A stretch of DNA of 64,000 nt from Patescibacteria group bacterium. Its GTDB lineage: Bacteria; Patescibacteriota; Patescibacteriia; UBA9934; GWF2-40-263. The position numbers and the translations under genes are program-made. Positions within the stretch are counted from its first letter, which is position 1, and the number at the start of each line of letters is the position of its first letter. Where the stretch lies: NCBI GenBank assembly GCA_004297215.1, contig SCUM01000001.1, positions 78,282 through 142,281 of the forward strand, read 5' to 3'. The notes beneath the pieces are model-generated. The model was given only the letters and a program-made list of their open reading frames with translations, was not told the origin of the DNA and did not search any database. Of the stretch, positions 1-64,000 are shown piece by piece.

Positions 1-183
1 TGTTCGTCCCCATGTACGGCGAGACCGAACTCTCGGGGAAGCTGGTGTCGTTCGTGGTGCGCCTGGGCGTGCTCGCGTTCCGCGGCGTGGGCGTGCTTGC
101 CTGGGGGACCACCGGCATCGTGATGTTCTTCGTCCACCTCCTAGCCCTGCCGCTTTCAATCATCGGCATCCTGTATAACGGCC

Positions 184-203
<20 letters not shown>
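1..203 (+). CDS. 3' end of a membrane protein (partial, continues upstream of the window)
   Basis: Open frame from the window edge to TGA at 201-203. The translation is hydrophobic (LVSFVVRLGVLAF...IVMFFVHLLALPLSIIGIL). Confidence 0.3.
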
Positions 204-2810
<2,607 letters not shown>

Positions 2811-2814
<4 letters not shown>

Positions 2815-3854
2815 CACCGGTCATCATTTCTTGGATGCTGATCGCCCTGGCCGTGTCGTTTTTCGCGACGCGGCTGTTGGTTTTGATCGTGCCGAAGTGG
2901 GGGGTCGTGGACCGGCCGGACGGAGAACGCCGGACGCACGCGAAGGCCGTGCCGCTTTTGGGAGGCATAGCCGTGTTCGTCGCGGTCACCGTCTGCGTGG
3001 ATATCCTGCTCCTTTCGGGCGACCAGCTCACGGGCGGGCTCATCACGACGCGCCACTATGTCGGGTTCCTGATCGGCGGACTGATACTCATGGTCGGCGG
3101 CTATCTCGACGACAAGCACCGCCTGTCGCCGCGCCTGGCCGTGGTCGCCCCGATCATCGCCGCGCTCATCGCGATCGCTTCGGGAATCCAGGTCGAGAAA
3201 TTGACGAACCCTTTCGGAGGCGTGATCGAGCTCGCCCCCTGGCAATCGCACGTCCTCGTCTTCGCCTGGCTCATGGGGGCGATGTACACGACGAAGTTCC
3301 TGGACGGGCTCGACGGGCTCGCGACCTCGGTCTCGTCGGTCGGCGCGTTCATGGTGATGTCGCTCGCGCTCACGGTCGCGTACTTCCAGCCCGATGTCGC
3401 CTTGTTCGCCGCAATCGGGATCGGGGCGCTGGCCGGGTTCCTGTTTTGGAACGTCCCACCCGCCGCCATTTTCCTCGGCGAAGGGGGGAGCACGTTCGTC
3501 GGGTACCTCATCGGCACGCTCGCGGTGATTTCCGGGGGGAAGATCGCCACGGCCGCGCTCGTGCTCGGCATTCCCATCATGGACGTGGCGTGGGTGATCC
3601 TTCGTCGTTGGAAGTCTGGGGGAGTAAAAAACGTGTTCAAGGGCGATCGCAAGCACCTGCATCACCGCCTGCTCGCGCTCGGATGGACGAGCGGCCAGGT
3701 CGTCGCTGGCTATACGCTCGTTGCCGCTGCGTTCGGTTCGGCCGCGCTGTTCTTGCAGAGCCGCGAAAAGCTGCTTGCCATGCTCGCGCTGTTTGGACTC
3801 ATGCTCTTCCTGGCCGCCTTCCTGGTCGCGCGCGAACGCACGTCACATGATTAG
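2811..3854 (+). CDS. Glycosyltransferase family 4, WecA/MraY-family undecaprenyl-phosphate sugar-1-phosphate transferase
   Basis: Polytopic membrane protein with 10 or more TM segments and motifs LDGLDGLA, GDxGS-like FLGEGGSTFVG, and DRKHLHHRL. The GTG start overlaps the clp stop (GTGA). Confidence 0.8.
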
Positions 3855-4308
3855 GCTCATCCTCGCCATCGCCATCCTGATCGTCATGCTCGTGTTCTTC
3901 GCGACCAGGGTTCGCGTCCCTGCCGCGTCCTCTGGCCTTGCCTCGATGACCTTGCCGGACGGGAGCCATGTCACGGCCGAGGTCATGGACACTCCCACGG
4001 CCCGCGCCCAGGGTTTGTCGGGACGCGACCGTCTCGAAGAGGGGAAGGGAATGCTGTTCCTTTTCGATACGAAGGCCGCTCACGGGTTCTGGATGAAGGG
4101 GATGAAGTTTTCGATCGACATCGTCTGGCTCGACGGCGACAAGGTGGTGACCGTGCTGCCGGACGTGCCATTCGACCGCATGCATCAGCTCGTCATCCGC
4201 ATGCCCACGGCCCCGGCGGACAAGGTCTTGGAGCTCCCGGCTGGGTATGCCAAGTCCCATGGCATCGTCGAAGGAGCCACGCTTGACATCCTGCTGCCGG
4301 CACGCTAA
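3847..4308 (+). CDS. DUF192-family protein (COG1430)
   Basis: N-terminal signal anchor (MIRLILAIAILIVMLVFFA), then GMLFLFDTKAAHGFWMKGMKFSIDIVWLDGDKVV, typical of DUF192. The ATG at 3847 overlaps the upstream stop by 8 nt. The annotated ORF starts earlier (3721) but that N-terminus is R/S/C-rich junk. Confidence 0.7.
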   Translation: MIRLILAIAILIVMLVFFATRVRVPAASSGLASMTLPDGSHVTAEVMDTPTARAQGLSGRDRLEEGKGMLFLFDTKAAHGFWMKGMKFSIDIVWLDGDKVVTVLPDVPFDRMHQLVIRMPTAPADKVLELPAGYAKSHGIVEGATLDILLPAR

Positions 4309-4323
4309 TCTTCGGGCAGAAAT

Positions 4324-4389
4324 CGCAGCCTCTAGCCTTCAGCCATTAGCCTTTAGCTAACGGCTAACGGCTAACAGCTAATGGCTGCG
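4324..4389. repeat. Imperfect hairpin built from tandem heptamers (TAGCCTT/CAGCCAT ... GCTAACG x3/GCTAATG) in the rplU 5' region
   Basis: cgcagcc...cagccattagc ... gctaatggctg...ggctgcg. The outer 7-bp and inner 11-bp arms are exact reverse complements. 7-nt periodicity. Confidence 0.6.
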
Positions 4390-4444
4390 ACATAAGAGAT
4401 CGCAGGCGATAAGCCCTTGGGAGCCGAAGCCGCGAGCGCAAGAT

Positions 4445-4756
4445 ATGATCGCTGTCGTAAAGACTGGCGGAAAGCAGTACGTGGTCCGGGAGGGGGAGGA
4501 ACTGGTCGCCGAATGGCTCGAGGAGAACCCGGTGGGTTCCACGCTCGAGCTCACGACCCTCCTCGTGTCCGACGAGGACGGAAAGAACGCGAAGGTGGGC
4601 AAGCCTATGGCCGGCAAGGTCACCGCCACGGTGCTCGAGCACGGTCGTGGCGAAAAGGTGCTTGTCGTGAAGTACAAGCCGAAGTCCCGCTATCGTCGCC
4701 ATGTGGGCCACCGCCAGCCGTTCACCAAGCTGAAAATTGAGAAGATTTCCGCGTAA
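4445..4756 (+). CDS. rplU: 50S ribosomal protein L21 (bL21)
   Basis: MIAVVKTGGKQYVVREGEEL is the canonical bL21 N-terminus. 103 aa. No rpmA follows. Confidence 0.9.
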   Translation: MIAVVKTGGKQYVVREGEELVAEWLEENPVGSTLELTTLLVSDEDGKNAKVGKPMAGKVTATVLEHGRGEKVLVVKYKPKSRYRRHVGHRQPFTKLKIEKISA

Positions 4757-4771
4757 GTCGCGACGCATACC

Positions 4772-4799
4772 AAACCCCGCCCTTGTGAGGCGGGGTTTG
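4772..4799 (+). terminator. Rho-independent terminator after rplU
   Basis: aaaccccgcc-cttgtga-ggcggggttt, a GC stem plus T-run, 16 nt after the TAA. Confidence 0.7.
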
Positions 4800-4847
4800 T
4801 CGGTCCCGGGCATGGTGGAGCCGACGGGATTCGAACTGGCACCTCAC

Positions 4848-4983
4848 TGTCATCCTGAACGGAGGCCCTCAGGCCGGAGTGAAGGACCCTGGTCTGGAGG
4901 CCGCCAGATATTTCATTTGGGAATGACCGTCTGGAGGTCGCTCGTCGTGGATCCTTCGTCAGCGGTCCAGACTCAGGATGACA
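4848..4983. repeat. About 136-nt MITE/REP-like element, copy A, with terminal inverted repeats TGTCATCCTGA...TCAGGATGACA
   Basis: About 80% identical to copy B at 49617-49751. Internally self-complementary (ctgaacggaggccctcagg... / ...ggatccttcgtcagcggtccagactcag). Lies between the rplU terminator and the convergent GIY-YIG gene. Confidence 0.7.
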
Positions 4984-4999
4984 ATGAAGGATGGGATTG

Positions 5000-5296
5000 T
5001 TAGTGCAGATTTCCGCTGACATCCGCCCAGATGGGATTCACCGAATCGATAAGGGCGATCTTCTTCCTGCGGACCCATCCCTTTATCTGCTTCTCCCTGG
5101 TGATCGCTTCGTAAGCGCCGGAGAACGCCTCGAAGTAGACGAGCTTCGTGACATTGTATTTTGCCGTAAACCCTTTCACGAACTTCTGATGATGTTCGTA
5201 TACACGACGAGCAAGATTGTTCGTGACACCGGTATAGAGCACGTGGTTGGTGACATTTGTCAGGATGTAGACGGCGTATTGTCTGTCGTGTGCCAT
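5000..5296 (-). CDS. GIY-YIG nuclease superfamily protein (YhbQ/UPF0213-like)
   Basis: MAHDRQYAVYILTNVTNHVLYTGVTNNLARRVYEHHQ...KYNVTKLVYFEAF...REKQIKGW is a GIY-YIG core. Start placed at the Met preceding the domain. The annotated ORF extends to 5407 with a TTG start, but that N-terminal extension overlaps a repeat fragment. Confidence 0.7.
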   Translation of the reverse strand: MAHDRQYAVYILTNVTNHVLYTGVTNNLARRVYEHHQKFVKGFTAKYNVTKLVYFEAFSGAYEAITREKQIKGWVRRKKIALIDSVNPIWADVSGNLH

Positions 5297-5514
5297 AGAT
5301 GATCCTTCGTCGGCTGAGGCCTCCTCAGGACGACATGAGTGTCGCCTCCACGGCCCCTGGAACGTTTCCGTTCCTGCCCGGGGAACATACAAAACGACCC
5401 CCATCAAAGATGGTAGGTCGTTTTGTTGACACCCAGATTTGGAGGTTACCCTCGCTGGTTATTCATAATCTATCAGAAGTTTTGGTTTTCGTCAACGGTC
5501 TCCCTGTGGAAAAG

Positions 5515-6435
5515 TCAGGCGACGAGCAGCGGCTTGTGGTTTTTCGACTTCATGAAGAAGTAGCCTACGACCGCGAAGGTCATCACCGGGGATACCCAGC
5601 TTGGCACGTGGACGCCGAAGGCGTCGAGGAGCATGACGACGGACAGGCCGAGGATGGAGTACATCGCGCCGTTCTTGAGGAACACGTATTTCTTGATCTT
5701 TTCCACGTTGCGGATGGTGAACTCGCGCACCACGTACGCGCCGATGCCGTTGCCGATCAGGATGAGCGGTACAGAGAGGGTGAAAGCGAAGGCTCCAAGC
5801 ACGCCGTCGATGGAGAAGGTCATGTCTATCACTTCCAGGTAGAGGATCTTCGACAGGTCGGAAAGGTGGGACTTGGTGAGCTGCGCCTCGGCCTGTTCCG
5901 CGTTCTGCTTGAAGCCGTGGGTGATGAAGAACGCCGTGGAACCGACGACCGCTCCGAAGGCCATCACCGGATTCTCCTTAAGCCCGAACCACACGATGAG
6001 GGTGAGGAGGATCGACACGACGGCGTAGAACCAGATTCCCTGGCGGGAGAAGAAGTGCTCACCGGGGAGCCCGAACGTCTTCTTTTCGAGGAACAGCCAG
6101 TGGAAGAACAGGAACAACAGGAACGTCCCGCCTCCGGCGAGCAGGATGGGGGCTGACAGTTCGATCGCCGCATGCACGCTCGGGTCGTTGGAGAAGGTGG
6201 CCGTGAGCGCGCCGACGGGGCCGAGCGACGGGGTCACGGCCCACACGATGAGCCACGGCAGCAGGCCGCGCACGGCGAACACCGCGAAGATGAGTCCCCA
6301 GAACAGGAACCATTTTCGGGCGCGTTGCCCCATGCCGTGCAGCACCTCGGCGTTGATGATGGCGTTGTCGATGGAGCTGACCGTCTCGAACAGCACGAGG
6401 CCGGCGATGGTGATGAGCGCGGGGACGAGTTCCAT
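5515..6435 (-). CDS. TerC-family integral membrane protein
   Basis: Multi-TM protein with the TerC signature SIDNAIINAEVL. 306 aa. Confidence 0.8.
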   Translation of the reverse strand: MELVPALITIAGLVLFETVSSIDNAIINAEVLHGMGQRARKWFLFWGLIFAVFAVRGLLPWLIVWAVTPSLGPVGALTATFSNDPSVHAAIELSAPILLAGGGTFLLFLFFHWLFLEKKTFGLPGEHFFSRQGIWFYAVVSILLTLIVWFGLKENPVMAFGAVVGSTAFFITHGFKQNAEQAEAQLTKSHLSDLSKILYLEVIDMTFSIDGVLGAFAFTLSVPLILIGNGIGAYVVREFTIRNVEKIKKYVFLKNGAMYSILGLSVVMLLDAFGVHVPSWVSPVMTFAVVGYFFMKSKNHKPLLVA

Positions 6436-6438
6436 AGG

Positions 6439-7041
6439 CTAGGCGTCACGGCGGCCTTTTAACGCGTCACCGAGCGTCACCTCGTCGGCGTATTCGAGGC
6501 TGGCGCCCATGGGCAGGCCGCGGGCGAGGCGCGTCACCCGGCGGCCGAGCGGGGAAAGTTTCTTGGCCAAGTATAGCATGGTGGTTTCCCCCTGGATGGT
6601 GGGGGAGAGCGCCAATATCACCTCGACGATGTCCGGATTCGCGGCGAGGCGCTGTTCCAGGTCCGCGATGCGCAGCACGTCGGGCGTGATCCCTTCGATG
6701 GGATTGAGCACCCCGCCGAGCACGAGGTAGAGCCCGCGGTAGGCGCCGGTGGATTCCATCGTGGCGATGTCGCGCGACTCCTCGACCACGCACAGGAGGC
6801 TTCGGTCGCGTCTGTTGTCCGTGCAGATCTCGCATCCCTCGGATTCGCCGTACGAGAAACAGGCGCCGCAGGTCTTCACGCGTTCGCCCAGGCGCACGAT
6901 CGCCCCGGCCATCATGGACAGGTCGCCCTTCGGAAGCTTCAGAAGATAGTACACGAACCGCAGGGCCGTCTTCGGCCCCACGCCGGGGAGGCGCGCGAAC
7001 GCCGCGACGGCGTTCGCGATGGGTTCGGGGAAGCGGCGCAT
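6439..7041 (-). CDS. recR: Recombination protein RecR
   Basis: HhH (LPGVGPKTALR), C4 zinc finger (CGACFSYGESEGCEIC), Toprim (VVEESRDIATME). 200 aa. Confidence 0.9.
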   Translation of the reverse strand: MRRFPEPIANAVAAFARLPGVGPKTALRFVYYLLKLPKGDLSMMAGAIVRLGERVKTCGACFSYGESEGCEICTDNRRDRSLLCVVEESRDIATMESTGAYRGLYLVLGGVLNPIEGITPDVLRIADLEQRLAANPDIVEVILALSPTIQGETTMLYLAKKLSPLGRRVTRLARGLPMGASLEYADEVTLGDALKGRRDA

Positions 7042-7042
7042 G

Positions 7043-7345
7043 TTACATCCCCAGCTGCTTCATCGCTTCTTGGAGCCCGCCCATGTCCTTCATCCTGCCG
7101 GCGAGCTGCTTCTGCAGCTTCTTCACGGCGTCGGCGAACGCCTCCTTGAGGAGCTCCACCAGTTTGGACTTGTCGGCCATGAGCTCGTCGGCGATCTCGA
7201 TGTCGAGGATGCGCTGGTTGCCGTTCAGCTTCACCTTCACCTTGCCCCAGCCGGCCTCGCCCTCGGCGACGACTTCCTCGAGGGCGTTCTGCATGATTTT
7301 CGCCTGGTCGCGGAGGTTCTTGACGGCCTTGATCTTGTTGAACAT
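7043..7345 (-). CDS. ybaB: Nucleoid-associated protein YbaB/EbfC
   Basis: MFNKIKAVKNLRDQAKIMQNALEE...VKVKLNGNQRILDIEI. 100 aa, immediately upstream of recR as in the conserved ybaB-recR pair. Confidence 0.9.
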   Translation of the reverse strand: MFNKIKAVKNLRDQAKIMQNALEEVVAEGEAGWGKVKVKLNGNQRILDIEIADELMADKSKLVELLKEAFADAVKKLQKQLAGRMKDMGGLQEAMKQLGM

Positions 7346-7350
7346 ATCGA

Positions 7351-7456
7351 AAGGGGGTAGTTGGTAGTGCGTAGTGCGTAGGGTTGAAGGGTAGCGTGGA
7401 AAATGTCTTTAGACAACAGTCGATGCTACCCCCTACCACCTACGTACTACCCCTTC
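7351..7456. repeat. Intergenic imperfect palindrome rich in GGTAG/CTACC motifs (ybaB-dnaB spacer)
   Basis: aagggggtagttggtagtgcgtagtgcgtagggttgaagggtag ... gctaccccctaccacctacgtactaccccttcag. The right arm is approximately the reverse complement of the left. It shares ctaccccctaccacctac with ligA (51393-51428). Confidence 0.6.
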
Positions 7457-8924
7457 AGATTCCTGAAGGATTCGGGTCCACGGGGGGCGGTCCTCCCGCG
7501 CCGTGGCTTTGGGCCGGGGGCGGGCCTGCGGCAGCCAACGCCTTGGCAGGTGCCGCGTTGAAATCCCCTCCGCGGCGGTCGAGGTTCTTGAAGCTGGTGC
7601 GCTGGATGTCGAAGAACAGGCGCACCATGCCGGTGGGGCCGTTGCGGTGCTTGGCGATGTGGATCTCGGCCAGGGTCTTCTCCTCCGGCGTGAGCTCGTC
7701 GATCTGGTAGTTGCGGTCCGCGCTCTTCCTATAGATGAACAGCACCACGTCGGCATCCTGCTCGATGGAGCCGGAGTCGCGCAGGTGGGAGAGGCGCGGG
7801 ATGGCGGGCTTCACCATCTCCACGGCGCGGGAGAGCTGGGCGAGCGCGAGCACCGGCACGTTGAGCTCGCGGGCGATCTGCTTCAGCCCGCGCGAGATTT
7901 CCGACACCTCCTGCACGCGGTTGTCGGAGTTGCTGTTCTTGTTGCGCCCCTCCATGAGCTGGAGGTAGTCGATGATGACGAGCCCCAGGCCGTGCTCGGC
8001 CTGCAGCCTCCGGCACTTGGTGCGCAGCTCCATGATGGTGAGCGAGGCCGAGTCGTCGATGTAGATGGGGGCCTCGGACAGGACGCCCAGCGCGTGTCCG
8101 ATGCGCGGGAAGTCGTCGTCGCGGTCGGAGAGCCGTCCCGTGCGCAGCTTCCACAGGTCGATGTTGGCTTCCGCGCAGATCATGCGGTCCACCAGCTGTT
8201 CCTTGGACATTTCCAAGGAGAACAGCGCCGTAGGGACCTTTCCCTTCACCGCCACGTTGCGGGCGATGTCGAGCGCGAGCGAGGTCTTGCCCACGCTCGG
8301 GCGCGCCGCGAGGATGATGAGGTCGCTGCGCTGGAGCCCGGCCGTGAGCTGGTCGAGGTCCGTGAGGCCGGTAGCCACGCCGCGCAGCTTCCCGCGCTCG
8401 CGGTGCAGCTCGTCGATGCGCTTGAACGCGTCCTCCAAGACGCTCCGGATCGCGATGAAGGTGTTCTTGAGGAACTTCTGGCTCACCCGGAACAGCGTGC
8501 GTTCCGCCTCGTCGAGGGTCGCTTCCACGTCCTCGCCCTCCTCGAACCCGAGCTTGGTGATGTTGCCCGCCGCCTCGATGAGCCGGCGCAGGGTGGATTT
8601 CTTCTGCACGATCTGCGCGTAGTTCACGATGTGCGCCGAGGTAGGCACGGTGTTCGACAGCTCCACCAGGTAGGTGCGGCCGCCCACGCGCTGCAGATGC
8701 CCTTTTTCCTCAAGACGGTTGCCGAGGGTGAGGATGTCGACCGGCTCGTGGCGTTCGTACAGCTCGCACACCGTGTCGAAGATGAGCCGATGGGAGTCCC
8801 GATAAAAATCCTCGGGCCGCACGATGTCGGCCACTTTCATCATGGCATCCTGGTCCACGAGCAGGCACCCGAGCAGGGATTGCTCGGCCTCGAGGTTTTG
8901 CGGCGGAAGGCGTTCGACGGCCAT
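7455..8924 (-). CDS. dnaB: Replicative DNA helicase DnaB
   Basis: MAVERLPPQNLEAEQSLLGCLL (DnaB N-domain), Walker A ARPSVGKTSLAL, RecA-like core. Unusual Pro/Gly-rich C-terminal tail (AAAGPPPAQSHGAGGPPPVDPNPSGI). Start chosen at the MAVER Met, not the upstream ORF-track start. Confidence 0.9.
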   Translation of the reverse strand: MAVERLPPQNLEAEQSLLGCLLVDQDAMMKVADIVRPEDFYRDSHRLIFDTVCELYERHEPVDILTLGNRLEEKGHLQRVGGRTYLVELSNTVPTSAHIVNYAQIVQKKSTLRRLIEAAGNITKLGFEEGEDVEATLDEAERTLFRVSQKFLKNTFIAIRSVLEDAFKRIDELHRERGKLRGVATGLTDLDQLTAGLQRSDLIILAARPSVGKTSLALDIARNVAVKGKVPTALFSLEMSKEQLVDRMICAEANIDLWKLRTGRLSDRDDDFPRIGHALGVLSEAPIYIDDSASLTIMELRTKCRRLQAEHGLGLVIIDYLQLMEGRNKNSNSDNRVQEVSEISRGLKQIARELNVPVLALAQLSRAVEMVKPAIPRLSHLRDSGSIEQDADVVLFIYRKSADRNYQIDELTPEEKTLAEIHIAKHRNGPTGMVRLFFDIQRTSFKNLDRRGGDFNAAPAKALAAAGPPPAQSHGAGGPPPVDPNPSGI

Positions 8925-9010
8925 ACGGTGGGAGCATGGTAGCGGAGGGGGAGAAGAGGGAGAAGGGGAGAAAGGGGATGAGGTGTGATAAACTTGGGGA
9001 AAGATCCAAC

Positions 9011-10165
9011 ATGCGGCATTGGAGGGCACATATCAACCTGCCGTTCTGGCGCGCGGTCGCGGGGATGGTCGGCGGGACCGTCGGGGTCGGCGTGTTCGGC
9101 CTGCCGTTCGCGTTCTCGCAAAGCGGGTTCGCGATCGGCCTCACGACCCTCGCGGTCGTCGCGGCGGCCGTGCTGGTGCTCAACCTCATGTACGGCGACC
9201 TGGTGCTGCAGACCGCCGGCCGCCACCGGTTCGGCGGATACGTGCGCGAGCATCTCGGGGACGGGTGGGGACATCTGGCCTCGATGACCATGGCCTTCGG
9301 CGTGATCGGGGCCATGTTGGCGTTCATGGTGGTGGGCGGACGGTTCCTTGAGGAGCTGCTGATGCCCCTCGTCGCGCTCCCGGAAGAGGCCTGCGCGTTC
9401 GCGCTCGCCGCGACGGTGGCGGCCGCGTCGTATCGCGGCACGCGCCTCGCCGCGCGCGTCGAAGGGGTCGTCGTCGGGGCGCTCTTGTTCCTGTTCGCGT
9501 TCCTCACGCTCGCCGTGCTCCCAGAGGGGCACGTGAGCAACCTCGCGGGCGCCAATCTCGCCAAGGCATTCGTGCCGTACGGGGTCGTGCTCTTCGCCCT
9601 GGCGGGCGGCGGCGTGATCCCGGACATGCGGGACGTGCTGGGCGCGCGCCGGGAACGCGAGCTCCCGCACGCGATCGGCCTCGGCCTCCTGCTCATCGTC
9701 GCGCTGTACGCGGCGTTTTCGGCCGCCGTCCTCGCCGCCACGGGGAGCGCGACCACCCCGGCGGCCCTGACGGGGCTCATCGCGCTGCTCGGCCCGTCGT
9801 TCGGGCTCGTCGTTTCGCTGCTCGGCTCCCTGGTGGTCGCCTCCATCTTCCTCACGCATGCCGTCATCCTCCAGAACCAGCTTCACGTGGACCACGGGGT
9901 GAAACGAACCCATGCCTGGCTCGCCGCGTCGCTCGCGGCCCCGGCGCTCTACCTGCTCGGCCTTCGCGATTTCATCGCCATCATCGGGTTCGTGGGGTCG
10001 GTATTCGGCGGCGTGTCCGGGTTGCTCATCATCGCCTCATACGAGGCGATGCGCACAAGCCGGTGGTGCCGCGAGCACGTGTGCCTTGACGTCCCGTTTG
10101 CCGTCTCCGCCCTCGTCGCCGTATCATTCATCATCGGCATCCTCGCCGAACTCCATTCCTTATGA
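9011..10165 (+). CDS. Amino-acid permease (HAAAP/SdaC-TyrP-like transporter family)
   Basis: About 11 TM segments. N-terminal INLPFWRAVAGMVGGTVGVGVFGLPFAF resembles hydroxy/aromatic amino-acid permeases. Divergent from dnaB. Confidence 0.6.
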   Translation: MRHWRAHINLPFWRAVAGMVGGTVGVGVFGLPFAFSQSGFAIGLTTLAVVAAAVLVLNLMYGDLVLQTAGRHRFGGYVREHLGDGWGHLASMTMAFGVIGAMLAFMVVGGRFLEELLMPLVALPEEACAFALAATVAAASYRGTRLAARVEGVVVGALLFLFAFLTLAVLPEGHVSNLAGANLAKAFVPYGVVLFALAGGGVIPDMRDVLGARRERELPHAIGLGLLLIVALYAAFSAAVLAATGSATTPAALTGLIALLGPSFGLVVSLLGSLVVASIFLTHAVILQNQLHVDHGVKRTHAWLAASLAAPALYLLGLRDFIAIIGFVGSVFGGVSGLLIIASYEAMRTSRWCREHVCLDVPFAVSALVAVSFIIGILAELHSL

Positions 10166-10581
10166 AGTTTCGCGCATTCCTTTCCGGCCGGAGCCTCCTG
10201 TGGTGGTTGGGGCTGTTCCCCACCCTGTTCATGGCCTCGGTCATGCTCTACGTCGCGGCGGTCGCGACCGGCCTCCCCGCCTATTTCCTCGCGGCCCAGC
10301 TCGCCGGCCCCCTCCTGTTCTTCCTGTTCGCCTGGTTGTATTTCCGCGGGCTCGAGATCCAGACCTATGCGTTCCATTTCGCCACGGGGGTGATGTGGAT
10401 TGCGCTCACGCTCGTGGGGTATGCGCTCCTCATGAAGCCGGTGTACGGCGTTTCCTGGCAGGACGTGTTCGGGATCGAGACGCTCTCGGGGCAGGGGGCG
10501 AACCTCGTGGCCGTGCTCGTCGCCGGTTTCGTCGCCAAGCGGCATCCCAGGAAGATGCGGACGCCGGAAGGGCTCGTTTAG
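10162..10581 (+). CDS. Hypothetical small membrane protein (4 TM)
   Basis: ATGA overlap with the permease stop. Hydrophobic segments throughout. No recognisable family. Confidence 0.45.
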   Translation: MKFRAFLSGRSLLWWLGLFPTLFMASVMLYVAAVATGLPAYFLAAQLAGPLLFFLFAWLYFRGLEIQTYAFHFATGVMWIALTLVGYALLMKPVYGVSWQDVFGIETLSGQGANLVAVLVAGFVAKRHPRKMRTPEGLV

Positions 10582-11399
10582 GAGCGCGCGGCCTTCGCCA
10601 CGTTGTTGAGCAGCATCGCCACCGTCATCGGACCCACGCCGCCCGGGACCGGGGTGAGGAATCCCGCGACCGGTTCCACGGAAGCGAAGTCGACGTCGCC
10701 GAGGAGTTTTCCGTCCACCTTCGTCGTGCCGACGTCGATCACGATCGCGCCCGGCTTCACCGCGTCGGCACGCACGAGTCCCGGTCGTCCAGCCGCCACG
10801 ACCAGCACGTCGGCGGCTTTCGTCTTTTCCGCGAGGTCCGACGCGTCAGGATTCACGACGAATGTTTTCACGTCGAGCTCAGCAAGCAGCGCCTCGATGG
10901 GCTTCGCGAACAGCGGGGAAGACACGATCGCCGCCCATCGTCCGCGCAAGGGTGCATGCGCCTCGTCGATGAGCTTCACGATGCCCAGCGCCACGGCCGG
11001 CACGAGGCCGGGTTTTCCTGACTGCAGCGCGTCCAGGTTTTTTGGGTGGAACCCATCCACGTCCTTCTTCGGGTCAATCGCCGCGACGATCTTGTCCGCG
11101 TCCTGCGAAGGGAGGGGGAGTTGGACGAGGATCCCCGTCACGTCCGGGCGCGCGTTGAGCTCGCCAATCTTCACGACGAGTTCGTCCTCCGACGCATCGG
11201 CCGGATAGGCCAGCCGTTCGAACGCGATTCCCGCTTCCTCGCACGCCTTCTGCTTGAGATCCACGTACAGCCTGGACGCCGGATCCTCACCCACGAGGAA
11301 GACGGCCAGAATCGGACGCGCGGGCAAAGCCGCCACCCGTTCCTTCACCTTCGCGCGGATGCGCGAGGCCAGCGTCTTTCCATCTAAAATCACAGCCAT
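10578..11399 (-). CDS. folD: Bifunctional methylenetetrahydrofolate dehydrogenase/cyclohydrolase FolD
   Basis: MAVILDGKTLASRIRAKVKERV...LAVFLVGEDPASRLYVDLKQKACEEAGI...GILVQLPLP...VGKP. FolD signature motifs. Confidence 0.9.
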   Translation of the reverse strand: MAVILDGKTLASRIRAKVKERVAALPARPILAVFLVGEDPASRLYVDLKQKACEEAGIAFERLAYPADASEDELVVKIGELNARPDVTGILVQLPLPSQDADKIVAAIDPKKDVDGFHPKNLDALQSGKPGLVPAVALGIVKLIDEAHAPLRGRWAAIVSSPLFAKPIEALLAELDVKTFVVNPDASDLAEKTKAADVLVVAAGRPGLVRADAVKPGAIVIDVGTTKVDGKLLGDVDFASVEPVAGFLTPVPGGVGPMTVAMLLNNVAKAARS

Positions 11400-11443
11400 A
11401 TCGGCCGTGATGATAGCAGTTCGGGAACCGGTTGTCACTCCGA

Positions 11444-12685
11444 TCAGTAGGCGATGCCCGGATAGAGCGGGAACCGGTCGGTGAGCGCTTTCACTTCGGC
11501 GCGGATCGCGGCGAGTCCCGCTTCGTCTTGCCAGCCCATGAGCGCGCGGTCAATCCAATCCGCCACTTGGCGCATCTCCCCCTCCTTCATGCCGCGGGTG
11601 GTGATGGCCGGGGTGCCCAGGCGGATGCCGGAGGGATCCATGGGGCCGCGCGGGTCATCGGGGATCGCGTTCTTGTTGACCGTGATGCCGGCGAGGTCGA
11701 GGGCGTGCTGCGCCTGTTTGCCGGTCACGCCCTTCTGCGTGACGTCGATGAGCAACAGGTGGTTGTCGGTCCCGCCAAAGCACAGCGTGTAGCCGCGATT
11801 CAGGAATTCCTCCTCGAGCACCTTCGCGTTTTTCCTGATCTGCCTGGCGTACTCCTTGAACGACGGCTCGAGCGCTTCCTTGAATGCCACCGCCTTGGCC
11901 GCGATCGCGTTCTCGTGGGGTCCGCCTTGGAGCCCCGGGAACACGGCCTTGTCCACGGCCTTCTGGTGGATCGCCTTGCACATGATCATCCCGCCGCGCG
12001 GGCCGCGCAGCGTCTTGTGCGTCGTCGTCGTGACGATGTCGAACAACGGAACAGGATTCGCCATCTCACCGGCGGCAATGAGCCCGGCGATGTGTGCGAT
12101 GTCCGCCATGGTGAGCGCACCCACCTCGTCGGCGATCGCCTTCACCCGGGCGTAATCGATCTCGCGCGAGTAGGCGCTGTAGCCGACCAGGATCATCTTG
12201 GGCTTGTGCTCTAGTGCCATCGTCCGGAGGTTGTCATAGTCGAGCGTCCCTTCCGGCGTGGTCTTGTAGCGGATGAAGTTGTAGATGCCGGCCATGAACG
12301 TGACAGGATGCCCATGGGTGAGATGCCCGCCGTGCGACAGGTCCATGCCAAGGATCGTGTCGCCGGGCTTGAGCAGCGCCGAGTACGCGGCGAGGTTCGC
12401 TGGCGCGCCGGAGAGCGGCTGCACGTTCACGTGTTCGGCGCCGAACAGGAGTTTCGCGCGTTCGATCGCGAGCGTTTCCATCTCGTCGATGAACTGGCAG
12501 CCGCCGTAGTAGCGCTTGCCGACGTATCCTTCCGCGTACTTGTTGGTGGCCACGCAGCCGAGCGCCTCGAGCACCGCTTCGGAAACGAAATTCTCGGACG
12601 GGATCATCTCAAGCCCTTCGCGTTGCCGGGCAAGCTCCCGGTTGAGCGCGGCGGACAGGTCGGGGTCGTAGGAGGCCAGTTTCAT
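11444..12685 (-). CDS. glyA: Serine hydroxymethyltransferase
   Basis: LEMIPSENFVS...TNKYAEGYVGKRYYGGCQ...SGAPANLAAY...DLSHGGHLTHG...TTTTHKTLRGPRGG. Start at MKLASYDPDL (Met 67 of the annotated ORF). Confidence 0.9.
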   Translation of the reverse strand: MKLASYDPDLSAALNRELARQREGLEMIPSENFVSEAVLEALGCVATNKYAEGYVGKRYYGGCQFIDEMETLAIERAKLLFGAEHVNVQPLSGAPANLAAYSALLKPGDTILGMDLSHGGHLTHGHPVTFMAGIYNFIRYKTTPEGTLDYDNLRTMALEHKPKMILVGYSAYSREIDYARVKAIADEVGALTMADIAHIAGLIAAGEMANPVPLFDIVTTTTHKTLRGPRGGMIMCKAIHQKAVDKAVFPGLQGGPHENAIAAKAVAFKEALEPSFKEYARQIRKNAKVLEEEFLNRGYTLCFGGTDNHLLLIDVTQKGVTGKQAQHALDLAGITVNKNAIPDDPRGPMDPSGIRLGTPAITTRGMKEGEMRQVADWIDRALMGWQDEAGLAAIRAEVKALTDRFPLYPGIAY

Positions 12686-12752
12686 AGTGGGGACATTGTA
12701 GGGGAGGGATGGGCCGAAGACAATTCCAGGAAAAAATGATAGATAGGAAGGC

Positions 12753-14834
12753 ATGTCACGCTTCAGGTTCACGAAAAGACAAGCGATCGCCGCTGCCGTG
12801 GCCTGCCTCGCTACCGTCTTCGGCTTCGCGCTCTGGAGCGTCGTCCCGACCTTGGGCGCGCCGCCGCTGCCCGTGCCCACCACCGTGCTCGCGAGCGACG
12901 GCTCCGTGCTCTACGAGGCGAATGCTTCCGACGAGGAAACCGCCGCGCCGGTCGCGCTCGACGCGATGCCACCGCGGCTTATCGAGGCCGTGCTTGCGGC
13001 CGAGGACAAGCGGTTTTATGCGCATCACGGCATCGACTGGCTCGCGCTCGCCCGCGCCGCGAAGGACGACGTCGTCGCAGGGCGCGTGGTGAGCGGCGGC
13101 AGCACGATCGAACAGCAGATCATCAAGAACCAGTTCTTTCCCGGCGAGCCGCGCACCGTCATCCAAAAGGCGCGCGAACTGGTCGCGGCGCGCTGGTGGT
13201 CGCTCACCCATGCGAAGGACGCGACGCTCGAGCGGTACCTGAACTCGGTGTACCTCGGGAACAACGTGTCCGGGGTGCAGGCCGCCAGCCGCGAGTACTT
13301 CCACAAGGAAGCGACGGACCTGTCGCTTCCAGAGGCGGCCTTGCTTGCCGGCGTCATCGGCGCGCCCACGCGCTACGATCCGATCCGCCACCCATCCGCG
13401 GCCCGCGAACGGCAGCAGTTCGTGCTCGACCGCATGCGCGAGCTGGACGAGATCACGTCGGAAGAGGCCGATGAAGCGTCGGATGCGCCGATTGCCACGT
13501 TCGCCCCGCGACACGACCTGCACGCCCCGCATTTCGTCTTTCGCGTCCTCGACCTCTTGGACGAGACGTACCCAGACCTCCTCACGGGCGGATATGCCAT
13601 AACCACCACCTTGGACCCGGCGCTGCAGTCCGTCGCGGAAGATTCGGTCTTTCGCCAGCTCGGGAAGCTGACGGACAGCCATGTGACGAATGCCGCGGCC
13701 GTCGCGGTGGATCCCGGCTCTGGCGAGGTGCTCGCCTATGTCGGCGGGGCGGACTATTGGGACGAGGGAATCGACGGAGCCGTGAACATGGCCGCGGCCA
13801 AGCGCCAGCCCGGGTCCGCGCTCAAGCCGTTCGCGTATTTCGCCGCCTTCATGCGCGGGATCATCACCCCAGGCACGCTCATCGACGACGCGCCGGTGCG
13901 CTATGACGTCCCGCTCGAGGGCCAGTCCGGCACCGGCGTCTACGTCCCGCGCAACTACGGCTACAAGCTCCACGGGCTCGTGGCCGCGCGCGACGCGCTC
14001 GGGAGCTCACTCAATATCCCGGCGGTGAAGGTGGTGGACGCGCTGGGACTGAACGCGTTTTTCGGCACGCTCGCGCGGTTCGGGCTCGTATTTCCGGAAG
14101 CGCCGGAGCATTACGGGCTCGGCATCGTGCTCGGCGGTGGGGAAGTGACGCTCGAGGAGGCGACGAACGCGTACGCCGCCCTTTCCCGCGCGACCACTGC
14201 GCTTCCGCTCTCGTTCGTGCGCGAAGTGCGGGACCGCCATGGGGCGGTCGTGTCCGTCCAGGCGAGCGCGCCGCGGGAGATGTTCGAGCCCTTCGACAGG
14301 CTCCGGGCCCGCCAAGCCGCCGCGCTCGTCACCGACATCCTGTCGGACAAGACGGCCCGCGCGCTCTCCTTCGGGGAGACGTCGCGGATGGAAATCGGGA
14401 AGCCTGTGGCGGCGAAGACCGGCACGACCAAGGATTTCCGCGATAACTGGGCGTTCGGGTACACGAGCGACTTCGCGCTCGGCGTGTGGGCCGGGAACGC
14501 GGACAACTCGCCGATGTACGGCGTGAGCGGCGTGTCCGGCGCGATCCCGATCTGGCATGACATCATGGCGTTCCGCTATCGGTACGCGGATCCCGCCGCG
14601 CGCGCCGGCGTGTCCGGCCTCGTTTCGCGCGACCTCTGCCTTGAGACCGGCTTGCTCGCGACCCCTTCGATTCCTCAGGGTCGCCCCGAGGAGGCTCGAG
14701 GGGCGACCGCCTCCTGCGAGAAGACGCGCACGGAGCTGTTCATCGGCGGGACCGAGCCGGACGCCGCGACGCAGGCGGAAGCGGTCATCCTCGCCGAGCC
14801 CTCCGATAGACAGGTGCGCAGCCTCGTGGAATAA
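12753..14834 (+). CDS. pbpC: Class A penicillin-binding protein (transglycosylase plus transpeptidase), PBP1C-like
   Basis: N-terminal anchor. GT51 motifs (EDKRFYAHHGIDW, GGSTIEQQIIKN), and a transpeptidase domain with KTGTT. Sits directly upstream of an alpha-2-macroglobulin gene, as in yfhM-pbpC modules. RBS ataggaagg. Confidence 0.85.
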   Translation: MSRFRFTKRQAIAAAVACLATVFGFALWSVVPTLGAPPLPVPTTVLASDGSVLYEANASDEETAAPVALDAMPPRLIEAVLAAEDKRFYAHHGIDWLALARAAKDDVVAGRVVSGGSTIEQQIIKNQFFPGEPRTVIQKARELVAARWWSLTHAKDATLERYLNSVYLGNNVSGVQAASREYFHKEATDLSLPEAALLAGVIGAPTRYDPIRHPSAARERQQFVLDRMRELDEITSEEADEASDAPIATFAPRHDLHAPHFVFRVLDLLDETYPDLLTGGYAITTTLDPALQSVAEDSVFRQLGKLTDSHVTNAAAVAVDPGSGEVLAYVGGADYWDEGIDGAVNMAAAKRQPGSALKPFAYFAAFMRGIITPGTLIDDAPVRYDVPLEGQSGTGVYVPRNYGYKLHGLVAARDALGSSLNIPAVKVVDALGLNAFFGTLARFGLVFPEAPEHYGLGIVLGGGEVTLEEATNAYAALSRATTALPLSFVREVRDRHGAVVSVQASAPREMFEPFDRLRARQAAALVTDILSDKTARALSFGETSRMEIGKPVAAKTGTTKDFRDNWAFGYTSDFALGVWAGNADNSPMYGVSGVSGAIPIWHDIMAFRYRYADPAARAGVSGLVSRDLCLETGLLATPSIPQGRPEEARGATASCEKTRTELFIGGTEPDAATQAEAVILAEPSDRQVRSLVE

Positions 14835-14866
14835 TCAGCGTAATTAACATCCGTCACGTTCGCCGT

Positions 14867-17800
14867 ATGGAGCGTCTCACGAAGGCCTTCCGCCGCGCGC
14901 GGAAGCCTCTCGCCATTTCCCTGGCCGCCCTCGCGGTCGCGGGACTGGCCGCTTTTCACATTTCCCCGGCCCCAAGCGTGCGCGGATCGGTCCCGGACGC
15001 GCGGGTCGAAGCCGATAAGAATGCTCCGTGGAGGTTCGTCTTCGACCAGGGGATGTGGCACCGATCGGTCGAACGCGCTTTCAAGGTCACTCCGCCCGTT
15101 TCCGGAGCGTTCAGCTGGCAGGGAAACGTGCTCACCTTCGACCCGGCGTTCGCGCTTGAGAAGGGCGCCACGTTCAAGGTGGACATCGATGCGGACGCGC
15201 GCAACTGGTTCGGCAAGAAGCTCGCGGTGCCCTTCACACAGTCGTTTTTCGTGAACAACGACCCGGAGGTGTCGGTCGTGACCCCGGCAAACGGGGTGAC
15301 CGTGCGTCCGGCGCAGACGCTCACCATGCTGTTCGACCGCCCCATGCGCGCGCTCACGGGCGACCTCGCCGTGCCGGACCTGCTCACGATGACGCCGGCC
15401 GTGCAGGGGACGTACCACTGGCTCGGCACCAGCGGGTTCGAGTTCGTCCCGGCAACGGGCTGGGCTCCGGCCACCACGTACGAGGTGACGCTCCCGAAGG
15501 GCCTCACGTTCATGGACGGCACGTCGCTGCTCGACGCGTACGTCTGGCATTTTTCTACGCCTGCCCTTTCCGTCGGCCTCGCGAGCGATTCGACCAGCGT
15601 TCATCCGAAATCCGCCGTGGCGCTTGCCTTCAACTATCCCGTGAAGGCCGCCGTCGTGCGCGATGCCATCACCATCTACGAGCAGAGCGTGCCGCGCGCA
15701 GGGGAACCCGTGGCGGAGGGCGCGCAGACCGTGGTCTCCAAAGCGACGTTCACGTTCGTGAACGACAAGGACCGTCCGGAACAGGTGCTCATCACCAAGG
15801 CGGGCGGCCTGCGCATGGGCACGCGCTACACGTTCGTGCTCCCCGAACATTTTACCGGCGGACTCGGTCCGAACGGCCTGTCCGCCACCTGGTCGCAGAC
15901 GGTCACGACCGACGAGCTCGGGTTCCGCGTGTTGCGGGCCTGTCCGGAATCCGGCGGGACGAAGAGGACGGACAGGTCCGTGCTGTTCGTCGTCAACAAC
16001 CAGGCGGACGAGGAGACGTTCAAGACGGGGGTGAACGTCGTGCCGGAGCTCGAGAACGTCGAGATCGGCACGTACGGGTACGATCGCGGGTGCAAGGGAG
16101 AAGGGGGGCGCAGCGTATCCGTCTATGGCCGCTGGAAGCCGTCCACCACGTACACGATCACCCTCTCCCGCGGCCTGAAGGACATCTACGGCCAGCCGCT
16201 CGAGAATCCGCAGACGCATACGATCACCACCGATCCGTATCCCGCGCGCGCGGACCTCACCGGCTACAGCGCATACGGGGTGCTCGCGAGCCACCTGCCG
16301 CGCGTGTACCAGGTGCGCACGATCAACATGAAGGAGCCGGTGAAGGCCACGCTGTGCGCGCTTCCGCTTGAAGGATACGTGAAGCAGGGAGGGACGGATT
16401 GCCAGCCGATCGGCGAGAAGACGTATGAGACAAACGGCCCGCTCAACGGGTACAAGGTGATCGACGTCGACCTCGACGAGATTGCCGGCTCCAGGGTCTC
16501 GACCGGCATGTACCGGCTCGACCTCACCATGCCCGGGGCGACCAACTTCTCGTATCACAATGGAAAGGCGTCGCGTTACCTGCTCGTCACTGACACGGCG
16601 CTTACCGTGAAGCGCGACAAGGCCGGAAAGGTGCTCGTGTGGGCTACGGACATGAAAACGGGGTTAGGTATCGAGGGGCTCGACGCGAGCATTCACAATC
16701 CAGAGCATGTGGGAGACGGGGCCGTCGAACAGATCGACAATGCCCGTACCGACGCGGACGGACTCGCGACCCTAGAAGTAAAGCGGGGGGAGCGCCATAA
16801 TCTCGCGATCCGCGCGCAGGGGAACGGCCACTTCGGCTTCGTGAACCAGTCGTGGGACGACGGGATCAGCCCGTGGAACTTCGGCCTGGACACGAGCTAC
16901 GGGAACAAGCTTTCCCGCGACATCGGCTACCTGTACACCGACCGCCGCATCTACCGCCCCGATCAGCTCGTGTATTTCAAGGGCGTCGTGCGCAAGGACG
17001 TGGACGCGATCCTCGGGCTTCCAGACGAGAAGGAGGTCGAGGTCACGTTCCACGATCCAAACGGCACGCAGGTGGGCAGGCAGACGCTGCCCGTCTCCAA
17101 ATACGGGACGTTCAACGGCGCGTTCCAGCTCGATCCGAGCATGGCGCTCGGCTCCTACCAGTTCGCCGCGGCGCTCAAGGGCGAATCGATCTACGGACGG
17201 TTCGACGTGCGCGAATTCCGCCGTCCGGATTTCAAGGTCACGATCACCCCGCCCTCCGGCACCCCGACCGCCGGCGACGTCATCAACGTCCCGATCCACG
17301 GCGAGTACTACTACGGGGTGGCCCTCGCGGGCGCCACGGTCGAATACTCGCTTACCCGTCGCGCGCTGTATTACCAGCCCATGCGCGGCGAATGGTACAG
17401 CTTCACCGAGACCGACGATTCCTATTGTTACTGGTACTGCCGCATGGGCGGGGACCTCGAGACGGTGAAGACCGGCACGGCGACCTTGGACCAAAACGGC
17501 GACTTCGTCCTTTCCGTCCCCGCGAGCCTCACCGATTACAAGACGAGCGCCACCTACGCGCTCACGGCCACGGTCACGGACGTGAACCAGCGGTCGGTCT
17601 CCGCGAACGGGGAGTTCGACGTGCACAAGGGGGACTTCTACGTGGGCATCCGCTCGGATTATTCGGACGGCTGGCAGTCGCCGACGGCGGCGTTCGACCT
17701 CGTGACCCTTTTCCCCGACGGGACGCCGCTTGCCGGAGCCACGGGGACCGTGGAGCTGTACAAGCGCAGCTGGACGAGCGTGAAGAAGGAAGGGACCGAC

Positions 17801-20791
17801 GGGGTGCCGTACACGGACTGGGTGAAGGACGACGCATTCGTCGCGAGCGTGCCCTTCACGACCGACGCGGAGGCAAAGGCGCACGTGTCTTTCGTGCCGG
17901 AGAAAGACGGCGAATACGTGGCCGTGGCCAAGGCGCGCGACCGCCGCGGCCGCGAGATCACCGCCTCGGTGTCGCGCTGGGTGGAGCGCGGGAGGGGCGC
18001 CTCGGTGCGCGTGTCCGACGACCACGTGATGAAGGTCATCCAGAACAAGGCGGATTACGCGGTGGGCGACACGGCCTCGCTCGTGGTGCAGCTGCCGTAC
18101 GAGAAGGTAAAGGCGCTCGTCACGATCGAACGCGACACCATCCGCAAGTCCTTCGTCGTGGACCTCGGTTCCGACAAGAAGACGATCGAGATTCCCATCG
18201 ACGACGCCATGACCCCGAACGTGTACGTCTCGGTGATCGCCGTGCAGGGCGGGGGCGAGACCGGGATCCCGGAGTTCCGCATCGGCTACGCCAACCTCCA
18301 GGTGGATACGGCGCGCAAGGCGCTCGACCTGTCCGTGAAGGCGGACAAGGCCGTGTACCGCCCGGGGAACACGGTCACGCTCGAGGTGGACGCGAAGCGC
18401 AGCGACGGCTCCCCCGCGAGCGCGGAGGTGTCGATCGCGGTCGTTGACGAGCGCGTCGTCTCGCTCTTGGGCTCGATCGACAAGGACATCCTCGGGAAAT
18501 TCTGGTTCCCCCGGTCGATCGGCGTCACCACGGCGCAGACCTTGACCCAGCTCACCAAGAAGATCTTCACGGACACGGAAGGGGGCGGAGGGAAGGGCGG
18601 CGAGGAATCGCCGGCCGTGCGCGGGAATTTCCTCGACACGGCGCTGTGGAAGGCCGACGTGGTGACGGACGGCAACGGGAAGGCCACGATCAGCTTCCCG
18701 CTCCCGGACAACCTTACGAGCTGGCAGGTGCTCGCGATCGGCGAGACCAAGGACACGGTGGTGGGCAGCGCGGAAACGAAGATCGTCACGCGCCGCGACC
18801 TCATGGTGGAACCGCTCCTGCCGCGCCTCGTGCGTACCGGCGACACGGTCACCTTCGGCGCGACCGTGTTCAACAACACCGATACGGCCTTGAATGCCGT
18901 CGTGGAGCTTGCCGCGGAAGGGGTCACGGTGGACGGGGCGCGTGTGCGCAACGTGTTCCTCCCGGCGAAATCGCGCCGCGCCCTTTCCTGGGCCGTGCAG
19001 GTGCCGATGACCTCCTCGGAGGCGAAGGTCCGCGTCACCGGGAAGGGCGGCGGATTCGAGGACGGGTTCGAGACCACGCTCCCGGTGCGCGGCTATGCCG
19101 TCGCCGAGACCGTGTCCGCCTCGAACCTGTTCGGCCGCGCCGCGACCGAGACGATCGAGCTCCCGGAGGGCATCCTGCCGGACGTCGGGCAGGTGAAGGC
19201 GAGCGTCACGAGCAACGTGGGCACCGGGCTCGTGAGCGCGATCGACTATCTCGTGAAGTACGGGTACGGATGCGCGGAGCAGACCGCGAGCGCGCTCCTG
19301 GGCAGCCTCACGTATGAGCAGCTGGTCGCGGCGAAGCTTGCCAAAGGCAACGACGCGTTGGGCCGGCTCGCGCACGACAAGGTGGACGGCGCGATCAAGA
19401 AGCTCGTCTCCACCCAGCGGCCCGACGGCGCCTGGGGGTTCTGGCCCGAGGCCTATCGCGCGTACCCGCATCTCACGGCGTACGTCTTCTGGGCCCTCAC
19501 GCAGGCGCAGCAGGCGGGATACGCCGTCTCCGACGAGGCGCTCGACCGCGCTGACCAATACCTGCGCAACTACCTCGCCTCGCCGGGAAACGAGAAGTCC
19601 GTCGGCCTGTCCATGAACGAACGCGCGCAGGTGCTGTTCATGCTCGCCGAGCGGGATTCCGGAAATCTTGGCGGGTATGCCGCGACCGTATACGAGGAAC
19701 GCAACAGCCTCACCGCGTTCGGCCGATCGTTCCTCGCCATGGCGCTCGTCGCGATCGACGGGCCCGGTTCCTCGCGCGCGAAGACGGTGCTCGACGACGT
19801 GAAATCCAAGGTCATCTACATCAATCCTTCCACCGCATACGTGTCGGAGGACACCGGGTACGACGACTACTTCATGGGCAGCGACGCGCGCACGACCAGC
19901 CTCTACCTGCAGGCGCTCCTGCGCATCAGCCCCAAGGACGACGACGTCGATCGCCTCATGCGCTACCTGGTGAGCAAGAAGGTCGACGGCTACTGGTATT
20001 CCACCCAGGGGACCGCCATGACCCTCTCGGGCCTGCTCGCGTACGTGAAGCGCCATCCGGTGGACACCGAGGCGCTCTCGGTGAAGGTCTACCTCGACGA
20101 CGCCCTCGCGGAAACGCTCGCGTTCGACCAAGGCGACCTCTCCGGCGAACGCTCGGTCGTTTTCCCGATCGCGGAGCTTCTGAAGGACGGGGCGACGCAC
20201 GACTTCACGTTCAAGAAGGATTCCGAGAAGCGATACTTCTACGACCTGTCCTCCACCATCTACCGTCAGATCGAGGATATCGAGCCGTTCGACAACGGGT
20301 TCACCGTGCTCGCGGGCGTGTACGCGGTGAAGGACACGAAGTATGCGAAGCCGCTTTCCGAGGCCAGGCAGGGCGACACCGTGCGCGTGCACATGAAGCT
20401 CTTGGTGCCCAAGGAGCATCGCAACGTCTCCCTCGAGTACCACCTTCCGGCCGGGCTCGAACCCATCGACTTCTCGCTCCTTACGAGCCCGCAGGACGTC
20501 TCCGGCGAGCAACGCCAGTGCGTGCCGGACTGGTCGGGGGAGACCTATTGCATGAGCGACTGGGAATACGGCTGGTGGTGGGAGAACGCCTGGAAGCACA
20601 TCGAGCAGCGCGACGACCGGGTGTTCCTGTTCTCCGAGGACCTCCAGCCGGGCATCTACGAATATGACTTCCTCGCGACGGCCGTGACCCCGGGCACGTT
20701 CCGCGTGCCGCCCGCCCGCGCCTACGAGTTCTACGACCCGCTCGCCAACGGGCACAACGAGGGCAAGTTGTTCCGCGTCACCGCCCCATGA
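14867..20791 (+). CDS. Bacterial alpha-2-macroglobulin family protein (thioester-containing, YfhM-like), 1974 aa
   Basis: Signal anchor, multiple MG-like beta-sandwich segments, a CxEQ thioester motif (KYGYGCAEQTASALL), and an alpha-helical TED region (DGAWGFWPE...). Consistent GC3 bias throughout. Confidence 0.85.
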   Translation: MERLTKAFRRARKPLAISLAALAVAGLAAFHISPAPSVRGSVPDARVEADKNAPWRFVFDQGMWHRSVERAFKVTPPVSGAFSWQGNVLTFDPAFALEKGATFKVDIDADARNWFGKKLAVPFTQSFFVNNDPEVSVVTPANGVTVRPAQTLTMLFDRPMRALTGDLAVPDLLTMTPAVQGTYHWLGTSGFEFVPATGWAPATTYEVTLPKGLTFMDGTSLLDAYVWHFSTPALSVGLASDSTSVHPKSAVALAFNYPVKAAVVRDAITIYEQSVPRAGEPVAEGAQTVVSKATFTFVNDKDRPEQVLITKAGGLRMGTRYTFVLPEHFTGGLGPNGLSATWSQTVTTDELGFRVLRACPESGGTKRTDRSVLFVVNNQADEETFKTGVNVVPELENVEIGTYGYDRGCKGEGGRSVSVYGRWKPSTTYTITLSRGLKDIYGQPLENPQTHTITTDPYPARADLTGYSAYGVLASHLPRVYQVRTINMKEPVKATLCALPLEGYVKQGGTDCQPIGEKTYETNGPLNGYKVIDVDLDEIAGSRVSTGMYRLDLTMPGATNFSYHNGKASRYLLVTDTALTVKRDKAGKVLVWATDMKTGLGIEGLDASIHNPEHVGDGAVEQIDNARTDADGLATLEVKRGERHNLAIRAQGNGHFGFVNQSWDDGISPWNFGLDTSYGNKLSRDIGYLYTDRRIYRPDQLVYFKGVVRKDVDAILGLPDEKEVEVTFHDPNGTQVGRQTLPVSKYGTFNGAFQLDPSMALGSYQFAAALKGESIYGRFDVREFRRPDFKVTITPPSGTPTAGDVINVPIHGEYYYGVALAGATVEYSLTRRALYYQPMRGEWYSFTETDDSYCYWYCRMGGDLETVKTGTATLDQNGDFVLSVPASLTDYKTSATYALTATVTDVNQRSVSANGEFDVHKGDFYVGIRSDYSDGWQSPTAAFDLVTLFPDGTPLAGATGTVELYKRSWTSVKKEGTDGVPYTDWVKDDAFVASVPFTTDAEAKAHVSFVPEKDGEYVAVAKARDRRGREITASVSRWVERGRGASVRVSDDHVMKVIQNKADYAVGDTASLVVQLPYEKVKALVTIERDTIRKSFVVDLGSDKKTIEIPIDDAMTPNVYVSVIAVQGGGETGIPEFRIGYANLQVDTARKALDLSVKADKAVYRPGNTVTLEVDAKRSDGSPASAEVSIAVVDERVVSLLGSIDKDILGKFWFPRSIGVTTAQTLTQLTKKIFTDTEGGGGKGGEESPAVRGNFLDTALWKADVVTDGNGKATISFPLPDNLTSWQVLAIGETKDTVVGSAETKIVTRRDLMVEPLLPRLVRTGDTVTFGATVFNNTDTALNAVVELAAEGVTVDGARVRNVFLPAKSRRALSWAVQVPMTSSEAKVRVTGKGGGFEDGFETTLPVRGYAVAETVSASNLFGRAATETIELPEGILPDVGQVKASVTSNVGTGLVSAIDYLVKYGYGCAEQTASALLGSLTYEQLVAAKLAKGNDALGRLAHDKVDGAIKKLVSTQRPDGAWGFWPEAYRAYPHLTAYVFWALTQAQQAGYAVSDEALDRADQYLRNYLASPGNEKSVGLSMNERAQVLFMLAERDSGNLGGYAATVYEERNSLTAFGRSFLAMALVAIDGPGSSRAKTVLDDVKSKVIYINPSTAYVSEDTGYDDYFMGSDARTTSLYLQALLRISPKDDDVDRLMRYLVSKKVDGYWYSTQGTAMTLSGLLAYVKRHPVDTEALSVKVYLDDALAETLAFDQGDLSGERSVVFPIAELLKDGATHDFTFKKDSEKRYFYDLSSTIYRQIEDIEPFDNGFTVLAGVYAVKDTKYAKPLSEARQGDTVRVHMKLLVPKEHRNVSLEYHLPAGLEPIDFSLLTSPQDVSGEQRQCVPDWSGETYCMSDWEYGWWWENAWKHIEQRDDRVFLFSEDLQPGIYEYDFLATAVTPGTFRVPPARAYEFYDPLANGHNEGKLFRVTAP

Positions 20792-20844
20792 ATCCGCGCT
20801 CACGGTACCCGCTTGACATGGGTCAGGAACATGGGTAGGGTGCC

Positions 20845-22188
20845 ATGAACCTTCGACGCCGCCATGAGCGGGAGAAGGGGAAGGAGGTAGAGGTGTTTCC
20901 CATGCCCGGACATTCCAATAAAGGCACGCCGGCGGACCGGGCCTCGGCCCTCCGCACGATCCTCGCGTTCGCGAGGCCGGTAAAACGCGAGACGGATTTC
21001 GTCGAACAGGCCGCGAAGCGGCAGATGGCGTTCTCTCCCGACGGCCGCCACATGTGCAACGTGGTTTCCGCCGGGAACGGGACGGGGCTCCGGCGCCTGC
21101 TCCATTCCTCGTCCGTGCGCGGCCGCTCGTCGATGACCAGCGTCGACCGCTTCAAGGACGTGGGGATCCTGGACGTCCACGAGCACGGTGCCCGCATCTG
21201 GGCGATCACCGAACACGACTGGGTCGGCGTACTCGACTACGACGCGCTCTCCGGCCATGCGACGGCCGTCGCGGCGCTCGCCGAGTGCCTCTCCGTGATC
21301 CGCACGGACCGCGGCGTCGCGGTCTGCGGCTACCACCGCTGCCCGTCCATCGACGGGCACCCGCCCCATCCGATGGCCTGGCGCGTGATCCTGTCCTCGG
21401 GCAAGACGTACGACGTCAACCTCCGGACGGACGAGGAGACCGGCGCGGCGCTCAAGGCCGAGACCAGTTCCGGCCCGATGCCGGACGGGGGCGTGCGCGT
21501 CGCGCGCCATGACGAGGACGGGTGGGGACGGTTCGTCTTCACGCCCGAGGCGTCGCAACGCGTGGACCTGCAAGACGCGCCGGCCGTGCATTCCATCCCC
21601 CTCGGGGACGGTTTCGCGCAGTTCCTGGCGAAAGGCAGCCGCTACAGCATCCTGCTTGGCGACATGCGGATCGAGCGCGAGGGCGGTCTCGAGCATATCT
21701 GGGTGTCCCCGAACCGTTCATGGGCGCTCGTGCTCGAGGTCATTGGGAGCTCGAACGAGAGCGGCAAGGTGATCCGCCAGATGTCCCGCATCGACGCGGA
21801 CGGCTCCGTGCAGGCGTTCGGGGAAGCCGGGACGTTCTGCCTCGGCCACGACGCGGTGTCCTGGTCGCCGGACGGACGCCACGCGGCGTTACGCGTCACC
21901 GAGACGCTCGACGACGGGACGCGCGACGTGGTCCGCCTCTCCTCCGGGAGCGAGGCGGACCTGCCGCTCCCGCACGCGCGCGTGCGGGAATGCCTGGTCG
22001 ACGATGATGGGGAGCTCGAAGGCTGCACGATGGACGCCGACGGGAAGACCCGGGTGATGGTGCGCGGATACGCGTACGGACCGTACGCATATGCCGAAAA
22101 CCTGCATCGCGCCTCGGACGGACGCATCGCGTTCAACGCCATCAGCGTGGACAGGGACGCGGCCATCCTGGTGACGGTGGACGATTGA
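20845..22188 (+). CDS. Hypothetical protein with PD40/TolB-like WSPDG repeats
   Basis: Strong GC3 bias. Motifs AFSPDGRHMCNV and VSWSPDGRHAALRV resemble PD40 beta-propeller repeats. Start is uncertain: ATG 20845 is 7 nt after a TTGACA-17-TAGGGT promoter-like site, with alternatives GTG 20893 (RBS GGAGG) and ATG 20902. Confidence 0.5.
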   Translation: MNLRRRHEREKGKEVEVFPMPGHSNKGTPADRASALRTILAFARPVKRETDFVEQAAKRQMAFSPDGRHMCNVVSAGNGTGLRRLLHSSSVRGRSSMTSVDRFKDVGILDVHEHGARIWAITEHDWVGVLDYDALSGHATAVAALAECLSVIRTDRGVAVCGYHRCPSIDGHPPHPMAWRVILSSGKTYDVNLRTDEETGAALKAETSSGPMPDGGVRVARHDEDGWGRFVFTPEASQRVDLQDAPAVHSIPLGDGFAQFLAKGSRYSILLGDMRIEREGGLEHIWVSPNRSWALVLEVIGSSNESGKVIRQMSRIDADGSVQAFGEAGTFCLGHDAVSWSPDGRHAALRVTETLDDGTRDVVRLSSGSEADLPLPHARVRECLVDDDGELEGCTMDADGKTRVMVRGYAYGPYAYAENLHRASDGRIAFNAISVDRDAAILVTVDD

Positions 22189-22225
22189 CCGCAAGAGACC
22201 CTTTGTCGCTGATGCTTCTCAGGAT

Positions 22226-22258
22226 GCCCGTATCCTCTGCGGATACGGGCATTTTTCT
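22226..22258 (+). terminator. Rho-independent terminator
   Basis: gcccgtatcc-tctgc-ggatacgggc followed by tttttc. Confidence 0.7.
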
Positions 22259-22289
22259 TTGCAAAACCGGGGTTTTTCGGTAGGATGCC

Positions 22290-23660
22290 ATGCGTATGTT
22301 CGAGGGGATGAAACGGGTGCATTTCGTGGGAATCGGAGGGATCGGGGTGAGCGCGATCGCCAAGCTTTGCCTCTCCCGCGGCATCCGGGTGAGCGGGTCT
22401 GACGTGCATGCGTCCGCGATCACGGAAGACCTCGTCCGGCGCGGCGCGTCGGTCGTCACGGGGACCGGGACGCGACCGGCCCTGGACGGCGTCGACCTGT
22501 TCGTGTATTCGCCGGCGGTGCCGGAGACCGATCCCGAACGCGTCGAAGCGAAGCGTCGCGGCATCCGCCAGATGTCCTATCCCGAGGCGCTTGGGGAGTT
22601 GTCGCGGACCACGAAGACCGTCGTCGTGACGGGCACCAATGGAAAGAGCACCACCACGGCCATGCTCGGGCTTATCCTGGAGGCTGCCGGCATGGATCCC
22701 ACCGTGATCGTCGGATCCCTCGTGCCGGGATTCCCCGACGGCAACCTGCGGGTGGGCGCGCATGACCTTCTCGTCGTCGAGGGGTGCGAATCCCAGGCGA
22801 ACGTCCTCAACCTGTCGCCTGAAGCCGCCGTCCTCACGAACGTCGAGGAAGACCATTTGGATTATTACCGCGACATCGACCACATCCGAGACACGTTTCA
22901 AGCGTTCGTCGCCAAGGCGACCGGTCCCGTGGTGTGGAACGCCGATGACCCGCAAAGCCGGCGGCTGAAGTTGAAGGACGGGATGAGCTACGCCATGGAA
23001 GCGGAGGCCGACGTGAAAGGCGCGAACCGCCAGGTCGAGGCAGGGGAGCAGGCGGTCGAGGTGATGCGCCACGGCGTGAAGATCGGGTCGCTCACGCTTC
23101 GCGTGCCCGGCGCCTTCAACGTCATGAACGCGCTCGCGGCCACCACCATGGCGCTCGAGCTCGGCGTGCCGTTCGAGACGTGCCGCAAGGTCCTTGAGGG
23201 CTTCGCGGGCATCTGGCGGCGGTTCGAGCGCGTCGGTTCGTTCCACGGAGCAGAGGTCATTTCCGACTACGGCCACCACCCCACGGCGATTCGTGCCACC
23301 ATCGCGGCCGCGCGCGAGTTCTTCCCGGGCCGCCGCATCGTGCTGTGCTTCCAGCCGCACCAACATTCGAGGACGCTGGAATTGAAGGGCGATTTCATCG
23401 CCGCGCTGCCGGAGGCGGACGTCGTCGTGGTCCCGGAGATCTATGGCGTGTCCGGCCGTACCGGAGAGGAAGCGAAACGGATTTCCAGCCGCGACCTGGT
23501 GAACGGGATCAAGAAGGCGCATCCGGACCAGGACGTCCGCTACGCGAAGGACTTGGACGAGGCGCAAAGGACCCTCGGGGAAATCGTGAAGCGAGGGGAC
23601 GTCGTCATCATGCAGGGCGCCGGGGACGTGGACGACCTCGCCCGGCGTATCGCCCGCTGA
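22290..23660 (+). CDS. murC: UDP-N-acetylmuramate--L-alanine ligase
   Basis: [14 protein letters not shown]...[16 protein letters not shown]...DHLDYY. Mur ligase motifs. Confidence 0.9.
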
Positions 23661-23662
23661 GT

Positions 23663-24679
23663 ATGGACGACCTCACCCTCCAGCTCCAAGCCGTCTTCGG
23701 CGAAGCGCTCAAGGAGCATGAGCCGATGGCCAAGCACACGAATTTCCGCATCGGAGGGCCGGCGCGGTGGTTCGCGGCCGTGACGAGCGAGGGTGAGCTC
23801 ACGCGCGCGCTCGACCTGTGCGATGCGCGGGGGATTCCCTGGTTCGTGATGGGTGGTGGGTCGAATTCGCTGTTCGCGGACGAGGAGTTCCCGGGGCTGG
23901 TGATGCAGATGGCGATGCGCAAGACGGACATCGTCGGCACGCGCGTCACGGCCGAAGCGGGAGTCCTGATGGTCGGCCTTGCCAGGGCGACGGCGGACGC
24001 GGGCCTCGCCGGCCTCGAATGGGCCATTTCGCTCCCGGGAACCGTGGGAGGCGCCGTGCGCGGGAATGCCGGCTGCTTCGGCGGGGAGACCAAGGATCAC
24101 CTGGCGTCCGTCCGTCTCCTGCGCGGGAACAAGTTCATCGATGTTCCTGCCTCCGACTTGGACATGGGGTATCGTCACTCGGCCCTTAAGGGTTCCCATG
24201 ACATCGTCCTGTCCGCGACGTTCGAACTCACGCAGGGCGACGCCTCCGCGCTCAAGGCCGCGCAGGCGGACATCCTTGCCAAGCGGAAGGCGTCGCAGCC
24301 GCTGTATGCCGGCAGCGCCGGGTGCCTGTTCAAGAACGTGGAACTGAAGGCCGACGCGGACCTGCAACGAGCGTCGTCGCTTTCCGATATACCTGGTGCC
24401 AAAGAGATGCTGGCCAGCCGGCGGCTGTCCGCCGGCTGGCTCATCGACAAGGCCGGGATGAAAGGCACACGCGTGGGTGACGCGCAGGTTTCCGAGACGC
24501 ATGGCAATTTCATCGTGAACCTCGGCGCCGCGAGGGCGGCGGACGTCCGGGCGCTCGCGGCAAGAGTGAAGGAGGCCGTCCATGCCCGATTTGGCATCGA
24601 TCTGGAGGAGGAGGTACAGTGGGTTGGAGAGAAGGCGGACAAGGCCTCAGGCGGACAAGGCCTCAGGCGTTTTTCCTGA
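23663..24679 (+). CDS. murB: UDP-N-acetylenolpyruvoylglucosamine reductase
   Basis: FAD-binding [10 protein letters not shown]...[10 protein letters not shown] and the C-terminal MurB domain. Starts 3 nt after the murC stop. Its 3' end contains a 17-nt tandem duplication (ggcggacaaggcctcag x2). Confidence 0.9.
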
Positions 24680-24714
24680 AGCCTTCTCGCCTCAAGCCTT
24701 AACGCCTAACATGT

Positions 24715-25059
24715 ATGAAACTCATTTCCATCAAGGGGACGCAGATCGAGCTCACCGATGCCATCAAGGATTACGTCAACGTCAAGCTCGAGGCGATCGA
24801 GAAGTTCACCACGGATTTCGGGGAGGCCGCGCAGATCAGCATCGAGTGCGGACGCACGAGCGGGCATCACAACAAGGGGAACGTGTACCGTTGCGAGATG
24901 AACCTCCAGGTGCCCGGGAAGCTGTTGCGCGCCGAGCGCGAGGCCGAGGACCTGTACGAGGCGATCGACTTCGTGAAAGACGAGCTCATCCGCCAGATCA
25001 AGGACCACAAGGGGATCCTCGCCGATGCGCATCGGGGATCGCGGCCCGACAAGGCGTAG
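24715..25059 (+). CDS. hpf: Ribosome hibernation promoting factor / RaiA (S30AE family)
   Basis: MKLISIKGTQIELTDAIKDYVNVKLEAIEKF matches the HPF/YfiA N-terminus. Short form, 114 aa. Immediately upstream of secA. Confidence 0.85.
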   Translation: MKLISIKGTQIELTDAIKDYVNVKLEAIEKFTTDFGEAAQISIECGRTSGHHNKGNVYRCEMNLQVPGKLLRAEREAEDLYEAIDFVKDELIRQIKDHKGILADAHRGSRPDKA

Positions 25060-25132
25060 GCGTGACGGCGGGGGAGACCCCGCCGTTGATTTTTGCCCCG
25101 TTTTCGGGCACACTCTGGCGGAACTTGATGCT

Positions 25133-27814
<2,682 letters not shown>

Positions 27815-27837
27815 GTCCTGTAGGACCGATAAGATCT

Positions 27838-28383
27838 ATGGAGGAATCGCTCATTCCCGCGCACGGCGGGTATCGTAAACTCAAATCGTTCCAGACGACG
27901 ACGATCGTCTATGACTTAACGGTCGATTTTTGCAAACGATTCGTGAAGGAGTATCGGATGAAAGATCAGATGGTCCAGGCGGCCCGTTCGGGACGGCAGA
28001 ACATCGCGGAGGGGTGCCAGGCATCCGGCACGTCCAAGAAAACCGAACTGAAACTGATTGGCGTGGCACGAGCGAGCCTTGAGGAGTTGTTGTTGGATTT
28101 CGAGGATTACTTGCGCCAGCACCAGCTGGCCCGATGGGAAAAGGATCACCCGAAGGCGTTGAGCGTCCGCGCGTACGGCTACGAAGACAATAGATCCTTT
28201 TCGACCTATAAGTCCTATGTGGAAACGGCTGAGAGCGCCGCGAACACCGCTATCTGCCTGATTCACCAGGCCAACTACCTGCTGGATCAGCAGCTTCGTG
28301 CGCTTGAAAAGCGGTTCATGGAAGAAGGCGGATTCACCGAACGGCTTTACAGGATGCGAAAGGAAAATCGTGACGGGACTTAA
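27838..28383 (+). CDS. Four-helix-bundle protein (TIGR02436; '23S rRNA intervening-sequence protein' family)
   Basis: YRKLKSFQ...VYDLTVDFCKRFV...IAEGCQASGTSKKTELKLIGVARASLEELLLDFEDYL. Preceded by palindrome ggtcctgtaggacc. Start of a lower-GC island. Confidence 0.6.
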   Translation: MEESLIPAHGGYRKLKSFQTTTIVYDLTVDFCKRFVKEYRMKDQMVQAARSGRQNIAEGCQASGTSKKTELKLIGVARASLEELLLDFEDYLRQHQLARWEKDHPKALSVRAYGYEDNRSFSTYKSYVETAESAANTAICLIHQANYLLDQQLRALEKRFMEEGGFTERLYRMRKENRDGT

Positions 28384-28427
28384 CGTCGCCTTGCCCAGAG
28401 CGGTTTTTCGTTGCAGGATGGGGAGAT

Positions 28428-28694
28428 ATGGCTGTCGTGCGAAAAAAAATTTTGCCGAAGTTTTTCGAAGCGGTTCTTTCTGGTAAGAAGAACTACGAGC
28501 TTCGGCTGAATGATTTCGACATTTCCGAAGGAGACACGCTGATTTTGGAGGAAATCAATGAAAAAACCCGCGAGCGGACTGGTCGTACGATCGAGAAGGT
28601 CGTCACGCGGGTCGGTCGGTTCAAGATCGATGAATTGTTTTGGCCAAGGGAAGAAATCCTGGAAAAGGGACTCCAGATCATTTCGTTCAATTGA
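28428..28694 (+). CDS. DUF3850/ASCH-like PUA-fold small protein
   Basis: KKNYELRLNDFDISEGDTLILEEINEKTRERTGRTIEKVV. The local GC is markedly lower than the genome background. Confidence 0.5.
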   Translation: MAVVRKKILPKFFEAVLSGKKNYELRLNDFDISEGDTLILEEINEKTRERTGRTIEKVVTRVGRFKIDELFWPREEILEKGLQIISFN

Positions 28695-28716
28695 TTACGC
28701 TTAAGTGTCTTAGGGT

Positions 28717-29259
28717 ATGTCTCGCGTCATCGTCGTCCATGGGTGGGGAGATTCGCCGGAAATCAACTGGATGCCTTGGTTGAAAGCTGAGCTCGAAAAA
28801 CGGAGCTTCAGCGTTCTTGTTCCCGAAATGCCTGACACCGAGCACCCGAATATCGACAAATGGGTCGGGAAACTTCGTGAGGTCGTCGGGGTATCCAGCG
28901 CGGACACGATCCTTGTTGGTCACAGCATCGGCTGTCAGACTATCATGCGGTATCTTGCGACATCCGACATGAAAGTCGGCCGCGTGGTTTTCGTGGCGCC
29001 ATGGTTCACATTGATAGGCCTTGAGGACGAGGAGGTGCTGGTGGCCAGGCCTTGGCTCAACACACCCATCGACTTCGAGGCGGTAAAGCGTTCGGCAGCG
29101 GAAATCGTTGCGATTTTTTCCGACGATGACCCCGTGGTGCCCATCGAGAACGAACGGATGTTCCATGAAAGCCTTGGCGCTCGAACGATTGTCGTACATG
29201 GCAAAGGACATTTCGACGACGCCGAAGCGCCCGAAGTCCTGGCCGAGATCGTTCGTTGA
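28717..29259 (+). CDS. Alpha/beta hydrolase, RBBP9/YdeN-like serine hydrolase (COG3545)
   Basis: VHGWGDSPEINWMPWL...ILVGHSIGC (GxSxG nucleophile)...DDPVVP...HGKGHF. Confidence 0.6.
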   Translation: MSRVIVVHGWGDSPEINWMPWLKAELEKRSFSVLVPEMPDTEHPNIDKWVGKLREVVGVSSADTILVGHSIGCQTIMRYLATSDMKVGRVVFVAPWFTLIGLEDEEVLVARPWLNTPIDFEAVKRSAAEIVAIFSDDDPVVPIENERMFHESLGARTIVVHGKGHFDDAEAPEVLAEIVR

Positions 29260-29268
29260 TTGTTGTGT

Positions 29269-29832
29269 ATGGACTGGCAAAAGGTCCTATCGGACTGGCA
29301 GCGGGAAGAGGAGGAAGCTTGGCGGCCGTTGTATACGGAGTGCGGGTTTGGATCGTGGCTCGAGTGGCGTAAGAGTTACATCGATGATCTGCAGCTCGAG
29401 CGACGGGTTTGGACGGAGACCGTCATAGAGAACCCGCACGATGTTGTCCCGGCTTACGCGATTGGCGGATACAAGGGATGGAAGCCGTACCGGCCGGCGG
29501 GGAAGGATGTCGCGACGTTTGCCGACGTGGCGGCGCCGGCGGCTCCGGGAGAGGTCGCCTTCGACGGAACGCCTCGCTTGGACGTACGGACCAACAGGAA
29601 AGTCGCTTCGCTCGTGGGAGCGCTCCATGATTTCCACATCATCGTGTTGCGTTGCGGGGATTTGAACGTCGTCCTCGAAGGGACGCACCGCTGTGCCGCG
29701 ACGGCGGTCGAAGCGGCCGACGGGAACCGATCGAGATTCAGGCTGACCGTCCGCACCGCCGCGTTTGACTCGAGCGAACGTGCGCTGCTCGAGGAGTTCT
29801 GTCGGGAGCGGGCCGCTGTCATTAAAAAATGA
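29269..29832 (+). CDS. Hypothetical protein
   Basis: ORF with coding-like GC3 bias and no recognisable domain. ATG at 29269; the ORF track begins at TTG 29260. Confidence 0.4.
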   Translation: MDWQKVLSDWQREEEEAWRPLYTECGFGSWLEWRKSYIDDLQLERRVWTETVIENPHDVVPAYAIGGYKGWKPYRPAGKDVATFADVAAPAAPGEVAFDGTPRLDVRTNRKVASLVGALHDFHIIVLRCGDLNVVLEGTHRCAATAVEAADGNRSRFRLTVRTAAFDSSERALLEEFCRERAAVIKK

Positions 29833-29883
29833 ACGTACGCTGCCCCTTGAATCGGACGGCGTTTCGTTGCAGAATGGAGCCCT

Positions 29884-30291
29884 ATGAAATCCGAGCATCT
29901 GATGGCGGACATCCCGTGCAAGGCGTTCGTCGAACGCGACGGGAAAATCCTGTTCGTCCAGGAAGCAGACGGTCCGTGGGCCCTGCCCGGAGGCCGCATC
30001 CATGTGGGCGAGATGCCGCGCGAGGCGTTGAAGAGGGAAATCCGGGAGGAGCTTGGCGTGGATATCGAGGTGGGCGATCCGTTCGACGTCACGGTGTTCA
30101 CGAGCAAGTCCGGGCTGGCGCATCTGGTGGTCGCGTTTCATGCGACAATCGCTGAGGGCCAGGAGCTCGTGGCGGACCCGAGTGAAGTCGCGGCCATCGA
30201 ATGGGTCGGGATCGAGGAGATTCTTACGAGGACCATGCACATCGGATCTCGCTCGATCATCGAACGGCTTGCGAAGCGGGGTACCCCTTGA
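29884..30291 (+). CDS. NUDIX hydrolase
   Basis: Nudix box GGRIHVGEMPREALKREIREELGV. RBS ggag. Confidence 0.8.
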   Translation: MKSEHLMADIPCKAFVERDGKILFVQEADGPWALPGGRIHVGEMPREALKREIREELGVDIEVGDPFDVTVFTSKSGLAHLVVAFHATIAEGQELVADPSEVAAIEWVGIEEILTRTMHIGSRSIIERLAKRGTP

Positions 30292-30332
30292 ACCTTCCGG
30301 CGATACGGGGCAGGATGGCAGTGGAGGTTGCC

Positions 30333-30644
30333 ATGAAGGAAATCCCGAAGCCGGGGACCGAACGGCTGAAGAAGGCGCTCATGGGGCACCCGGCCTTCAG
30401 CGATGTCGACCACGCGCGCCGGCCGGATTCGGTGGACGGGAGCGCATGGGAATGCGAAGCGAACGTGCTCGCGTTCTCCTACCGCGAGCGCCCGTACTTC
30501 GCCCATGTGGGCGACGAGGTCGTGCAGGTCACCCGCCCGGGCGGGTCCGGACGCGAGCGCATGGTCGGCCGGTTCGTCCGCACGGACGCGAGCGACCTCG
30601 CCCGCGCGCTCGCCGCGGCGATCGACGCGGCGGTGCACGAATGA
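30333..30644 (+). CDS. Hypothetical protein (103 aa)
   Basis: ATG preceded by GGAGG with a 5-nt spacer. GC3 bias present. No recognisable family. Confidence 0.4.
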   Translation: MKEIPKPGTERLKKALMGHPAFSDVDHARRPDSVDGSAWECEANVLAFSYRERPYFAHVGDEVVQVTRPGGSGRERMVGRFVRTDASDLARALAAAIDAAVHE

Positions 30645-30666
30645 ATCCATACGCAAGGAGGGACGC

Positions 30667-30960
30667 ATGCTGATCCTTGATTGTTCCGAGTGCCAGGCGA
30701 ACGCCTCCTGCGCGCTCGGGCAGAAGGCGCGCGCCGAGCCCTGTCCGGCGATCGAGCCGGGCCACTGCGGGCTCTCGATGCGGCACCAGTCGGTCGTTGC
30801 CAGGGAGCCGGGGCCGCAGATCTCCTTCGTGTGCGTGAAATGCGGCGCGCACGGGCTCGCCCGCACCACGCGCTCGCCCAGCGCCGAAAAGAAGGTCTCG
30901 TTCGCCGACCCGGTGCGCCCTACCGTCTCCGGCGGCGGGATCCCGGACACGCTCGAATGA
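30667..30960 (+). CDS. Cysteine-rich small protein (putative zinc ribbon)
   Basis: Strong RBS AAGGAGGG. CSECQANASC...CPAIEPGHC...CVKCGAHG. Confidence 0.45.
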   Translation: MLILDCSECQANASCALGQKARAEPCPAIEPGHCGLSMRHQSVVAREPGPQISFVCVKCGAHGLARTTRSPSAEKKVSFADPVRPTVSGGGIPDTLE

Positions 30961-31013
30961 CCTCGTACGCGCGCCTCGACCAGGGGCGCGTTTTTGTCTT
31001 ATGCTGTCCGGGT

Positions 31014-31217
31014 ATGACCGAACCGGGGAAGTACCGCCACTACAAGGGGAACGAGTACGAGGTAATCGGGCTCGCCAGGCATTCGGAAACGCTCGATAAT
31101 ATGGTCGTGTACCGTGCCTTGTACGGCTCCGGGGAGCTCTGGGTCCGCCCCAGGGCGATGTTTGAGGAGGAGGTCGAAGCGGGCGGCGTTCGCCAGCCGA
31201 GGTTCAAGCGGGTATGA
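31014..31217 (+). CDS. DUF1653-family small protein
   Basis: GKYRHYKGNEYEVIGLARHSETLDNMVVYRALYG. 67 aa. Confidence 0.6.
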   Translation: MTEPGKYRHYKGNEYEVIGLARHSETLDNMVVYRALYGSGELWVRPRAMFEEEVEAGGVRQPRFKRV

Positions 31218-31516
31218 GATACGACAAGCTGGTGCGCGACAAGATGCCGGAGCGCATCAGGGCGAAAGGGGAGGCATGCTCGTTTCATGTCGCGGACGAC
31301 GCGGAGTACTGGCAAAAGCTGAAGGCCAAGATGGCCGAGGAGATGGGCGAATTCGTGCGCGACGAGAGCGCGGACGAGGTGGCGGACATCCTGGAGGTGC
31401 TTGACGCCATCATCGCGTACAAGAAGTTCGACCGCGCCGAGATCGAGGCGATCAAGAAGCGAAAATTCGACGAGCGCGGCGGATTCGAGGGACGCATCAT
31501 CCTGGACGAGTCGTGA
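31214..31516 (+). CDS. MazG-like nucleotide pyrophosphohydrolase (phosphoribosyl-ATP pyrophosphohydrolase-like)
   Basis: MRYDKLVRDKMPERI...EEMGEFVRDESADEVADILEVLDAI...KKRKFDERGGF. ATGA overlap with the DUF1653 gene. Confidence 0.65.
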   Translation: MRYDKLVRDKMPERIRAKGEACSFHVADDAEYWQKLKAKMAEEMGEFVRDESADEVADILEVLDAIIAYKKFDRAEIEAIKKRKFDERGGFEGRIILDES

Positions 31517-31576
31517 GTTGACGGATCGTGCCAACGGCATCAAGCTGGCGGCACGTTCCTTTCATCGGGAGGCATC

Positions 31577-32197
31577 TTGGAACCGGATTACAAAGGACAG
31601 CTTTCGCTTCTCACGGGAGACGCGGATCCCACAGCGGCCATCCAGGCCGCCCGCACCGCGTTAGACAGGTTGTGCAAGGGATTCATGTCGTCCGAGTTGC
31701 GTGACGGGATGCTCCTGCGCGCGGCCGAGGAGGCCCGGCAGCAGCTCGTCGCGGTGCGTTCGGCCGGCGCGTATTGCGACCTGGCCGCGTTGATCGCCCC
31801 GTACGCGCGCCAGATCCTGGAGGTCGAGGAAGACCTGCATCTGCAGGAATACGTCGTCCTGCGCCTTCCCGCGGACCTGTTCGTGCAGGCCTTTCTCCAT
31901 GGCAAGGACGTGCGGGAAAAGTGGGAGCTCGCGTTCCTCATCGCGGGAGCGGAGCGCGTCCGAGACCTCATCAAGGACCTATGGGCCGCCGGCAACCTGG
32001 ATGACGCGGCGCTCCTGTACGCGTCGGCCTATTCGGAGGGACGTCGCGAGGACGCGCTCAGTAATTCGCGCGAAACGGCCTGCGACGATGTCCCGAAAGA
32101 CTTCCTCCGCGCGCTCATGGGTTACGACCGATGGCCGGATCCCAAGGCGGTAGCGGGCATCGACGAGTGGATCGCCGAGGAGATTGATCCGAAGTGA
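31577..32197 (+). CDS. Hypothetical protein (206 aa)
   Basis: TTG start with GGGAGG 5 nt upstream. Preceded by the duplicated leader module. No recognisable domain. Confidence 0.4.
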   Translation: MEPDYKGQLSLLTGDADPTAAIQAARTALDRLCKGFMSSELRDGMLLRAAEEARQQLVAVRSAGAYCDLAALIAPYARQILEVEEDLHLQEYVVLRLPADLFVQAFLHGKDVREKWELAFLIAGAERVRDLIKDLWAAGNLDDAALLYASAYSEGRREDALSNSRETACDDVPKDFLRALMGYDRWPDPKAVAGIDEWIAEEIDPK

Positions 32198-32420
32198 GGA
32201 TGATGGCGGACGACGCGACGGGGTGGCAGCGCCCCGTTTTTTAATCTTCCAGGAAACCCCGGGTGAGGGCATCAGCCAGAAACCTGGGGATGAATGGTGC
32301 CTTGCTCGAGATCGAAGCGGGCGGCGTTCGCCAGCCGAGGTTCAGGCGCCTATCATGAGTTGACAAGATGCGCCGCCGGCCACAAGCTGGCGGCGCGTTC
32401 TCTTTCCGAAGGGAGACCCA

Positions 32421-33728
32421 ATGCCAAGCGAGAAGAAGGCCGCGCTCGCTCGGCGGCGGGCCGAGGATCGGGCGGCGCTCGAAAGAGGCGACCATGTCGC
32501 GTTCGACAAGGAAGACATGCCGCGGCTGCCGGCATCCGTGACGCGTTCCTTGGAGGAACATGCGTTCGTGCTCGTGCCGGCGGAGGACGGCGCGGCGCAG
32601 GAGGCCGTGAGGGAGTTCTTTCGCCGATACGGTCCGGCGCTCGACGACCTGGAGGACTGTCCGGCCGTGAACCGGCTGTGCGGGCTCTTCCAGCTCGGGA
32701 TCAAGCGCGACCCGTCGCAGGACGCGGTGCTGCTGCAGCCCGGGAAGGCGGCCGCGCGCGTGAAGACGGCGCCGTTCGTCCATGACCGCCTGACGCACTC
32801 GAAGCAGGTGGCCGCGCACATGGTGGCGCTCGGCTGCACGCTTGGGGAACCGCCGGATCGGCTCGTGGACGCCGCGCTGGGCTCGCTCCTGCATGACACC
32901 GGCCACTGCGCGTTCAGCCATGACGGCGACCAGCTGCTGGTCGCGCGCGGCCGGCCCGACCACGAGATGCGCGGACAGCGGCTCGTCCTCGACGACCCGG
33001 ACATCCGTGAATCGCTCGCGCTCGCCGGGGCAAGACCGGACGCGGTGGTGGCCGTGATGCGGGAACAGGGCCGATACGGGCAGATGCAGAAGCTGATGGA
33101 TACGCTGGCCTACGTGACGCTCGACGCGGAAATGGCCGGCGCGCCGCTCCCGGAGGGGTTCGGCAGCGCCGTGCTCCGCTCCATTTGCGGCGTGGACGAA
33201 CACGGGTTCGCGGTGCGCCATCCGCTGGCGCTCATGGACGTGCTGACGTTTCGCGCCAGGCTTTCCAAGGCGATCTACTACGCCTGGTACAACCGCGTGG
33301 CCGTGGCCATGCTGCAGAAGGTCCTCGGGACGCTGCTCGACGCCGGACGGCTCCCGCTCGAGCGGCTTGAGCGGGGAAGCGACCAGGAGATCGAAATGCG
33401 GACGACGCTCGCCTTGGGCAGTTCCGGCGCATCGGAGGAGGCGTGGCTGCAGAGCGCCAACGCGGTGAGCTACGGGTTCTGGGAGGAGTTCGAACGGCAT
33501 TGGGAACGGCTCGAGTTCGCGGACGGGGACGCGGCCGCAGGGTGGCTCTCCGGCCTCAGCCCCTCCCGCGCGGCCTCCGGCGTCCTGTGCCCGCCGTACG
33601 ATTACACGAAGAAGGCGTTCCTAGCACGCACGAGCCTTGCGGTCGAGCCTCGGCGCCTGCAGGCCTCACCGGACATCATGGATTCGATCGACCGCCAGTG
33701 GATCGCCTGCGCATACAAGCAAGGCTGA
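32421..33728 (+). CDS. HD-domain phosphohydrolase (dGTP triphosphohydrolase-like)
   Basis: HSKQVAAHMVALG...LLHDTGHCAFSHDGD is an HD motif. 435 aa. RBS gggag. Preceded by the second copy of the leader module. Confidence 0.7.
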   Translation: MPSEKKAALARRRAEDRAALERGDHVAFDKEDMPRLPASVTRSLEEHAFVLVPAEDGAAQEAVREFFRRYGPALDDLEDCPAVNRLCGLFQLGIKRDPSQDAVLLQPGKAAARVKTAPFVHDRLTHSKQVAAHMVALGCTLGEPPDRLVDAALGSLLHDTGHCAFSHDGDQLLVARGRPDHEMRGQRLVLDDPDIRESLALAGARPDAVVAVMREQGRYGQMQKLMDTLAYVTLDAEMAGAPLPEGFGSAVLRSICGVDEHGFAVRHPLALMDVLTFRARLSKAIYYAWYNRVAVAMLQKVLGTLLDAGRLPLERLERGSDQEIEMRTTLALGSSGASEEAWLQSANAVSYGFWEEFERHWERLEFADGDAAAGWLSGLSPSRAASGVLCPPYDYTKKAFLARTSLAVEPRRLQASPDIMDSIDRQWIACAYKQG

Positions 33729-33856
33729 CTCGCCCCCGACGCGCCGTCGGGGGATTTTTGTCCTGTATCAGGCTGTGTTACGGTATTTCCTGAAGGGCAT
33801 CGGAGTTGACAAAACAGCCGTTTTCCGCTATGCTCCAGCGTTATTCTGAAGAATCT

Positions 33857-34960
33857 ATGATTAACAAAAACCTCCGTATTTCCGCGGTTGCCACGATGAT
33901 CGGCTTGTCCGGGTCCCTTGGGACCTTTGCGAGCGCCTCCGGGGTAAGCGTTCACACGAACGAGCGCAACCTCGCGCCGAGCGTCTCGTCCTGGTCGCGC
34001 AGCAATGGCGCGGACGTGAACGGCGACGGCACGATCCGCCTGCAGGATCGCGATGACGCTTCGGCTTCGACCGACGTCGCCGTGTCGAGTTCGCGCTCGG
34101 GCGATTACGCCTTGCTCGTGTCCTTCACGCGCGCCACCGGTTCCGGCCGCAATTCAGACTCCATCGCGGGCAAGCCGTATCTCTACGGCTACCTGATGGA
34201 CGGTCGCGACATCCTGGAGTACCTGCAGGACGATTCCATGACCCACCGCGAAGGCGGCGACTGGGGCGTGAGCTACGGCGTGTTCCGCATCCCGAGCGGA
34301 ACGGACAACATCCGGTATTTCCTGAACCAGGGTTCCCGCCGCGGCACGAGCGATGCCGGCCGTGAAGCGTGGTTCTATCGTCCGGGGCTGTTCATCACCG
34401 ACAGCCGTTCCGATGCCATGGACATCGTTGACGCGTATGAGCGTCGCCTGGACGACGTCGAGGACGCGCTCGACGGCCGTTCGTCCAACGACGACCGTTA
34501 CGACAACCCCAATTATGGCAACGGGAATTGTCCCAACGGGTATTGCGATGATGGTCTCACCGGCCCGCCCGTGTATTCCACCGGAACGCTCCTCAAGTGC
34601 CCGGGTCGCGCGGCCGTGTTCTCGGTCACGGGACGCCGCAGCATCCGCCTGTTTCCCAACGAGGACACGTTCTACGCCTGGGGGTACTCGTTCCAGGACG
34701 TCCGGACGATTTCCTGCGCCACGCTCGACCGCTTCGACATGGACGGGAGCTGGACGTACAGCCGCGACAGCCGGCTCATCAAGTTCACCGATTCCCCGGC
34801 CGTGTACACGCTCGACAACGGGCGCTACCTGCGCGGGATTCCCAACGAGCATACGGCCCGCGCCATGTACGGCTCCGACTGGGCCTCGCGCATCCGCCTG
34901 CTCTCGCCGTACGAGCGGTACAACTACGTGATTTCCCATCAGCATCCGAACCGCTACTAA
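33857..34960 (+). CDS. Secreted hypothetical protein
   Basis: Signal peptide MINKNLRISAVATMIGLSGSLGTFASA. Gly/Asp/Asn-rich middle (NPNYGNGNCPNGYCDDG). No recognisable family. Confidence 0.55.
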   Translation: MINKNLRISAVATMIGLSGSLGTFASASGVSVHTNERNLAPSVSSWSRSNGADVNGDGTIRLQDRDDASASTDVAVSSSRSGDYALLVSFTRATGSGRNSDSIAGKPYLYGYLMDGRDILEYLQDDSMTHREGGDWGVSYGVFRIPSGTDNIRYFLNQGSRRGTSDAGREAWFYRPGLFITDSRSDAMDIVDAYERRLDDVEDALDGRSSNDDRYDNPNYGNGNCPNGYCDDGLTGPPVYSTGTLLKCPGRAAVFSVTGRRSIRLFPNEDTFYAWGYSFQDVRTISCATLDRFDMDGSWTYSRDSRLIKFTDSPAVYTLDNGRYLRGIPNEHTARAMYGSDWASRIRLLSPYERYNYVISHQHPNRY

Positions 34961-34963
34961 GAC

Positions 34964-34997
34964 AAACCGCCTCGGGCCTCGGCCTGGGGCGGTTTTT
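34964..34997 (+). terminator. Rho-independent terminator
   Basis: aaaccgcctcgggcc-tcggcctggggcggttttt. Confidence 0.7.
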
Positions 34998-35002
34998 CGT
35001 TC

Positions 35003-35039
35003 GGGTCACTAAGTGACCTCCCTGGTCACTTAGTGACCC
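35003..35039. promoter_or_regulatory. Operator-like double palindrome upstream of rdgB
   Basis: GGGTCACTAAGTGACC-tccct-GGTCACTTAGTGACCC. Two copies of a 13-bp self-complementary site GTCAC-TWA-GTGAC. Confidence 0.5.
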
Positions 35040-35060
35040 GGCGGCTATACTTCTCGCGAT

Positions 35061-35618
35061 ATGGCACGCATTACCCTCGTCACCGGCAATCCGGACAAGA
35101 AGAAGGAGTTCGAGAACGCGCTTTCCGGCACGGACATCGTCATCGCCGATCATCACCTCCACGAAATCCAGTCGCTCAATCTTCGGGAGATCGTCGAGCA
35201 TAAGGTCCGCGGCGCCTATGGATGCGTGAAGGGTCCGGTGATTGTCGAGGACGTAAGTTTCGAGGTCGCGGCCATGAACGGCTTTCCTGGTCCGTTCGTG
35301 AAGTACTGGGCGAACTTGGTGGGCTACGAGAAGGCGCTCATCCTCTGTGAAGCCGAAAAAAACTGGGCTGCCCGGGCCGTTTGTGCCGATGCCTATTTTG
35401 ACGGGAAGCAGCTTGTCTACGTAGAGGAAGCGGTGCCGGGCAGGCTCACCTCGCGTGCGGGCGATGACGGCTTCGGATTCGATTTCTTCTTTATTCCAGA
35501 CGGCTATGACCAGACATTCGCCCAGCTCGGACGAACCGTGAAGAACAAGATTTCCCACCGTGCCCGCTCGCTGCAGGCGCTACGCGTCGCGCTGGCAGAG
35601 AAGGGAATCCTCGCCTGA
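35061..35618 (+). CDS. rdgB: Non-canonical purine NTP pyrophosphatase (RdgB/HAM1, dITP/XTP pyrophosphatase)
   Basis: ITLVTGNPDKKKEF...IVEDVSFEVAAMNGFPGPF...FGFDFFFIP...KNKISHR. Confidence 0.85.
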   Translation: MARITLVTGNPDKKKEFENALSGTDIVIADHHLHEIQSLNLREIVEHKVRGAYGCVKGPVIVEDVSFEVAAMNGFPGPFVKYWANLVGYEKALILCEAEKNWAARAVCADAYFDGKQLVYVEEAVPGRLTSRAGDDGFGFDFFFIPDGYDQTFAQLGRTVKNKISHRARSLQALRVALAEKGILA

Positions 35619-35620
35619 CG

Positions 35621-35741
35621 GTCCAACACCCGGTGTTGGGCCACCGAGTTTCCTAAGAATTTAGGCACTTTAGAAAATCACCCTCACAAAAATCCTAGGA
35701 ATTTCAAGCAAATCTACTTTTCCAACACCGGGTGTTGGACT
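35621..35741. repeat. Inverted hairpin pair flanking an AT-rich ~80-nt core
   Basis: gtCCAACACCCGGTGTTGGgc ... AT-rich core with internal palindromes cctaagaatttagg / cctaggaatttc ... tCCAACACCGGGTGTTGGac. The two termini are reverse complements of one another. Confidence 0.6.
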
Positions 35742-35743
35742 CT

Positions 35744-36097
35744 ATGGCATTTTTCCCCCGCGAAGGCTACCGATTTCTCCTCTTGCACGTCATCCTCACG
35801 GCCTCGGCGTATTTCCTGCTGCTCCGTTTCGTCCCGCAGCTCGGACGATTCGTGTGGCTCGCGGCGCCCAGCGCATCAGGGTTCGTCATCACCATGCTCG
35901 ATAAATTATCGGCGCAGGTACGCGTCCGTCGTATCCCGGAAACGGCGCTCCATGCGATCGCGCTTCTGGGCGGGTCGCTCGGCGTGTTCGCGGGGATGCA
36001 GCTCATGCGCCACAAGACGCGCAAGGTGTCGTTCCAATTCACGCTCACGGCGGTGTTCCTCATCCAGCTCGCCATCCTGTACTTCCTCATGAAATGA
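35744..36097 (+). CDS. DUF1294-family membrane protein
   Basis: IPETALHAIALLGGSLGVFAGMQLMRHKTRKVSF is a DUF1294 signature. Confidence 0.6.
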   Translation: MAFFPREGYRFLLLHVILTASAYFLLLRFVPQLGRFVWLAAPSASGFVITMLDKLSAQVRVRRIPETALHAIALLGGSLGVFAGMQLMRHKTRKVSFQFTLTAVFLIQLAILYFLMK

Positions 36098-36128
36098 AAA
36101 GGCCCGCAGGGAAGCGGGCCAGGATCGG

Positions 36129-36374
36129 TCATTGGCTGACCGGGACGCGTTGCGCCCACGCGTGTTCGCTCACCTCTCCCATGAGGGCGAGCGGCGGGTA
36201 GACGAACAGCACGGCGTTGCACGTTTCGCAGTAGTGGAACCCGACGGAGCAGGCGAACGGCGCCCCGGCCGTGAAGAAGTCCAGTCCGATCTTGCGGCCG
36301 GCGCACCATCGGCATGTCCTGGGCGCTCCGGCCTCGTCGTTGTGGAATTCGAGCGCTTCCTCGATCCGCCGCAT
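36129..36374 (-). CDS. Small zinc-ribbon-like hypothetical protein (81 aa)
   Basis: High GC3 in this frame. TCRWCAGRK...CSVGFHYCETCN are four Cys in two CxxC-like pairs. Start is uncertain. Confidence 0.4.
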   Translation of the reverse strand: MRRIEEALEFHNDEAGAPRTCRWCAGRKIGLDFFTAGAPFACSVGFHYCETCNAVLFVYPPLALMGEVSEHAWAQRVPVSQ

Positions 36375-36604
36375 CCGGAGCGACGGGAGCACGCGTTGCG
36401 GCTCGACCTGGCTCAGGTCGCGCGTTGGTTTCAGTTGCTTCTTCTTGCTGCGTCGGCTCACGCACGCTCCTCGAGTGGGGGAAAGGTCATGGGCGCCCCA
36501 TTGTGTCCGCGGATCCGGGAAGTTGTCAAAGGGATACGCCGTCTTGCGTCTCCTTGCCGTTTCCCCTACACTCCCGTCGTCTAAACGGAGCTCCGGCATC
36601 CCCT

Positions 36605-38683
36605 ATGCAGACCTGGAAAATCAAGCGCAACCATGGCGCTCAGCGCCCCGCCTCGCGCGGCGGTCATCCGCGCGTCGCCACCGCGCTTTTGCTCATCCTC
36701 ACCCTGGCGGGCGCGACATACGATTTTCCCGCGCTCTGGAACGGCTCCGCGTCGTTCGTAGAGGGGAAGACCGGCTGGAGCCTCCCGTCGCTCCCGGAGG
36801 ATCCGTACCGCCTGGGGCTCGACCTGCAGGGCGGCACCCATCTCGTGTACGAGGCGGACATGGCGGAGATCCCCGCCGGCGACCAGGACACGGCCCTCGA
36901 AGGGGTGCGCGACGTGATCGAGCGGCGGGTGAACGCGTTCGGCGTTGCCGAGCCCGTGGTGCAGACGATCACCGCCGGCGGCATCCACCGCCTCATCGTG
37001 GAGCTCGCCGGCGTGCTCGACGTGAACGCGGCGATTGAGCAGATCGGCGAGACGCCGGTGCTCGAGTTCAAGGAGCCGGCCACCGACGTCGGCCGCGAAC
37101 TCACCGCCGAGGAAAAAGCCGCGCTCGCGGCGCTGAATGCGCAGGAGCGCGCGGCGGCCGAGGCCCTGCTCTCGCGCGCCCGCGCGGGCGCGGCGTTCGA
37201 CGCCCTGGTCGCGGAGGCTTCCGTCGAGCCGGGCGCGGATGAGACGAAGGGCGTCTTGGGCGGGGCCGTGGCGGATTCCGCGCGCTACGGCGAGATCGTG
37301 AAGGCGATCCAGCGCAGCGGGGTGCGAGCGGGCGGCATCGTCCCGAAGGTGATCGAGACCCCGGAAGGGTTGAGCGTGGTGAAGTATCTCGGCCAGAAGC
37401 AGGACCGGGAGATGCAGCTGTCCCACATCTTGTTCTGCTTTGAAGGGAAGACCGGCTGCGTGAAGGACGTCCCCGCGCTCGACGCCTCGGTGCGCATGAC
37501 CGCGCTCAGGAAGGATCTCACGGCGGAGAATTTCGCTGAGAAGGCCACGGAACTTTCCGACGACCCGAGCGCGGCGCAAAACGGCGGCGACTTGGGCTGG
37601 GTGAAGCCGGGCGACACCGTGCTGGCGTTCGAACTCGCCGCGCGGCAGGTCGAGAAGGGGAAGATCTCCGAAGCCGTGGAGACCGATTTCGGCTACCACC
37701 TCATCTACAAGCGCGACGAGCGGGCGATCGCCACCTATCAGGTCCAGCGCGTGCTGCTGAAGCTCTCGAAGGACGCCGACGTGGTGCCCGACGCGAGCCC
37801 GTGGAAGAACACCGGGCTTTCCGGCAAGCACCTCGAGCGCGCGAACGTCGCCTTCGATCCTACCTCCGGCGCGCCGCACATCAGCCTGCAGTTCAACTCG
37901 GAGGGGGCCGAGCTGTTCGGCACGCTCACGCAGGCGCATGTGGGCGAGCCCATCGCCATCTTCCTCGACGGCGAGGCCATCTCCGTGCCCACGGTGCAGC
38001 AGGCGATTTATGGAGGCCAGGCCGTCATCAGCGGCACGTTCACGCTCCCCGAGGCCAAGCTTCTCGCCCAGCGCCTCAATGCCGGCGCCTTGCCCGTGCC
38101 CGTGAAGCTGCTGTCGCAGGAAACGGTCGGGCCCTCCCTCGGCGCCGCCTCGCTCGCGGCGAGCGTGAACGCCGCCCTGATCGGTTTCGCGCTGGTCGCC
38201 GCGTTCATGATCCTCGTGTACCGACTGCCGGGGCTGCTCGCGGGCGTGGCGCTCGTCCTCTACGCCGTGCTCAACCTCGCGGCCTACAAGCTGTTCGGCG
38301 TCACCGTCACCCTTTCGGGCATCGCCGGGTTCGTGCTGTCCCTGGGCATCGCCGTGGACGCCAACGTGCTCATCTTCGAGCGCATGCGCGACGAGTGGCG
38401 CGCGGGCCGCGACCTGTCGTCGTCGATCTCCGAAGGGTACCGCCGCGCCTGGGCGCCGATCCGGGACGGGCACCTCACCACGCTCATCTCCGCGCTCGTG
38501 CTGTATTTCTTCAGCTCCAGTTTCGTGAAGGGGTTCGCCCTCACGCTGGGCATCGGGGTGGCGCTGTCGCTGTTCACGGCGCTCACGGTGACCCACGCGT
38601 ATCTCGGCGCGGCCCGCTCCGCCAGGTTCCTTACGGCCCCGTGGCTCTACAGCCTTAAGCGTCCGACGACGGACCCCAAGTGA
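36605..38683 (+). CDS. secD: Protein translocase subunit SecD with an inserted parvulin-type (PpiC) peptidyl-prolyl isomerase domain
   Basis: The SecD N-terminus and C-terminal TM bundle (AVDANVLIFERMRDE) are typical. Between them, residues ~250-480 carry GGDLGWVKPGDTVLAFELAARQVEKGKISEAVETDFGYHLIYKR, a rotamase/PpiC signature. Confidence 0.9.
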   Translation: MQTWKIKRNHGAQRPASRGGHPRVATALLLILTLAGATYDFPALWNGSASFVEGKTGWSLPSLPEDPYRLGLDLQGGTHLVYEADMAEIPAGDQDTALEGVRDVIERRVNAFGVAEPVVQTITAGGIHRLIVELAGVLDVNAAIEQIGETPVLEFKEPATDVGRELTAEEKAALAALNAQERAAAEALLSRARAGAAFDALVAEASVEPGADETKGVLGGAVADSARYGEIVKAIQRSGVRAGGIVPKVIETPEGLSVVKYLGQKQDREMQLSHILFCFEGKTGCVKDVPALDASVRMTALRKDLTAENFAEKATELSDDPSAAQNGGDLGWVKPGDTVLAFELAARQVEKGKISEAVETDFGYHLIYKRDERAIATYQVQRVLLKLSKDADVVPDASPWKNTGLSGKHLERANVAFDPTSGAPHISLQFNSEGAELFGTLTQAHVGEPIAIFLDGEAISVPTVQQAIYGGQAVISGTFTLPEAKLLAQRLNAGALPVPVKLLSQETVGPSLGAASLAASVNAALIGFALVAAFMILVYRLPGLLAGVALVLYAVLNLAAYKLFGVTVTLSGIAGFVLSLGIAVDANVLIFERMRDEWRAGRDLSSSISEGYRRAWAPIRDGHLTTLISALVLYFFSSSFVKGFALTLGIGVALSLFTALTVTHAYLGAARSARFLTAPWLYSLKRPTTDPK

Positions 38684-38684
38684 T

Positions 38685-39590
38685 ATGGCCTTCAGCTTCA
38701 TCCGTCCGCGCCGCCTCTGGTTCGCCATTTCGGCCGTGCTGATCGGCGCCTCGCTCATGGCCCTCGGCCTGTTCGGGCTCAAGTTCGGCACCGACTTCAC
38801 GGGGGGGACGCTGCTCGAGCTCCGGTTCGCGTCGGGGCGCCCGGAAAACGCCGAACTCGCGGGCCTGTTCGCGAACGCCGGATTCCAAGGCGCCACGGTG
38901 CAACCCGCCGGGGAAGACCGCGCCCTCGTGCGTCTCCCTCCGCTCACCGAAGAGGAGCACCAGACGGCCCTCGCCGCCGTGAAGGCCGCGCACGAAGGCG
39001 CATCCGAGCTCCGGTTCAACTCCGTCGGACCGGTGATCGGCAAGGAGCTGCGCACCACGGCCGTGCTGGGCGTCGCCATCACGCTCCTGCTGATCGGACT
39101 CTACATCGCCTACGTGTTCCGCACGGTGAGCGACCCGGTGCCCAGCTGGAAGTATGCCGTGGTCACGCTCATCGCCGCCGCGCACGACGTGATCATCCCG
39201 CTCGGCCTGTTCGCCGTGCTCGGTCATTTCCGGGATTGGGAAGTGAACGCGGGATTCGTGGCCGCCGCGCTCACCATCCTCGGGTATTCCATCTCCGACA
39301 CCGTGGTGGTGTTCGACCGCGTGCGCGAGAACCTGTCGCGGGATTCCTCCGACGCGTTCGAGGACATCGTGGACCGTTCCGTGCAACAGACCGCCGTGCG
39401 CTCGTTCAACACCTCGTTCACGGCGCTCCTCGCCCTCGCCGCCATCCTCGCGTTCGGCGGCGACACCACCCGCCCGTTCGCCGCCGCCCTGTTCGCCGGC
39501 ATCGCGACCGGCACGTATTCGTCCATCTTCATCGCGAGCCCGCTGCTCGTGGAGTGGGAGAAGAGGAACAGGAAGGGATCGGGAGGGTGA
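38685..39590 (+). CDS. secF: Protein translocase subunit SecF
   Basis: GLKFGTDFTGGTLLEL...IIPLGLFAVLG...TVVVFDRVRENL. Starts 1 nt after the secD stop. Confidence 0.9.
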   Translation: MAFSFIRPRRLWFAISAVLIGASLMALGLFGLKFGTDFTGGTLLELRFASGRPENAELAGLFANAGFQGATVQPAGEDRALVRLPPLTEEEHQTALAAVKAAHEGASELRFNSVGPVIGKELRTTAVLGVAITLLLIGLYIAYVFRTVSDPVPSWKYAVVTLIAAAHDVIIPLGLFAVLGHFRDWEVNAGFVAAALTILGYSISDTVVVFDRVRENLSRDSSDAFEDIVDRSVQQTAVRSFNTSFTALLALAAILAFGGDTTRPFAAALFAGIATGTYSSIFIASPLLVEWEKRNRKGSGG

Positions 39591-39594
39591 TGAA

Positions 39595-39745
39595 GTGAAG
39601 GATCAAGGCCGGAAGGTTCTAAGGACCAAAGGAGACGTGAAAGAATTTATTGACGAAAAGACGAAGGTTTAAAACCTTCGTCTTTGAATTTCGGACTTTC
39701 ACGTTTCCTTTGGCCCTTTCAAACCCTTCATTCCTTGGTCCTTTC
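39595..39745. terminator. Long low-GC imperfect palindrome with a core rho-independent terminator after secF
   Basis: Core aaagacgaaggtt-ttaaaa-ccttcgtcttt (39657-39685). Outer arms ggaccaaaggagacgtgaaag / ctttcacgtttcctttggccc. Confidence 0.65.
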
Positions 39746-39767
39746 TTGTGCTATACTGTTCCCGACT

Positions 39768-41408
39768 ATGTCCTGGCTTTCCGCTTTCCTTGACGCGCGC
39801 ATCGACGTGCAGCTGTACGTGCTTACGGTCCTGTTCGGTTGGATAGGAACGGCCGCCGTGCTCGCGTGGGGGTTCGTCGAGATGTGGAAGAACCACCGTC
39901 AGGGGCTGTACGTGCAGGGGCTCCAGCACGTGTTGCTCGCGATCAACGTCCCGGCGATGACCGAACAGAGCCCGAAGGCGGTCGAGGCCCTGTTCTCGAA
40001 CCTGATCGGTTCCTTCAGCAACCTCATCTGGAAGGAAAAATGGCTGAAGGGCAAGGTCCAGCCCGTATTCTCGTTCGAGATCGCGTCCACGGAAGGGTAC
40101 ATCCAGTTTTACGTGCACACCCAGACCAAGTACCGCGACGTCATCGAGGCCAACGTGTACGCGCATTATCCCGAGGCGGAGATCGTCGAGGTGGAGGATT
40201 ATGCGGCCTCGGCGCCCACCAAGTATCCGGACGAGCATTATGAGGCTTGGGGGGCCGAAATGACCCTGAGCAAGGAAGAATTCTATCCGCTGCGCACGTA
40301 CGTGGATTTCGAGGACAAGCTCGCCGGGGAATTCCGCGACCCGCTCGGGCAGATGCTCGAAAGCTTCGGCAAGATGCGGCCCGGGGAACACCTGTGGATG
40401 CAGGTGCTGATTTCCCCTGGAAACAACGATTGGAAGGACAAGGGATTGGCCTTCATCGACGAGACCTACGGCAACGTGAAATCGCACAAGCCCGGCATGA
40501 TCGAGGCCGGGATGTCCGCGGCCCTGTCGATCCCCAACGCCATGCTCCAGGAGGTGTTCGGCGGCGCGAGCGAGGACGCGCACGCCAAGAAGGAAGTCGA
40601 CCCGTGGAAGGCGTTCAAGATCACGCCCGTCCAAAAGGAGATTGCCGAGGGGATCTTGCGGAAATGCGGGAAGGTGGGGTTCCCGAGCAAGGTGCGGCTG
40701 GTCTACGTCGCCCGCAAGGAAGCCTTCAATAAGGGTTCGCGCGCGCCCATCCTCAAAGGGATGCTCCAGCCGTATTCCCACCTGAACATGAATTCGTTCC
40801 GGTTTCACGGCTCCAGCGTGCCGAAGGACGATTATTTCTGGCAGCGATGGTCCTTGCCGAAGAAGCAGGGCCGTCTCGTGCGCGCGTTCCGCAAGCGCAG
40901 CTGGACCATCGGCGCCACCCCGAAGGTGCTGAACGCCGAGGAGCTCGCCACCATCTGGCATTTCCCGGCGATCGGGGTGAAGGCGCCTTTGGTGCGGAAA
41001 TCCGAGGCGAAGCGCGGCGAGCCGCCGGTGGACCTCCCCTTGGATTCCGAAGGGGCATTGCCGAAGTTCGTGCGCCGCTCGGAGCCGGAGCCGGATGCGC
41101 ATGGCGACCATGGCCACGGGCATGTCGAAGCCGCGCCTGACGCGACGCACGCCCTCCCGGGACTCCCCACGATCGACGTTCCGGCCGTATCGATGCCTGC
41201 CATGCCCATCTCCGACGCGCCGCCTCGCCGAAGGCCGGTCCAGGCGGAGCCCGAAGCCGAAGAACGCGAGCCGGGCTTGGATGCGACCGACATGGGTCCG
41301 CCCGCGGGCGTGGTGCTCCCGGGCCCGCCGCCCGGGTGGAAGGAAGAGACGAGGGGGGATGGCCCGGCCTCGTCTGACGCCGAGTCGCCGCCGAACCTTC
41401 CGGTATGA
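39768..41408 (+). CDS. Hypothetical membrane-anchored protein (2 N-terminal TM, large soluble domain, Pro-rich tail), partner of a T4CP-like ATPase
   Basis: TM1/TM2 (SWLSAFLDARIDVQLYVLTVLFGWIGTAAVLAWGFV). Soluble region has no recognised family. Ends TIWHFP...Pro-rich. The stop overlaps the downstream start (ATGA). Confidence 0.5.
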   Translation: MSWLSAFLDARIDVQLYVLTVLFGWIGTAAVLAWGFVEMWKNHRQGLYVQGLQHVLLAINVPAMTEQSPKAVEALFSNLIGSFSNLIWKEKWLKGKVQPVFSFEIASTEGYIQFYVHTQTKYRDVIEANVYAHYPEAEIVEVEDYAASAPTKYPDEHYEAWGAEMTLSKEEFYPLRTYVDFEDKLAGEFRDPLGQMLESFGKMRPGEHLWMQVLISPGNNDWKDKGLAFIDETYGNVKSHKPGMIEAGMSAALSIPNAMLQEVFGGASEDAHAKKEVDPWKAFKITPVQKEIAEGILRKCGKVGFPSKVRLVYVARKEAFNKGSRAPILKGMLQPYSHLNMNSFRFHGSSVPKDDYFWQRWSLPKKQGRLVRAFRKRSWTIGATPKVLNAEELATIWHFPAIGVKAPLVRKSEAKRGEPPVDLPLDSEGALPKFVRRSEPEPDAHGDHGHGHVEAAPDATHALPGLPTIDVPAVSMPAMPISDAPPRRRPVQAEPEAEEREPGLDATDMGPPAGVVLPGPPPGWKEETRGDGPASSDAESPPNLPV

Positions 41409-43165
41409 CGAACCCCGCCCACGACCACGAGAACGAGATCACGTATTTCGCCCGTACCAACTTCCGCGGCCAGCTGCGGAAGTTCGGCGTGAAGACCGAC
41501 GACCGGCGCCGGCACGTGTACATCATCGGGAAGACGGGCATGGGCAAGACCACGCTCATGGAGAACATGGTGATCGGCGACATCTACGCCGGGCACGGCT
41601 GCTGCTACGTGGATCCGCACGGCGACACGGCCGAGCGGCTGCTCGATTACATCCCGAGCTGGCGCATCAACGACGTGGTGTACTTCAACCCGGCCGACAT
41701 GGATTACCCGGTGGGGTTCAACATCCTCGAATCGGTCGACCCCAAGAACAGGCACCTGGTGGCCTCCGGCATGATGGGGGTGTTCAAGAAGATCTGGGAG
41801 AACCTGTGGAGCGCGCGCATGGAGTACATCCTCAACAACTCCATCCTGGCGCTCTTGGACAACCCCGGCTCCACGCTCCTGGGCATCAACCGCATGCTCT
41901 CCGACGCCGACTACCGCAAGCGCATCGTGAGCAACGTGAAGGACCCGATCGTGAGCCAGTTCTGGCTCACGGAGTTCGCGAGCTACAACGAGAAGTACGC
42001 GCAGGAGGCCGTGGCCCCGATCCAAAACAAGATCGGGCAGTTCCTGTCCGCGAGCATCATCCGCAACATCGTCGCGCAGGTGAAGTCCACCATCAACATC
42101 CGGGAGATCATGGACGGGGGGAAGATCTTCATCGTGAACCTGTCCAAGGGCCGCATCGGCGAGGACAACTCGCGCCTCCTTGGGGGGCTGCTCATCACCA
42201 AGCTCCAGCTCGGGGCCATGGAACGCGTGGACATCCCGGAGACGGAGCGCAAGGACTTCTACCTGTACGTGGACGAGTTCCAGAACTTCGCCGTGGAGTC
42301 CTTCGCCAACATCCTCTCCGAGGCGCGCAAGTACCGCCTATGCCTCACCTTGGCGCACCAGTACATCGCCCAGCTCTCCGAGGAGGTGCGCGACGCCGTG
42401 TTCGGCAACGTCGGCACGCTCATCGCCTACCGCGTGGGCGCGCCCGACGCCGAGGAGCTCGAGAAGGAATTCGCGCCGCGGTTCGTGGTGGAGGACATCA
42501 TCAACCTTCCCAAGTACAACGTGTACCTGAAGCTCCTCATCGACGGGGTCACGAGCCAGCCGTTCTCCGCCATCACGCTCCCGCCCATCGCGCAGCGCAC
42601 CGGGAGCTCCGACCGCGTGATCAAGGTGAGCCGCGAACGCTACGCCACGGCGCGCGCGGAGATCGAGGAGAAGGTGCTCAAGTGGACCGGCATGGAGGAA
42701 GGGGTGGACGTGGAGAAGCTGCTTGCCGCGGCCGAGGAGAAGAAACAGGCGGCCAAGGGGTCGAGGAAGCCGGCGCACAAGTACAACTGTACCCGCTGCG
42801 GCAAGGAGTTCACGCTGCCGGTGGAGCTCGATCGCAGCCGCCCCATTTACGACGACGAGTGCATCGAGATCGTCCGGGCCGAGCGCAAGGGAGGGAAGCC
42901 GGCATCGAAGCCGCCAGTCGTGAGCCGTCCGCCGGGCGCCGCGGCGACGGTCGCGGCGAAACCGGTTCCGGCCAAGACGGTCCCTCAAAAGCCCGCGAAG
43001 CTCTCTGACGGCGTGATCGTGGAGAAGATCATTACCGATCCAGCCGTGTCCCTTGCCGCGCTCACGGCGGCCAAGGAAGAGCGCGCGGCGAAGGAGAAGA
43101 AGGAGTTCGGTGGGAAGCCGAGGATCGTGGCTTCGAAACCCGGCGACCTGCCGTCGTTCGACTGA
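41405..43165 (+). CDS. TraG/VirD4/TraD-like (type IV coupling protein family) P-loop ATPase with C-terminal zinc ribbon and A/K/P-rich tail
   Basis: Walker A IIGKTGMGKTT, DPHGD, Walker B FYLYVDEFQNF, TLAHQYIAQL. C-terminal NCTRCGKEF...DDECIE zinc ribbon. No TM domain of its own. Confidence 0.65.
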   Translation: MTNPAHDHENEITYFARTNFRGQLRKFGVKTDDRRRHVYIIGKTGMGKTTLMENMVIGDIYAGHGCCYVDPHGDTAERLLDYIPSWRINDVVYFNPADMDYPVGFNILESVDPKNRHLVASGMMGVFKKIWENLWSARMEYILNNSILALLDNPGSTLLGINRMLSDADYRKRIVSNVKDPIVSQFWLTEFASYNEKYAQEAVAPIQNKIGQFLSASIIRNIVAQVKSTINIREIMDGGKIFIVNLSKGRIGEDNSRLLGGLLITKLQLGAMERVDIPETERKDFYLYVDEFQNFAVESFANILSEARKYRLCLTLAHQYIAQLSEEVRDAVFGNVGTLIAYRVGAPDAEELEKEFAPRFVVEDIINLPKYNVYLKLLIDGVTSQPFSAITLPPIAQRTGSSDRVIKVSRERYATARAEIEEKVLKWTGMEEGVDVEKLLAAAEEKKQAAKGSRKPAHKYNCTRCGKEFTLPVELDRSRPIYDDECIEIVRAERKGGKPASKPPVVSRPPGAAATVAAKPVPAKTVPQKPAKLSDGVIVEKIITDPAVSLAALTAAKEERAAKEKKEFGGKPRIVASKPGDLPSFD

Positions 43166-43166
43166 T

Positions 43167-43817
43167 ATGCCCGAGCGGGTCTCGTTCACGACGCAGGACG
43201 GCGTGGAAATCGTCGGGGACTGGTATCCGGCTCCCGGGAAGCGGTTCGCGATCCTGCTCCACATCCGTCCGGCCACCAAGGAAAGCTGGAGGCGTTGGGC
43301 GGAAATCCTCCGGGAGCGCGGCGTGTCCGTGCTCGCCTACGACCAGCGCGGCCATGGGGAGAGCACGATGGGCGGCACGATCGATTTCGAGAAGATGACT
43401 GACGACGAGAGCCGCGGCAAGCGCCTCGACCTTGAGGCCGCGTTCGCCTGGCTTGAGGGAAAAGGGGCGACGGACGGGAACACGTTCCTGATGGGCGGAT
43501 CGATCGGGGCCAACCTCGCCATCCGGTTCCTGTCGGAACATCCCGGCGTCCCGACGGCGATCGCGTTGTCGCCCGGCCTCGACTACCGGGGCGTCACGAC
43601 CGGGGATGCGATCTCGAACCTGTCCGGCGTCCAGCAGGTCGTCCTCATCGCGAGCGATGACGACCAGCACGACAGTTTCGCGAGCTGCGCGAAGCTGCAT
43701 GAGCTCGCTCCCGAACGCACCACGTTCCTGCGCCAGACGGGCCTTGGACACGGGACGCACATGCTTGAAAAAGACCCGGCGCTGTTTGACGCGATCCTCG
43801 CACGCCTTTCCCTGTGA
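43167..43817 (+). CDS. Alpha/beta hydrolase (dienelactone-hydrolase-like)
   Basis: ILLHIRPATKESW...DQRGHGES...LMGGSIGANLA (GxSxG)...GLGHGTHM. Confidence 0.65.
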   Translation: MPERVSFTTQDGVEIVGDWYPAPGKRFAILLHIRPATKESWRRWAEILRERGVSVLAYDQRGHGESTMGGTIDFEKMTDDESRGKRLDLEAAFAWLEGKGATDGNTFLMGGSIGANLAIRFLSEHPGVPTAIALSPGLDYRGVTTGDAISNLSGVQQVVLIASDDDQHDSFASCAKLHELAPERTTFLRQTGLGHGTHMLEKDPALFDAILARLSL

Positions 43818-44599
43818 CCCTCCTGCAAGCCGCGGTCCTCGGCATCGTCCAAGGGCTTACCGAATTCCTGCCCGTCTCCAGCTCCGGCCACCTCATCCTG
43901 GTCCCGGCCTTGTTCGGTTGGGAGCCGCATCCGGTCGCGTTTGACGCGGCGATCCACCTGGGCACCTTCTTCGCGGTCGTATTCGCGTTGCGAGACGACG
44001 TGAAGCGGATCCTTCGGGGCCTGTTCGTGCCAGGCGACGCCTGGGGAGGGCTCGGTTGGATGGTGGTCGTCGCCACGCTGCCGGTGCTGCTCAGCGGCTT
44101 CCTCATCGGGGAGGTGTGGAAGCCCGACCTGCGCGACCCGCGCCTCATCGTGGGCACGCTCGCGTTTTGGGGCGTCGCGCTCTACCTCGTGGACCGGTTC
44201 GCGCCGTCCTCGGAAGGGAAGGCGGAGAAGGCCGGCTGGAGCAGGTCGCTGCTCATGGGCCTCGCGCAGGTCCTCGCCTTGCTCCCCGGCACTTCGCGCA
44301 GCGGGGTCACGATCACGGCCGGCCGCGCGCTCGGGCTCACGCGCGAAGCCGCGGCCCGCTTTTCGTTCCTGCTTTCCATCCCGGCCGTGGCCGCGGCGAG
44401 CGCGCTTTCGCTCGTGCAGGTCGGCACGGGCGCGGCCGAGGTCCCGGCCCTGCCGCTCGCCATGGGGATCATCGCCTCGGCCGTGTCGGGCGCGCTTGCC
44501 ATCCGCTGGCTCATCAGGCTCATGCGCACCGCCACCTACGCCCCGTTCGCGCTCTACCGCCTCGCGCTCGCCGCGCTCGCGGCCATCGTGCTGCTGTGA
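43814..44599 (+). CDS. uppP: Undecaprenyl-diphosphatase (BacA/UppP)
   Basis: GLTEFLPVSSSGHL...PGTSRSG. GTG start overlapping the upstream stop. Confidence 0.9.
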   Translation: MTLLQAAVLGIVQGLTEFLPVSSSGHLILVPALFGWEPHPVAFDAAIHLGTFFAVVFALRDDVKRILRGLFVPGDAWGGLGWMVVVATLPVLLSGFLIGEVWKPDLRDPRLIVGTLAFWGVALYLVDRFAPSSEGKAEKAGWSRSLLMGLAQVLALLPGTSRSGVTITAGRALGLTREAAARFSFLLSIPAVAAASALSLVQVGTGAAEVPALPLAMGIIASAVSGALAIRWLIRLMRTATYAPFALYRLALAALAAIVLL

Positions 44600-44644
44600 C
44601 GACCCCTTTGACAGCCTGTCCCGGTGGGATAGGGTAATGCCGAT

Positions 44645-46147
44645 ATGCAACGCCTCAAACGCCTTTTTCCGCTCCTCCTCGCGGCGTTCGTCCTCGTCGC
44701 GCTGTTTGCGCCCAAGGCCTGGCGCGCGATGACGCCCGGATACGACGCGAGCCGCCTCGTGACCCCGGCGCAGGCCGCGGCCCTGTTTGCCGCGGGCAAC
44801 ACGCTCACGGTGGAGCGCGGGAGCGCCACGGTGCGCCGCGCGGACGGCGCGAGCGAGACCGTGACGGACGAGGCGTTGATGGGCGTGGGCGACGCCGTGA
44901 CCGTGTCCGAGGACGGGTTCGCGACGCTGCGGTGGTTCGACGATTCCGTGAGCCGCCTTTCCGGCGGCGCCGAGCTTCGCATTTCCGCCGCGGATTACGA
45001 CCCGGAGGAGATCAGCGAGACGCATGTGGAGTTCGAGGTGGTGAAGGGGGCCGTGTGGTCCAAGGCCATGAACCTGGTGGACGCGGATTCCACCTTCGAG
45101 GGGCGAGCAGGCGACGTGGTGGCCGGGGTGCGCGGGACCGCGTTCAACCTGTCCGTCACGGACGGATCCGTGCTCGTGCAGCCGGTCGAGCATGCGCTCG
45201 CGCTGCGAGAGGACGGGGGGACCGAGCGCGTGGTGGTGGCCGGGGAGAGTGCGCGGTTCGCCCACGGGCGCGCCGGAGCGCTCGCGTCCATGCGCCTGAG
45301 CGCGACCGACCCCGCGGACGCGAAGTCGGATTGGTTCTTGAAGAACGAAGCGCTCGACGGCCAGGCGATCGCCGGCCTCGCAAGCGCCATGCGGGAGCGC
45401 CTGCGCCAGCGCGTGGGCGCGCTGCCGGGCGAATCGGACTGGGACAAGAAGGAGCGCGCGCTCGCCGAGGCGCTTTCCGCGAGCTCGGGCGCGGCGCGCG
45501 TGCGCGCGCAGGCCGCCATCGCCTCCATGCGCGTCTTTGAGTTCGCGCTGCGCGCTCGCGCCGGCACGGCCGTTGCCGCGGACGCGGAAGGCGTCCTCAC
45601 GGGCATCGAGGCGGCCGTCGCGCAGGTGAAGGGGAGCGACCTGCCCGAGCCGGAGAAGCGGTCGCTCATCGCCGCCATGGTCGCCGAGACCAAGGCCGCG
45701 GACCGCGCGCTCGCCGACGCGCTTCCCGAGGACGCGTCCGCGTACGCGGCTCGGCTCAAGGTACGCGAGATGGCGCGCGCGCTCGTCCTCGACCAGGAAG
45801 AGCGCGAACGCCTCATTGAGCTCTACCAGCGCCACAACCTGTTCGAGCTGGGCGACTCGCTCAAGCACGGCTGGACCGACGCGTGCGAATGCAAGGCCGA
45901 GATCGAGGAATACCGCCAGCGTTCGCTCACGGACAAGGGGTTCCGCCGCATGTTCGAGCTGTTCCTCGCCGACATCCGCGCCAAGTGCCCGGGTTCCGAC
46001 GCGGCCAAGATCCGCTTCGCGCCCGTCGCCTCGCCCAAGGCCGCGACGATCGCCCCGGCCGCCATCCCGGCCCCCGTCCAGGAACCCGCGCCGCCCAAGG
46101 ACCCGTACGCGCAGCCGTCCGCCGGATCGTCCGGCTATCCGTACTAG
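44645..46147 (+). CDS. FecR-domain protein with N-terminal signal anchor and long Ala-rich helical C-terminal region
   Basis: DAVTVSEDGFATLRWFDDSVSRLSGGAELRI...VVKGAVW...VRGTAFNLSV is a FecR-like fold. Immediately upstream of the CHASE2 cyclase. Confidence 0.6.
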   Translation: MQRLKRLFPLLLAAFVLVALFAPKAWRAMTPGYDASRLVTPAQAAALFAAGNTLTVERGSATVRRADGASETVTDEALMGVGDAVTVSEDGFATLRWFDDSVSRLSGGAELRISAADYDPEEISETHVEFEVVKGAVWSKAMNLVDADSTFEGRAGDVVAGVRGTAFNLSVTDGSVLVQPVEHALALREDGGTERVVVAGESARFAHGRAGALASMRLSATDPADAKSDWFLKNEALDGQAIAGLASAMRERLRQRVGALPGESDWDKKERALAEALSASSGAARVRAQAAIASMRVFEFALRARAGTAVAADAEGVLTGIEAAVAQVKGSDLPEPEKRSLIAAMVAETKAADRALADALPEDASAYAARLKVREMARALVLDQEERERLIELYQRHNLFELGDSLKHGWTDACECKAEIEEYRQRSLTDKGFRRMFELFLADIRAKCPGSDAAKIRFAPVASPKAATIAPAAIPAPVQEPAPPKDPYAQPSAGSSGYPY

Positions 46148-46148
46148 T

Positions 46149-48215
46149 GTGAACAGGCGCGCCCGGCAAAAGCTGGCGTTCTGGGGCGCGGCGTCGGTCG
46201 CGCTTTCGTCGTGCCTGTTTGCCGTCGCCTCCCTGGGCTGGTTCGAGGGGCTGCACCTCTCGCTGTCCAACTCGCTTTACCGGTCCGCACGGCCTTCCGC
46301 GCGCGAGGACATCGTGATCGTGGCCATCGACGACCGGTCGCTTGCGCGCCGGAGCGCGAGCGAGGACGGGACGCTGCGCTTTTCCAAATCCGATTACGCC
46401 AAGGCCATTGACACGCTCGCGCGCGCCGGGGCCGCCGCGATCGGCGTGGACGTGATCCTTTCCGAACCGGCCCCCGAGGCGGACGTCGCCGCGCTCGCGC
46501 GCACGCTTGCCTCGCATCCGCAGGCGGTGCTCGCGACGCGCCCGGCGTACGGAGGCACCCCGGCGCTTTCCCCGCTCCCCGAGCTCGCGCGCGCGGCACA
46601 GGGGCGCCTCGGCAGCGTGCTGTTTTCCGCGGACCGCGACAGCTTGCTGCGGCGCCAGGGCGTCGGGACCGCGGGAGAGATCCCGGCCTTTGCCGTGGCG
46701 GTCGTGAACGCGTTTTTGGGACAAGGGAGCGAGGCCAACCGCCGCGAGGAGGGCACGCTTACGGTGAGCGACGAAGCCGTGCGCGTGGGGAGCAAGCGCG
46801 TGGACGCGCTGCGCGTGCCGCTCGACGGTTCCGGGCGCTTCCTCATCCGCTATTTCGGGGCGCCCGGGAGTTACCGGCGCGTCTCCTTCGCCGACGTCCT
46901 CGACGGCAACCTCGTGGATCGCGACGGGAACAGTGTGGACCTCTCCGGCGCCGTGGCGCTGATCGGCGAGACCGGCACGGCCGTGCACGACGAGCAGCCC
47001 ACGCCGGTGTCCGAAGGGGTCCCCATGAGCGGGGTGGAGATCCACGCGAACGCGGTGCAGACCATCCTGTCCAACCGATCGCTCACGGAGCAGTCGCCCC
47101 TCAGCGCGATCGCGTTCGCCTCCCTCGCGCTTTCCGGCGCGCTCGCGGCGTTCCTCGCGCTCTCCCTCCCGCTTTCGACCCTTGCGTTCGCCTTCGCGCT
47201 CGCCGCCTACGCCGTGGCGACATGGGCCGCGTTCGAATACGGCCTGGTCCTGCACACGGCCTACCCGCCCCTCGCGCTCGCCCTCGCTTTCGCCGCGGCC
47301 TACGCGTTCCGCTACCTCACCGAGGCGCGCCTGGGCCGCGAGACCGCTTCCGCGTTTTCGCGTTACGTGAGCCCGCACGTGGTGGAGGAGCTCATGGAGC
47401 ACCCGGAACGCCTCCAGCTCGGCGGAGAGAAGCGGGAGATGACCGTGCTGTTCTCCGACATCGCCGGGTTCACCACCATCGCCGAGTCGCTGGACGCCGT
47501 CGACCTCGTGGCGCAGCTCAACGAGTACCTGGACGCCGTGAGCTCGGTGGTGCTCGCCCACGACGGCACGATCGACAAGTTCATCGGCGACGCGGTGATG
47601 GCGTTTTGGAACGCGCCGCTCCCGCAGGCCGATCACGCGATACGCGCCTGCCGCGCCGCGCTCGCCTACAAGGCGCGCCTCGGCGAGCTCAACGCGAAGC
47701 GCGCCCAACGCGGCCTCCCGCCGTTTCACGCCCGCATCGGGCTCAACCTCGGCCCCATGGTGGTGGGCAACGTGGGGTCGAGCCGCCGGTTCGACTACAC
47801 GGTGATCGGCGACGCCGTGAACCTCGCGTCGCGGCTCGAGAGCATCAATAAGGCGTACGGCACGGACCTGATCGTGTCCGAAGCCGTCCTGTCGGAAACC
47901 GCTGGTGCGTTCGAGGCGCGCGAGCTCGACCTCATCGCCGTGAAAGGGAAGGACAAGCCCGTGCGCATCTTCGAGCTGTTATGCGAGCGCGGCAAGGTTC
48001 CCGAGGAGGTCCGCAAGGCCGTCGTGTTCTTCGGCGAGGGGCTCTCGGCCTACCGATCGGCGCGCTGGGACGACGCGCAGCGGTTCTTTACCGAGGCCCT
48101 GCGCGTGCGCCCGGGCGACGGGCCGTCCACGGCGTTCCTCTCTCGTGTCACGGACCTGCGGGCGCAGGGGGTGAAGGACGGATGGGACGGGGTGTACCGG
48201 GCGAAGGAGAAATAG
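46149..48215 (+). CDS. CHASE2-sensor adenylate/guanylate cyclase (class III)
   Basis: CHASE2 region (IVIVAIDDRSLARR...), TM helices, then the cyclase catalytic domain (MTVLFSDIAGFT...DKFIGDAVMAFWNAP...IGLNLGPMVVGNVGS...YTVIGDAVNLASRLE). Proposed GTG start 2 nt after the FecR stop. Confidence 0.8.
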   Translation: MNRRARQKLAFWGAASVALSSCLFAVASLGWFEGLHLSLSNSLYRSARPSAREDIVIVAIDDRSLARRSASEDGTLRFSKSDYAKAIDTLARAGAAAIGVDVILSEPAPEADVAALARTLASHPQAVLATRPAYGGTPALSPLPELARAAQGRLGSVLFSADRDSLLRRQGVGTAGEIPAFAVAVVNAFLGQGSEANRREEGTLTVSDEAVRVGSKRVDALRVPLDGSGRFLIRYFGAPGSYRRVSFADVLDGNLVDRDGNSVDLSGAVALIGETGTAVHDEQPTPVSEGVPMSGVEIHANAVQTILSNRSLTEQSPLSAIAFASLALSGALAAFLALSLPLSTLAFAFALAAYAVATWAAFEYGLVLHTAYPPLALALAFAAAYAFRYLTEARLGRETASAFSRYVSPHVVEELMEHPERLQLGGEKREMTVLFSDIAGFTTIAESLDAVDLVAQLNEYLDAVSSVVLAHDGTIDKFIGDAVMAFWNAPLPQADHAIRACRAALAYKARLGELNAKRAQRGLPPFHARIGLNLGPMVVGNVGSSRRFDYTVIGDAVNLASRLESINKAYGTDLIVSEAVLSETAGAFEARELDLIAVKGKDKPVRIFELLCERGKVPEEVRKAVVFFGEGLSAYRSARWDDAQRFFTEALRVRPGDGPSTAFLSRVTDLRAQGVKDGWDGVYRAKEK

Positions 48216-48268
48216 GGTATCATCCCTTTGCACGACCGCGCGCTGGTGCCCGGTCAACGAGGTGTCCC

Positions 48269-48478
48269 GTGTCCGACGCTCACGATCCTTCCGCTCCCGA
48301 CGACAAGCCGCCTCCCAGGGCCCCGGCCATGAACGGCTGGAAACCTCCGCCCACGGAAACCGACCTGCTTGCCGAGAGGCTCAACATCCGATGGCTGGAT
48401 GCCGCGCGCATCACGCGCGTGCAGCGCGGCATGAGGACGTCCAACAAGGTGGTGAAGTTCGCCCAGCGCCGCGGCTGA
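48269..48478 (+). CDS. Possible small protein (about 69 aa)
   Basis: Frame with GC3 bias. RBS-like gaggtg before the GTG; an internal ATG at ~48329 is an alternative start. ...NIRWLDAARITRVQRGMRTSNKVVKFAQRRG. No family recognised. Confidence 0.25.
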   Translation: MSDAHDPSAPDDKPPPRAPAMNGWKPPPTETDLLAERLNIRWLDAARITRVQRGMRTSNKVVKFAQRRG

Positions 48479-48550
48479 CCGTCGTTTCACCCTCCCGTTC
48501 CGGCCTCCCTTGCGGGGGCCCTCTTTTTATCCTAAGATCCGTCGTTCCGT

Positions 48551-49627
48551 ATGCCCGGCCCAAAGCCCAAAGTCCTGCTCGGCATGTCCGGCGGCGTGGA
48601 TTCGTCCGTGGCCGCGGCTTTGCTGCTGGAGCAGGGATATGAGGTGATCGGGGCGTTCATGAGGAACTGGAGCGACTGCGCCTGGAGGGCGGACAGGCGC
48701 GACGCGAACCGCGTCGCGGCCCAGCTTGGCATCCCGTTCCTCACGCTCGACTTCGAAAAGGAGTATCGGGAAAAGGTCATCGACGAGATGTTCCGCGAGT
48801 TTGCCGCCGGTCGCACGCCGAACCCGGACGTGCTGTGCAACAGGCATGTGAAGTTCGACCTGTTCGCGCGCGAGGCCGATCGCCTCGGATGCGACTTCGT
48901 CGCGACCGGGCATTATGCGCGGGTCCAGCACGGCACAGACCCCACCCATGCCCTCTCCTTGGCAAGGGGAGGGGTAGCTCGCCTGATGCGTCCTGCGGAC
49001 ACCGAAAAGGATCAGACCTATTTCCTTTGGGCCATCGAACCGAAGGTGCTGCCGAGGGTGCTGTTCCCGCTTGCGGGGCTCACGAAGCCCGAGGTCCGGG
49101 CGAAGGCGAAGGCGCTTCAGCTGCCGGTCGCGGACAAACCGGATAGCGTTGGGATCTGTTTTGTGGGGGAAGTGGACATGAAACAATTCCTTGCTCAACG
49201 CATCCCGCATGTCCGTGGAAGGATCGTCACGACCGACGGGCGGGACGTCGGCACGCACGACGGGTTGCCGTTCTACACGATCGGCCAGCGCGAAGGGTTG
49301 GGCGTTTCGGCGAGCGAGCCGTATTACGTGGTCGAGAAGCGGATGGCCACGAACGAGCTCGTCGTCGGCAGCGCCTTCGACCCGGGGTTGTTCAAGAAAA
49401 CCGTGTCCGCGAATCAGGCGAACTGGTTCCGTCGCCCGCAGGCAGGGGACCGGGTAGGCGCGCGCATCCGGCACCGCGGGCCGATCGCGCCGTGCACGGT
49501 GGACGCGGTCGGCGACGCGACCGTATCCATCACGTTCGACGAGCCGCAGCGGGCCGTCACTCCGGGGCAATCCATCGTCTTTTACGACGGCGACGAGGTG
49601 CTCGGGGGAGGCGTTTTGTCATCCTGA
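48551..49627 (+). CDS. mnmA: tRNA-specific 2-thiouridylase MnmA
   Basis: PP-loop MSGGVDSSVAAALL...GHYARV. The stop codon lies inside the terminal inverted repeat of repeat copy B. Confidence 0.9.
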   Translation: MPGPKPKVLLGMSGGVDSSVAAALLLEQGYEVIGAFMRNWSDCAWRADRRDANRVAAQLGIPFLTLDFEKEYREKVIDEMFREFAAGRTPNPDVLCNRHVKFDLFAREADRLGCDFVATGHYARVQHGTDPTHALSLARGGVARLMRPADTEKDQTYFLWAIEPKVLPRVLFPLAGLTKPEVRAKAKALQLPVADKPDSVGICFVGEVDMKQFLAQRIPHVRGRIVTTDGRDVGTHDGLPFYTIGQREGLGVSASEPYYVVEKRMATNELVVGSAFDPGLFKKTVSANQANWFRRPQAGDRVGARIRHRGPIAPCTVDAVGDATVSITFDEPQRAVTPGQSIVFYDGDEVLGGGVLSS

Positions 49628-49751
49628 ACGAAGGCCTTCAGGCCGCAGTGAAGGAACCTCGTCTGGAGTCCATCAGACGTTTGTCCTGGGATGATCGTCT
49701 GGAGGTATCCCAACGAGGATCCTTCGTCAGCCGTTCAGTCTCAGGATGACA
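49617..49751. repeat. About 135-nt MITE/REP-like element, copy B (TIR TTGTCATCCTGA...TCAGGATGACAA)
   Basis: About 80% identity to copy A (4848-4983). Sits exactly between convergent mnmA and a FecR-like gene, and both genes end in ...LSS* encoded by TTGTCATCCTGA. Confidence 0.7.
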
Positions 49752-50391
49752 ATAAATGGAAGAATTTGGCGTAAAACGCGGCGCCGGCGCTCGTGTTCGC
49801 GTCGAACGCGAATCCCTCCACGGACAGGCCCGGTCGCTCCGTGACGCGTTGCGCCCCGACGGCGACGATGGCGCTGTCGTCAACGAACAGGATCGGGAGC
49901 GGCGCGTCGAAGGGAATGATTTCCACCACATGGCGGAAACTATAGTTGATGACCGACATGGAGGCGCCGCTTGGAAGCTGCGTGTCGGTCGCCTCGGTGG
50001 TGACGGAGAGGATGGGCGAGGAGGGGTCGGACGCGGCCGCGAGGCGGCCTTGCACGAGTCGGACGACCGGGTGCGACGCAGAGAGGTCGGCCATGAGCAG
50101 GTCCGTGCGCTCGTCGAGCCCCAGCCGCACCCCCGCGACCGACAGCTCCGCGTAGCCGCCGGCTCCGATGAGGACGATCTCGCCGCGCCGCAGGCGCTCC
50201 CCGACGGTCGCCGGGCGCGTCTTGCCCGCCGCGTCCACGACCACCTCGCCGTCCGCGACGAGGACGACCGCTTCCACGGCAGGTCCACGGTCCGCTCCCG
50301 CCCACGGGGAGCCGAATCTCTGGCCGACAAGCAGGGTCGCCACCAGGATCGCGAACAGCAGTGGAGGGAGATGCCGCTTCATGCCTGGCAT
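49741..50391 (-). CDS. Secreted FecR-like domain protein
   Basis: Signal peptide MKRHLPPLLFAILVATLLVG. VLVADGEVVVDAAGKTRPATVGERLRRGEIVLIGAGGYAELSVAGVRLGLDERTDL. Paralogous flavour to 44645. Start alternative at 50382. Confidence 0.55.
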   Translation of the reverse strand: MPGMKRHLPPLLFAILVATLLVGQRFGSPWAGADRGPAVEAVVLVADGEVVVDAAGKTRPATVGERLRRGEIVLIGAGGYAELSVAGVRLGLDERTDLLMADLSASHPVVRLVQGRLAAASDPSSPILSVTTEATDTQLPSGASMSVINYSFRHVVEIIPFDAPLPILFVDDSAIVAVGAQRVTERPGLSVEGFAFDANTSAGAAFYAKFFHLLSS

Positions 50392-50401
50392 GGTAGCATG
50401 G

Positions 50402-50685
50402 ATGCATAATCCGCCTGATCCCGATATGGCCCTTCTCGAGTTTTACGGCAAGGAATGCCCCCACTGCGTCACCATGATGCCCCTTGTGGATAAGCTGATT
50501 TCCGAGGGGTTCGACATCAAGAAGCACGAGACCTGGCACGATGAGGCCAATGCCGAGAAGCTGAAGGAATACGACCGGGGCCTGTGCGGCGGGGTGCCGT
50601 TTTTCTTCAATACCGCGTCCAAGCAGCATATCTGCGGGGAGGCGGACGAAAAGACGCTTCGGAAATGGGCTGAAGGGAAAAAAGT

Positions 50686-50689
<4 letters not shown>
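50402..50689 (+). CDS. Thioredoxin/glutaredoxin-like small protein
   Basis: CPHC active site (EFYGKECPHCVTMMPL) and cis-Pro region (GVPFFF). About 95 aa. Start 50402 or 50426. Confidence 0.6.
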
Positions 50690-52918
<2,229 letters not shown>

Positions 52919-52951
52919 GGCCTTATCGCCTAAGGCCTTCAACGCCTCCCT

Positions 52952-53257
52952 ATGCCCATCACCCCCGAAGAAATCCGGCACCTGGCGCATCTCTCGCGGC
53001 TCAAGCTCGACGAGGAGGACGTTGCGGCGTATGCGAAGGACCTCGACGCCATCGTCGGGTACGTGGACAAGCTGCAGGATCTCGACACGAAGGACGTGCC
53101 GGAAATGGAGCATGTCGAGGATCTCGTAAACGTCTGGCGCGAAGATGTCGTCGGCGGATGCGATCCGGACGCGCGTACGCGCATGATCGCGGCGTTCCCG
53201 CGGCACAGCGGCGACCTGCTCGAGGTGGATGCCGTGTTCGCGGACAAGACGGACTGA
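52952..53257 (+). CDS. gatC: Glutamyl/aspartyl-tRNA amidotransferase subunit C
   Basis: MPITPEEIRHLAHLSRLKLDEEDVAAYAKDLDAIVGYVDKL. Confidence 0.85.
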   Translation: MPITPEEIRHLAHLSRLKLDEEDVAAYAKDLDAIVGYVDKLQDLDTKDVPEMEHVEDLVNVWREDVVGGCDPDARTRMIAAFPRHSGDLLEVDAVFADKTD

Positions 53258-53261
53258 TATG

Positions 53262-53391
53262 CCCAGTACTACAACAAGGACATTTTTATCGGTTGACTCC
53301 GTTAGAATTCCTTCAGGTCGAGAGCATCTTTCATTCCAGACGATCGTCCAGGATGCCTTCCTGACGAAGACGTCCTTGTTGTAGTACTGGG
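53262..53391. repeat. Inverted-repeat element between gatC and gatA (20-nt perfect TIRs)
   Basis: cccagtactacaacaaggac ... gtccttgttgtagtactggg flank about 90 nt. The interior resembles the MITE family (ccagacgatcgtccaggatgccttcctgacgaag). Confidence 0.65.
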
Positions 53392-53392
53392 T

Positions 53393-54847
53393 ATGGACCT
53401 CACGTCAGTGACCATCCGGGAGGTCGGGAAGCGGCTCGCCGCGCGGGAGATCTCGAGCGAGGATTTGGTGCGCGCATGCCTCTCCCGCGTCGAAGCGGCG
53501 AATGGCAAGCTGAACGCGCTGCTCGACGTGGACGAGAACGGCGCATTTGCTGCCGCAAGGATCGCGGACAAGGCCCGCAAGTCCGGTGACGACCCAGGGG
53601 CGCTCGCCGGCATCCCGATCGCGATCAAGGACAACGTCTGCGTGACCGGCTGGACCGCCTCGGCCGGTTCGCGCATCCTTGAGCCGCATCGCGCCGCGTA
53701 CGACGCGACGGTCATCACGCGCCTTAGGGCCGCCGGAGCGGTGCTCATCGGTCGCGCGAACATGGACGAGTTCGCGATGGGTTCTTCTACCGAATCGTCG
53801 CACTATGGCCCGACGAAGAACCCGTGGGACGCGTCACGGGTCCCGGGCGGCTCGTCCGGCGGCTCCGCCGCGGCCGTCGCCTCCGGCATGGCGCTTGCCG
53901 CGCTGGGCTCCGACACGGGCGGCTCGGTGCGCCAGCCCGCGTCGCTGTGCGGCGTGACCGGCCTCAAGCCCACGTACGGGCGCGTGTCGCGCTACGGCCT
54001 CATCGCGCTCGCGTCGAGCCTGGACCAGATCGGGCCGCTCACGCGCAGCGTGGAGGACGCCGCGATCGTCATGCGGGCCATGGAAGGGGAGGACGACCTG
54101 GATTCGACGAGCGTCGGCCCGCTCGAGACGTATGTGCCCGAGCTCGACCAGCCTTCGGTCGCGGGGCTGCGCATCGGCATCCCCAAGGAGTATTTCCTTG
54201 AGGGGATGGACGAGCGCGTGAAGGCGTCGGTGATGGAGGCCGTGGCCGAGCTGAAGAGCCAAGGCGCGACGGTGCACGAAGTGTCGCTTCCTCATGCGGA
54301 ATATGCCCTCGCCACCTATTACCTCGTGATGCCGGCCGAAGCGAGCTCAAACCTCGCGCGGTTCGACGGCATCCGCTACGGCTACAGCGCGAGCGCCGAC
54401 AGCCTCAAGGAAACCTACGAGCGCAGCCGCGGCGAGGGATTCGGCGCCGAGGCGAAGCGCCGCATCATGCTGGGAACCTACGTGCTGTCAAAGGGCTATG
54501 CCGACGCGTACTACCGCCAGGCGCTCAAGGCACGCACGCTCATCCGCCGCGATTTCGACGAGGCGTTCAAGGAGGTGGACCTGATCGCGACACCCACGAG
54601 TCCCACCACGGCCTGGAAGTTGGGCGAGAAGTTCGCGGACCCGCTCACCATGTACCTCTCCGACATCTACACCGTCTCCGCCAACATCGCCGGGATCCCA
54701 GCGATGTCGCTCCCGTGCGGGTTCGCCGACGGGCTCCCGATCGGCTTGCAGCTCATGGCCCGCCCGTTCGACGAGGCCACGCTCTATCGCGCCGGCATCG
54801 CGTATCAAGGTGTAACTGATTGGCATCGCCGAACACCAAATCTGTAA
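53393..54847 (+). CDS. gatA: Glutamyl/aspartyl-tRNA amidotransferase subunit A
   Basis: Amidase signature GGSSGGSAAAVA...GSDTGGSVRQPA. 484 aa. Confidence 0.95.
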   Translation: MDLTSVTIREVGKRLAAREISSEDLVRACLSRVEAANGKLNALLDVDENGAFAAARIADKARKSGDDPGALAGIPIAIKDNVCVTGWTASAGSRILEPHRAAYDATVITRLRAAGAVLIGRANMDEFAMGSSTESSHYGPTKNPWDASRVPGGSSGGSAAAVASGMALAALGSDTGGSVRQPASLCGVTGLKPTYGRVSRYGLIALASSLDQIGPLTRSVEDAAIVMRAMEGEDDLDSTSVGPLETYVPELDQPSVAGLRIGIPKEYFLEGMDERVKASVMEAVAELKSQGATVHEVSLPHAEYALATYYLVMPAEASSNLARFDGIRYGYSASADSLKETYERSRGEGFGAEAKRRIMLGTYVLSKGYADAYYRQALKARTLIRRDFDEAFKEVDLIATPTSPTTAWKLGEKFADPLTMYLSDIYTVSANIAGIPAMSLPCGFADGLPIGLQLMARPFDEATLYRAGIAYQGVTDWHRRTPNL

Positions 54848-54850
54848 ATT

Positions 54851-54942
54851 TGTCTTTGCGAGGAGCGTGCCGTCCAGGCGACGAAGCAATCTCCCATCTC
54901 GCGTGAGGTTGCTTCGTCGGCTGAGGCCTCCTCGCAAAGACA
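54851..54942. repeat. Structured inverted-repeat element between gatA and lgt
   Basis: tgtctttgcgaggag ... ctcctcgcaaagaca are the outer arms. The inner arms are cgacgaagcaa / ttgcttcgtcg. Shares cttcgtcggctgaggcctcct with 5305-5326. Confidence 0.6.
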
Positions 54943-54957
54943 GAGTCAAAGAGATCT

Positions 54958-55707
54958 GTGATCCCATACATCCAATTCGTCTCGTTCCAGCTCGGTCCCC
55001 TCACCATCTATGTCTGGGGGTTGATGGTGGCGCTCGGCATCCTCGCCGGTACGTGGCTTGCCGCACGTCTCGCTCGCGAGCGGGGATTGAACCCGCAGGT
55101 GATGTGGGACCTGGCGTTCTGGGGGACGCTCGGCGGATTCGTCGGTGCGCGTCTCGCGCATGTCGCCTTTTATGCGCCCGAGACGTATCTCGCCGATCCG
55201 TGGCGGATCTTGGCGATCCGTGACGGCGGGTACTCGAGCGCGGGCGCGATCATCGGCGGCATCCTGTGCGGCGTGCTGTACCTGAAATGGAAGAAGCTGT
55301 CCGTCGCCGCGTACGCCGACGTCGGCGCGTTCGGGGCCCCGCTTGGCTACGCCATCGGCCGCGTCGGCTGTTTCCTCATCCACGACCACCCGGGGACGCT
55401 GACCAGCTTCGTCCTGGGCGTGAAGTATCCCGACGGGGTGCGCCACGACCTCGGGCTCTACGAGGCGTTGAGCGGATTCGCCCTCACCCTCCTGTTCGTC
55501 GTGCTCTGGAAGCGCAAGGCTCCGGCCGGGTCGTACGCGCCGCTGTTCCTCATCTGGTACGGCGCCTCCCGTTTCTTCCTCGACTTCCTGCGAGCGACCG
55601 ACGGCGCCATCGTGGACGCACGCTACGGCAACCTCACCCCGGCGCAGTGGCTGGGCGCGGCCCTGTTCGTGTGGGGGCTGTGGCTGTATCGTCGCAGGGT
55701 CGTCTGA
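54958..55707 (+). CDS. lgt: Prolipoprotein diacylglyceryl transferase
   Basis: Signature GYSSAGAIIGG...GRVGCFL...HPGTL. GTG start. Confidence 0.9.
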   Translation: MIPYIQFVSFQLGPLTIYVWGLMVALGILAGTWLAARLARERGLNPQVMWDLAFWGTLGGFVGARLAHVAFYAPETYLADPWRILAIRDGGYSSAGAIIGGILCGVLYLKWKKLSVAAYADVGAFGAPLGYAIGRVGCFLIHDHPGTLTSFVLGVKYPDGVRHDLGLYEALSGFALTLLFVVLWKRKAPAGSYAPLFLIWYGASRFFLDFLRATDGAIVDARYGNLTPAQWLGAALFVWGLWLYRRRVV

Positions 55708-55737
55708 AGCCGTGCTCATACCCCTAACCTCAAACCT

Positions 55738-56121
55738 ATGGAATTCGCCTACACGGTCTCGACCCCGAAAACGTTCGACGAAGCCGTCTCAAGCGTCCAG
55801 GACGAGATTGCCAAGGCGGGCATGCGCGTCTTGTACGTGCACGACGTGCAAAAATCGCTCGGCGAAAAAGGGTTCGAGCGCGGGCCGTTCAAGATCATCG
55901 AGTTTTGCAACGCCAAGTTCGCCCATGCGTTCCTGGAGATCGACGTCGACATCGGGCTTTGCCTGCCCTGCAAGGTCAACGTGTACGTGAAGGACGGCCA
56001 GACCGTCATTTCCGCCATGCGGCCGATCGTCCTCACGCGATTCTTCCCGCAGGCGGACCTGGGCGAGAGACCCGGGGAAATCGACGCGACGGTGACGTCC
56101 GTGGTCGACCGCGCGAGATAA
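55738..56121 (+). CDS. DUF302 domain protein
   Basis: EFCNAKFAHAFLEIDVDIGLCLPCKVNVY, typical of DUF302. Confidence 0.75.
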   Translation: MEFAYTVSTPKTFDEAVSSVQDEIAKAGMRVLYVHDVQKSLGEKGFERGPFKIIEFCNAKFAHAFLEIDVDIGLCLPCKVNVYVKDGQTVISAMRPIVLTRFFPQADLGERPGEIDATVTSVVDRAR

Positions 56122-56146
56122 GCCTCCCATGCGAACCCTCCCAAGC

Positions 56147-56174
56147 AAAAAGCTCCCAGTCCTGGGAGCTTTTT
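56147..56174. terminator. Bidirectional terminator hairpin
   Basis: aaaagctcccag-tc-ctgggagctttt, between the DUF302 gene and the tRNA-Ser 3' end. Confidence 0.7.
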
Positions 56175-56261
56175 GGCGGAGAGGGAGGGATTCGAACCCT
56201 CGAACCCTTGCGGGTTGCACGCTTTCCAAGCGTGTGCACTAGACCGCTATGCGACCTCTCC
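56175..56261 (-). tRNA. tRNA-Ser (anticodon GGA), class II with long variable arm, CCA encoded
   Basis: Reverse complement reads GGAGAGG-TCGCATAGCGGTCTAGTGCA-CACGC-TTGGAAA-GCGTG-CAACCCGCAAGGGTTCGAG-GGTTCGAATCCCTC-CCTCTCC-G-CCA. Confidence 0.8.
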
Positions 56262-56315
56262 GTGTTCCGTGGGTGGCGGCAATATACCTGACGCAGCCTG
56301 ACGAATCAAGGAATA

Positions 56316-56344
56316 AAAAAGGACGCCCTGCGTGGGGCGTCCGG
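56316..56344 (-). terminator. Rho-independent terminator for the minus-strand paralog pair
   Basis: Minus strand reads ggacgccccacgcagggcgtcc-ttttttatt. Confidence 0.7.
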
Positions 56345-56346
56345 CG

Positions 56347-56793
56347 TCACTTGTTTGGGAGCCTTCGGGACGGCTCGGGGAAGTGCATGCGGATCGTCGA
56401 GAGCAGCTCGTCCTTGAGGAACGCCTTGATCTCCTCGGGCGTCTTTTTGGCAAACCACTTGCTTTCCCAGCTTACCGCCTCGCCCCGGCGGGTGATGACG
56501 CCGCTTGCGTACACCTGGGGCTTGAATTGCTGGCACAGTTCGGAATTCCGCGCCTTTGCCATGGCCCAGCGCTTCTTCGCGTCCTCCTTGCTCCCGCCGG
56601 AGAGCACATGATGCATGAGGAACAAATCGAGGTGGTTGCCCACGTCCCCCACGATGAGGATCGACTGCGTCCCTTCCACGGCGGCGCGCAGGAGGATCCA
56701 GGAGAAGGCGTTGTCCGCGGCTTCGTACGGCTTGGGGTCGCCGATCTCGAGCAGTTCGCTCATCCGTCGCAGATGAATCGGGCTCGTATGCAT
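56347..56793 (-). CDS. Hypothetical protein, paralog B of a tandem pair (148 aa)
   Basis: RBS AGGAGGG before the ATG. Shares NA..W.LL...ILIVGDV..H..LF and ...W(E)..(F)..KTPEE...L with the upstream paralog. Confidence 0.5.
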   Translation of the reverse strand: MHTSPIHLRRMSELLEIGDPKPYEAADNAFSWILLRAAVEGTQSILIVGDVGNHLDLFLMHHVLSGGSKEDAKKRWAMAKARNSELCQQFKPQVYASGVITRRGEAVSWESKWFAKKTPEEIKAFLKDELLSTIRMHFPEPSRRLPNK

Positions 56794-56803
56794 ATGCCCT
56801 CCT

Positions 56804-57253
56804 TCATGACAGGGTGATGTCGGCGTCATCGGGCATCGGCCGCCCAAGAAACGCCCAGTTGACGACGAGCGGCAGCTTGGCCGTGAGGATCCGCTGCCAC
56901 TCCTCCGGCGTCTTGACGTCGAAGTAGAGCGTTTCCCAGCCGAGGGGTTTGCCGTCGAGCCCGATGATGCCGCCGGCGGCCACGCGCTCACGCCAGATCG
57001 CCCGGAGCTCGTCCTTGCACGCGCGGATCTCCTTGTACCGCTCGCGCGGCGTTTCGGGACGCTCCTCTAGGAGCACCCACAGGTGAAAGAGCGTCTCGTG
57101 GGGATTCACGTCGCCGATCACGAGGACCGGCTCCCGATTCTCCTCTTTGAACAAGAGCCAGTTGGCGTTGCCTGCCGGGGCCTTGAAGACCTCGGCGTCC
57201 TCGATCTGGAGCAGGTCCGGAAGGTCCTGCGTCCGTATGGCGATGACCCGCAT
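56804..57253 (-). CDS. Hypothetical protein, paralog A of a tandem pair (149 aa)
   Basis: MRVIAIRTQDLPDLLQIEDAEVF...NANWLLF...VLVIGDVNPHETLFHLW...KTPEEWQRIL. Family not recognised. Confidence 0.5.
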   Translation of the reverse strand: MRVIAIRTQDLPDLLQIEDAEVFKAPAGNANWLLFKEENREPVLVIGDVNPHETLFHLWVLLEERPETPRERYKEIRACKDELRAIWRERVAAGGIIGLDGKPLGWETLYFDVKTPEEWQRILTAKLPLVVNWAFLGRPMPDDADITLS

Positions 57254-57339
57254 CGGTTCCCTTTCTTCCTGCGCCTTGCAGGACGGGGCATCATGGCAGG
57301 AATCGCGGTTTCGGTCAACCTTTGGTATCCTGCCCGCGT

Positions 57340-57714
57340 ATGGACCGATTCTTCCCAGGGCCGCTTTCCGACCGCGCGCGCAACACCATGCGGCGCTCCG
57401 GCTATGCCGAGCAGAGGGCCGACGGCAATGAGATCGCGTTTACGCGGCGCCTCCAAGGGACGCCGTTCCCGCGTCTGCACGCGTACGTGGAGGAGCAGGG
57501 CGGCGGGGCGCGCGTGAGCCTTCACATCGACCAGAAGCAGCCGAGCTACGAAGGGAGCCGCGCGCACGGCGGCGAATACTCGGGCCCGCTCGTCGAGCGC
57601 GAGATGGAACGCATCGCCTCGTTTTTCCGACCGGTTCCGACGCGTCCCGTCGCGTCTCATCCCGTAGACGACGAACCGAAGGGCGGCTTCTTTTCGCGCC
57701 TGTTCGGCGGCTAG
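57340..57714 (+). CDS. Hypothetical protein (124 aa)
   Basis: High GC3 in this frame. No recognisable family. Confidence 0.4.
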   Translation: MDRFFPGPLSDRARNTMRRSGYAEQRADGNEIAFTRRLQGTPFPRLHAYVEEQGGGARVSLHIDQKQPSYEGSRAHGGEYSGPLVEREMERIASFFRPVPTRPVASHPVDDEPKGGFFSRLFGG

Positions 57715-57747
57715 CCCCTGGTGCGCGGAAGGTGCTAGGGTGTCGAC

Positions 57748-59583
57748 ATGGACCCCAAAGAGGAGATCAAACAGAAGACCGACATCGCGGAGCTGATCGG
57801 CGGCTATTTGACGCTCAAGCCGTCGGGCATGGCGAGCTTCAAGGGGCTCTGCCCGTTCCATGCCGAGAAGTCGCCTTCGTTCCACGTTTCGACGGACAAG
57901 CAGATTTTCCATTGCTTCGGCTGCTCGGAAGGGGGCGACTGCTTCTCGTTCGTGATGAAGATGGAGGGGATGGAGTTCCCGGAGGCGCTCAAGTTCCTGG
58001 GCGACAAGGTCGGAGTGGAGGTGAAGCGCTACGACTCGACGGAAGGGAACGAGCGCGCGCGGCTCGTGGCCGTGAACGAGCTTGCGGCGAAGTTCTATCG
58101 GAAGGTGCTCATGGATTCTCCGGCCGCGGAACAGGCCCGGGCCTACGTGGCTGGGCGCGGAATCGGCGCGGAACTCGCCGAGAAGTTCGGGCTCGGCTAC
58201 GCGCCGGACGCCTGGGACACGCTGTCGTCGTTCCTGCAAAAGAAAGGATATCGGGACGGGGACGGGGAAAAGGCCGGACTGACGCAACGGCGGAAGTCGG
58301 GCGTCGGCCACATCGACCGGTTCCGCCATCGCCTGATGATCCCGCTGTGCGACCAGCACGGCGCCGTCGTCGGCTTCACCGGCCGCATCATCCCTACCCC
58401 CTACCTGCCCACCGAAGCTTCAGCGAAGGTGGGCCCCCTCCCCCCTCCCCCCTCCGACGGCCCAAAATACATGAACTCGCCGGAGACGGCGGTGTATCAC
58501 AAGGGGAGCCTCCTGTACGGCCTCCATCTTGCCAAGCAGGCCATCAAGCGCGCCGGGAGCGTGGTGATCGTGGAAGGGAATCTCGACGTGATCGCCTCGC
58601 ACAAGGCCGGCGTCGAGAACGTCGTCGGCAGTTCGGGGACCGCGCTCACCGAGGAACAGCTCGCGCTCCTCAAGCGGTTCACGGGGACGATCGCGTTCTC
58701 GTTCGACCGCGACGCGGCCGGGTTCAAGGCGGCGCAGAAGGGGATCGCGCTCGCGCGCGCGATGGGGTTTGACGTGCGCGCGACGGTGCTTCCGCAAGAG
58801 GCCGGCAAGGACCCGGACGAGGCGGTGCAGAAGGATCCGGCGCTCTGGCGTGAAGCGGCGGGCCGGTCGGTGCCGATCATGCAGTTCATGATCGAGCGAG
58901 CGGTGCTCGGGCGGGACTTGAGCGACGTGGATGACAAGCGCGCCGTGTCCGCGCTCATCCTGCCGGAGCTGCGGCTCGTCACCGACGTGGTGGAGCGGGA
59001 ACATTGGCTGCAGACCGTGGCGGACCTGCTTCGGACCGACATCGGGGCGCTGCGATCGGCCATCGGACCCGCGACGCGGACCGCCCCTGCCCCCGCCCGC
59101 GACCTCCCGCCGACCTCTTCGCGCAGCTCCAAGCAAGACGCGTCGGCTCGCGCCCTGGTCGGCCTGGCCATCCAAAGCCCGTCCTGGTTCGACCGCGTCG
59201 CGAAAACGCTCGGCAGCCTGCCGCTGCCGGAGCCTTGGGCCACGCTTTACAGCCTTGTCAAGGACCAGTATCATCTCCCCCAGACAGACCTCCCGGGCCA
59301 AACGGGTCCTTACGGCCGATTACGTTCAGCCATCGAAGCGCATGCGAGCCAGGCGGACTTGGTCCCCCTGCTCGACACCGCCGCGCTCGACGCCGAACGG
59401 CTCCTCGCGGGCGTGGCCGAGAAGGATCTCCCGGGACAGGTCACCGAATTGGTCCACATCCTCGTCGCAGCCGATGCCAAGCGCCGGCGCGAAGCGATCG
59501 AGGCGGACATCCGTCGCGCCGAGCGCGACGGCGACCGCGAGGCGGTCGAGCGTCTAATCAAGGAACTCACATCGCTGCGCTGA
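57748..59583 (+). CDS. dnaG: DNA primase
   Basis: Zinc-binding domain ([13 protein letters not shown]...[10 protein letters not shown]), TOPRIM ([17 protein letters not shown]). Contains a low-complexity in-frame insertion ([25 protein letters not shown]) carrying the CTACCCCCTACC motif. Confidence 0.95.
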
Positions 59584-59624
59584 TCCCGACGCCACGCCGG
59601 GGCAGGGCGGCACCTTCCTTTTCT

Positions 59625-60905
<1,281 letters not shown>

Positions 60906-60977
60906 GAAAAAACGGGGTGCAACCTTGCGCCCCGTTTTGGTATATACTCTTGAAAGGTCGATTGATTTCCACACCCT

Positions 60978-61613
60978 ATGAACGAAGAGGAGGTGATCGT
61001 CCAGGCAAAGACGGACCCCGAAGCGTTCGGCCGGTTGTACGACGCGTACTACCAGCCGATCTTCGGCTTTCTCTACAAGCGCACGGGCAACGCCGAAGCG
61101 GCCAAGGACCTCGCGAGCGAGACGTTTTTCCAGGCGCTCAAGAACATCCGGCGCTACGAGCTGCGTGGGAAGCCGTTCAAGAGCTGGCTGTTCGCCATCG
61201 CGGCGGCGCAGGCCGGCACCTACTTCCGCGGCAAGGCGCGGGCGTTCCCGGTCACGAGCGAGGAATGCCCCGAGGTGGCGGCAAGCGATCTGTATCGGCC
61301 CGACGTGAGCGCGGTGGTCGACGAGGATGTCGTGGATCTCAAGCGTCAGGCCGGGGTCGTACGGCGTCTGCTCACCAAGCTCAACCAAAAGCAGCAGACC
61401 ATCCTCAACCTGCGCTTCTTCAGCGGCCAGACCGTTCCCGAGATTTCCGCCACGCTCGGCATGAAGGAGGGCACCATCAAGTCCCACATCCATCGCGCGC
61501 TCAATAAGCTGCGCGGACTCGTCGTCGCCGAGGAAAAGCGCACGCAACCCGACACCTATGTCCGCCAAGGAAACGCTCACGCTCGAGCGACTGCTCACCC
61601 GCATCGGGTCTGA
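60978..61613 (+). CDS. ECF-family RNA polymerase sigma factor
   Basis: Region 2 (DLASETFFQALKNIRRY), region 4 (ILNLRFFSGQTVPEISATLGMKEGTIKSHIHRALNKLR). Confidence 0.8.
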   Translation: MNEEEVIVQAKTDPEAFGRLYDAYYQPIFGFLYKRTGNAEAAKDLASETFFQALKNIRRYELRGKPFKSWLFAIAAAQAGTYFRGKARAFPVTSEECPEVAASDLYRPDVSAVVDEDVVDLKRQAGVVRRLLTKLNQKQQTILNLRFFSGQTVPEISATLGMKEGTIKSHIHRALNKLRGLVVAEEKRTQPDTYVRQGNAHARATAHPHRV

Positions 61614-61917
61614 ACCGGTCCCGGCCGACCCCAGGCATTTCTATGCCTTGCGCCGGGCCCTGTTGAACTCGCCCTACTTCGAGCGCCATCGCACGGCCGA
61701 GACGGTCGCCCTGTGGGTCGAGACGGCCCGCATCGTGTTCGCCGGCGGGATGGTGACCGTGGCGTTCGTGCTGGTCGTGCGACAAGCCGTGATCCGGCAG
61801 CCGGTCGTCGTCATGGGTCCCGAAGCGCCGGTACAGGTCGCAGAAGCCGTGCAGTGGCAGATTCCGGACAGCGTGTCCTCGATCACGAGTCGCATCACCC
61901 TTTCGGCCGCGCGTTGA
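61558..61917 (+). CDS. Putative anti-sigma factor / small membrane protein
   Basis: Overlaps the ECF sigma 3' end by 56 nt in another frame. Single TM (IVFAGGMVTVAFVLVV). Boundaries uncertain. Confidence 0.35.
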   Translation: MSAKETLTLERLLTRIGSEPVPADPRHFYALRRALLNSPYFERHRTAETVALWVETARIVFAGGMVTVAFVLVVRQAVIRQPVVVMGPEAPVQVAEAVQWQIPDSVSSITSRITLSAAR

Positions 61918-61929
61918 GCCTGGAAACAC

Positions 61930-61958
61930 AAAACCCGAGGGATCCTCGGGTGTTTTGA
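61930..61958 (+). terminator. Rho-independent terminator
   Basis: aaaacccgagg-gatc-ctcgggtgtttt. Confidence 0.7.
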
Positions 61959-62157
61959 TACTCCGCGGCGTACGGAATTGGCTATCTGACAGTGGAACTT
62001 GCGTTCCTAGGCTCTCATGCCGCGACCACGGTCGCGGCGGTTCCGAGCCAGCCAATTCTTTTGGCCAATACGTATCGCAGCGGAGTGCTTCAAGCGTACC
62101 AGACCGTTGACCGGACGCAAGGGGGAGGCTAGGGTATAGCCTCGATCCTTTCAGGGG

Positions 62158-63129
62158 GTGTCCATGGTGAATAGGAAGCGGCCGTCGCATGACGACGGCA
62201 CCGGCGCGCTTTACCGGGAGATCTTGCGCCTGCCGCTGCTCACGCGGCAGCAGGAGCAGGCGCTCGGCGCGGCCGTGACCCTGCGGCGAAAGGCGCTCGC
62301 GTACGCGGCCGCGCTCGCGGACCCGAATTCCGTGCAGGAGCCGGAGGCGCGCGCGCGGCTCGTCGAGGAGGCACGGGGCGTTCCGGTCGAGCGGTGGATG
62401 CGCGAGGGCGACCGGGCCGTGCGCGTGCTGACGGAACGCAACGTCCGTCTGGTCTTCTCCATGGCGCGCCGAGCCCTGCGGTTGCCGGGCGTGGAGGTGG
62501 TGGACCTGGTGCAGGAGGGGATGCTCGGCCTCATCCGCGCGGCCGAGCGTTTCGACCCCGACATGGGGACGAGGTTCTCCACCTATGCCGTATGGTGGAT
62601 CCGCCAGGCGATGCAGCGCGGCTGCGGGTCCGTGGATGGCGCCGCCACGCTGCCGCCGAACGTGCAGCAGCGGTACGTGACCTACGCGCAGGCGCACGCG
62701 TACCTCACGCGCCGGCTCAAGAGGCGCGTGTCCGTGGAGGAGACGTGCGCCTGGCTGGGCTGGAACGCCAAGGTCGGGCATGACCTGCTCGTCCACGTGC
62801 GCAGGGCGGTCCCGCTCGAGGCCCAGGACGTCCTCGAGGACGGCGCCTCGCGCGAGATCGTGGGCGACGACGCCCCCGGTCCGGAGGACCTTGCCGGGTT
62901 CCTCCAGGCCCGCATGCGCTTGCGCTGCATGCTCGCGCAGCTCAAGCCAAGGGAACGCGACATCCTCGAGCGCCGCTTCGCGCTCGACGGCGGGGAACCC
63001 GAATCCCTTCAGTCCATCGCCGACGACTGGGGGCTTTCCCGAGAGCGCATCCGCCAGATCGAGGAAAAGCTCGTGCGGCGGCTGCGCGACGTGCAGGAGA
63101 CCGCCGAGATCCGCTTCACGCGGCCGTGA
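62158..63129 (+). CDS. Sigma-70 family alternative sigma factor (group 3-like)
   Basis: Region 2 (FSTYAVWWIRQAMQRG), region 4.2 ([28 protein letters not shown]). 323 aa. Confidence 0.8.
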   Translation: MSMVNRKRPSHDDGTGALYREILRLPLLTRQQEQALGAAVTLRRKALAYAAALADPNSVQEPEARARLVEEARGVPVERWMREGDRAVRVLTERNVRLVFSMARRALRLPGVEVVDLVQEGMLGLIRAAERFDPDMGTRFSTYAVWWIRQAMQRGCGSVDGAATLPPNVQQRYVTYAQAHAYLTRRLKRRVSVEETCAWLGWNAKVGHDLLVHVRRAVPLEAQDVLEDGASREIVGDDAPGPEDLAGFLQARMRLRCMLAQLKPRERDILERRFALDGGEPESLQSIADDWGLSRERIRQIEEKLVRRLRDVQETAEIRFTRP

Positions 63130-63134
63130 ACACG

Positions 63135-63160
63135 GCCGTCTTTTTTATGAAAAAACGACG
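63135..63160. terminator. Bidirectional terminator between convergent genes
   Basis: ccgtcttttttatgaaaaaacgacgg is a perfect palindrome, followed by a second hairpin cgacgg-ggtttacg-ccgtcg. Confidence 0.7.
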
Positions 63161-63164
63161 GGGT

Positions 63165-63923
63165 TTACGCCGTCGTCGAGGAGAGCCGCGCATTGAGCGC
63201 GCCGCGGGTGTAGTCGAGCATGTTGAGGAACGGGCTCGCGCTGTCGTAGAGCCGGCGCTGCTGCTTCACGACCTGGTCGATCGCGGCCCTCAGCTCATGG
63301 CGGGCGAGATGCGATTCGCGCAGCACCTTGCACAGCACTTCGGCGCCGGCCTCGGTTGCCGTCACCTGGTGCGGGCGGAACTGCCGCATCTCCTCGTAGA
63401 TGGCCGCGCGCCGCTGCGACGGGGTCATTCCAGGCATCCCTTGTAGCTGTCCCACCGCGTTTCGCATGAAGCGTTCCGACTCCTGTTCGATCGCCGGGTT
63501 GCTTGCCCCGCCGCCCTTGGCGTGGAGCATGGCGACCGACGCGCACAGCCTGTCCAGGCGCTCGAGCACGGCCAGGAAGAGCTGTTTCTTGGGCGCCGTG
63601 GACGGCCGGACCACCTCCTCGAATCGCACCGTGTCGAGCCACTTCTTGCGCGCGATGCGCTTGAGGACGTCGCGCACCTGCTCCTCCTCGTCGATGGCGA
63701 GGTCCGACGCGCGCACCACCTGCAGGAGCATCACGGCGATCGCCTCGTAGCGCCGCGCCGCGTACGCCTTGGTGGACGCCTGCGACGCCTCGGCGTTGTC
63801 CTGGACCCTCCGGCAGGTCTCAAGCGTCCCGAGGATGACGCTCAACAGGCGCGCGCGGCGCCGCGGATCCGTCACCTCGTTCACGATCGCGGAAGCGCCG
63901 ACGGGCTTTTCCGTCTGTCCCAT
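63165..63923 (-). CDS. Hypothetical protein (252 aa)
   Basis: Coding-like GC3. Predicted alpha-helical. No family recognised. Confidence 0.45.
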   Translation of the reverse strand: MGQTEKPVGASAIVNEVTDPRRRARLLSVILGTLETCRRVQDNAEASQASTKAYAARRYEAIAVMLLQVVRASDLAIDEEEQVRDVLKRIARKKWLDTVRFEEVVRPSTAPKKQLFLAVLERLDRLCASVAMLHAKGGGASNPAIEQESERFMRNAVGQLQGMPGMTPSQRRAAIYEEMRQFRPHQVTATEAGAEVLCKVLRESHLARHELRAAIDQVVKQQRRLYDSASPFLNMLDYTRGALNARLSSTTA

Positions 63924-64000
63924 GGTTCACCTCCGGGTGGAAAGGACTTCGCACATCTGGCCCGAAACGGCGCGTCTTGTCAACGCGGCAACGACACGGT

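Follow-up and report, generated by a model that had tools for sequence, protein, structure and literature searches.

Tagged hairpin repeats around a small GIY-YIG nuclease gene in a Patescibacteria genome, probable sites of the Ssn/SRM type with a variant structure

SsnA of Neisseria meningitidis is a 94-residue, single-domain GIY-YIG protein (CDD cd10448) that binds the NTS hairpin, CGTCATTCCCGCGMAVGCGGGAATCYRG, only as single-stranded DNA (PMC11893778, Chenal et al. 2025, Nat Commun 16:2388). The protein is inactive on double-stranded DNA, on RNA and on the reverse strand, does not bind RNA, and cuts a few nucleotides upstream of the hairpin (PMC11893778). Cutting depends on the three bases 5′ of the palindrome and binding on the C just 3′ of it, and the loop may be altered or extended (PMC11893778). 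Ssn-related motifs (SRM) are present at 71% of homologue loci and on both sides in 42%, and the NTS-ssnA-NTS layout has been likened by the authors to an insertion sequence (PMC11893778). In Neisseria, the system reduces transformation by NTS-carrying DNA (PMC11893778). The survey set its criterion of Ssn homology at E < 1e-10 and covered RefSeq reference and representative genomes, with a search pattern taken from 29 genomes of 4 phyla; Patescibacteria are not named in it (PMC11893778). Ssn (cd10448) is treated there as separate from the UPF0213/Slx1-like family (PMC11893778).

Repeats with a similar tag have been described as CGTC-tagged REPs, which include dRS3 of Neisseria and RPE-4/6 of Rickettsia and are considered to be without a dedicated enzyme (PMC3733652, Di Nocera et al. 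2013). They have been found in 5 phyla, Patescibacteria (CPR) not among them (PMC3733652). In the open-access literature, no REP paper was found that links REP or CGTC repeats to GIY-YIG proteins, and no match to the sequence strings of the present repeats was found.

The DNA described here, termed the window, is a stretch of 64,000 nucleotides from the genome of a Patescibacteria group bacterium (contig SCUM01000001.1, positions 78,282 to 142,281). An earlier note, made from the letters alone, had pointed to a family of inverted-repeat elements in it. Very probably, the gene at 5000-5296 encodes a single-domain GIY-YIG nuclease of the Ssn family, and the repeats are its cognate hairpin sites (SRM). 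This reading draws on the anatomy and covariation of the repeats, on their linkage to the gene and orientation around it, and on homology, all of which are demonstrated below. The features on which it is based are as follows.

4848..4983, no strand assigned: doublet A, a pair of inverted hairpin modules around a 60-nt centre, with the tags facing out
4848..4889, plus strand: left module of A, located with the module finder, TGTC-ATCCT-GA[ACGGAGGCCCTCAGGCCGGAGT]GA-AGGAC-CC
4949..4983, minus strand: right module of A, TGTC-ATCCT-GA[GTCTGGACCGCTGAC]GA-AGGAT-CC
5000..5296 including the stop codon, minus strand: ssn-like gene for a 98-aa single-domain GIY-YIG nuclease (Pfam PF01541, E = 1.5e-16)
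5301..5335, minus strand: single module, TGTC-GTCCT-GA[GGAGGCCTCAGCCGAC]GA-AGGAT-C, ending 4 nt upstream of the nuclease start codon
5336..5360, minus strand: leader of ~25 nt (CCAGGGGCCGTGGAGGCGACACTCA), aligned with the cassette of locus L002
49617..49751, no strand assigned: doublet B, gene-less, with modules 49617-49658 (plus) and 49718-49751 (minus)
54851..54942: doublet of 92 nt with a TTGC/GCAA stem variant, between gatA and lgt, with modules 54851-54893 (plus) and 54906-54942 (minus)

The window thus holds 7 modules in total, two in each of the three doublets and the single one at 5301-5335. All other regular-expression matches in the window fall within GC-rich coding sequence, in numbers expected by chance. 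The more restricted pattern TGTCRTCCTGA has 5 matches, all within the A and B elements or at 5325-5335.

Doublets A and B were first described as copies of about 80% identity, and end-to-end alignment with blastn gives 81.6%, with ungapped halves at 81% and 83%. Both start with TGTCATCCTGA and finish with TCAGGATGACA, so that the inverted termini previously reported are perfect over 11 nt. The long hairpins that had been proposed were also recovered, with z = -4.0 (A) and -6.3 (B) for folding as RNA; folding as DNA gives z = -3.3 (A) and -5.3 (B). A is found between the convergent rplU and TerC/DUF475 genes, and B between mnmA and an unannotated, convergent 216-aa ORF. The earlier note had named a local duplication including the flanking genes as one of two findings that would overturn it. 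The flanks of A and B are unrelated, and segmental duplication is therefore ruled out.

Both neighbouring genes of B end inside its termini, mnmA with the stop codon at 49625-49627 and the convergent ORF with that at 49741-49743. In both genes, the last three codons and the stop (LSS*; TTG TCA TCC TGA) lie inside these termini, and therefore element B provides both C-terminal ends. Directly outside A, on the minus strand at 4813-4846, a fragment with the sequence TTCGAATCCCGTCGGCTCCACCA looks like the 3′ part of a tRNA, with T-loop, 3′ T-stem, acceptor and CCA, and borders on the outer terminus of the doublet. No 5′ half accompanies it, and ARAGORN and Rfam both report no tRNA at this place. 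The fragment was considered as an integration-scar copy of the 3′ end of tRNA-Ser (56174-56261) and rejected, as the acceptor sequences differ; it may be what is left of a tRNA gene that was disrupted, or of a past integration.

The ~135-nt copies each consist of two modules of 30-45 nt, arranged head to head. A module comprises a TGTC tag, a 5-bp stem, a variable loop closed by GA…GA and an ATC or ACC tail, and can be written 5′-TGTC-A-TCCT-GA-[variable]-GA-AGGA-(T/C)-C-3′; the simplest form, found in other loci, is TGTCATCCTGAGCGNAGCGAAGGATC. Stem covariation was examined in sequences from protein-fetched loci, selected by tag and loop core only, and the invariance of GTC and of the loop core, which are the selection pattern, is therefore no independent evidence. 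Stem positions pair in 99.1% of cells compared to 17-56% in slid controls, and compensatory double changes occur at all 5 variable stem pairs. The resulting stem versions include ATCCT/AGGAT, ATTCT/AGAAT, ACCCT/AGGGT, ATTCC/GGAAT, ATTTC/GAAAT and ATACT/AGTAT, with G.U pairs in just 2 of 217 cells. The stem starts with an A-T pair in 27 of 31 sequences, and the T-A pair that follows is present in 30 of 31. In addition, the C directly after the stem, which was not a selection criterion, is conserved in at least 90%. GTC is preceded by T in 72% of modules and by C in 19%, and the 3′ tail is mostly CTC or CCN.

A second collection, selected by tag, stem and tail only, contains 287 modules. Their loops range from 5 to 60 nt, and 80% of them begin with GA and finish with GA(A). 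GCGNAGC is present in 28% of the 287 modules, with all four bases occurring at N. With N free, GCGNAGC is established as an “extraordinarily stable” mini-hairpin of DNA, whose stability exceeds that of the RNA form (PMC13037366).

An A.C mismatch is frequent at the first stem pair (tail GGACC, not GGATC), for instance in modules 4848-4889 and 49617-49658 and in the L003-L126 modules. G.T mismatches are rare. An A.C mismatch would be a G.T wobble on the complementary strand, and this asymmetry could have a bearing on which strand is read.

The stop codon of the ssn-like gene lies 16 nt from the right module of A. The statement that the window has no transposase overlooks this gene, and the IS200/IS605-like partner that was to be sought elsewhere was not found and is not needed, the GIY-YIG gene between the modules being the partner within the window. 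PF01541 spans residues 7-79 of the 98, and no further domain was detected. Close homologues are mostly 92-98 aa in length, with some database entries of 100-139 aa. Y10, Y21 and E68 are invariant in 28 homologues, and their spacings (11 and 47 residues) are those of Y6, Y17 and E64 in SsnA (PMC11893778). The window protein shares 46% identity (E = 1e-29) with the protein of locus L218, whose gene is flanked by canonical NTS-type repeats, and through this bridging homologue it appears by sequence to belong to the Ssn family. Its minimal domain of ~100 aa is like that of the UPF0213 or bacterial Slx1-like stand-alone GIY-YIG proteins (PDB 1zg2, 1ywl), but its similarity to these is weak (1zg2, E = 0.0026).

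The gene lies between modules, with 5301-5335 on one side and 4949-4983 and 4848-4889 on the other, and copy A together with module 5301-5335 makes up a module-ssn-module cassette. The same layout is found in locus L002, where a nuclease with 82% amino-acid identity is located beside ruvX and recO. The homology between the window and L002 stops exactly at the outer TGACA, and the position of module 5301-5335 relative to the gene is also kept in L002. The leader upstream of this gene-proximal module (CCAGGGGCC.TGGAGGCGACACTCA) matches L002:1800-1826 despite unrelated neighbourhoods. Within the leader, GCGACACTCATGTCGT is able to form a small hairpin that includes the tag.

The association of gene and repeat is not confined to these two loci. 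In 80 metagenomic loci, fetched by protein similarity alone at 52-70% identity to the window protein, 296 strict modules were found compared to 8 in the reversed-sequence control. With a stem-agnostic definition (GTCAT-N3...N3′-ATC), modules number 7.49 per kb up to 150 nt from the gene and 0.27 per kb at distances above 400 nt, and they lie near the gene in 60 of 68 evaluable loci. The 42 loci examined around distant GIY-YIG genes have no module near the gene. A generic finder, which accepted GTC with any 7-bp hairpin after it, was rejected because its background equalled the signal, and the stricter definitions were used instead. The nearest module points its tag outward in 50 of 67 cases upstream (p = 7e-5) and in 49 of 69 downstream (p = 6e-4), and the gene is flanked on both sides by tag-outward modules in 35 of 68 homologue loci. 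Moreover, the proteins are more alike when their genes have the same flanking stem type (identity 0.625) than when the types differ (0.553; 0/1000 permutations).

Doublets also occur far beyond the gene. The exact terminus pair, at a spacing of 95-125 nt, is found at no fewer than 120 loci in species-representative genomes of many phyla, as well as on four viral contigs. Among the matches listed, a homologue of the gene lies within 8 kb of the doublet at 1 of ~120 loci, which counts against the reading of the repeats as cognate sites of the nuclease; most doublets therefore act, if at all, far from the gene. In 839 kb of doublet loci, no other cargo genes were found between inverted module pairs. 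Some doublets and modules form arrays that resemble BIME-like clusters: five 135-nt doublets are found in L071:2751-4085 (Taibaiella chishuiensis), start-to-start at ~230-380 nt, and modules alternate regularly downstream of the gene in L178.

How these modules compare with the published SRM depends on which feature is considered. As in Ssn, the protein is a single-domain GIY-YIG enzyme of ~94-98 aa with the same catalytic spacing, the layout is repeat-gene-repeat, and hundreds of stand-alone repeats exist, frequently clustered. The GA-type modules have the SRM/NTS hallmarks of GTC 5′ and C 3′ of a covarying stem with a free loop; like SRM and NTS, they carry a (C/T)GTC tag, begin the stem with AT, place a C after it and have a variable or extendable loop. 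In contrast to the NTS, with its GC-rich stem of 8 bp and loop of 4 nt, they have only 5 Watson-Crick pairs followed by tandem G.A/A.G, and the loop is GCGNAGC or a nested hairpin of 10-45 nt. Their host is a Patescibacteria metagenome-assembled genome, where the published survey covered RefSeq reference and representative genomes.

The published pattern, HGTCWYN(0-2)YYVSBRHN(0-5)WNVSBRGN(0-2)RNCYNB, is a search heuristic and not a definition; it matches the NTS and the repeats of L213 and L218 and fits 0 of the 7 window modules. The basic GA-type consensus is also unmatched by it, and both results count against the assignment to SRM. Of the 80 metagenomic loci, with their 52-70% identity, none has a published-pattern match within 300 nt and 75 have a GA-type module, while the corresponding numbers for 17 viral-contig loci at 42-56% identity are 9 and 1. 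Given 0 of 80 for the published pattern and 75 of 80 for the GA-type, the window therefore carries a motif variant tied to its own protein clade. Two predictions of folding also count against the assignment: single modules fold weakly as DNA (z = -0.3 to -2.1), and the lowest-energy DNA fold of the doublets pairs the two arms, which would bury the tag.

Since the Ssn/SRM system was published in 2025, the window case is a new example and not a new kind of element: an unusual one, namely a Patescibacteria member of a known system with a structural variant of the motif. It is also conceivable, as a tentative proposal that falls somewhat short of being probable, that the GA-type hairpin (TGTC-AT-N3-GA-[GCGNAGC or nested hairpin]-GA-N3′-AT-C) represents a second major structural class of Ssn motif. 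This class would have its own nuclease clade, span Patescibacteria, Chloroflexota, Acidobacteriota, Bacteroidota, Planctomycetota and other phyla, and have been missed by the published pattern; the hairpin and its nuclease may together make up a compact element that is still moving, with the doublets as gene-less copies.

The assignment to Ssn would extend the range of the system to a member of the Patescibacteria (CPR) with a reduced genome of ~0.8 Mb, and would associate a structurally different recognition hairpin, built on d(GCGNAGC), with a distinct clade of Ssn homologues. Ssn enzymes are under development as site-specific cutters of single-stranded DNA, and a new class of enzyme and site would be a practical lead. 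The assignment would also give an identity tied to a function to a repeat that metagenome-assembled genomes commonly contain, usually unannotated or called as spurious ORFs. Finally, doublets can provide the final codons and stop of real genes, as they do here for mnmA and its convergent neighbour.

A mechanism can be proposed for how the nuclease would use these sites. The module would act as a single-stranded-DNA hairpin, with an unpaired (T/C)GTC tag, a 5-bp stem starting A-T, T-A, a loop closed by tandem G.A/A.G around either d(GCGNAGC), as a mini-hairpin, or a longer hairpin rich in GC, and a C directly following the stem. By analogy with SsnA, the window protein would bind the folded module only in single-stranded DNA. 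The GTC tag would be needed for cutting and the 3′ C for binding, any loop would be tolerated, and the cut would fall 5′ of the tag, at a distance of a few nucleotides. A doublet would present one forward module at the 5′ end of each strand, and therefore whichever strand is exposed would be cut just outside the element. The cellular role may be the restriction or modulation of incoming or replicative single-stranded DNA. Both this role and the enzymatic activity of the nuclease on its modules are inferred from the Neisseria system.

A further question is whether the nuclease and its modules also move. It is possible, if on balance rather doubtful, that the doublets are non-autonomous, REPIN- or MITE-like copies of a still-mobile, selfish module-ssn-module cassette, and it is equally tentative that the nuclease would spread such copies by transposition or break-induced copying. 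The gene lies within an inverted module pair in the manner of an insertion sequence, an architecture also remarked upon for Ssn (PMC11893778). One cassette is found in unrelated contexts in the window and L002, with homology that ends at the terminus; A and B are 82% identical at unrelated sites; and very similar modules are present across many phyla. In addition, a comparison of the syntenic loci L218 and L219/L222 shows differences of a whole doublet and of 23-24-nt hairpins nested in module loops. Against mobility, the all-against-all comparison of the fetched loci gave a pair of filled and empty sites for related NTS-type loci and none for the window elements, and A and B have already diverged by 18%. 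Target-site duplications are absent, duplications of 3-8 nt being at or below chance in 131 doublets. By the SsnA analogy, the cut on a given strand would fall at only one of the two ends of the element. GIY-YIG enzymes hydrolyse DNA; they are not known to pass through the covalent intermediates needed for strand transfer, and no route by which they could join strands is known. Active mobility is best described as plausible and unproven. It would complement the explanation of the repeats as nuclease sites and would not replace it.

The comparison of L218 with L219/L222 can be followed at the level of single hairpins. At L218:1770-2180, a mini-hairpin of 23-24 nt, AGCCTGTGCCCGCRAMGGCGGGTA, is found in the loop of one module in one genome; in the other genome it is found in the partner module in the opposite orientation, and an extra whole doublet is present or absent as well. 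These differences are evidence for nested insertion into hairpin loops at NTS-type loci.

The nuclease link could also be incidental, with the elements acting mainly as RNA, either as bidirectional terminators or as stabilisers of 3′ ends, as the earlier note had suggested. The predicted RNA hairpins are very stable (-58 to -68 kcal/mol, z = -4 to -10), A and B lie between convergent genes, and such a role has been proposed for REP-type repeats (PMC3733652). However, location at convergent gene ends holds for A and B and not for the other two elements that the note had assigned to the family, which lie between genes of the same direction (gatC>gatA and gatA>lgt); the doublet at 54851-54942 is the one between gatA and lgt. 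No T-run follows the outer stems of A, where the sole terminator-like flag is a small internal hairpin at 4892-4909, and rplU and the TerC-family gene have terminator-like hairpins of their own outside the element. The stems, moreover, are nearly without G.U, the loop core is a DNA-specific motif, and SsnA does not bind RNA (PMC11893778). Rfam has no match to the elements: at gathering thresholds it returns tRNA-Ser only for the whole window, and at E <= 10 nothing for 4780-5420. A hammerhead-like reading of CTGA...GAA was dropped, as the invariant core positions do not fit. An action mainly as RNA is thus unlikely, and the idea of a terminator or mRNA stabiliser is not favoured.

It is highly improbable that these are classical REPs or REPINs moved by a tyrosine transposase of the RAYT or IS200/IS605 kind whose gene lies elsewhere in the genome, for despite the similar anatomy (a tetranucleotide tag and then a hairpin, in head-to-head dimers) and the shared absence of target-site duplications (PMC3733652), the tag is TGTC and not GTAG, REPs tagged CGTC or TGTC are reported never to flank tyrosine transposase genes (PMC3733652), and the sole gene found between module pairs is the GIY-YIG gene.

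As nuclease sites, the repeats nevertheless resemble several known families in part. Of the earlier designation as a MITE/REP-like family, the REP-like half is apt, in that head-to-head doublets of a tagged hairpin are built like REP dimers and REPINs; the classical MITE half is not supported, given the missing target-site duplications. REPIN/RAYT systems share with them doublets that fold into long structures, a gene flanked by inverted repeats and recognition of single-stranded DNA. They differ in using an HUH tyrosine transposase with covalent intermediates where a hydrolytic GIY-YIG enzyme is encoded here. CGTC-tagged REPs share the unpaired CGTC/TGTC tag, the A-T, T-A start of the stem, the short 3′ tail and an intergenic, mostly head-to-head dimeric arrangement, but have stems of 8-9 bp and loops of 4-5 nt in place of 5 Watson-Crick pairs, G.A/A.G and a mini-hairpin or expanded loop. 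Classical MITEs, which derive from DDE insertion sequences, are likewise ~100-150 bp long and intergenic, have terminal inverted repeats and can provide stop codons; unlike them, the doublets are without target-site duplication and end in structured, tagged hairpins.

Shorter relatives of A and B had been proposed at three places, and two of these stand, 5297-5340 as the single module and 54851-54942 as a doublet. In the latter, the stem has TTGC/GCAA in place of TCCT/AGGA, a variant accounted for by the ATTGC/GCAAT stem type that occurs in the wider collection. An identical loop segment of 20-22 nt, GGAGGCCTCAGCCGACGAAG, is found at 5305-5326 and 54912-54933, on the minus strand in both cases, in modules with different stems (GTCCT/AGGAT and TTTGC/AGCAA). 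The occurrence of one loop on two kinds of stem suggests that, inside a single genome, module types have recombined or stems have been converted from one type to another.

The third proposed relative, at 53262-53391, belongs to another family. It is a real hairpin element (z = -6.9), with no tag, different termini of 28 nt and no blastn similarity to A or B, and none of the fetched loci has a relative of it. In full, it is a separate hairpin element of 136 nt at 53259-53394, with inverted 28-nt termini (AT[G/A]CCCAGTACTACAACAAGGAC), and it has the look of a classical MITE, with no relation to the tagged hairpins. It fits exactly between the stop codon of gatC (53255-53257) and the start codon of gatA (53393-53395). 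TATG flanks its CCCAGT...ACTGGG core on both sides, like a 4-bp target-site duplication that regenerates the start codon.

Follow-up and report, generated by a model that had tools for sequence, protein, structure and literature searches.

A tandem heptanucleotide repeat, CTACCNC (complement GNGGTAG, with a TAG/CTA core), occurs at three loci of the window, the whole 64-kb stretch of DNA analysed here (~65% GC): the dnaB-ybaB spacer, ligA and dnaG. The host genome is Patescibacteria/Uhrbacteria-like and belongs to the candidate phyla radiation (CPR). The heptamer, repeated head-to-tail in arrays of variable length, is the true repeat unit, and we interpret the motif, with a probability of roughly 0.7, as a heptanucleotide simple-sequence repeat (SSR) family of the class of bacterial heptameric long SSRs, which arises, expands, contracts and homogenises on DNA. 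The similarity between intergenic and coding copies lies at the DNA level and not at the protein level, since the period is 7 nt and a single unit is translated in all three codon phases. An initial annotation of the window had recognised a GGTAG/CTACC-type motif shared by the spacer, ligA and dnaG, which is upheld by the counts given below, but had treated it as a discrete 12-mer and 18-mer; it is instead a variable-length tandem heptamer SSR (TRF period 7) of a class present in many phyla.

Repeat unit and excess over chance

The 12-mer CTACCCCCTACC is present as an exact match at four positions (7426, 51398, 51412 and 58394) and with one mismatch at 51405, compared with 0.04 matches expected from dinucleotide-preserving shuffles (at least five matches in 0 of 100 shuffles). 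The 18-mer CTACCCCCTACCACCTAC has the same letters in the spacer (7426-7443) and in ligA (51398-51415), where the expected number is 0, and dnaG contains the 14-mer CCCTACCCCCTACC (58392-58405). With at most one mismatch allowed, the pattern (GTAGNNN)2GTAG is matched seven times in the window, always in the spacer or ligA (0.03 expected). Exact lag-7 runs number three in the window and none in 30 Markov shuffles.

TRF reports GTAGTGC x2.6 (period 7, 100%) at 7364-7381 and CTACCAC x2.6 (period 7) at 7426-7443 in the spacer, CCTACCM (period 7, x4.7) at 51397-51429 in ligA, and CCCTACC x2 followed by CCCCCTC x3.1 in dnaG. Members of the CTACCNC family are also found by TRF elsewhere in relatives (L125 513-543, L129 13174-13204 and L001 2147-2177). 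The features of the window are collected in Table 1.

Table 1. Genes, arrays and hairpins of the window
Feature	Position	Strand	Sequence, evidence or remarks
Second hairpin, convergent arrays AGCCTTT x4.4 / GCTAACG x4.4 (TAG/CTA core)	4323-4390	.	TRF, folding
RecR	6439-7041	-	Pfam; downstream of ybaB
YbaB	7043-7345	-	Pfam
G-rich arm of spacer hairpin	7351-7396	+	GGGGGTAG TTGGTAG TGCGTAG TGCGTAG GG...GGGTAGC
Loop and small inner stem of spacer hairpin	7397-7423	.	Folding
C-rich arm of spacer hairpin	7424-7456	+	GCTACCCC CTACCAC CTACGTA CTACCCC TT
DnaB	7455-9029	-	Pfam; likely start is ATG at 8924
C/T-rich 8-9-nt tandem array, dnaB leader	8947-8977	-	Sense strand: CCCCTTTCT CCCCTTCT CCCTCTTCT CCCCC
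LigA	50915-52918		Confirmed by homologues; relatives are Candidatus Uhrbacteria
ligA heptamer array	51397-51431	+	CTACCCC CTACCAC CTACCCC CTACCAA CTACGAT
DnaG	57748-59583		Confirmed by homologues; relatives are Candidatus Uhrbacteria
dnaG heptamer array CCCTACC x2	58392-58405	+	Start of expanded loop between GFTGR and PKYMNSPET
28-nt mini-palindrome in dnaG loop	58407-58434	+	GCCCACC GAAGCTTCAGCGAA GGTGGGC; 7-bp perfect stem with N14 between
Second dnaG-loop array CCCCCTC x3.1, perfect	58434-58455	+	Encodes PLPPPPS

Intergenic arrays and hairpins

The dnaB-ybaB spacer (109 nt) is an imperfect palindrome, as the initial annotation had proposed. Its 28-nt arms (7354-7381 and 7426-7453) are 75% complementary, and folding gives -48.7 kcal/mol for the sense strand (z -5.2) and -61.9 kcal/mol for the other strand (z -7.5). 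Read on the sense (-) strand, the C-rich arm is a GGTAG array, which begins 1 nt past the dnaB TGA (7455-7457) and puts a TAG into each of the three frames, while the G-rich arm becomes a C-rich CTAC array, whose end lies 8 nt before the ybaB ATG (7345). No SD-like sequence is found before ybaB or dnaB, and the C/T-rich array in the dnaB leader precedes the likely dnaB start by ~22-52 nt.

The second hairpin of the window (68 nt) lies between the stop codon of a DUF192 gene (4308) and rplU. For each hairpin, the flanking genes (dnaB and ybaB; DUF192 and rplU) run in the same direction. The hairpins match no Rfam family, the sole gathering-threshold match in an Rfam scan of the window being a tRNA-Ser (56177-56261). 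Intrinsic terminators were considered and rejected, as a terminator scan of 4000-9200 gave no site at 4323-4390 or 7351-7456 and no T-run is present; the sense strand ends in CCCCCUUUCGAU.

The corresponding spacers of relatives are different in length and sequence. In the 63_20 genome, dnaB and ybaB are 12 nt apart; the spacer is 43 nt long in L127 (a 14-mer x2, with no partner arm) and at least 99 nt long in L128 (with a 10-mer hairpin), and L124 has a different palindrome; the ybaB leaders of L127 and L128 are wholly unlike despite 100% identical ybaB coding sequences. The orthologous DUF192-rplU spacers of L125 and L124 lack the 68-nt hairpin. At the hpf 3' site, the window has one unit, GCGTAGG, which contains the hpf stop, and L125 has four CCTACNC units (GTGTAGG GGGTAGT GCGTAGG GAGTAGG) lying between stop and terminator, which looks like expansion in place. 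At the rpoD 3' site, the window has nothing, and L129 has TAGTGCG TAGTTGG TAGTGCG TAGTGCG TAG between stop and terminator. The 26-mer GTAGTTGGTAGTGCGTAGTGCGTAGG is identical in the window spacer (7357-7382) and at this non-orthologous L129 site directly after the rpoD stop, which looks like either copying or a strong shared unit bias. The 16-mer CAACTCCCAAATACCA is likewise common to the L129 dnaG loop and the L127 ybaB leader.

Coding arrays in ligA and dnaG

The ligA array encodes 11 residues of the variable loop preceding EVRGEV, with the C-rich strand as the coding strand. The loop is modelled by AF2 as coil (pLDDT 71, between blocks at 92), and its length is hypervariable across Uhrbacteria. 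An extra decapeptide relative to canonical LigA, which the initial annotation had described here, is not present: the loop is 4 aa longer than in E. coli LigA (2OWO; PDB alignment) and, at 13 aa compared with 12-13 aa, 0 to 1 aa longer than in the closest relatives. For dnaG, the same alignment check does confirm an insertion. The DnaG loop is 19 aa longer than in S. aureus primase (4E2K; PDB alignment) and ~15 residues longer than in most Uhrbacteria, has a pLDDT of 51-60 in an AF2 model with a mean of 87.8, and occupies a site where other lineages bear unrelated expansions. This is a genuine expansion, at a site prone to insertion, and the low-complexity insertion containing CTACCCCCTACC (58394) is as annotated. 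Compared with the nearest relative L001, the window dnaG loop has 10 more codons, most of them belonging to the mini-palindrome. The placement of the coding copies in tolerant regions also stands, both loops being hypervariable and modelled with lowered confidence.

Heptamer arrays with drifted units are present at the equivalent ligA and dnaG positions in relatives at ~78-81% protein identity. The ligA loop reads CTGCCGA CTACCCC CTACCGA CTACCCG CAACGAT in L002 (81% identity), CCGC CTGCCGG CTGCCGC CTGCCGG CTACCGT in L003 and TCGC CTGCCGC CTGCCGC CTGCCGG CTACCGT in L130, and a non-periodic xxPKGxxLPKxL of equal length is found in L131 and L129; lag-7 identity is 0.57-0.72 in the first group (with the window) vs 0.19-0.22 in the second. 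The dnaG loop reads CCTACTC CCTACAC CCTACCC CCTACAC (CCTACNC x4.4) in L001 (79% identity) and TACCAAC CCCCAAC TCCCAAA TACCACC (a YMCCAAM array) in L129. The more distant L132 has a perfect CTACAAC x3.6 array in the loop and a further CCTACAA x4.4 array elsewhere in dnaG. A second ligA site, at about residue 107, has CCAACTC or TGCCAAC arrays (+4 aa) in L129, L003 and L130 and no array in the window or L131, and array presence at the two ligA sites is phylogenetically incongruent.

Where the window ligA loop has CTACCMC, L003 and L130 have CTGCCGS, the same change in three units that lie in three codon phases. The A-to-G change gives unrelated residue replacements (T to A, T to G and Y to C), and its recurrence across codon phases with such unrelated outcomes argues that the process acts on DNA and not on protein. 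A diversity-generating retroelement or A-specific mutator was considered as a possible source of these changes and set aside, the window containing no hint of one.

The initial annotation had suggested that a short C/T-rich repeat colonised both intergenic DNA and tolerant linkers. A DNA repeat common to the spacer and to permissive loops is indeed present. The loop arrays are not a recent colonisation, because relatives ~78-81% identical have drifted arrays at both loops; as far as these sequence comparisons go, they are old, turning over and evolving on DNA. On spread versus in-place origin, the evidence points each way.

Position and orientation across the clade

In a TRF set comprising the window and 11 clade loci (155 kb), period 7 accounts for 38 rows, the joint-highest count together with period 9, and 18 of these 38 rows have units containing TAG or CTA (2.1 expected). 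The gene-called relatives (90.6 kb, 92.4% coding) have 26 merged period-7/14 arrays. Twelve of them fall in the intergenic 7.6% of sequence, a density per kb ~10 times higher, and 14 are intragenic, with the C-rich strand as coding strand in 11 of the 13 informative ones. This intragenic bias of CTAC-type units arises because their complement carries TAG. Convergent array pairs like those of the window are also found in L128 and L130.

Orientation around gene ends follows a simple pattern. In nine of nine arrays that closely follow a stop codon, the sense strand is the one that is G-rich or contains TAG/TAA stops (window dnaB and DUF192; L001 1477; L003 1686 and 5096; L125 513; L128 405; L129 13174; L130 2861). 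In arrays just before a start codon, the sense strand is C-rich or of CTA type (e.g. the window ybaB and dnaB leaders, L003 4764, L125 20180, L127 and L128). The GGTAG orientation stops all three frames, since 7 = 1 mod 3 and three units place TAG in each.

Distribution beyond the clade

Among the matches listed in a one-genome-per-species scan with CTACCNCCTACCNCCTAC, (CTACCNC)n arrays occur in Acidobacteriota, Planctomycetota, Bacteroidota, Firmicutes and Streptomyces, in many filamentous cyanobacteria, and in Gemmatimonadota, Chloroflexota and other CPR lineages, and many of these listed arrays have a GGTAG partner arm upstream. Metagenome stretches with an exact copy of the 19-mer GGTAGTGCGTAGTGCGTAG number 103 and range in GC from 0.39 to 0.71, and ~41 distinct stretches carry a CTACGCA partner within 110 nt. 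Comparison of clade proteins with the 103 stretches by tblastn matched seven loci, of which only L157, from the same genome as L129, is clearly of the same clade. From the matches in many phyla and the wide GC range of the metagenome stretches, it follows that the array architecture is general among bacteria and not clade-specific.

Relation to known heptamer repeats

Two G-rich heptameric SSR families, GGGAATC in Xanthomonas and GGGGAYT in Nostoc, were described by Rehm et al. 2015 (PMC4692102). They are 89-93% intergenic and 7-11% intragenic, with roughly 40% in convergent pairs; they prefer co-directional ORFs, with sense-strand G-rich arrays no more than 50 nt past the stop, seldom occur on the coding strand, vary between close relatives and have no known function (PMC4692102). 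The arrays described here resemble them in having intergenic-enriched, probably dispersed tandem 7-nt units (typically 2-5) with a G-run on one strand, in their rarity on the coding strand of ORFs, in forming convergent pairs capable of stem-loops in co-directional spacers, in the G-rich strand being sense just after a stop or antisense just before the next ORF, and in the differences in length and sequence of the same spacer between close relatives. They differ in the unit, GNGGTAG with a TAG core in the window, in the lack of a canonical G3+ four-tract motif in the arrays, and in the host lineage: in this compact CPR clade 14 of 26 arrays are intragenic, in contrast to 7-11%, and essential replication genes are among the sites occupied. 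Assignment to G-quadruplex heptamers was rejected, as a G3+N1-7 x4 regex finds four sites in the window and none at the arrays; only two-tetrad structures are predicted there (7429-7440, 51408-51423, 58397-58413 and 58434-58455).

TAACTGA repeats were described by MacGregor 2015 (PMC4679880) as direct heptamer repeats in Beggiatoaceae, cyanobacteria and Bacteroidetes, located upstream of SD-less starts and subject to a three-frame-stop constraint. As summarised in the same source, Mrazek et al. 2007 found that the long SSRs of many bacteria favour a unit length of seven, giving an excess of heptanucleotides, and proposed slippage (PMC4679880). In both the TAACTGA repeats and the present arrays, the forward orientation carries stops that close three frames and is restricted to the ends of genes, and the reverse orientation can be translated and lies at the periphery of proteins; arrays also stand directly upstream of SD-less starts, and a single favoured unit turns up in distant lineages by no evident mechanism. 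The TAACTGA repeats have a different unit and mostly form lone direct arrays ahead of starts, with no predicted hairpin, whereas the window clade has frequent convergent pairs and intragenic copies in conserved essential enzymes.

The STRR sequences (Mazel et al. 1990, as cited in PMC4692102), which were reportedly defined in heterocystous cyanobacteria and are described as non-coding, are a further family of heptanucleotides. Their units include CCCCAGT, TTGGTCA and CAACAGT. The present arrays are similar in being tandem heptanucleotides in genome-specific families; with the unit CTACCNC and a host related to Patescibacteria/Uhrbacteria, they fall outside the STRR definition.

Rickettsia palindromic elements (RPE) are discrete elements of ~100-150 bp in defined families with a conserved peptide (PMC10969869). 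RPE and the present case share repeated palindromic DNA that occupies spacers and also, in frame, fold-compatible sites of unrelated housekeeping genes; the present case lacks a fixed element and consists only of 7-nt units in arrays of 14-35 nt. A MITE or RPE was rejected on these grounds: copies are 14, 33 and ~105 nt long with differing unit numbers, and have no shared ends or flanking duplications. A phase-variable contingency locus, in which gain or loss of units turns a dispensable and usually surface-related gene on or off, was also rejected, ligA and dnaG being intact in every relative examined and copy numbers being low.

Two or more 7-nt units head-to-tail, above chance, together with intergenic enrichment, co-directional flanking ORFs and convergent pairs, are the defining features of heptameric long SSRs. 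The repeat has all of these but lacks canonical G4 potential, and Patescibacteria are a new lineage for the class. A non-exhaustive literature search found no paper combining heptamer repeats with Patescibacteria or CPR.

Origin of the arrays and alternative explanations

Under the SSR interpretation, replication slippage would generate the arrays, with template switching between arms a probable contributor in inverted pairs. In spacers, arrays would build up where they are harmless, with the GGTAG orientation on the sense strand just past the stop codon and the CTACC orientation just before the next start; both orientations in one spacer would then pair into a long imperfect hairpin. In the window, such a hairpin may bring the stop codon of dnaB and the start codon of ybaB together at the foot of a single stem; the 109-nt spacer would then act like the 12-nt spacer of a relative, with coupling persisting and the hairpin tolerated. 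In genes, selection would retain only in-frame arrays in permissive loops whose coding strand is the C-rich, stop-free one, and this filtering for frame, loop and strand would explain the P/T/Y/L peptides of the LigA and DnaG loops.

Slippage alone leaves the dominance and recurrence of a few unit sequences unaccounted for. The 18-mer identity between spacer and ligA in one genome, and the 26-mer at the non-orthologous L129 site, also appear to speak against it. Simple expansion is at odds with a ligA array that seems to have taken over its loop without a change in length, and for arrays of only 2-5 units the slippage rates should be low.

The arrays might instead be selected cis-acting signals in transcript or DNA, a possible reading that we regard as doubtful. 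Candidate functions are an intercistronic hairpin shielding the upstream mRNA or gating ybaB translation, a three-frame TAG stop, a pyrimidine-rich SD-less leader, mRNA punctuation, and a G-quadruplex/i-motif switch. The strictness of the positional rule at stops and starts and the excess of TAG/CTA units would fit such a role, as would hairpins that fold far better than shuffles (z -3.8 to -7.5), outermost stem pairs that adjoin the stop of dnaB and the region of the ybaB start, and the SD-less starts of ybaB and dnaB; the G4-forming Xanthomonas and Nostoc heptamers have a like positional preference (PMC4692102). However, the orthologous spacers conserve nothing, whether 12 nt (63_20), 43 nt (L127) or a different palindrome (L124), and a selected role is weakened by this. 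No window array has a canonical four-tract G3+ quadruplex, two-tetrad folds being the only ones available, neither hairpin is reported by the terminator scan, and the intragenic orientation bias is fully explained by stop codons. Strand asymmetry was rejected as a hint of function in RNA: for both window hairpins the antisense fold is better than the sense fold by 13 kcal/mol, yet no consistent strand rule is seen in 21 metagenome hairpins with co-directional flanking ORFs, a sample biased by the search pattern.

It is unlikely that the arrays are copies of a tiny mobile or gene-conversion-propagated element (a 'nano-MITE') that entered spacers and, in frame, tolerant loops of essential genes, maybe between lineages, with effects akin to those of RPE or of the small dispersed repeats of cyanobacteria. 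Such copying would be consistent with the identical 18-mer at two window loci, the 26-mer that links the window spacer to the rpoD 3' spacer in the 63_20 Uhrbacteria genome (a site whose window orthologue is empty), the 16-mer found in both a dnaG loop and a ybaB leader, the 4323-4390 hairpin missing from the L125 and L124 spacers, the wholly different leaders of identical ybaB genes in L127 and L128, and the incongruent array presence at the two ligA sites. MacGregor's argument for horizontal spread of TAACTGA repeats (PMC4679880) points in the same direction. Against it, copies vary in length and boundary, show no target-site duplication and have no terminal inverted repeats other than the arrays; every locus has its own number and variants of the unit, the unchanged length of the ligA loop implies no net insertion, and no candidate enzyme was seen beside any copy. 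One-unit 'seeds' at orthologous sites fit in-place expansion. Given that the clade as a whole favours a few units, short arrays should coincide in sequence fairly often, and the 19-mer GGTAGTGCGTAGTGCGTAG is found in unrelated organisms of widely differing GC. A stronger form, in which TAG-core arrays are actively propagated by gene conversion or some enzyme and repeatedly overwrite permissive loops of essential CPR replication proteins, seems to us quite improbable.

Protein-level selection for Pro/Thr-rich linkers, with an incidental resemblance to the spacer, would draw on the commonness of P/T-rich peptides as linkers and on the surface-exposed or flexible nature of the loops, and is effectively refuted by the phase-independent 7-nt periodicity (not 3 or 21 nt), the array covering only ~1.5 peptide periods, the A-to-G unit changes in three codon phases with unrelated residues in L003 and L130, the encoding of Leu by CTA, a codon that should be rare in a 65% GC genome, and an 18-nt identity with non-coding DNA for which the chance expectation is 0.

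Implications

To our knowledge, heptanucleotide families have been known since 1990 with neither origin nor function established. The repeat described here adds a lineage, the ultra-small Patescibacteria with 92% coding DNA, and is unusual in that about half of the arrays lie inside genes, including the LigA and DnaG loops. If arrays were actively propagated, they would help to diversify protein loops and offer a tractable model of how genome-specific heptamer families (STRR, GGGAATC and TAACTGA) originate. In practical terms, the arrays, which those annotating CPR genomes should be prepared to meet, yield spurious 'insertions' and low-complexity peptides in essential proteins and probably break assemblies. 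The new lineage, the intragenic share and the orthologous loops in which arrays drift in concert together provide a clean natural experiment for slippage vs conversion vs selection.

Heptamer hairpins and the leaders of dnaB and ybaB

The two heptamer hairpins of the window, located in the dnaB-ybaB and DUF192-rplU spacers, have the more stable fold on the antisense strand of the flanking genes, by about 13 kcal/mol in both cases (positions 7340-7470, -61.9 kcal/mol versus -48.7 for the other strand; positions 4305-4400, -49.1 versus -35.9 kcal/mol). Hairpin examples from metagenomes gave no general rule for strand preference in folding. The leader of dnaB contains a tandem array with a longer unit, and no Shine-Dalgarno-like sequence is present upstream of its likely ATG (8924). 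Shine-Dalgarno motifs are likewise absent from the ybaB leaders of the window and of the relatives examined.

Features located in the window and in a related locus
Feature	Locus	Position	Sequence or remark
C/T-rich 8-9-nt tandem array, dnaB leader	window	8947-8977	sense is the minus strand
Perfect 16-nt tandem, murB 3' end, with its partner array before hpf	window	24633-24707	AGGCGGACAAGGCCTC x2.3
In-frame 9-nt repeat in SecA	window	27702-27741	CCTCAAGCT x4.4
Further strong intergenic inverted repeats	window	35002-35040, 35621-35740, 53259-53394, 39621-39718	
Long imperfect palindrome	window	54841-54952	TTTGCGAGGAG..CAGGCGACGAAGCAATCTC / GAGGTTGCTTCGTCGGCTG..CTCCTCGCAAA
Heptamer array pair in tgt coding sequence	L125 (63_20 Uhrbacteria genome)	16192-16222, 16548-16579	

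Repeat arrays in relatives and possible exchange around ybaB

The ybaB coding sequence is identical (303/303 nt) in two loci, L127 (100-560) and L128 (1-460), on contigs from different samples, and its flanks are unrelated on both sides as far as the start and stop codons. In L128, a contig of coverage 1 without recR, ybaB is flanked on both sides by repeat hairpins. The alternatives for this pattern are a cassette-like exchange at array boundaries and a chimeric assembly.

Telomere-like heptamer units (ATTAGGG/TTTAGGG, with CCCTAAC in the opposite arm) occur in L128 (405-487) and in the locus L003 (5096-5125), directly 3' of the ybaB and gatC stop codons. The tgt pair in the 63_20 Uhrbacteria genome lies within the coding sequence and consists of a perfect CTCCCAA array (x4.6) and its complement, spaced by ~330 nt, with the G-rich strand being the coding strand in one of the two. 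In the more distant Uhrbacterium (L132), dnaG contains two separate CCTACAA arrays (18297-18321 and 19090-19120), and the ligA loop (10001-12016) is enlarged by a small palindrome, CCCTCCTT GAAA AGGAGGGG.

Longer-unit repeats and palindromes of the window

The tandem at the murB 3' end base-pairs with a 15-nt-period array directly upstream of hpf, and the pair is therefore a hairpin of longer units overlapping a coding end. The SecA repeat encodes an S/P-rich linker directly ahead of the SEC-C zinc motif. The further intergenic inverted repeats include a perfect 17-nt palindrome (CGGGTCACTAAGTGACC/GGTCACTTAGTGACCCG), which directly follows a terminator-like hairpin, and a repeat whose 19-nt arms (100% complementary) are separated by 82 nt. 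Two more have arms of 28 nt and 23 nt with ~90% complementarity.

The core of the long imperfect palindrome is found again in the relative's locus L124, upstream of ybaB (1-110), with a second copy (3251-3263) at the opposite end of this 3.3-kb contig. Its recurrence suggests a dispersed, assembly-breaking family of REP/MITE-like elements in this clade.

Follow-up and report, generated by a model that had tools for sequence, protein, structure and literature searches.

Small nucleotide-pool genes in the variable secA–secDF gap of an Uhrbacteria-like member of the Patescibacteria

Genes and features of the secA–secDF gap

The locus belongs to a tiny-genome groundwater bacterium of the Patescibacteria (Uhrbacteria-like) and was examined within a 64-kb window, which is the whole stretch of DNA analysed (64,000 nt). 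It occupies an 8.5-kb gap (27815-36313), whose variable stretch opens directly 3′ of secA and closes at secD. The flanks are syntenic with those of relatives, with murC, hpf and secA on one side and secD, secF, DUF8128 and a traG-like gene on the other; the closest SecA among the relatives is only 61 % identical, and rotamase domains are listed for the SecD of relatives. The original prediction had placed a cluster of nucleotide house-cleaning genes at 29884-35618; its genes are all on the + strand and at or near those coordinates, but an orphan of 206 aa (31577-32197) was missing from its list and the variable stretch in fact runs from 27815, directly after secA, to secD. Roughly half of the genes located there either are orphans or have no relation to nucleotides. 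The gap and its anchors contain the following features:

25133-27814, + strand: secA, the upstream anchor (ORF; 48-61 % identity to SecA, 80 Patescibacteria genomes)
27766-28383, + strand: four-helix-bundle protein of the 23S_rRNA_IVP family (Pfam 1.3e-10; low codon score; GC3 0.69)
28428-28694, + strand: DUF3850/ASCH-like small protein (Pfam DUF3850 1.9e-14, ASCH 5e-5; GC3 0.58)
28717-29259, + strand: serine hydrolase of alpha/beta fold (Pfam Ser_hydrolase 5.5e-24)
29260-29832, + strand: orphan protein of 190 aa (lowest codon score in the post-secA block)
29884-30291, + strand: NUDIX hydrolase of MutT-like size (Pfam PF00293 3.9e-18, 66 bits against a cut-off of 21)
30333-30644, + strand: small orphan ORF A, 103 aa (GGAGG 5 nt upstream of the ATG; codon score +0.38 per codon; GC3 0.89)
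30667-30960, + strand: small orphan ORF B, 97 aa, rich in Cys and containing two CxxC motifs (AGGAGG before the ATG; codon score +0.22 per codon; GC3 0.90)
30969-30991, + strand: terminator-like hairpin after ORF B (9-bp stem and T run)
31014-31217, + strand: DUF1653 protein (Pfam 2.9e-28; PDB 3be3, "uncharacterized protein", 2e-10)
31214-31516, + strand: putative all-alpha NTP pyrophosphatase of 100 aa, COG4997-type, "MazG-like" (named homologues; acidic motif)
31577-32197, + strand: orphan protein of 206 aa, last gene of the DUF1653/MazG-like unit (native codon score)
32217-32238: terminator-like hairpin after the 206-aa gene
32308-32400, + strand: duplicated remnant immediately 5′ of the HD gene (repeat families D2, 91 %, and D6, 75 %)
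32421-33728, + strand: HD-domain protein of SAMHD1/EF1143 fold, putative dNTP triphosphohydrolase, with its own terminator
33857-34960, + strand: orphan protein with an N-terminal signal-peptide-like segment, judged by eye (ORF; hairpin at 34976-34990)
35004-35038: tandem pair of 15-bp palindromes, GGTCACT(A/T)AGTGACC, that overlap the promoter-like site ahead of Ham1
35061-35618, + strand: Ham1/ITPA-type non-canonical purine NTP pyrophosphatase (Pfam PF01725 1.7e-37, 129.6 bits, profile positions 1-184 of 186)
35732-36097, + strand: DUF1294 membrane protein (Pfam 2.7e-19)
36314-39590, + strand: secD, which carries a parvulin-type insertion, and secF, together the downstream anchor (ORFs; tblastn to relatives)

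In codon usage, the four genes that immediately follow secA stand out from the core genes between NUDIX and DUF1294, which show native usage; the post-secA block is a recent one of atypical composition. In relatives, too, ASCH genes are repeatedly found downstream of secA, and homologues of the serine hydrolase occur there in three relatives and in none of the flanks. Family searches, Pfam, NCBIfam and PADLOC among them, returned no match for the 190-aa orphan, ORFs A and B or the 206-aa orphan, nor was a family match found for the secreted-looking orphan. Nevertheless, the two tiny orphan proteins first proposed, one of them Cys-rich, are supported by their native codon scores, their GC3 and the GGAGG/AGGAGG sites ahead of the start codons, and are best read as 30333-30644 and 30667-30960.

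Transcription units

Scanning of the sequence for consensus terminators and promoters placed terminator-like hairpins directly after the stop codons of ORF B, the 206-aa gene, the HD gene and the gene for the secreted-looking protein, and promoter-like sites before the HD gene, the secreted-looking protein gene and the Ham1 gene. A single operon was rejected on account of these four internal hairpins and the internal promoter-like sites; the cluster is predicted to be split into at least four or five units, and only the DUF1653, MazG-like and 206-aa genes look co-transcribed. Because the longest ORF of the secreted-looking orphan contains a promoter-like site (33806-33834), the likely start of this gene is the ATG at 33857. 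The tandem palindromes (repeat family I22), which have no further copy in the window, look like a putative operator.

NUDIX, Ham1 and MazG-like enzymes

The enzyme types originally assigned (NUDIX, MazG-like, HD, ITPase and DUF1653) are essentially right, with the MazG-like one resting on names given by the sources. For the NUDIX hydrolase, membership was judged by a GX5EX7REUXEEXGU box inside a domain of ca. 130 aa, and the protein contains a perfect match, GRIHVGEMPREALKREIREELG (29992-30057), the sole copy in the window. All NCBIfam equivalog models scored far under their cut-offs, including MutT TIGR00586 (8-oxo-dGTPase; 36.5 bits versus 97.9). Likewise, the Ham1 protein scored below the RdgB equivalogs (TIGR00042, 112.9 bits versus 145.35; PRK14821, 124 versus 203), and its best solved relatives are the archaeal NTPases PH1917 (1.4e-23) and MJ0226. 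It is a divergent, archaeal-like member of the Ham1/ITPA/RdgB family, nearer to archaeal and eukaryotic ITPases than to RdgB of Escherichia coli.

The 100-aa protein has 532 homologues, mostly from Patescibacteria, to which JGI gives the name [quoted passage not shown]. Residues E42, E43, E46, E55 and D58, which make up its acidic motif (EExxE...ExxD), are invariant among 29 family members, and E61 is invariant as well. The protein itself had no significant match in Pfam, NCBIfam or PDB (a profile search against PDB came back empty), and no curated MazG or PRA-PH model was significantly matched; of the 29 members, four hit PRA-PH and two MazG in Pfam, with best E values of only 0.037 and 0.02. 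An alignment of the family with HisE by hhalign places the acidic motif over the metal-binding helices, although weakly (E 0.032, probability 1.6 %). Since no profile match is significant, the assignment to the MazG superfamily rests on the source-given names, and we regard the protein as a putative member, not statistically established.

The stop codon of the DUF1653 gene overlaps the start of the MazG-like gene (ATGA), and the pair is predicted to be translationally coupled. In three lineages, this one included, the two genes lie side by side, overlap or are fused. The remnant at 32308-32400 consists of the 3′ end of the DUF1653 gene joined to the leader found ahead of the 206-aa gene, in a colinear alignment that omits the MazG-like ORF.

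The HD-domain protein

The HD protein was originally described as a dGTPase-like triphosphohydrolase, and HMM typing excluded a generic HD phosphohydrolase unrelated to Dgt or SAMHD1. It is clearly related to the SAMHD1/EF1143 group (profile E values from 1e-19 to 1e-14), although not Dgt-like: NCBIfam dGTPase models gave 17-24 bits against cut-offs of 152-494, in the HD motif only, and TIGR01353 (17.4 bits versus 152.35) aligned only residues 117-173. With Foldseek, its predicted structure aligned full length to EF1143/SAMHD1-type structures (COG1078-type; PDB 2o6i/3irh/4lrl, 2hek, 2q14, 7ujn), comprising both the HD lobe and the C-terminal lobe, and the match to E. coli-type Dgt was clearly weaker. 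The protein retains the motifs R-x-x-H-S, HD-x-G-H-x-x-F-S-H-x-x-D, H-E, D-x-x-x-Y-x-x-x-D and R-x7-Y, which align with those of SAMHD1 and EF1143. Conserved residues are H126, H158, D159 and D227, plus H167, D170 and H181/E182, which we take to be equivalent to the metal ligands (H...HD...D) and catalytic residues (H, H, D, H-E) of human SAMHD1; H162 is not fully conserved, being Y in some of the closest relatives. These data suggest a putative dNTP triphosphohydrolase of SAMHD1/EF1143 type. However, it is only 14-17 % identical to SAMHD1 and to EF1143 from Enterococcus faecalis, has no SAM domain, is missed by word-based searches and gives only a weak HD match in Pfam. Its family is small (131 clusters out of 1.84 billion representatives).

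Gene content of the gap in relatives

In 24 of the 45 evaluable loci anchored on SecA, secD follows secA at a distance of 71 bp to 8.9 kb (median 2.0 kb), with variable contents in between. Compared with the conserved flanks, a core-gene-rich control and not a genome-wide sample, NUDIX genes are enriched downstream of secA (15/338 genes versus 3/613; Fisher p = 3.8e-5; 12 loci), as are MazG-like/DUF1653 genes (7 versus 0; p = 7e-4; 6 loci). NUDIX genes are often among the first one to three genes after secA. Also found there are nucleoside-deoxyribosyltransferase-like, NTPase_I-T (ITPase/XTPase), ASCH, phosphoribosyltransferase and deoxynucleoside kinase genes, and one relative (L002) has five NUDIX genes together with Maf, HIT, CYTH, HAD, DUF1653 and MazG-like genes in the same gap.

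The co-localisation initially called unusual exceeds chance in part, through the enrichment of NUDIX and MazG-like/DUF1653 genes at this position; the exact gene set occurs in no other genome among the relatives compared, whose SecA proteins are at most 61 % identical. Only one other locus (L020) has Ham1 downstream of secA. In all relatives found, the HD gene has a different location, next to tsaD/tsaE, mnmA/alaS, pyruvate kinase or polysaccharide genes, so that its proposed linkage to the other genes did not hold.

Discussion

We consider it probable that the secA–secDF gap is a variable, insertion-prone stretch where this lineage parks small nucleotide-pool genes, whose enzymes are independent and not devoted to defence. 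The cluster is a loosely assembled neighbourhood of sanitation and salvage genes at a hot spot. It shares with house-cleaning NTP pyrophosphatases (MutT/NUDIX, RdgB/Ham1/ITPA, MazG/HisE) the NUDIX box, the full-length Ham1 domain and the acidic motif; such enzymes are normally scattered in genomes, whereas here one variable gap holds them. As in flexible genomic islands and hot spots, a fixed site between conserved anchors varies in length and content and includes a recent block of atypical composition; unlike in those, no integrase, tRNA or att-type repeats were found in this gap and its contents show a recurring nucleotide-metabolism theme. The idea of a nucleotide-pool sanitation island consequently survives in part, in that the gap of relatives likewise houses NUDIX, MazG-like, DUF1653, ITPase-type and salvage genes, but the genes do not form one operon and the HD gene is unlinked.

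Five probable nucleotide-acting elements, interspersed with orphans, make up this neighbourhood: the NUDIX hydrolase, the DUF1653 and MazG-like pair, the HD protein, the Ham1 protein and the ASCH-like protein. Judging from their families, the NUDIX and MazG-like enzymes would convert damaged or non-canonical (d)NTPs to monophosphates, Ham1 would remove ITP, dITP and XTP, and the HD enzyme would strip the triphosphate from dNTPs, so that the pool is trimmed or balanced. They would work independently, neither as one operon nor as a complex or defence system, and the present set would have been assembled recently by local insertion and duplication. Candidate Phyla Radiation (CPR) bacteria are often unable to synthesise nucleotides (PMC7304191), and such an enzyme set may fit an organism that depends on nucleotide salvage instead of synthesis.

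It seems rather unlikely that the grouping is mere coincidence, with a permissive site receiving unrelated accessory genes without selection for co-location and small hydrolases dominating because no other small accessory genes are as common in these genomes. The several independent transcription units, the signs of recent insertion and duplication, the scattering of the HD gene and contents that differ in every relative, with L,D-transpeptidases, Band 7 proteins, ABC transporters or toxin-antitoxin pairs elsewhere in the same gap, would agree with coincidence; against it stand the significantly higher density after secA than in the flanks of NUDIX and MazG-like/DUF1653 genes, over 12 and 6 independent loci, the frequent place of NUDIX genes close to secA and the recurrent DUF1653/MazG-like pairing. 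A bolder reading, which we hold to be doubtful, is that the gap is a lineage-wide, position-fixed hot spot of "nucleotide hygiene" in Uhrbacteria-like Patescibacteria. Selection would then retain enzymes of sanitation and salvage at this site (NUDIX, the COG4997 NTP-PPase with its DUF1653 partner, ITPases, dNTPases and ASCH proteins) because these symbionts live on scavenged, chemically dirty nucleotides; the HD protein would represent an undescribed CPR clade of SAMHD1-like dNTPases, and DUF1653 would serve the small MazG-like enzyme as a subunit or regulator.

That dGTPase/SAMHD1-like enzymes can act against viruses by depleting dNTPs is established (PMC13519002), and the locus had also been proposed to be related to defence. 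The gap would then be a defence island where the HD enzyme, possibly together with the NUDIX and Ham1-like proteins, depletes dNTPs during phage infection. The HD protein does have the full SAMHD1-type catalytic set and fold, and its gene stands alone in a variable region with its own promoter-like site and terminator; the Ham1 protein has a family-level likeness to KomB of a defence system, and HicAB, reverse-transcriptase and mad-type genes appear sporadically in the gaps of relatives. However, the PADLOC dGTPase match to the HD protein (1e-5) covers only 58 residues around the HD motif, and model PDC-S07, which hits the NUDIX protein (1.6e-18), matches every NUDIX tested and is hence generic; for the remaining cluster genes, PADLOC yielded nothing else but noise-level E values (0.003-0.008) for the 100-aa protein. 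The anti-phage dGTPase systems described so far use the Dgt type, the relatives of the HD gene sit in housekeeping contexts instead of defence islands, and the best solved relatives of Ham1 are canonical archaeal ITPases. With native codon usage in the core genes, no complete known system or adjacent partner genes of one, and neither an integrase nor a nearby tRNA, we judge a defence locus very unlikely.

If real, the positional bias of these genes after secA would offer a genomic handle on how ultra-small, nucleotide-auxotrophic symbionts keep a scavenged pool clean. The locus also provides two leads, a very divergent SAMHD1/EF1143-like clade barely recognised by current family models, and the recurrent pairing of DUF1653 with a small NTP pyrophosphatase, which could give DUF1653 a role. 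It further cautions that an HD/dNTPase-like gene in a variable region is not automatically a phage defence gene.

Organization of the gap between secA and secDF

The original prediction placed a cluster of nucleotide-hydrolysing enzymes and small orphan proteins on one strand, and the gene calls confirmed it, with all genes of interest on the plus strand. The gene order shows that 8.5 kb separate secA from secD and that this cluster takes up the two thirds nearer to secD. The G+C content of the window is ca. 65%, the species representatives with the most similar SecA (identity of 61% at most) are Candidatus Uhrbacteria and other Patescibacteria, and the only contig retrieved with the HD gene is a 6-kb copy from the same organism.

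Genes of the secA-secD gap and its borders (window positions)
25133-27814, +, secA
27766-28383, +, 23S_rRNA_IVP four-helix protein
28428-28694, +, DUF3850/ASCH
28717-29259, +, serine hydrolase
29260-29832, +, orphan, 190 aa
29884-30291, +, NUDIX
30333-30644, +, small ORF A
30667-30960, +, small ORF B
31014-31217, +, DUF1653
31214-31516, +, 100-aa "MazG-like" protein
31577-32197, +, orphan, 206 aa
32421-33728, +, HD protein
33857-34960, +, orphan with putative signal peptide
35061-35618, +, Ham1
35732-36097, +, DUF1294
36129-36461, -, small ORF
36314-39590, +, secD/secF

Both small ORF A and ORF B have strong Shine-Dalgarno sequences, native codon scores (+0.38 and +0.22 per codon, respectively) and a GC3 of 0.89-0.90, and a hairpin with a T run lies directly 3′ of ORF B; the two are probably genuine genes that lack detectable relatives. 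Consensus scans predicted promoter-like sites upstream of the HD gene, the secreted-protein gene and Ham1, as well as four terminator-like hairpins.

Predicted terminator-like hairpins (window positions)
30969-30991, directly past the ORF B stop codon
32217-32238, directly past the stop codon of the 206-aa gene
33733-33753, directly past the HD gene stop codon
34976-34990, directly past the stop codon of the secreted-protein gene

These predicted signals argue against a single operon, and apparent co-transcription is limited to DUF1653, the MazG-like gene and the 206-aa gene.

The minus-strand ORF at 36129-36461, for which a separate promoter-like site and a terminator-like hairpin were predicted, abuts secD upstream, as do ORFs in two loci from relatives (13746-14147 in L002 and 13606-13995 in L006); all three are minus-strand ORFs of 110-133 aa without a Pfam match, and their likeness is positional. 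In SecD (36314-38683), as in that of the related loci L006-L008, a parvulin-type peptidyl-prolyl isomerase (Rotamase/PpiC) domain is inserted, as judged from the Pfam list of the relatives and from a motif, GGDLGWV...GYHLI, visible in the window protein. Farther out, a 1974-aa bacterial alpha-2-macroglobulin is encoded beside a PBP1-type gene upstream of the gap (14867-20791), and a TrwB/TraG-like coupling protein (41405-43165) follows secF and a DUF8128-like gene, in the same order as in relatives.

The HD protein is a putative SAMHD1-like dNTPase

Word-indexed searches with the HD protein, as a single sequence or a profile, returned essentially the self-match alone. An exhaustive HMMER search recovered 131 cluster representatives, with a top identity of 51%, and a metagenome scan with a 10-sequence HD alignment found only seven loci, all from the close family. 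The family alignment retains R123, H126, H158, D159, H167, H181, E182, D227, Y231, D235, R278 and Y286; these conserved residues presumably correspond to SAMHD1 R164, H167, H206, D207, H215, H233, D311, Y315, D319, R366 and Y374. The family profile matched EF1143 (1e-19), Aquifex 2hek (1.6e-19) and SAMHD1 (1e-14), whereas matches to Dgt-type enzymes reached only 1e-7 or worse, over short stretches. A single-sequence AF2 model was not usable (pLDDT 40); the AlphaFold model built from the alignment reached a pLDDT of 96 and a pTM of 0.94, and Foldseek aligned its whole length to EF1143 and SAMHD1. Profile, fold and conserved residues thus place the protein in the SAMHD1/EF1143 fold, as a very divergent member with a predicted intact active site and putative dNTPase activity. 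The protein called "dGTPase-like" in the original prediction is thus of the SAMHD1/EF1143 type rather than the Dgt type, and the relationship to SAMHD1 separates the protein from generic, unrelated phosphohydrolases.

The closest relative of the HD gene (51% identity) and another one (40%) adjoin tsaD/tsaE, both in divergent orientation. Further relatives adjoin mnmA/alaS, pyruvate kinase, polysaccharide genes, or HSP20 plus an ABC transporter, and in one case a serine recombinase is 1.5 kb away. No secA, secD, NUDIX, MazG-like or Ham1 genes occur near any of the close family loci: the relatives are scattered, and the HD gene falls outside the recurring secA-secD gap pattern described below.

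NUDIX, Ham1, DUF1653 and MazG-like proteins

The identification of a NUDIX hydrolase was borne out by a Pfam match (E 3.9e-18); the protein also has a perfect NUDIX box, with no second one within the 64 kb, whereas no NCBIfam equivalog cut-off was reached. Ham1 showed a full-length Pfam match (E 1.7e-37), and among solved structures it best matches the archaeal NTPases PH1917 and MJ0226, with Escherichia coli RdgB ranking behind, so that the proposed RdgB ITPase is retained as a Ham1-domain protein nearer to the archaeal enzymes than to RdgB. Overlapping the Ham1 promoter-like site, at 35004-35038, are two tandem perfect 15-bp palindromes, GGTCACT(A/T)AGTGACC, 20 bp apart (GGTCACTNAGTGACC), a candidate regulator site that has no further copies in the window and, of the loci retrieved, recurs only in the same-organism contig. 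This arrangement resembles a repressor operator and suggests regulation of the ITPase gene. The stretch separating the Ham1 stop codon from the DUF1294 start codon (35621-35740) contains an unusually AT-rich core of 82 nt flanked by perfect 19-nt inverted repeats (GTCCAACACCCGGTGTTGG / CCAACACCGGGTGTTGGAC), and may represent a miniature inverted-repeat element or regulatory DNA.

DUF1653 was clearly recognized (Pfam E 2.9e-28), its sole solved relative being the uncharacterised protein 3be3, and a full-text literature search found nothing on its function. For the 100-aa protein, proposed to be a MazG-like NTP pyrophosphohydrolase, we found 532 homologues (58-78% identity), mostly from Patescibacteria, named [quoted passage not shown] by JGI and "nucleoside triphosphate pyrophosphohydrolase" by NCBI. 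The family invariants E42, E43, E46, E55, D58 and E61 form an EExxE...ExxD pattern. Neither single-sequence nor profile searches matched the PDB; Pfam scans at relaxed thresholds yielded chiefly coiled-coil noise, with PRA-PH in 4/29 members and MazG in 2/29 (E >= 0.02), and a comparison with verified HisE sequences (hhalign) aligned the expected helices with a non-significant E of 0.032. Names and acidic motif thus favour the proposal but, since the PDB, Pfam and hhalign tests were not significant, we consider the protein only a probable MazG-like one.

In the window, DUF1653 and the MazG-like gene share an ATGA overlap; the two are adjacent in the related locus L015 and fused in L006-L008. 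The 126-aa fusion (P0064, L006 10001-10381; also in L007 and L008) is recorded on 8-12 contigs, which come from an NCBI assembly and from metagenomes of Hainich groundwater. Missing from it are the final ca. 14 residues of DUF1653 and the initial 24 of the MazG-like protein, among them the KLVRD motif that is invariant in the MazG-like family; the fusion may be a deletion derivative of an adjacent gene pair.

The same gap in relatives

The pattern was first seen in neighbourhoods of MazG-like homologues. L002 has a 12-kb secA-secD gap with five NUDIX genes plus HIT, Maf, HAD, CYTH, DUF1653 and MazG-like genes, and L006-L008 contain the DUF1653/MazG-like fusion, HicAB, cupin, NUDIX and HAD between flanks matching those of the window (murC, murB, hpf and secA on one side; secD, secF, DUF8128 and a traG-like gene on the other). 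When species representatives were scanned with SecA as an unbiased anchor, 80 loci were obtained; secD was downstream on the same strand in 24 of the 45 evaluable ones, at 71 bp to 8.9 kb (median 2.0 kb). In a Pfam census of 110 gap genes, NUDIX was the top family (8), with four phosphoribosyltransferases and two each of NTPase_I-T, deoxynucleoside kinase and HAD. For family enrichment, all called genes were clustered, loci found via the MazG-like protein were excluded, and 338 genes downstream of secA were compared with 613 flank genes (Fisher test), an imperfect control, given that conserved core genes make up most of the flanks.

Families enriched downstream of secA (downstream versus flanks)
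NUDIX, 15 (12 loci) versus 3, p 3.8e-5
MazG-like/DUF1653, 7 versus 0, p 7e-4
Nucleoside-deoxyribosyltransferase-like, 4 versus 0, p 0.016
NTPase_I-T, 3 versus 0, p 0.045
ASCH, 3 versus 0, p 0.045
Serine hydrolase, 3 versus 0, p 0.045

Despite this control, the nucleotide theme downstream of secA recurs across independent lineages.

A family of ca. 118 aa, without a Pfam match, was also observed downstream of secA in five SecA-anchored relatives (L013 19217-19573, L015, L016 and others) and in none of the flanks.

Signs of recent assembly

The four genes straight after secA (27766-29832) have the lowest codon scores of the neighbourhood (window median, 0.33 per codon) and a GC3 of 0.58-0.74, versus 0.74-0.91 in the other genes, which suggests a recent foreign insertion. 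A motif of ca. 30 nt, CGG(T/C)(T/G)TTTCGTTGCAG(G/A)ATGG, precedes the start codons of both DUF3850 (28401-28430) and NUDIX (29857-29886), thus bracketing the atypical block of DUF3850, serine hydrolase and 190-aa genes; a partial copy follows the secreted-protein gene (34982-35001). Directly before the HD start codon, 32308-32400 comprises copies of the DUF1653 3′ end (46 nt, 91%) and of the leader of the 206-aa gene, from source segments 31170-31215 and 31511-31558, with the MazG-like ORF precisely missing, so that the HD and 206-aa genes have homologous 5′ leaders. Atypical block, bracketing motif and duplicate indicate that the present arrangement is young and was made by local insertion and duplication.

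Interpretation of the locus

Nucleotide depletion by dGTPase/SAMHD1-like enzymes is an established antiviral mechanism (PMC13519002), and the HD protein resembles them in mechanism, which is no evidence of an antiviral use here. PADLOC gave only a dGTPase match of 58 residues (1e-5) to the HD protein and a NUDIX candidate model, PDC-S07, so generic that it also matches all eight NUDIX proteins in the relatives' gaps; the anti-phage role offered as one option by the original prediction is thus improbable. A Kongming-type system was rejected, since its HAM1-like KomB requires partner genes and the neighbours of Ham1 are the orphan secreted protein and DUF1294. A prophage or mobile element was also discarded: PHROG matches were generic only, there were no flanking att-like repeats and no nearby tRNA, the only one in the window being 20 kb off.

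The other option, a sanitation island, is favoured by the enrichment of NUDIX and MazG-like/DUF1653 downstream of secA, but opposed by the several predicted units and the unlinked HD gene. Co-location of the genes by chance alone appears rather unlikely, and we favour, as the fairly probable reading, a loose grouping of genes that maintain the nucleotide pool and are expressed independently of one another, placed in a variable secA-secDF gap that is specific to the lineage.

The gap components are known kinds of enzymes, and neither NUDIX nor house-cleaning clusters of Patescibacteria/CPR turned up in a full-text literature search; modestly new are the divergent SAMHD1-like clade, the DUF1653/MazG-like pairing and the positional bias. 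Because CPR bacteria are described as often lacking nucleotide synthesis (PMC7304191), a role of these genes in salvage hygiene would be plausible.

Follow-up and report, generated by a model that had tools for sequence, protein, structure and literature searches.

The window analysed here, that is, the whole stretch of 64,000 nucleotides, has a G+C content of 65% and belongs to a Patescibacteria chromosome. The region of interest sits between secA (25025-27814) and secDF (36314-39590), in an interval that carries small-hydrolase genes encoding Ser_hydrolase, NUDIX, DUF1653, a 100-aa ORF, an HD protein and Ham1. The genes of the neighbourhood are chromosomal in kind (secA, secDF, murC-like and hpf), and no mobility gene was found among the ORFs scanned around the junction.

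All features described below lie on the + strand. An intact DUF1653 gene (31014-31217, 67 aa; Pfam PF07866, E=2.6e-29) ends in repeat A, the last 46 nt of the gene (31170-31215), which contains an exact 33-mer at 31174-31206. The DUF1653 stop codon is overlapped by the ATG of a 100-aa ORF (ATGA), and this ORF (31214-31516, with a coding-type GC3 of 0.87), named MazG-like in the initial annotation, lies exactly between repeat A and repeat B (31511-31564). Its stop codon TGA (31514-31516) is the TGA within TGAGTTGAC; TTGACG follows at 31518-31523, and folding places a hairpin with an internal mismatch at 31527-31555, succeeded by the tract TTCCTTTC. Gene X (31577-32197; 206 aa, locus tag EPO34_00530, coding-type composition) starts with TTG at 31577, has its own Shine-Dalgarno (SD) sequence GGGAGG at 31567-31572, and is closed by a canonical intrinsic terminator with a 9-bp stem and T6 (32217-32244, terminator scan). 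A short remnant ORF runs from ATG 32290 to TGA 32358 (32290-32358; 22 codons and a stop, translated as MNGALLEIEAGGVRQPRFRRLS) and includes repeat A', the 3' remnant of a DUF1653 gene (32308-32353, with the exact 33-mer at 32312-32344). The promoter scan places a promoter-like TCGCCA-17-TATCAT (9/12 matches) across the joint of A' with repeat B', at 32328-32356. Repeat B' (32353-32406) holds TGA at 32356-32358, TTGACA at 32360-32365 and, by folding, a hairpin of 14 bp with loop CACAA at 32367-32399, followed by the tract CTCTTTC. The HD-domain gene (32421-33728, 435 aa; Pfam HD, E=7.4e-6) has its ATG at 32421 and its SD sequence GGGAG at 32411-32415, and an intrinsic terminator listed by the terminator scan lies behind it (33733-33753).

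Repeats A and A' agree over 46 nt at 91% identity, with an exactly identical tract of 33 nt (31174-31206 = 32312-32344). The initial annotation had reported that the tail of the DUF1653 gene recurs downstream, and this was borne out, since the 31-mer that it quoted occurs exactly twice in the window and never in 100 shuffled sequences; its length of 36 nt (32312-32347) has to be corrected, as 31 nt were quoted and the exact tract measures 33 nt. Likewise, the remnant ORF that it described exists, with 22 codons plus a stop. A similar leader does follow each tail and ends at the two starts that had been named, TTG 31577 and ATG 32421, and in copy 1 the ORF at 31214-31516 separates tail and leader with exact A and B boundaries. 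The leaders B (31511-31558) and B' (32353-32400) are 75% identical over 48 nt without gaps, and nhmmer with B alone retrieved B' in the 64-kb window at E=3.4e-4. The best different locus in that search reached E=2.7, and a match at E=0.23 was the palindromic reverse strand of B itself.

In copy 2, A' directly abuts B', whereas in copy 1 the 100-codon ORF stands between A and B. When 296 nt (31216-31511) are removed, copy 1 becomes colinear with copy 2 over 99 nt, of which 79 are identical in the ungapped alignment (about 84% with two 1-nt gaps). The pairwise alignment that had been proposed as a check gave homology beyond the 36-nt stretch. The two copies lie in direct orientation about 1.1 kb apart, are placed alike with respect to the next gene, and bracket a segment of 1,138 bp (31207-32344). 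The duplicated junction, as the initial annotation called it, is therefore real and non-random: its copies are homologous, are colinear once the intervening ORF is taken out, and occupy the same place before a gene start. The indel between A and B coincides almost exactly with the 100-codon ORF, for which a random deletion or a simple insertion is a poor explanation.

The homology ends sharply. Beyond the left end of the repeat, the alignment score was reached by 49 of 500 shuffles, and beyond the right end by 160 of 500, neither being significant; homology into the 5' part of the DUF1653 gene or its promoter was absent (549 of 1000 shuffles). The GGGAG common to both copies is in each case the SD sequence of the downstream gene itself. 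An nhmmer profile found no third copy in the 64-kb window, where the next match scored no better than about E=0.7. The stretch 29704-29749 resembles A weakly (63% identity, nhmmer E=0.7) and, as a third "copy", was put down to chance; a dispersed REP- or MITE-like repeat was rejected, as the same profile found only two copies in the 64-kb window. Two scans of the IMG/VR viral collection gave zero matches. A codon-degenerate pattern of the DUF1653 tail (A) alone found no genuine copy in the JGI metagenomes; its sole match there, locus L128, lies in an unrelated transposase-type region and was attributed to chance. The genome collection was scanned with the pattern GTTGACN{17,19}CAAGCTGGCGGC, which was too permissive: at least 120 single matches were obtained, taxonomically scattered and judged to be chance. 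Among the matches listed, a single one showed any additional feature in the flanks, and the source genome itself was absent. The idea of a shared cis-regulatory element found no support in the sense of a dispersed motif, with no third copy in 64 kb and none in IMG/VR.

The proteins around the junction are of unequal familiarity. The label MazG-like for the 100-aa ORF found no match in Pfam, NCBIfam, PHROGs or PDB sequence searches, nor did a two-sequence profile of the ORF match anything in PDB, and the single-sequence AF2 model (five helices) had a pLDDT of 50.6, too low for a fold search. The ORF may resemble COG4997-type proteins, and at locus L127 a DUF1653/NUDIX/HD cluster holds a 100-aa ORF with 61% identity to it. 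Gene X is a rare, near-orphan gene: a word search retrieved only itself, and four remote homologues of 33-41% identity were found among 1.84 billion representatives. The possibility that X is a diverged HD paralogue was rejected, as BLASTP of X against the HD protein found nothing. A word search found no homologue of the HD protein, which is weakly dNTP-triphosphohydrolase-like, with weak NCBIfam dGTPase matches far below the cutoff. The closest relatives of the DUF1653 protein share 70-78% amino-acid identity, and none of them resembles A at the DNA level. The gene that comes next varies among relatives: L123 has an unrelated gene of 157 aa there, which shares the ATGA overlap, and L127 has a NUDIX gene, with the 100-aa homologue located a few genes further off. 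The C-terminal tails of DUF1653 proteins vary in length from 3 to 9 or more residues, so the tails do not show which copy is ancestral.

Both B and B' present the same order of elements, namely a stop codon, TTGAC(G/A), a GC-rich hairpin and a pyrimidine tract, with the SD sequence and start of the next gene about 10 nt beyond the tract. The hairpins fold at the same place in both copies, with the stop codon about 10 nt upstream and the SD sequence downstream. The hairpin of copy 2 has 14 bp and a folding energy of -33.1 kcal/mol for a 68-nt stretch (z -4.35), and that of copy 1, which has an internal 2x2 mismatch, has -24.8 kcal/mol (z -2.38). Between the copies, one pair has changed in a compensatory way (T-A to C-G), and in copy 1 two pairs are disrupted. 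This comparison of only two sequences suggests that the structure may have been conserved. The conserved RNA leader proposed at first is supported in part. No Rfam family matched, either locally (E<=1) or window-wide at the gathering threshold.

The hairpin resembles an intrinsic terminator or an intercistronic stabiliser in its GC-rich stem-loop, in the stop codon about 10 nt upstream and in the pyrimidine-rich tract that follows. The clear terminators here carry clean T5-T6 runs (30969-30991, 32217-32244 and 33733-33753), whereas the U tract of B and B' is broken by C (UUCCUUUC and CUCUUUC, respectively), although the stem is strong, especially in copy 2. The terminator scan lists 30969, 32217 and 33733, and does not list B or B'. 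Because its tail is interrupted by C, B may be at best a leaky or weak terminator, and in copy 1 its role might be that of an intercistronic hairpin, or of a leaky terminator, separating X from the DUF1653 and MazG-like genes.

As for initiation, the TTGACA-type -35 of the initial annotation is present as a hexamer, but the partner expected of it is poor: the hexamer 17 nt downstream of the TTGAC box is CAAGCT, with 2/6 matches to a -10, and the promoter scan did not flag it. The scan passed over TTGAC/CAAGCT and instead flagged TCGCCA-17-TATCAT, whose TATCAT -10 box arises from the A'/B' joint; a clear promoter for contrast is TTGACA-17-TATGCT at 33806. The gap between the X terminator and the HD gene (32245-32420) is 176 nt long, 113 of which are counted as A' plus B'. 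Given the strong terminator behind X, transcription of the HD gene requires a promoter in this gap. The A'/B' stretch now probably supplies the promoter or the 5' UTR of the HD gene, and TCGCCA-17-TATCAT would be the best candidate promoter as judged from its sequence; an HD mRNA made from it would carry the hairpin at its 5' end.

Considering these results, we regard it as fairly probable that the duplicated junction is an ordinary recombination or duplication scar in a Patescibacteria chromosome. The mismatches between the copies are uneven, 4 of 46 positions in A against 16 of 53 in B (Fisher p=0.011), and random placement of the 20 mismatches would leave an exact run of 33 nt with a probability of about 0.002. 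The four differences between A and A' amount to V>I, K>R, one synonymous change and V>L, all synonymous or conservative, and the frame of A' ends in PRFRRLS and a stop, where PRFRRL fits the family pattern PRFx[RK][LVI]. Because the differences are conservative and the tail fits the pattern, it is suggested that A' diverged inside a working DUF1653 gene. Recombination or gene conversion has probably acted in the 33-bp identical tract, to judge from the distribution of the mismatches. Such a tract has the size needed for homologous recombination, and a single crossover of the Campbell type leaves direct repeats of the shared segment flanking the inserted DNA.

A plausible model for the origin of the present order can be proposed. 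The locus would consist of two diverged homologous junctions in direct orientation, each made up of a DUF1653 3' end, a stop codon, a GC-rich hairpin and a pyrimidine tract, and the bracketed 1,138-bp segment would comprise the 100-aa ORF, hairpin B, gene X, the X terminator and a 67-nt spacer. The simplest event would be a homologous Campbell-type single crossover within the 33-bp tract. One partner would be a chromosome with the order DUF1653-B'-HD, which we take as ancestral, and the other a related genome or a paralogous copy with the order (DUF1653 tail)-MazG-like-B-X-terminator; a single crossover between the two would give exactly the order seen. In a close variant, a second DUF1653-led module would once have stood in tandem and later lost its 5' part. 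In either variant, A' would be the dead 3' relic of a DUF1653 gene that once worked, while B and B' would be homologous intergenic hairpins inherited with the DUF1653 end, not copies of a dispersed motif. An inserted gene is expected to be near-orphan and to bring its own SD sequence and canonical terminator, and gene X in this respect supports the scar. The colinearity of the copies, the sharp ends of the homology and the restriction to two copies (in the window, IMG/VR and the JGI metagenomes) were counted in its favour, as was the varying gene after DUF1653 among relatives. Counted against it were the finding of no close relative of the source genome in the collections searched and the near-exact coincidence of the A-B indel with the 100-codon ORF. 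The likeness to Campbell-type integration lies in the direct repeats on both sides of the insert and in a crossover within a perfectly identical tract; the differences are that the donor here is hypothetical and that the homology covers no more than some 100 nt, with an ORF breaking it in copy 1.

If a recombination scar is the right reading, the locus would be a clean, small example of a streamlined Patescibacteria genome gaining or reshuffling a near-orphan gene, and this gain would have taken place inside a cluster of nucleotide-sanitising hydrolases. A dead gene fragment and a hairpin may then have come to provide expression signals for the gene that follows. The general picture is unchanged by the finding, which would become more telling only with further copies or excision products that reveal such junctions as general gene-shuffling sites in CPR bacteria.

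It is possible, if rather doubtful, that B and B' form a conserved regulatory cassette, that is, a composite promoter/terminator kept upstream of X and HD by selection and composed of stop, -35 TTGACA, spacer stem-loop, weak -10, SD sequence and start. Such a cassette may recur elsewhere in the genome and may be a recombination hot spot in the style of the promoter-early stem-loop (PeSL) cassettes of T4-type phages (Arbiol et al., 2010, PMC2839356; Comeau et al., 2014, PMC4122927). The commonest PeSL class consists of an upstream stop, a -35, a stem-loop in the promoter spacer, an SD sequence and a start (PMC2839356), and the order of elements here is the same as in that class (PMC2839356). 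Further points in favour of selection are that TGAGTTGAC and CAAGCTGGCGGCRCGTTC stand at an identical 18-nt spacing in both copies, that CAAGCT retains A at position 2 and T at position 6, that GAGTTGACAA is present too in the clear promoter at 33806, and that one stem change is compensatory. However, the -10 has only 2/6 matches and went unflagged by the promoter scan, two stem pairs are broken in copy 1, no Rfam family matches, and no copies occur in the viral or metagenome collections scanned. The existence of just two copies in the window is explained by a duplication that copied 46 nt of coding sequence as well.

A local tandem duplication of DUF1653(tail)-MazG-like-B, with deletion of the second MazG-like copy and decay in situ, appears unlikely to us. 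Gene X would then have been acquired separately or be a diverged gene. Direct orientation and close spacing agree with such a history, and a 296-nt deletion with 1-nt microhomology would describe the joint of copy 2, but a chance deletion of almost exactly one ORF is improbable and X has no similarity to HD. The conservative differences and the uneven identity between the copies fit divergence under selection, followed by recombination, better than they fit such decay.

More speculatively, the junctions may be a PeSL-like portable recombination and expression module in a CPR bacterium, exchange between which would move single genes (the MazG-like ORF and X) in and out of the nucleotide house-cleaning cluster; we consider this quite unlikely. 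If true, the 1,138-bp unit could excise as a mini-circle or be a presence/absence polymorphism. 

PeSL cassettes are the closest architectural analogue of the junction, and recombination mediated by PeSL inserts, deletes and circularises ORFan genes in the way suggested for this locus. The junction does not belong among them on three counts, namely the consensus promoter, the copy number in the window and the phage context. Both are short intergenic composites that arrange their elements alike, with a stable stem-loop lying between an upstream stop and a downstream SD sequence and start, and the copies here flank a near-orphan gene that recombination between them would excise or insert. In contrast, the -35 TTGACA/TTGACG is accompanied here by CAAGCT at 16-18 nt and not by a consensus -10, two copies are found in the 64-kb window as against dozens in PeSL, and the AT-rich upstream region is missing, while the repeat includes 46 nt of coding sequence. 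Furthermore, the setting is a bacterial Patescibacteria chromosome and not a phage hyperplastic region, with no viral matches. Promoter and terminator activity and mini-circles have been demonstrated for PeSL and are putative for B and B'.

We hold it very unlikely that the repeats are attL and attR of a small decayed integrative element at the DUF1653 3' end that carried a replacement gene end. The resemblance is that an intact gene end and a displaced 3' remnant form direct repeats with a 33-bp identical core, which bound 1.1 kb; the insert, at only 1.1 kb, contains no integrase, and no integrase or mobility gene was found between the repeats or among the neighbouring ORFs scanned. Moreover, a simple att core neither includes nor explains the second block of homology, B/B', which in copy 1 is non-contiguous with it. 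DGRs are common in Patescibacteria, and the repetition of a gene 3' end in nearby non-coding DNA recalls a TR/VR pair. This candidate was rejected, as the mismatches are G/A, A/G and GG/CC, adenine-specific in neither direction. The repeat here is also short, its target is not a known DGR target type, and no reverse transcriptase occurs among the annotated neighbours.

The assembly at this point was compared with independent Logan contigs from the same run (SRR8426588), which match the window exactly at 31177-32340 and 32315-38371 and end exactly at the 33-mer. Since the independent assembly breaks exactly at the 33-mer, the repeat is not the artefact of one assembler, and since its contigs match the window exactly, the pieces and the joint of the spacer to A' are real. 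Assemblies with k=31 break here because of the 33-bp repeat. The k=31 graph also permits the order DUF1653-B'-HD together with a 1,138-bp circle or tandem unit, and the linear order comes solely from the deposited contig (842 kb). An assembly artefact or a strain chimera joined at the shared 33-mer would account for the ambiguity of the repeat in the k=31 graph and the contig ends there, but it is highly improbable, because the joint of the spacer to A' (32307/32308) falls within a single, exactly matching Logan contig, the two 33-mers have different flanks and can be resolved by ordinary reads, and the deposited contig is 842 kb long.

As for the remnant ORF at 32290-32358, a longer 31-aa version with a GTG start (32263-32358) had no Pfam match. 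The remnant ORF has no convincing SD sequence and is probably not a gene, and in annotation this 22-codon ORF should not be called one.

The nearest syntenic relative is in a Patescibacteria MAG (GCA_964360375.1; locus L123, positions 3001-3674), where a Ser_hydrolase gene also lies upstream. The DUF1653 gene ends there in the same ATGA stop/start overlap as in the window, but the overlapping ORF encodes 157 aa and is unrelated. This suggests that the site directly 3' of DUF1653 is a recurrent gene-replacement position.

In the window, the DUF1653 gene appears nearly leaderless (30969-31016), with its ATG placed 8 nt past a candidate -10 box (TATGCT) recognized by eye. This box belongs to a TCGACC-18-TATGCT arrangement, also noted by eye immediately 3' of the upstream terminator; with 8/12 matches, it was not flagged by the promoter scan.

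Small hydrolase genes of the nucleotide "house-cleaning" type form a series (28717-35618) located between secA and secDF, comprising Ser_hydrolase, NUDIX, DUF1653, the 100-aa MazG-like ORF, an HD/dNTPase-like protein and Ham1/ITPase. A comparable cluster with DUF1653, NUDIX, HD and a 100-aa ORF is present on L127, an unrelated metagenome contig.

Several other repeats were found in the window. A dispersed repeat of ~140 nt is present on the forward strand at 4848-4985 and 49617-49753 (81-86% identical), with related fragments at 5298-5335 and 54905-54942. Inverted repeats are present at its termini (TGTCATCCTGA...TCAGGATGACA), it matched no Rfam family at the gathering threshold, and it resembles MITE-like or palindromic elements of intergenic DNA. 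Two neighboring genes share stretches of similar DNA (60276-60385 vs 62503-62612 and 60820-60851 vs 63038-63069; 72-91% identity) and are probably tandem paralogues ~2.2 kb apart. The short CTACCCCCTACCACCTAC motif (family D14) occurs at two far-apart sites, 7426-7451 and 51398-51437, in tandem at the second.

Follow-up and report, generated by a model that had tools for sequence, protein, structure and literature searches.

The two overlapping genes described here are one T4SS coupling protein (T4CP) split into a membrane-anchor polypeptide (gene 1) and a motor polypeptide (gene 2), as judged by comparing their sequences with those of single-chain relatives, and their products are predicted, indirectly from these fused relatives, to bind one another. 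Located in the core chromosome beside secDF, the pair is vertically inherited and chromosomal in Patescibacteria (CPR) and under unusually strong purifying selection. On balance, we moderately favor the reading that this split T4CP is a membrane-tethered motor, exapted from T4SS coupling, that probably handles DNA; the translocation or uptake role raised in the earlier note is thereby a candidate function. Throughout, "the window" denotes the whole 64-kb stretch of DNA analyzed, and its relevant features are collected in Table 1.

Table 1. Coordinates of the gene pair, its domains and its neighbors in the window.
Feature	Position (nt)	Strand	Description
secD	36314-38683 (ORF; likely true start ~36605, MQTWK...)	+	SecDF_P1_head, SecD_1st, SecD_SecF_C (Pfam)
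secF	38685-39590	+	Immediately 5' of the pair; SecD_SecF_C 6e-53 (Pfam)
Palindrome	39621-39718	.	Long, low-GC, nearly perfect; nested inverted repeats I1-I3
Extended -10-like element TGcTATACT	39749-39757	+	Identified in the sequence itself; ends 10 nt 5' of the gene-1 ATG
Gene 1	39768-41408	+	546 aa; single-pass membrane protein with predicted cytoplasmic DUF8128 domain; N-terminal (anchor/adaptor) half of split T4CP
Gene-1 TM helix	39807-39881	+	~aa 14-38; Kyte-Doolittle maximum 1.85, sole segment >1.4
Gene-1 DUF8128 domain	39921-41042	+	~aa 52-425; VirB4-N-terminal-domain-like α+β fold; conserved EPPVxLP at end
Gene-1 disordered tail	41043-41405	+	aa 426-546, Pro-rich; pLDDT <50; C-terminal motif PPNLPV at nt 41388-41405
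Gene 2	41405-43165	+	586 aa; soluble T4CP-type P-loop ATPase with Zn ribbon and basic disordered tail; C-terminal (motor) half
Gene-2 ATPase core	41483-42679	+	aa 27-425; Walker A nt 41528-41551, Walker B nt 42266-42289, AHQY motif
Gene-2 Zn ribbon	42788-42862	+	aa 462-486; CxxC...x17...DxxC, fourth Cys missing
Gene-2 tail	42893-43162	+	A/K/P-rich, disordered; ends ...PGDLPSFD; family consensus ...GQ[ST]IxF[DE]
α/β-hydrolase gene	43167-43817	+	Hydrolase_4 / Abhydrolase_1 (Pfam)
uppP (BacA)	43814-44599	+	BacA 1e-73 (Pfam); 4-nt overlap with hydrolase gene

The split is apparent from alignment with the fused T4CPs of Actinobacteria. Gene 1 matches the N-half of these proteins (hhalign probability 96.2%, E 2.5e-9, columns 60–390) and residues 29–425 of gene 2 match columns 405–738 (100%, E 1.5e-45), so the two matches are contiguous and colinear with the fused chain. 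Because the pair thereby corresponds to the two halves of single-chain DUF8128-T4CPs, gene 1 is not an unrelated companion of an ATPase but part of the same split T4CP. For example, the 812-aa protein WP_331738717.1 from a plasmid of Embleya sp. NBC_00896 has, like the pair, one TM helix, a DUF8128 domain, a PPxxxP linker and a T4CP ATPase. A search with the Embleya N-half returned 100 actinobacterial proteins, most of them with PF26449 and many of these with PF10412, PF01935 or PF12696 on the same chain. Unlike the pair, the actinomycete DUF8128-T4CPs are single fused chains encoded within a PrgI / VirB4 / relaxase / NlpC-P60 cluster of a plasmid or ICE; they lack the Zn ribbon, the long disordered tails and the conserved C-terminal motifs, and their ATPases share only ~33% identity with gene 2. 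The Embleya locus encodes, in this order, PrgI, a VirB4-like ATPase, the 812-aa T4CP and a replication-relaxation protein.

DUF8128 and the T4CP ATPase, fused in Actinobacteria, are encoded adjacently not only in Patescibacteria but also on a plasmid of Halorussus limi (NZ_CP096663), where the overlapping genes for WP_248653158.1 and WP_248653266.1 have the same order and homologous domains. The hhalign probability is 94.9% (E 4.5e-8), and the ATPases share 31.5% identity, although that of Halorussus has 1007 aa and extensions different from those of gene 2. In contrast to the Patescibacteria pair, this one is archaeal, plasmid-borne and flanked by genes for a primase-polymerase and another large ATPase. 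Its DUF8128-like protein lacks a TM segment, so the family as a whole is not uniformly anchored in the membrane.

The motor half belongs to the class in which the earlier note had placed it. That note had proposed HMM searches as a check, and both TrwB_AAD_bind and TraG-D_C scored above their Pfam cut-offs for gene 2 (PF10412, 43.1 bits against 20.5; PF12696, 27.2 bits against 22), with PF02534 falling just under its own (18.6 bits against 20.1). The best fold matches were DotL, TrwB and Cagβ, and gene 2 has in common with TrwB, VirD4, DotL and Cagβ the Walker motifs, a TraG-D_C region and a nucleotide-binding domain, into which a helical segment is predicted to be inserted. In the gene-2 structure model, which is poor (mean pLDDT 55), this putative insert reads as all-helical and covers approximately aa 113–223 of the protein, within the ATPase core. 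The four motifs recognized earlier, namely GKTGMGKTT (Walker A, aa 42–50), DPHGD (70–74), YVDEFQNF (Walker B, 288–295) and AHQYIAQL (317–324), are all invariant in an alignment of 30 homologues. The pair departs from canonical T4CPs, which have their own N-terminal 2-TM domain, no VirB4-N-like domain and a link to relaxosomes or effectors. In line with the earlier note, which saw no TM segment, gene 2 contains no hydrophobic segment (maximum Kyte-Doolittle 1.38); rather than residing in the same chain, the TM helix is supplied by gene 1, in trans, whereas the fused actinobacterial relatives provide it in cis.

Other P-loop families were also considered. As a VirB4-clade ATPase, gene 2 reached 21.7 bits with TIGR00929 (cut-off 643), matching in the P-loop only, and T4CP profiles and structures scored higher. 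The FtsK_SpoIIIE motor with a γ (KOPS-binding) domain that marks an FtsK/SpoIIIE translocase was not found in gene 2, nor did the pair show the combination of a HerA central domain, a HAS barrel and a NurA, Sir2 or other partner expected of a HerA helicase, or that of an EccE-like protein, EccC (a multi-domain FtsK-like ATPase), EccB and EccD expected of a type VII system. Gene 2 is accordingly classed with the VirD4/TraG/TrwB-type T4CPs and not with FtsK or HerA, an assignment that the earlier note had named as one that would refute its reading.

Beyond the core, gene 2 carries the zinc ribbon noted previously, albeit in incomplete form. The cysteines of the CxxC...C pattern (C462, C465 and C486) are present and invariant in the alignment, whereas the nearly invariant C483 is replaced by Asp483 in the window copy; the complete CxxC-x17-CxxC ribbon occurs in 117 of 120 homologues, and weak matches to zf_Tbcl_2 and TIGR04272 were obtained. 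The tail is rich in Ala, Lys and Pro (A23, K20 and P16 in 146 residues), in agreement with the first description, and FD or FE closes the protein in 112/120 homologues. A run of at least six K/R residues is found in 75 of the 120 but is absent from the window copy. The shortfall of one Cys and the lack of a K/R run in the window copy speak against the favored reading.

For gene 1, the earlier reading requires revision on two points. Two TM helices had been proposed, yet only one TM-length segment (~aa 14–38) is present when the gene is read from the ATG at 39768, and a second hydrophobic segment appears only with an unlikely upstream TTG start at 39684. In the AF2 model, helices span residues 2–9 and 12–51, so that an 8-residue N-terminal helix precedes the TM segment; the K/H/R residues that follow the latter suggest an N-out/C-in topology under the positive-inside rule. 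Moreover, the soluble domain described as uncharacterized is Pfam DUF8128, with a VirB4-N-domain-like fold, and corresponds to the N-half of the fused actinobacterial coupling proteins. PF26449 (DUF8128) is precomputed for the exact gene-1 protein and for nearly all its homologues, and the local Pfam copy gave no match for gene 1. The core of the AF2 model (pLDDT >90) has a fold of the VirB4 N-domain type, and gene 1 contains a VirB4-type N-terminal domain. The tail is Pro-rich as claimed (24 of 121 residues), and the motif [PS]xNLP[VIF] lies at the C-terminus or within 3 residues of it in 117/120 homologues, as well as in the distant loci L081 and L085.

The genes overlap by 4 nt (ATGA; ...CCG GTA TGA / ATG ACG...), as reported at the outset for these two plus-strand ORFs, and the median gene 1–gene 2 spacing across 72 loci is likewise ~4 nt. 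Such ATGA coupling suggests a stoichiometry of approximately 1:1 for the two products. The palindrome that had been noticed upstream of the pair is also real: it contains a perfect 14-bp inner stem at 39657–39685, followed by TTTGAATTT, and its RNA has a minimum free energy of -76.2 kcal/mol (z -8.06) at a local GC of 0.43. It occurs only once in the window, matched no Rfam family and was not called by a simple terminator scan. Hairpins of a similar kind but unrelated sequence occupy the same position in loci L006, L008, L022, L023 and L065, and the palindrome is probably a secF terminator or an insulator hairpin. Between it and gene 1 lies the extended -10-like element, which a consensus promoter scan did not call because a -35 element is absent; TGnTAnAAT is also found ~10 nt 5' of the ATG in L002, L006, L008, L013, L022, L023 and L028. 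The proximity of this element to the gene-1 ATG points to a leaderless or near-leaderless mRNA, and one such transcript, probably leaderless, would serve both genes.

The surroundings of the pair are strongly conserved. Of 80 Uhrbacteria species loci, 77 have the order secD-secF-gene 1-gene 2 and the remaining three are contig ends; four more distant lineages with 29–38% gene-1 identity have it too, which bears out the expectation that the pair is maintained as neighbors in related genomes. An upstream secD was seen in 72/80 related loci, and most of the other eight begin too close to gene 1 for it to be visible. Homologues number more than 8000 for gene 2 and 1822 for gene 1, and wherever a locus is informative the two lie side by side, an association well beyond chance. 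Gene 2 has a median identity of 74.8%, compared with values of 57.9% (SecD), 53.4% (SecF) and 48.3% (gene 1), and it ranks first among these four in 65 of 66 loci. In this genome, the hydrolase gene starts 1 nt past the gene-2 stop codon and therefore probably belongs to the same operon, although it is not known to accompany the pair elsewhere. The neighbors secDF and uppP are envelope/secretion genes rather than genes of DNA metabolism, an observation that runs against the favored reading.

Several known systems resemble the pair in part. In pIP501, TraI and TraJ comprise a TMD-less T4CP directly after a membrane protein proposed as its anchor (PMC12857230), and in pGO1 a 154-aa ORF encoding a small putative anchor precedes the TMD-less T4CP TrsK with a 4-nt overlap. 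Unlike gene 1, these anchors are small, with 2–3 TM helices and no DUF8128/VirB4-N-like domain, and the genes belong to a full conjugation operon that includes a relaxase. Gene 1 recalls VirB4 (TrwK) with VirB3 in joining the VirB4 N-domain fold to a VirB3-like membrane helix. In Patescibacteria, VirB4 is adjoined by a TrsD protein matching PF11130 (TraC_F_IV) and reportedly remotely homologous to the N-terminal part of VirB4, an arrangement of N-domain gene and ATPase gene that parallels the pair. At the sequence level, the pair itself resembles neither pGO1 TrsD nor TrsE (gene 1 against pGO1 TrsD, hhalign probability 0.5%, by which a TrsD/TraD of the pGO1 type was rejected), and the TrsD hits of the published census are other genes, beside virB4, with the DUF8128 genes not flagged there. 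Lastly, CedD/TedD of the archaeal Ced/Ted DNA import systems are, like gene 2, chromosomal, relaxase-independent VirD4-like ATPases; CedD is experimentally required for DNA import, and the TMD is absent from some CedD/TedD orthologues (PMC11823120). The match of gene 2 to the NCBIfam CedD model is weak and at P-loop level (22.8 bits, where the cut-off is 600), and CedD works with CedA and CedB, equivalents of which were not seen here. A DUF8128 partner has not been described for CedD.

It is possible, though distinctly less probable than the favored reading, that the pair fulfils a classical role as the coupling protein of a Patescibacteria-type (MPF-FATA-like) T4SS encoded elsewhere, recruiting DNA or effectors. 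The actinobacterial and haloarchaeal homologues indeed sit within T4SS/conjugation clusters. As the earlier note remarked, no relaxase, VirB4 or other T4SS part is nearby: neither T4SS (VirB4/MPF), relaxase nor integrase domains were found among the 40 ORFs scanned in the window, and no mobile-element gene occurs in the 64 kb. Yet t4cp genes are frequently unlinked from virB4, just as CedD is unlinked from cedA, cedB and other system genes in Sulfolobus (PMC11823120). Among Patescibacteria assemblies, 80% have VirB4, as do three of eight pair-bearing Uhrbacteria checked; the other five (0.75–1.12 Mb), among them the nearest relative, L001, are entered as "No" in the "Presence of VirB4" column of Table S1 of PMC12102498, calls that derive from draft MAGs and one HMM census and may therefore include false negatives. 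Similarly, GW2011_GWF2_39_13 (1.16 Mb) has a T4CP match but lacks VirB4, TrsD and VirB3. Of 3,035 Patescibacteria assemblies, 2,918 encode T4CP homologues and 2,417 encode VirB4, a difference of ~500, and in S. epibionticum t4cp is non-essential though the T4SS is essential (PMC12102498). The slower evolution of gene 2 relative to SecD or SecF is also unlike that of accessory T4SS parts.

An envelope or export role appears unlikely. In this reading, the ATPase ring and its EccE/VirB4-N-like anchor would assist SecDF, or a different membrane machine, in translocating proteins or building the envelope, in the manner of EccC-EccE in type VII secretion. Its appeal lies in the synteny of secD, which carries an inserted PpiC-type PPIase domain (Rotamase, aa 355–467, Pfam), secF and the pair in every one of the 84 informative loci, down to ~30% gene-1 identity; in uppP, which lies 3' of the pair in about half of related loci (38/80); and in EccE3 and EccE5, the next-best fold matches of gene 1. 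T4CPs recruit protein substrates as well, in effector-translocating T4SSs. However, secF is set apart from gene 1 by a strong hairpin and a distinct promoter-like element; several lineages have other genes in this interval, namely a Sigma70_r4/HARE-HTH gene and a Bax1-I gene; the non-CPR relatives have no link to Sec genes; and the Zn ribbon and poly-K/R tails suggest nucleic acid. An anti-phage defence ATPase (MADS mad8-, DndH/DptH- or HerA-like) or a remnant of an integrated conjugative element is very improbable: against a PADLOC mad8 match (1.5e-14, 52 bits), weak HerA and DndH matches and a closest non-CPR relative between transposases on a Sulfitobacter plasmid stand a GC content like that of the surrounding genome, a fixed chromosomal position in 80 species with very high identity and no integrase or relaxase, no relatives found in IMG/VR, no PADLOC match for gene 1, and, among the window ORFs scanned, no Dnd, Sir2 or nuclease partner and no other member of the MADS operon, which is described as having eight genes.

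We therefore return to the split T4CP as an exapted, membrane-tethered motor. In this model, six gene-1 anchor subunits would hold a hexameric gene-2 ATPase ring at the cytoplasmic side of the membrane, comparable to what VirB3 and the VirB4 N-domain, or TraI of pIP501, may do for their ATPases. ATP hydrolysis would then drive or gate the passage of a polymer, for which DNA is the likeliest candidate because of the T4CP ancestry, the Zn ribbon, the K/R-rich tails and the CedD precedent. Weighing against this reading, comEC-dependent transformation is already present in Patescibacteria (PMC10633639). In this lineage, the machine would probably have been exapted to function without a VirB4-type T4SS.

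The DUF8128 membrane protein encoded by gene 1 and the ATPase encoded by gene 2 are the two halves of a split type IV coupling protein (T4CP), the anchor half having a VirB4-N-like fold. As the earlier note had claimed, the two genes overlap by 4 nt, in a common ATGA; their translational coupling is tight. A tblastn search of plasmids with the gene 2 ATPase returned 339 records at 27–41% identity. On an Embleya plasmid, the match is the C-terminal half of an 812-aa T4CP, encoded in a cluster of the order PrgI, VirB4-like ATPase, T4CP, replication-relaxation protein, NlpC/P60, and the N-terminal 400 aa of this T4CP are colinear with gene 1 in alignment. Searching with the Embleya N-half recovered 100 actinobacterial proteins, most of them carrying PF26449 (DUF8128) and many of those also PF10412, PF01935 or PF12696 on the same chain. 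In profile–profile comparisons with an alignment of these fused proteins (A3), the gene 1 homologues (A1) matched columns 60–390 (probability 96.2%, E 2.5e-9) and the gene 2 homologues (A2) columns 405–738 (probability 100%, E 1.5e-45); EPPVxLP, the closing motif of the DUF8128 domain, corresponds to the interdomain linker in the fused proteins. A split form also occurs on a Halorussus plasmid: a T4CP-like gene of 1007 aa is overlapped at its start by the gene for a 376-aa protein that matches gene 1 with probability 94.9% (E 4.5e-8). The actinobacterial Rosetta-stone fusions suggest that DUF8128 and T4CP act as one protein. Anchoring of a T4CP in trans has precedents in pIP501, for which TraI was proposed as the anchor of TraJ (PMC12857230), and in pGO1, where an ORF with 2–3 TM segments overlaps the gene for the TMD-less TrsK by 4 nt.

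Gene 1 had been described as a protein with two TM helices; read from its ATG, it has one TM-length segment (aa ~14–38) with a short helix before it. The composition of its tail agrees with the Pro-rich description. PF26449 is recorded in a large database for gene 1 and its homologues; local copies of Pfam and NCBIfam gave no match to gene 1, nor did a PDB sequence-profile search, and no mention of DUF8128 was found in the literature searched. A profile search with gene 1 yielded 2,684 clusters at 50% identity. The AF2 model has pLDDT >90 over most of aa 20–240 and 280–410 and a disordered tail (aa 416–546), and ten TrwK chains rank top in Foldseek (prob 0.97–1.0). Because gene 1 lacks a P-loop and gene 2 matches the structure of the VirB4 C-domain, the TrwK region matched by the gene 1 model would be the N-terminal domain. 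Equating gene 1 with TrsD was rejected, since similarity to pGO1 TrsD and TrsE is absent. In the published Patescibacteria T4SS survey, the TrsD matches (PF11130, TraC_F_IV) are separate genes adjoining virB4 (PMC12102498 Table S3, e.g., GCA_000996355.1 genes 669 and 670), and TrsD is described as remotely homologous to the N-terminal part of VirB4 (PMC12102498). Thus, both T4SS-family ATPases appear to exist as pairs of an N-domain gene and an ATPase gene in the phylum.

All the motifs reported for gene 2 (GKTGMGKT, DPHGD, VDEFQNF and AHQY) were found and are invariant in 30 homologues; the protein lacks a hydrophobic segment and has an A/K/P-rich tail, as previously noted. Of the proposed zinc ribbon, the CxxC...C is present, but the ribbon of the window protein is incomplete, its fourth Cys being D483; the full CxxC-x17-CxxC occurs in 117 of 120 homologues, with two or three copies in 37 of those. 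The T4CP assignment was upheld by Pfam, in which TrwB_AAD_bind (43 bits) and TraG-D_C (27 bits) both exceed the curated cut-offs, the DUF87 match is borderline, and FtsK_SpoIIIE does not match. The possibility that the pair stands in for FtsK was considered; FtsK is reported in transcriptome papers on Saccharibacteria. The NCBIfam matches to TraD, VirD4, CedD and VirB4 are all sub-threshold, and the PDB sequence matches, DotL and TrwB, are both weak. Outside the CPR, the nearest relative of gene 2 (40.7% identity) is encoded on a Sulfitobacter mediterraneus plasmid, between a recombinase gene and transposase genes; this TMD-less T4CP-like protein of 395 aa stands alone, with no DUF8128 partner.

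Across 80 GTDB species loci, all from Uhrbacteria or Patescibacteria, the pair is kept as neighbours: in 77, gene 2 comes next after gene 1, at a median spacing of ~4 nt, and the other three loci are contig ends. The genes secD and secF lie 5' of the pair in every locus reaching far enough upstream, and four more distant lineages (gene 1 identity 29–38%) have the order secD(PPIase)-secF-[0–2 inserted genes]-DUF8128-T4CP. Median identity to the window protein is 74.8% for gene 2, 57.9% for SecD, 53.4% for SecF, 48.3% for gene 1 and 44.9% for UppP; gene 2 is more conserved than gene 1, SecD and SecF in 65 of 66 loci, which is unusual for a T4CP. The pair is inherited vertically and under strong constraint beside secDF. 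A phage origin was rejected because a scan of IMG/VR found no relatives. Both proteins end, after a disordered tail, in a conserved motif: [PS]xNLP[VIF] in 117/120 gene 1 homologues, and GQ[ST]IxF[DE] for gene 2, with an FD/FE ending in 112/120. Both motifs (homologues P0001–P0240, loci L081 and L085) are Patescibacteria-specific and absent from actinobacterial and haloarchaeal relatives.

The window (GC ~65%) is core chromosome, and the pair corresponds to NCBI EPO34_00570 and EPO34_00575 on an 842-kb contig. Of 40 window ORFs scanned with Pfam, nine have no match and the remainder are housekeeping genes, including those for ClpB, a GT4 transferase, DnaB, PBP1a, α2-macroglobulin, MurC, SecA, Ham1, DUF1294, SecD with a PpiC PPIase insert, SecF, the pair, an α/β hydrolase, UppP, a CHASE2 cyclase, MnmA, LigA, GatA, Lgt and DnaG. 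Rfam gave one tRNA and no other family. One nucleotide separates the gene 2 stop codon from the hydrolase gene, which in turn overlaps uppP by 4 nt. The PpiC insert in SecD is also kept in distant lineages, twice in one of them (L084), and looks like a built-in foldase of the Sec accessory complex in these monoderm bacteria. Elsewhere in the window, a PBP1a-type transglycosylase/transpeptidase gene lies directly 5' of the α2-macroglobulin gene, a pairing already known and here found in a tiny CPR genome.

Coordinates of features in the window and at related loci
Feature	Sequence	Coordinates	Remark
GC minimum	window	5–6 kb, 28–29 kb	0.55 and 0.53, background 0.65
PBP1a-type gene	window	12753–14834	
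α2-macroglobulin gene	window	14867–20791	1974 aa
ORFs without Pfam match	window	20845–22188, 29454–32197, 33806–34960, 44645–46147, 49741–50943	100–500 aa
SecD ORF	window	36314–38683	PpiC-type peptidyl-prolyl isomerase domain at aa 355–467
Hairpin	window	39621–39718	
Gene 1	window	39768–41408 (+)	546 aa
Gene 1 C-terminal motif	window	41388–41405	
Gene 2	window	41405–43165 (+)	586 aa
Gene 2 C-terminal motif	window	43139–43162	
Sigma-factor genes	window	~60.7 and 62.9 kb	
SecD with PpiC insert	L081, L083, L084	4027–5754, 2790–4850, 4914–6992	distant lineages
Gene between secF and DUF8128 gene	L081, L083, L085	6799–7959, 6830–7897, 1536–2684	~380 aa
Gene 2 relative	L086 (NZ_CP081110)	6986–8173	Sulfitobacter plasmid

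The long palindrome seen before the pair proved to be a nearly perfect hairpin of ~100 nt between secF and gene 1 (MFE -76 kcal/mol, z -8), unique in the window; it matches no Rfam family and gave only sub-threshold matches to miRNA-precursor models. Downstream of it stands TGcTATACT, ending at 39757, 10 nt 5' of the gene 1 ATG; a simple promoter/terminator scan made no call on elements of this spacer. In many Uhrbacteria, the same spacer holds near-perfect 40–55-bp hairpins of unrelated sequence followed by TGnTAnAAT ~10 nt before the ATG (hairpin and/or extended -10-like element in loci L002, L006, L008, L013, L022, L023, L028, L064 and L065). Judged by this arrangement, the hairpin would terminate secF transcription or act as an insulator, and the pair would have its own promoter downstream and a leaderless-type mRNA. 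The gene between secF and the DUF8128 gene in three distant loci matches Sigma70_r4 and, faintly, HARE-HTH; it was rejected as a module member, as nothing next to the window pair corresponds to it; only region-4 similarity to two sigma-factor genes of the window was seen.

T4CP homologues were reported in 2,918 of 3,035 Patescibacteria assemblies, only 148 of them near virB4, and VirB4 in 2,417 assemblies (PMC12102498). Nearly all Patescibacteria have such "orphan" T4CP homologues, with a role acknowledged to be open; t4cp is non-essential in S. epibionticum, so the survey leaves exaptation possible (PMC12102498). Wang et al. described an essential T4SS cluster without a recognisable coupling protein. 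The pair could be a classical coupling protein serving a distant T4SS locus; we consider this unlikely, though still a serious contender. The 40 window ORFs include no VirB4 or relaxase, as the earlier note had stated, and no integrase, pilus or com genes. Among eight Uhrbacteria genomes with a verified pair, three are VirB4-positive and five negative in PMC12102498 Table S1, these being draft MAGs in which absence is not proof. The negative genomes are RIFCSPHIGHO2_01_FULL_63_20 (the window's closest relative), RIFOXYB12_FULL_58_10, RIFCSPLOWO2_01_FULL_47_17, CG10_..._48_16 and CG_4_9_14_3_um_filter_36_7. GW2011_GWF2_39_13, also VirB4-negative, has a T4CP match of high coverage (PMC12102498 Table S3). 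Together, these genomes favour a T4SS-independent role of the pair in this lineage. Were the pair a mere coupling protein of a distant locus, the result would be a useful annotation and no surprise.

The proposed motor would be a hexameric ATPase ring tethered to the membrane and working with some further channel partner. Its substrate would be nucleic acid, given the T4CP ancestry, the zinc ribbon and the K/R runs in 75/120 gene 2 homologues; CedD, a VirD4-like ATPase encoded on the chromosome and needed for DNA import, offers a precedent (PMC11823120). A protein translocation role linked to Sec or the envelope would accord with the secDF neighbourhood and is improbable beside these nucleic-acid features. 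A defence system or ICE remnant is scarcely credible: the PADLOC mad8 model matches gene 2 at 52 bits, better than the Pfam T4CP models do, but no other component of the eight-gene MADS operon was found among the window ORFs, and the MADS/Dnd/HerA and ICE-remnant readings were rejected on gene context in the window.

Patescibacteria account for a large share of bacterial diversity and lack nucleotide synthesis. What the earlier note described is a real system, beyond chance, and was placed correctly in outline. Being a T4CP, it does not form a new category; yet this split variant was undescribed, its partner domain is newly recognised, and its core-genome status, apparently independent of a T4SS, is unexpected. 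Tentatively, the DUF8128–T4CP pair may be a self-standing, vertically inherited Patescibacteria membrane translocation motor that has become independent of a VirB4-type T4SS, possibly the missing ATP-driven DNA importer/exporter (by which nucleotides would be scavenged from hosts) or a pump that handles the chromosome, with a VirB4-N-like anchor that would be ancestral in coupling proteins and link VirB4, VirD4 and (via EccE) type VII accessory architectures. The orphan T4CP of Patescibacteria now has a partner, DUF8128, encoded 5' of the T4CP by a gene never flagged in the published census (PMC12102498), and a VirB4-N-like domain anchored in the membrane, as modelled, would provide its structural rationale. 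In Uhrbacteria genomes that the census lists as lacking VirB4, the pair is still maintained under very strong constraint, and the analysis suggests an evolutionary link between VirB4 and VirD4 architectures. Saccharibacteria are genetically tractable, and if they carry the pair, the role of a CPR coupling protein without a T4SS could be tested directly in them.
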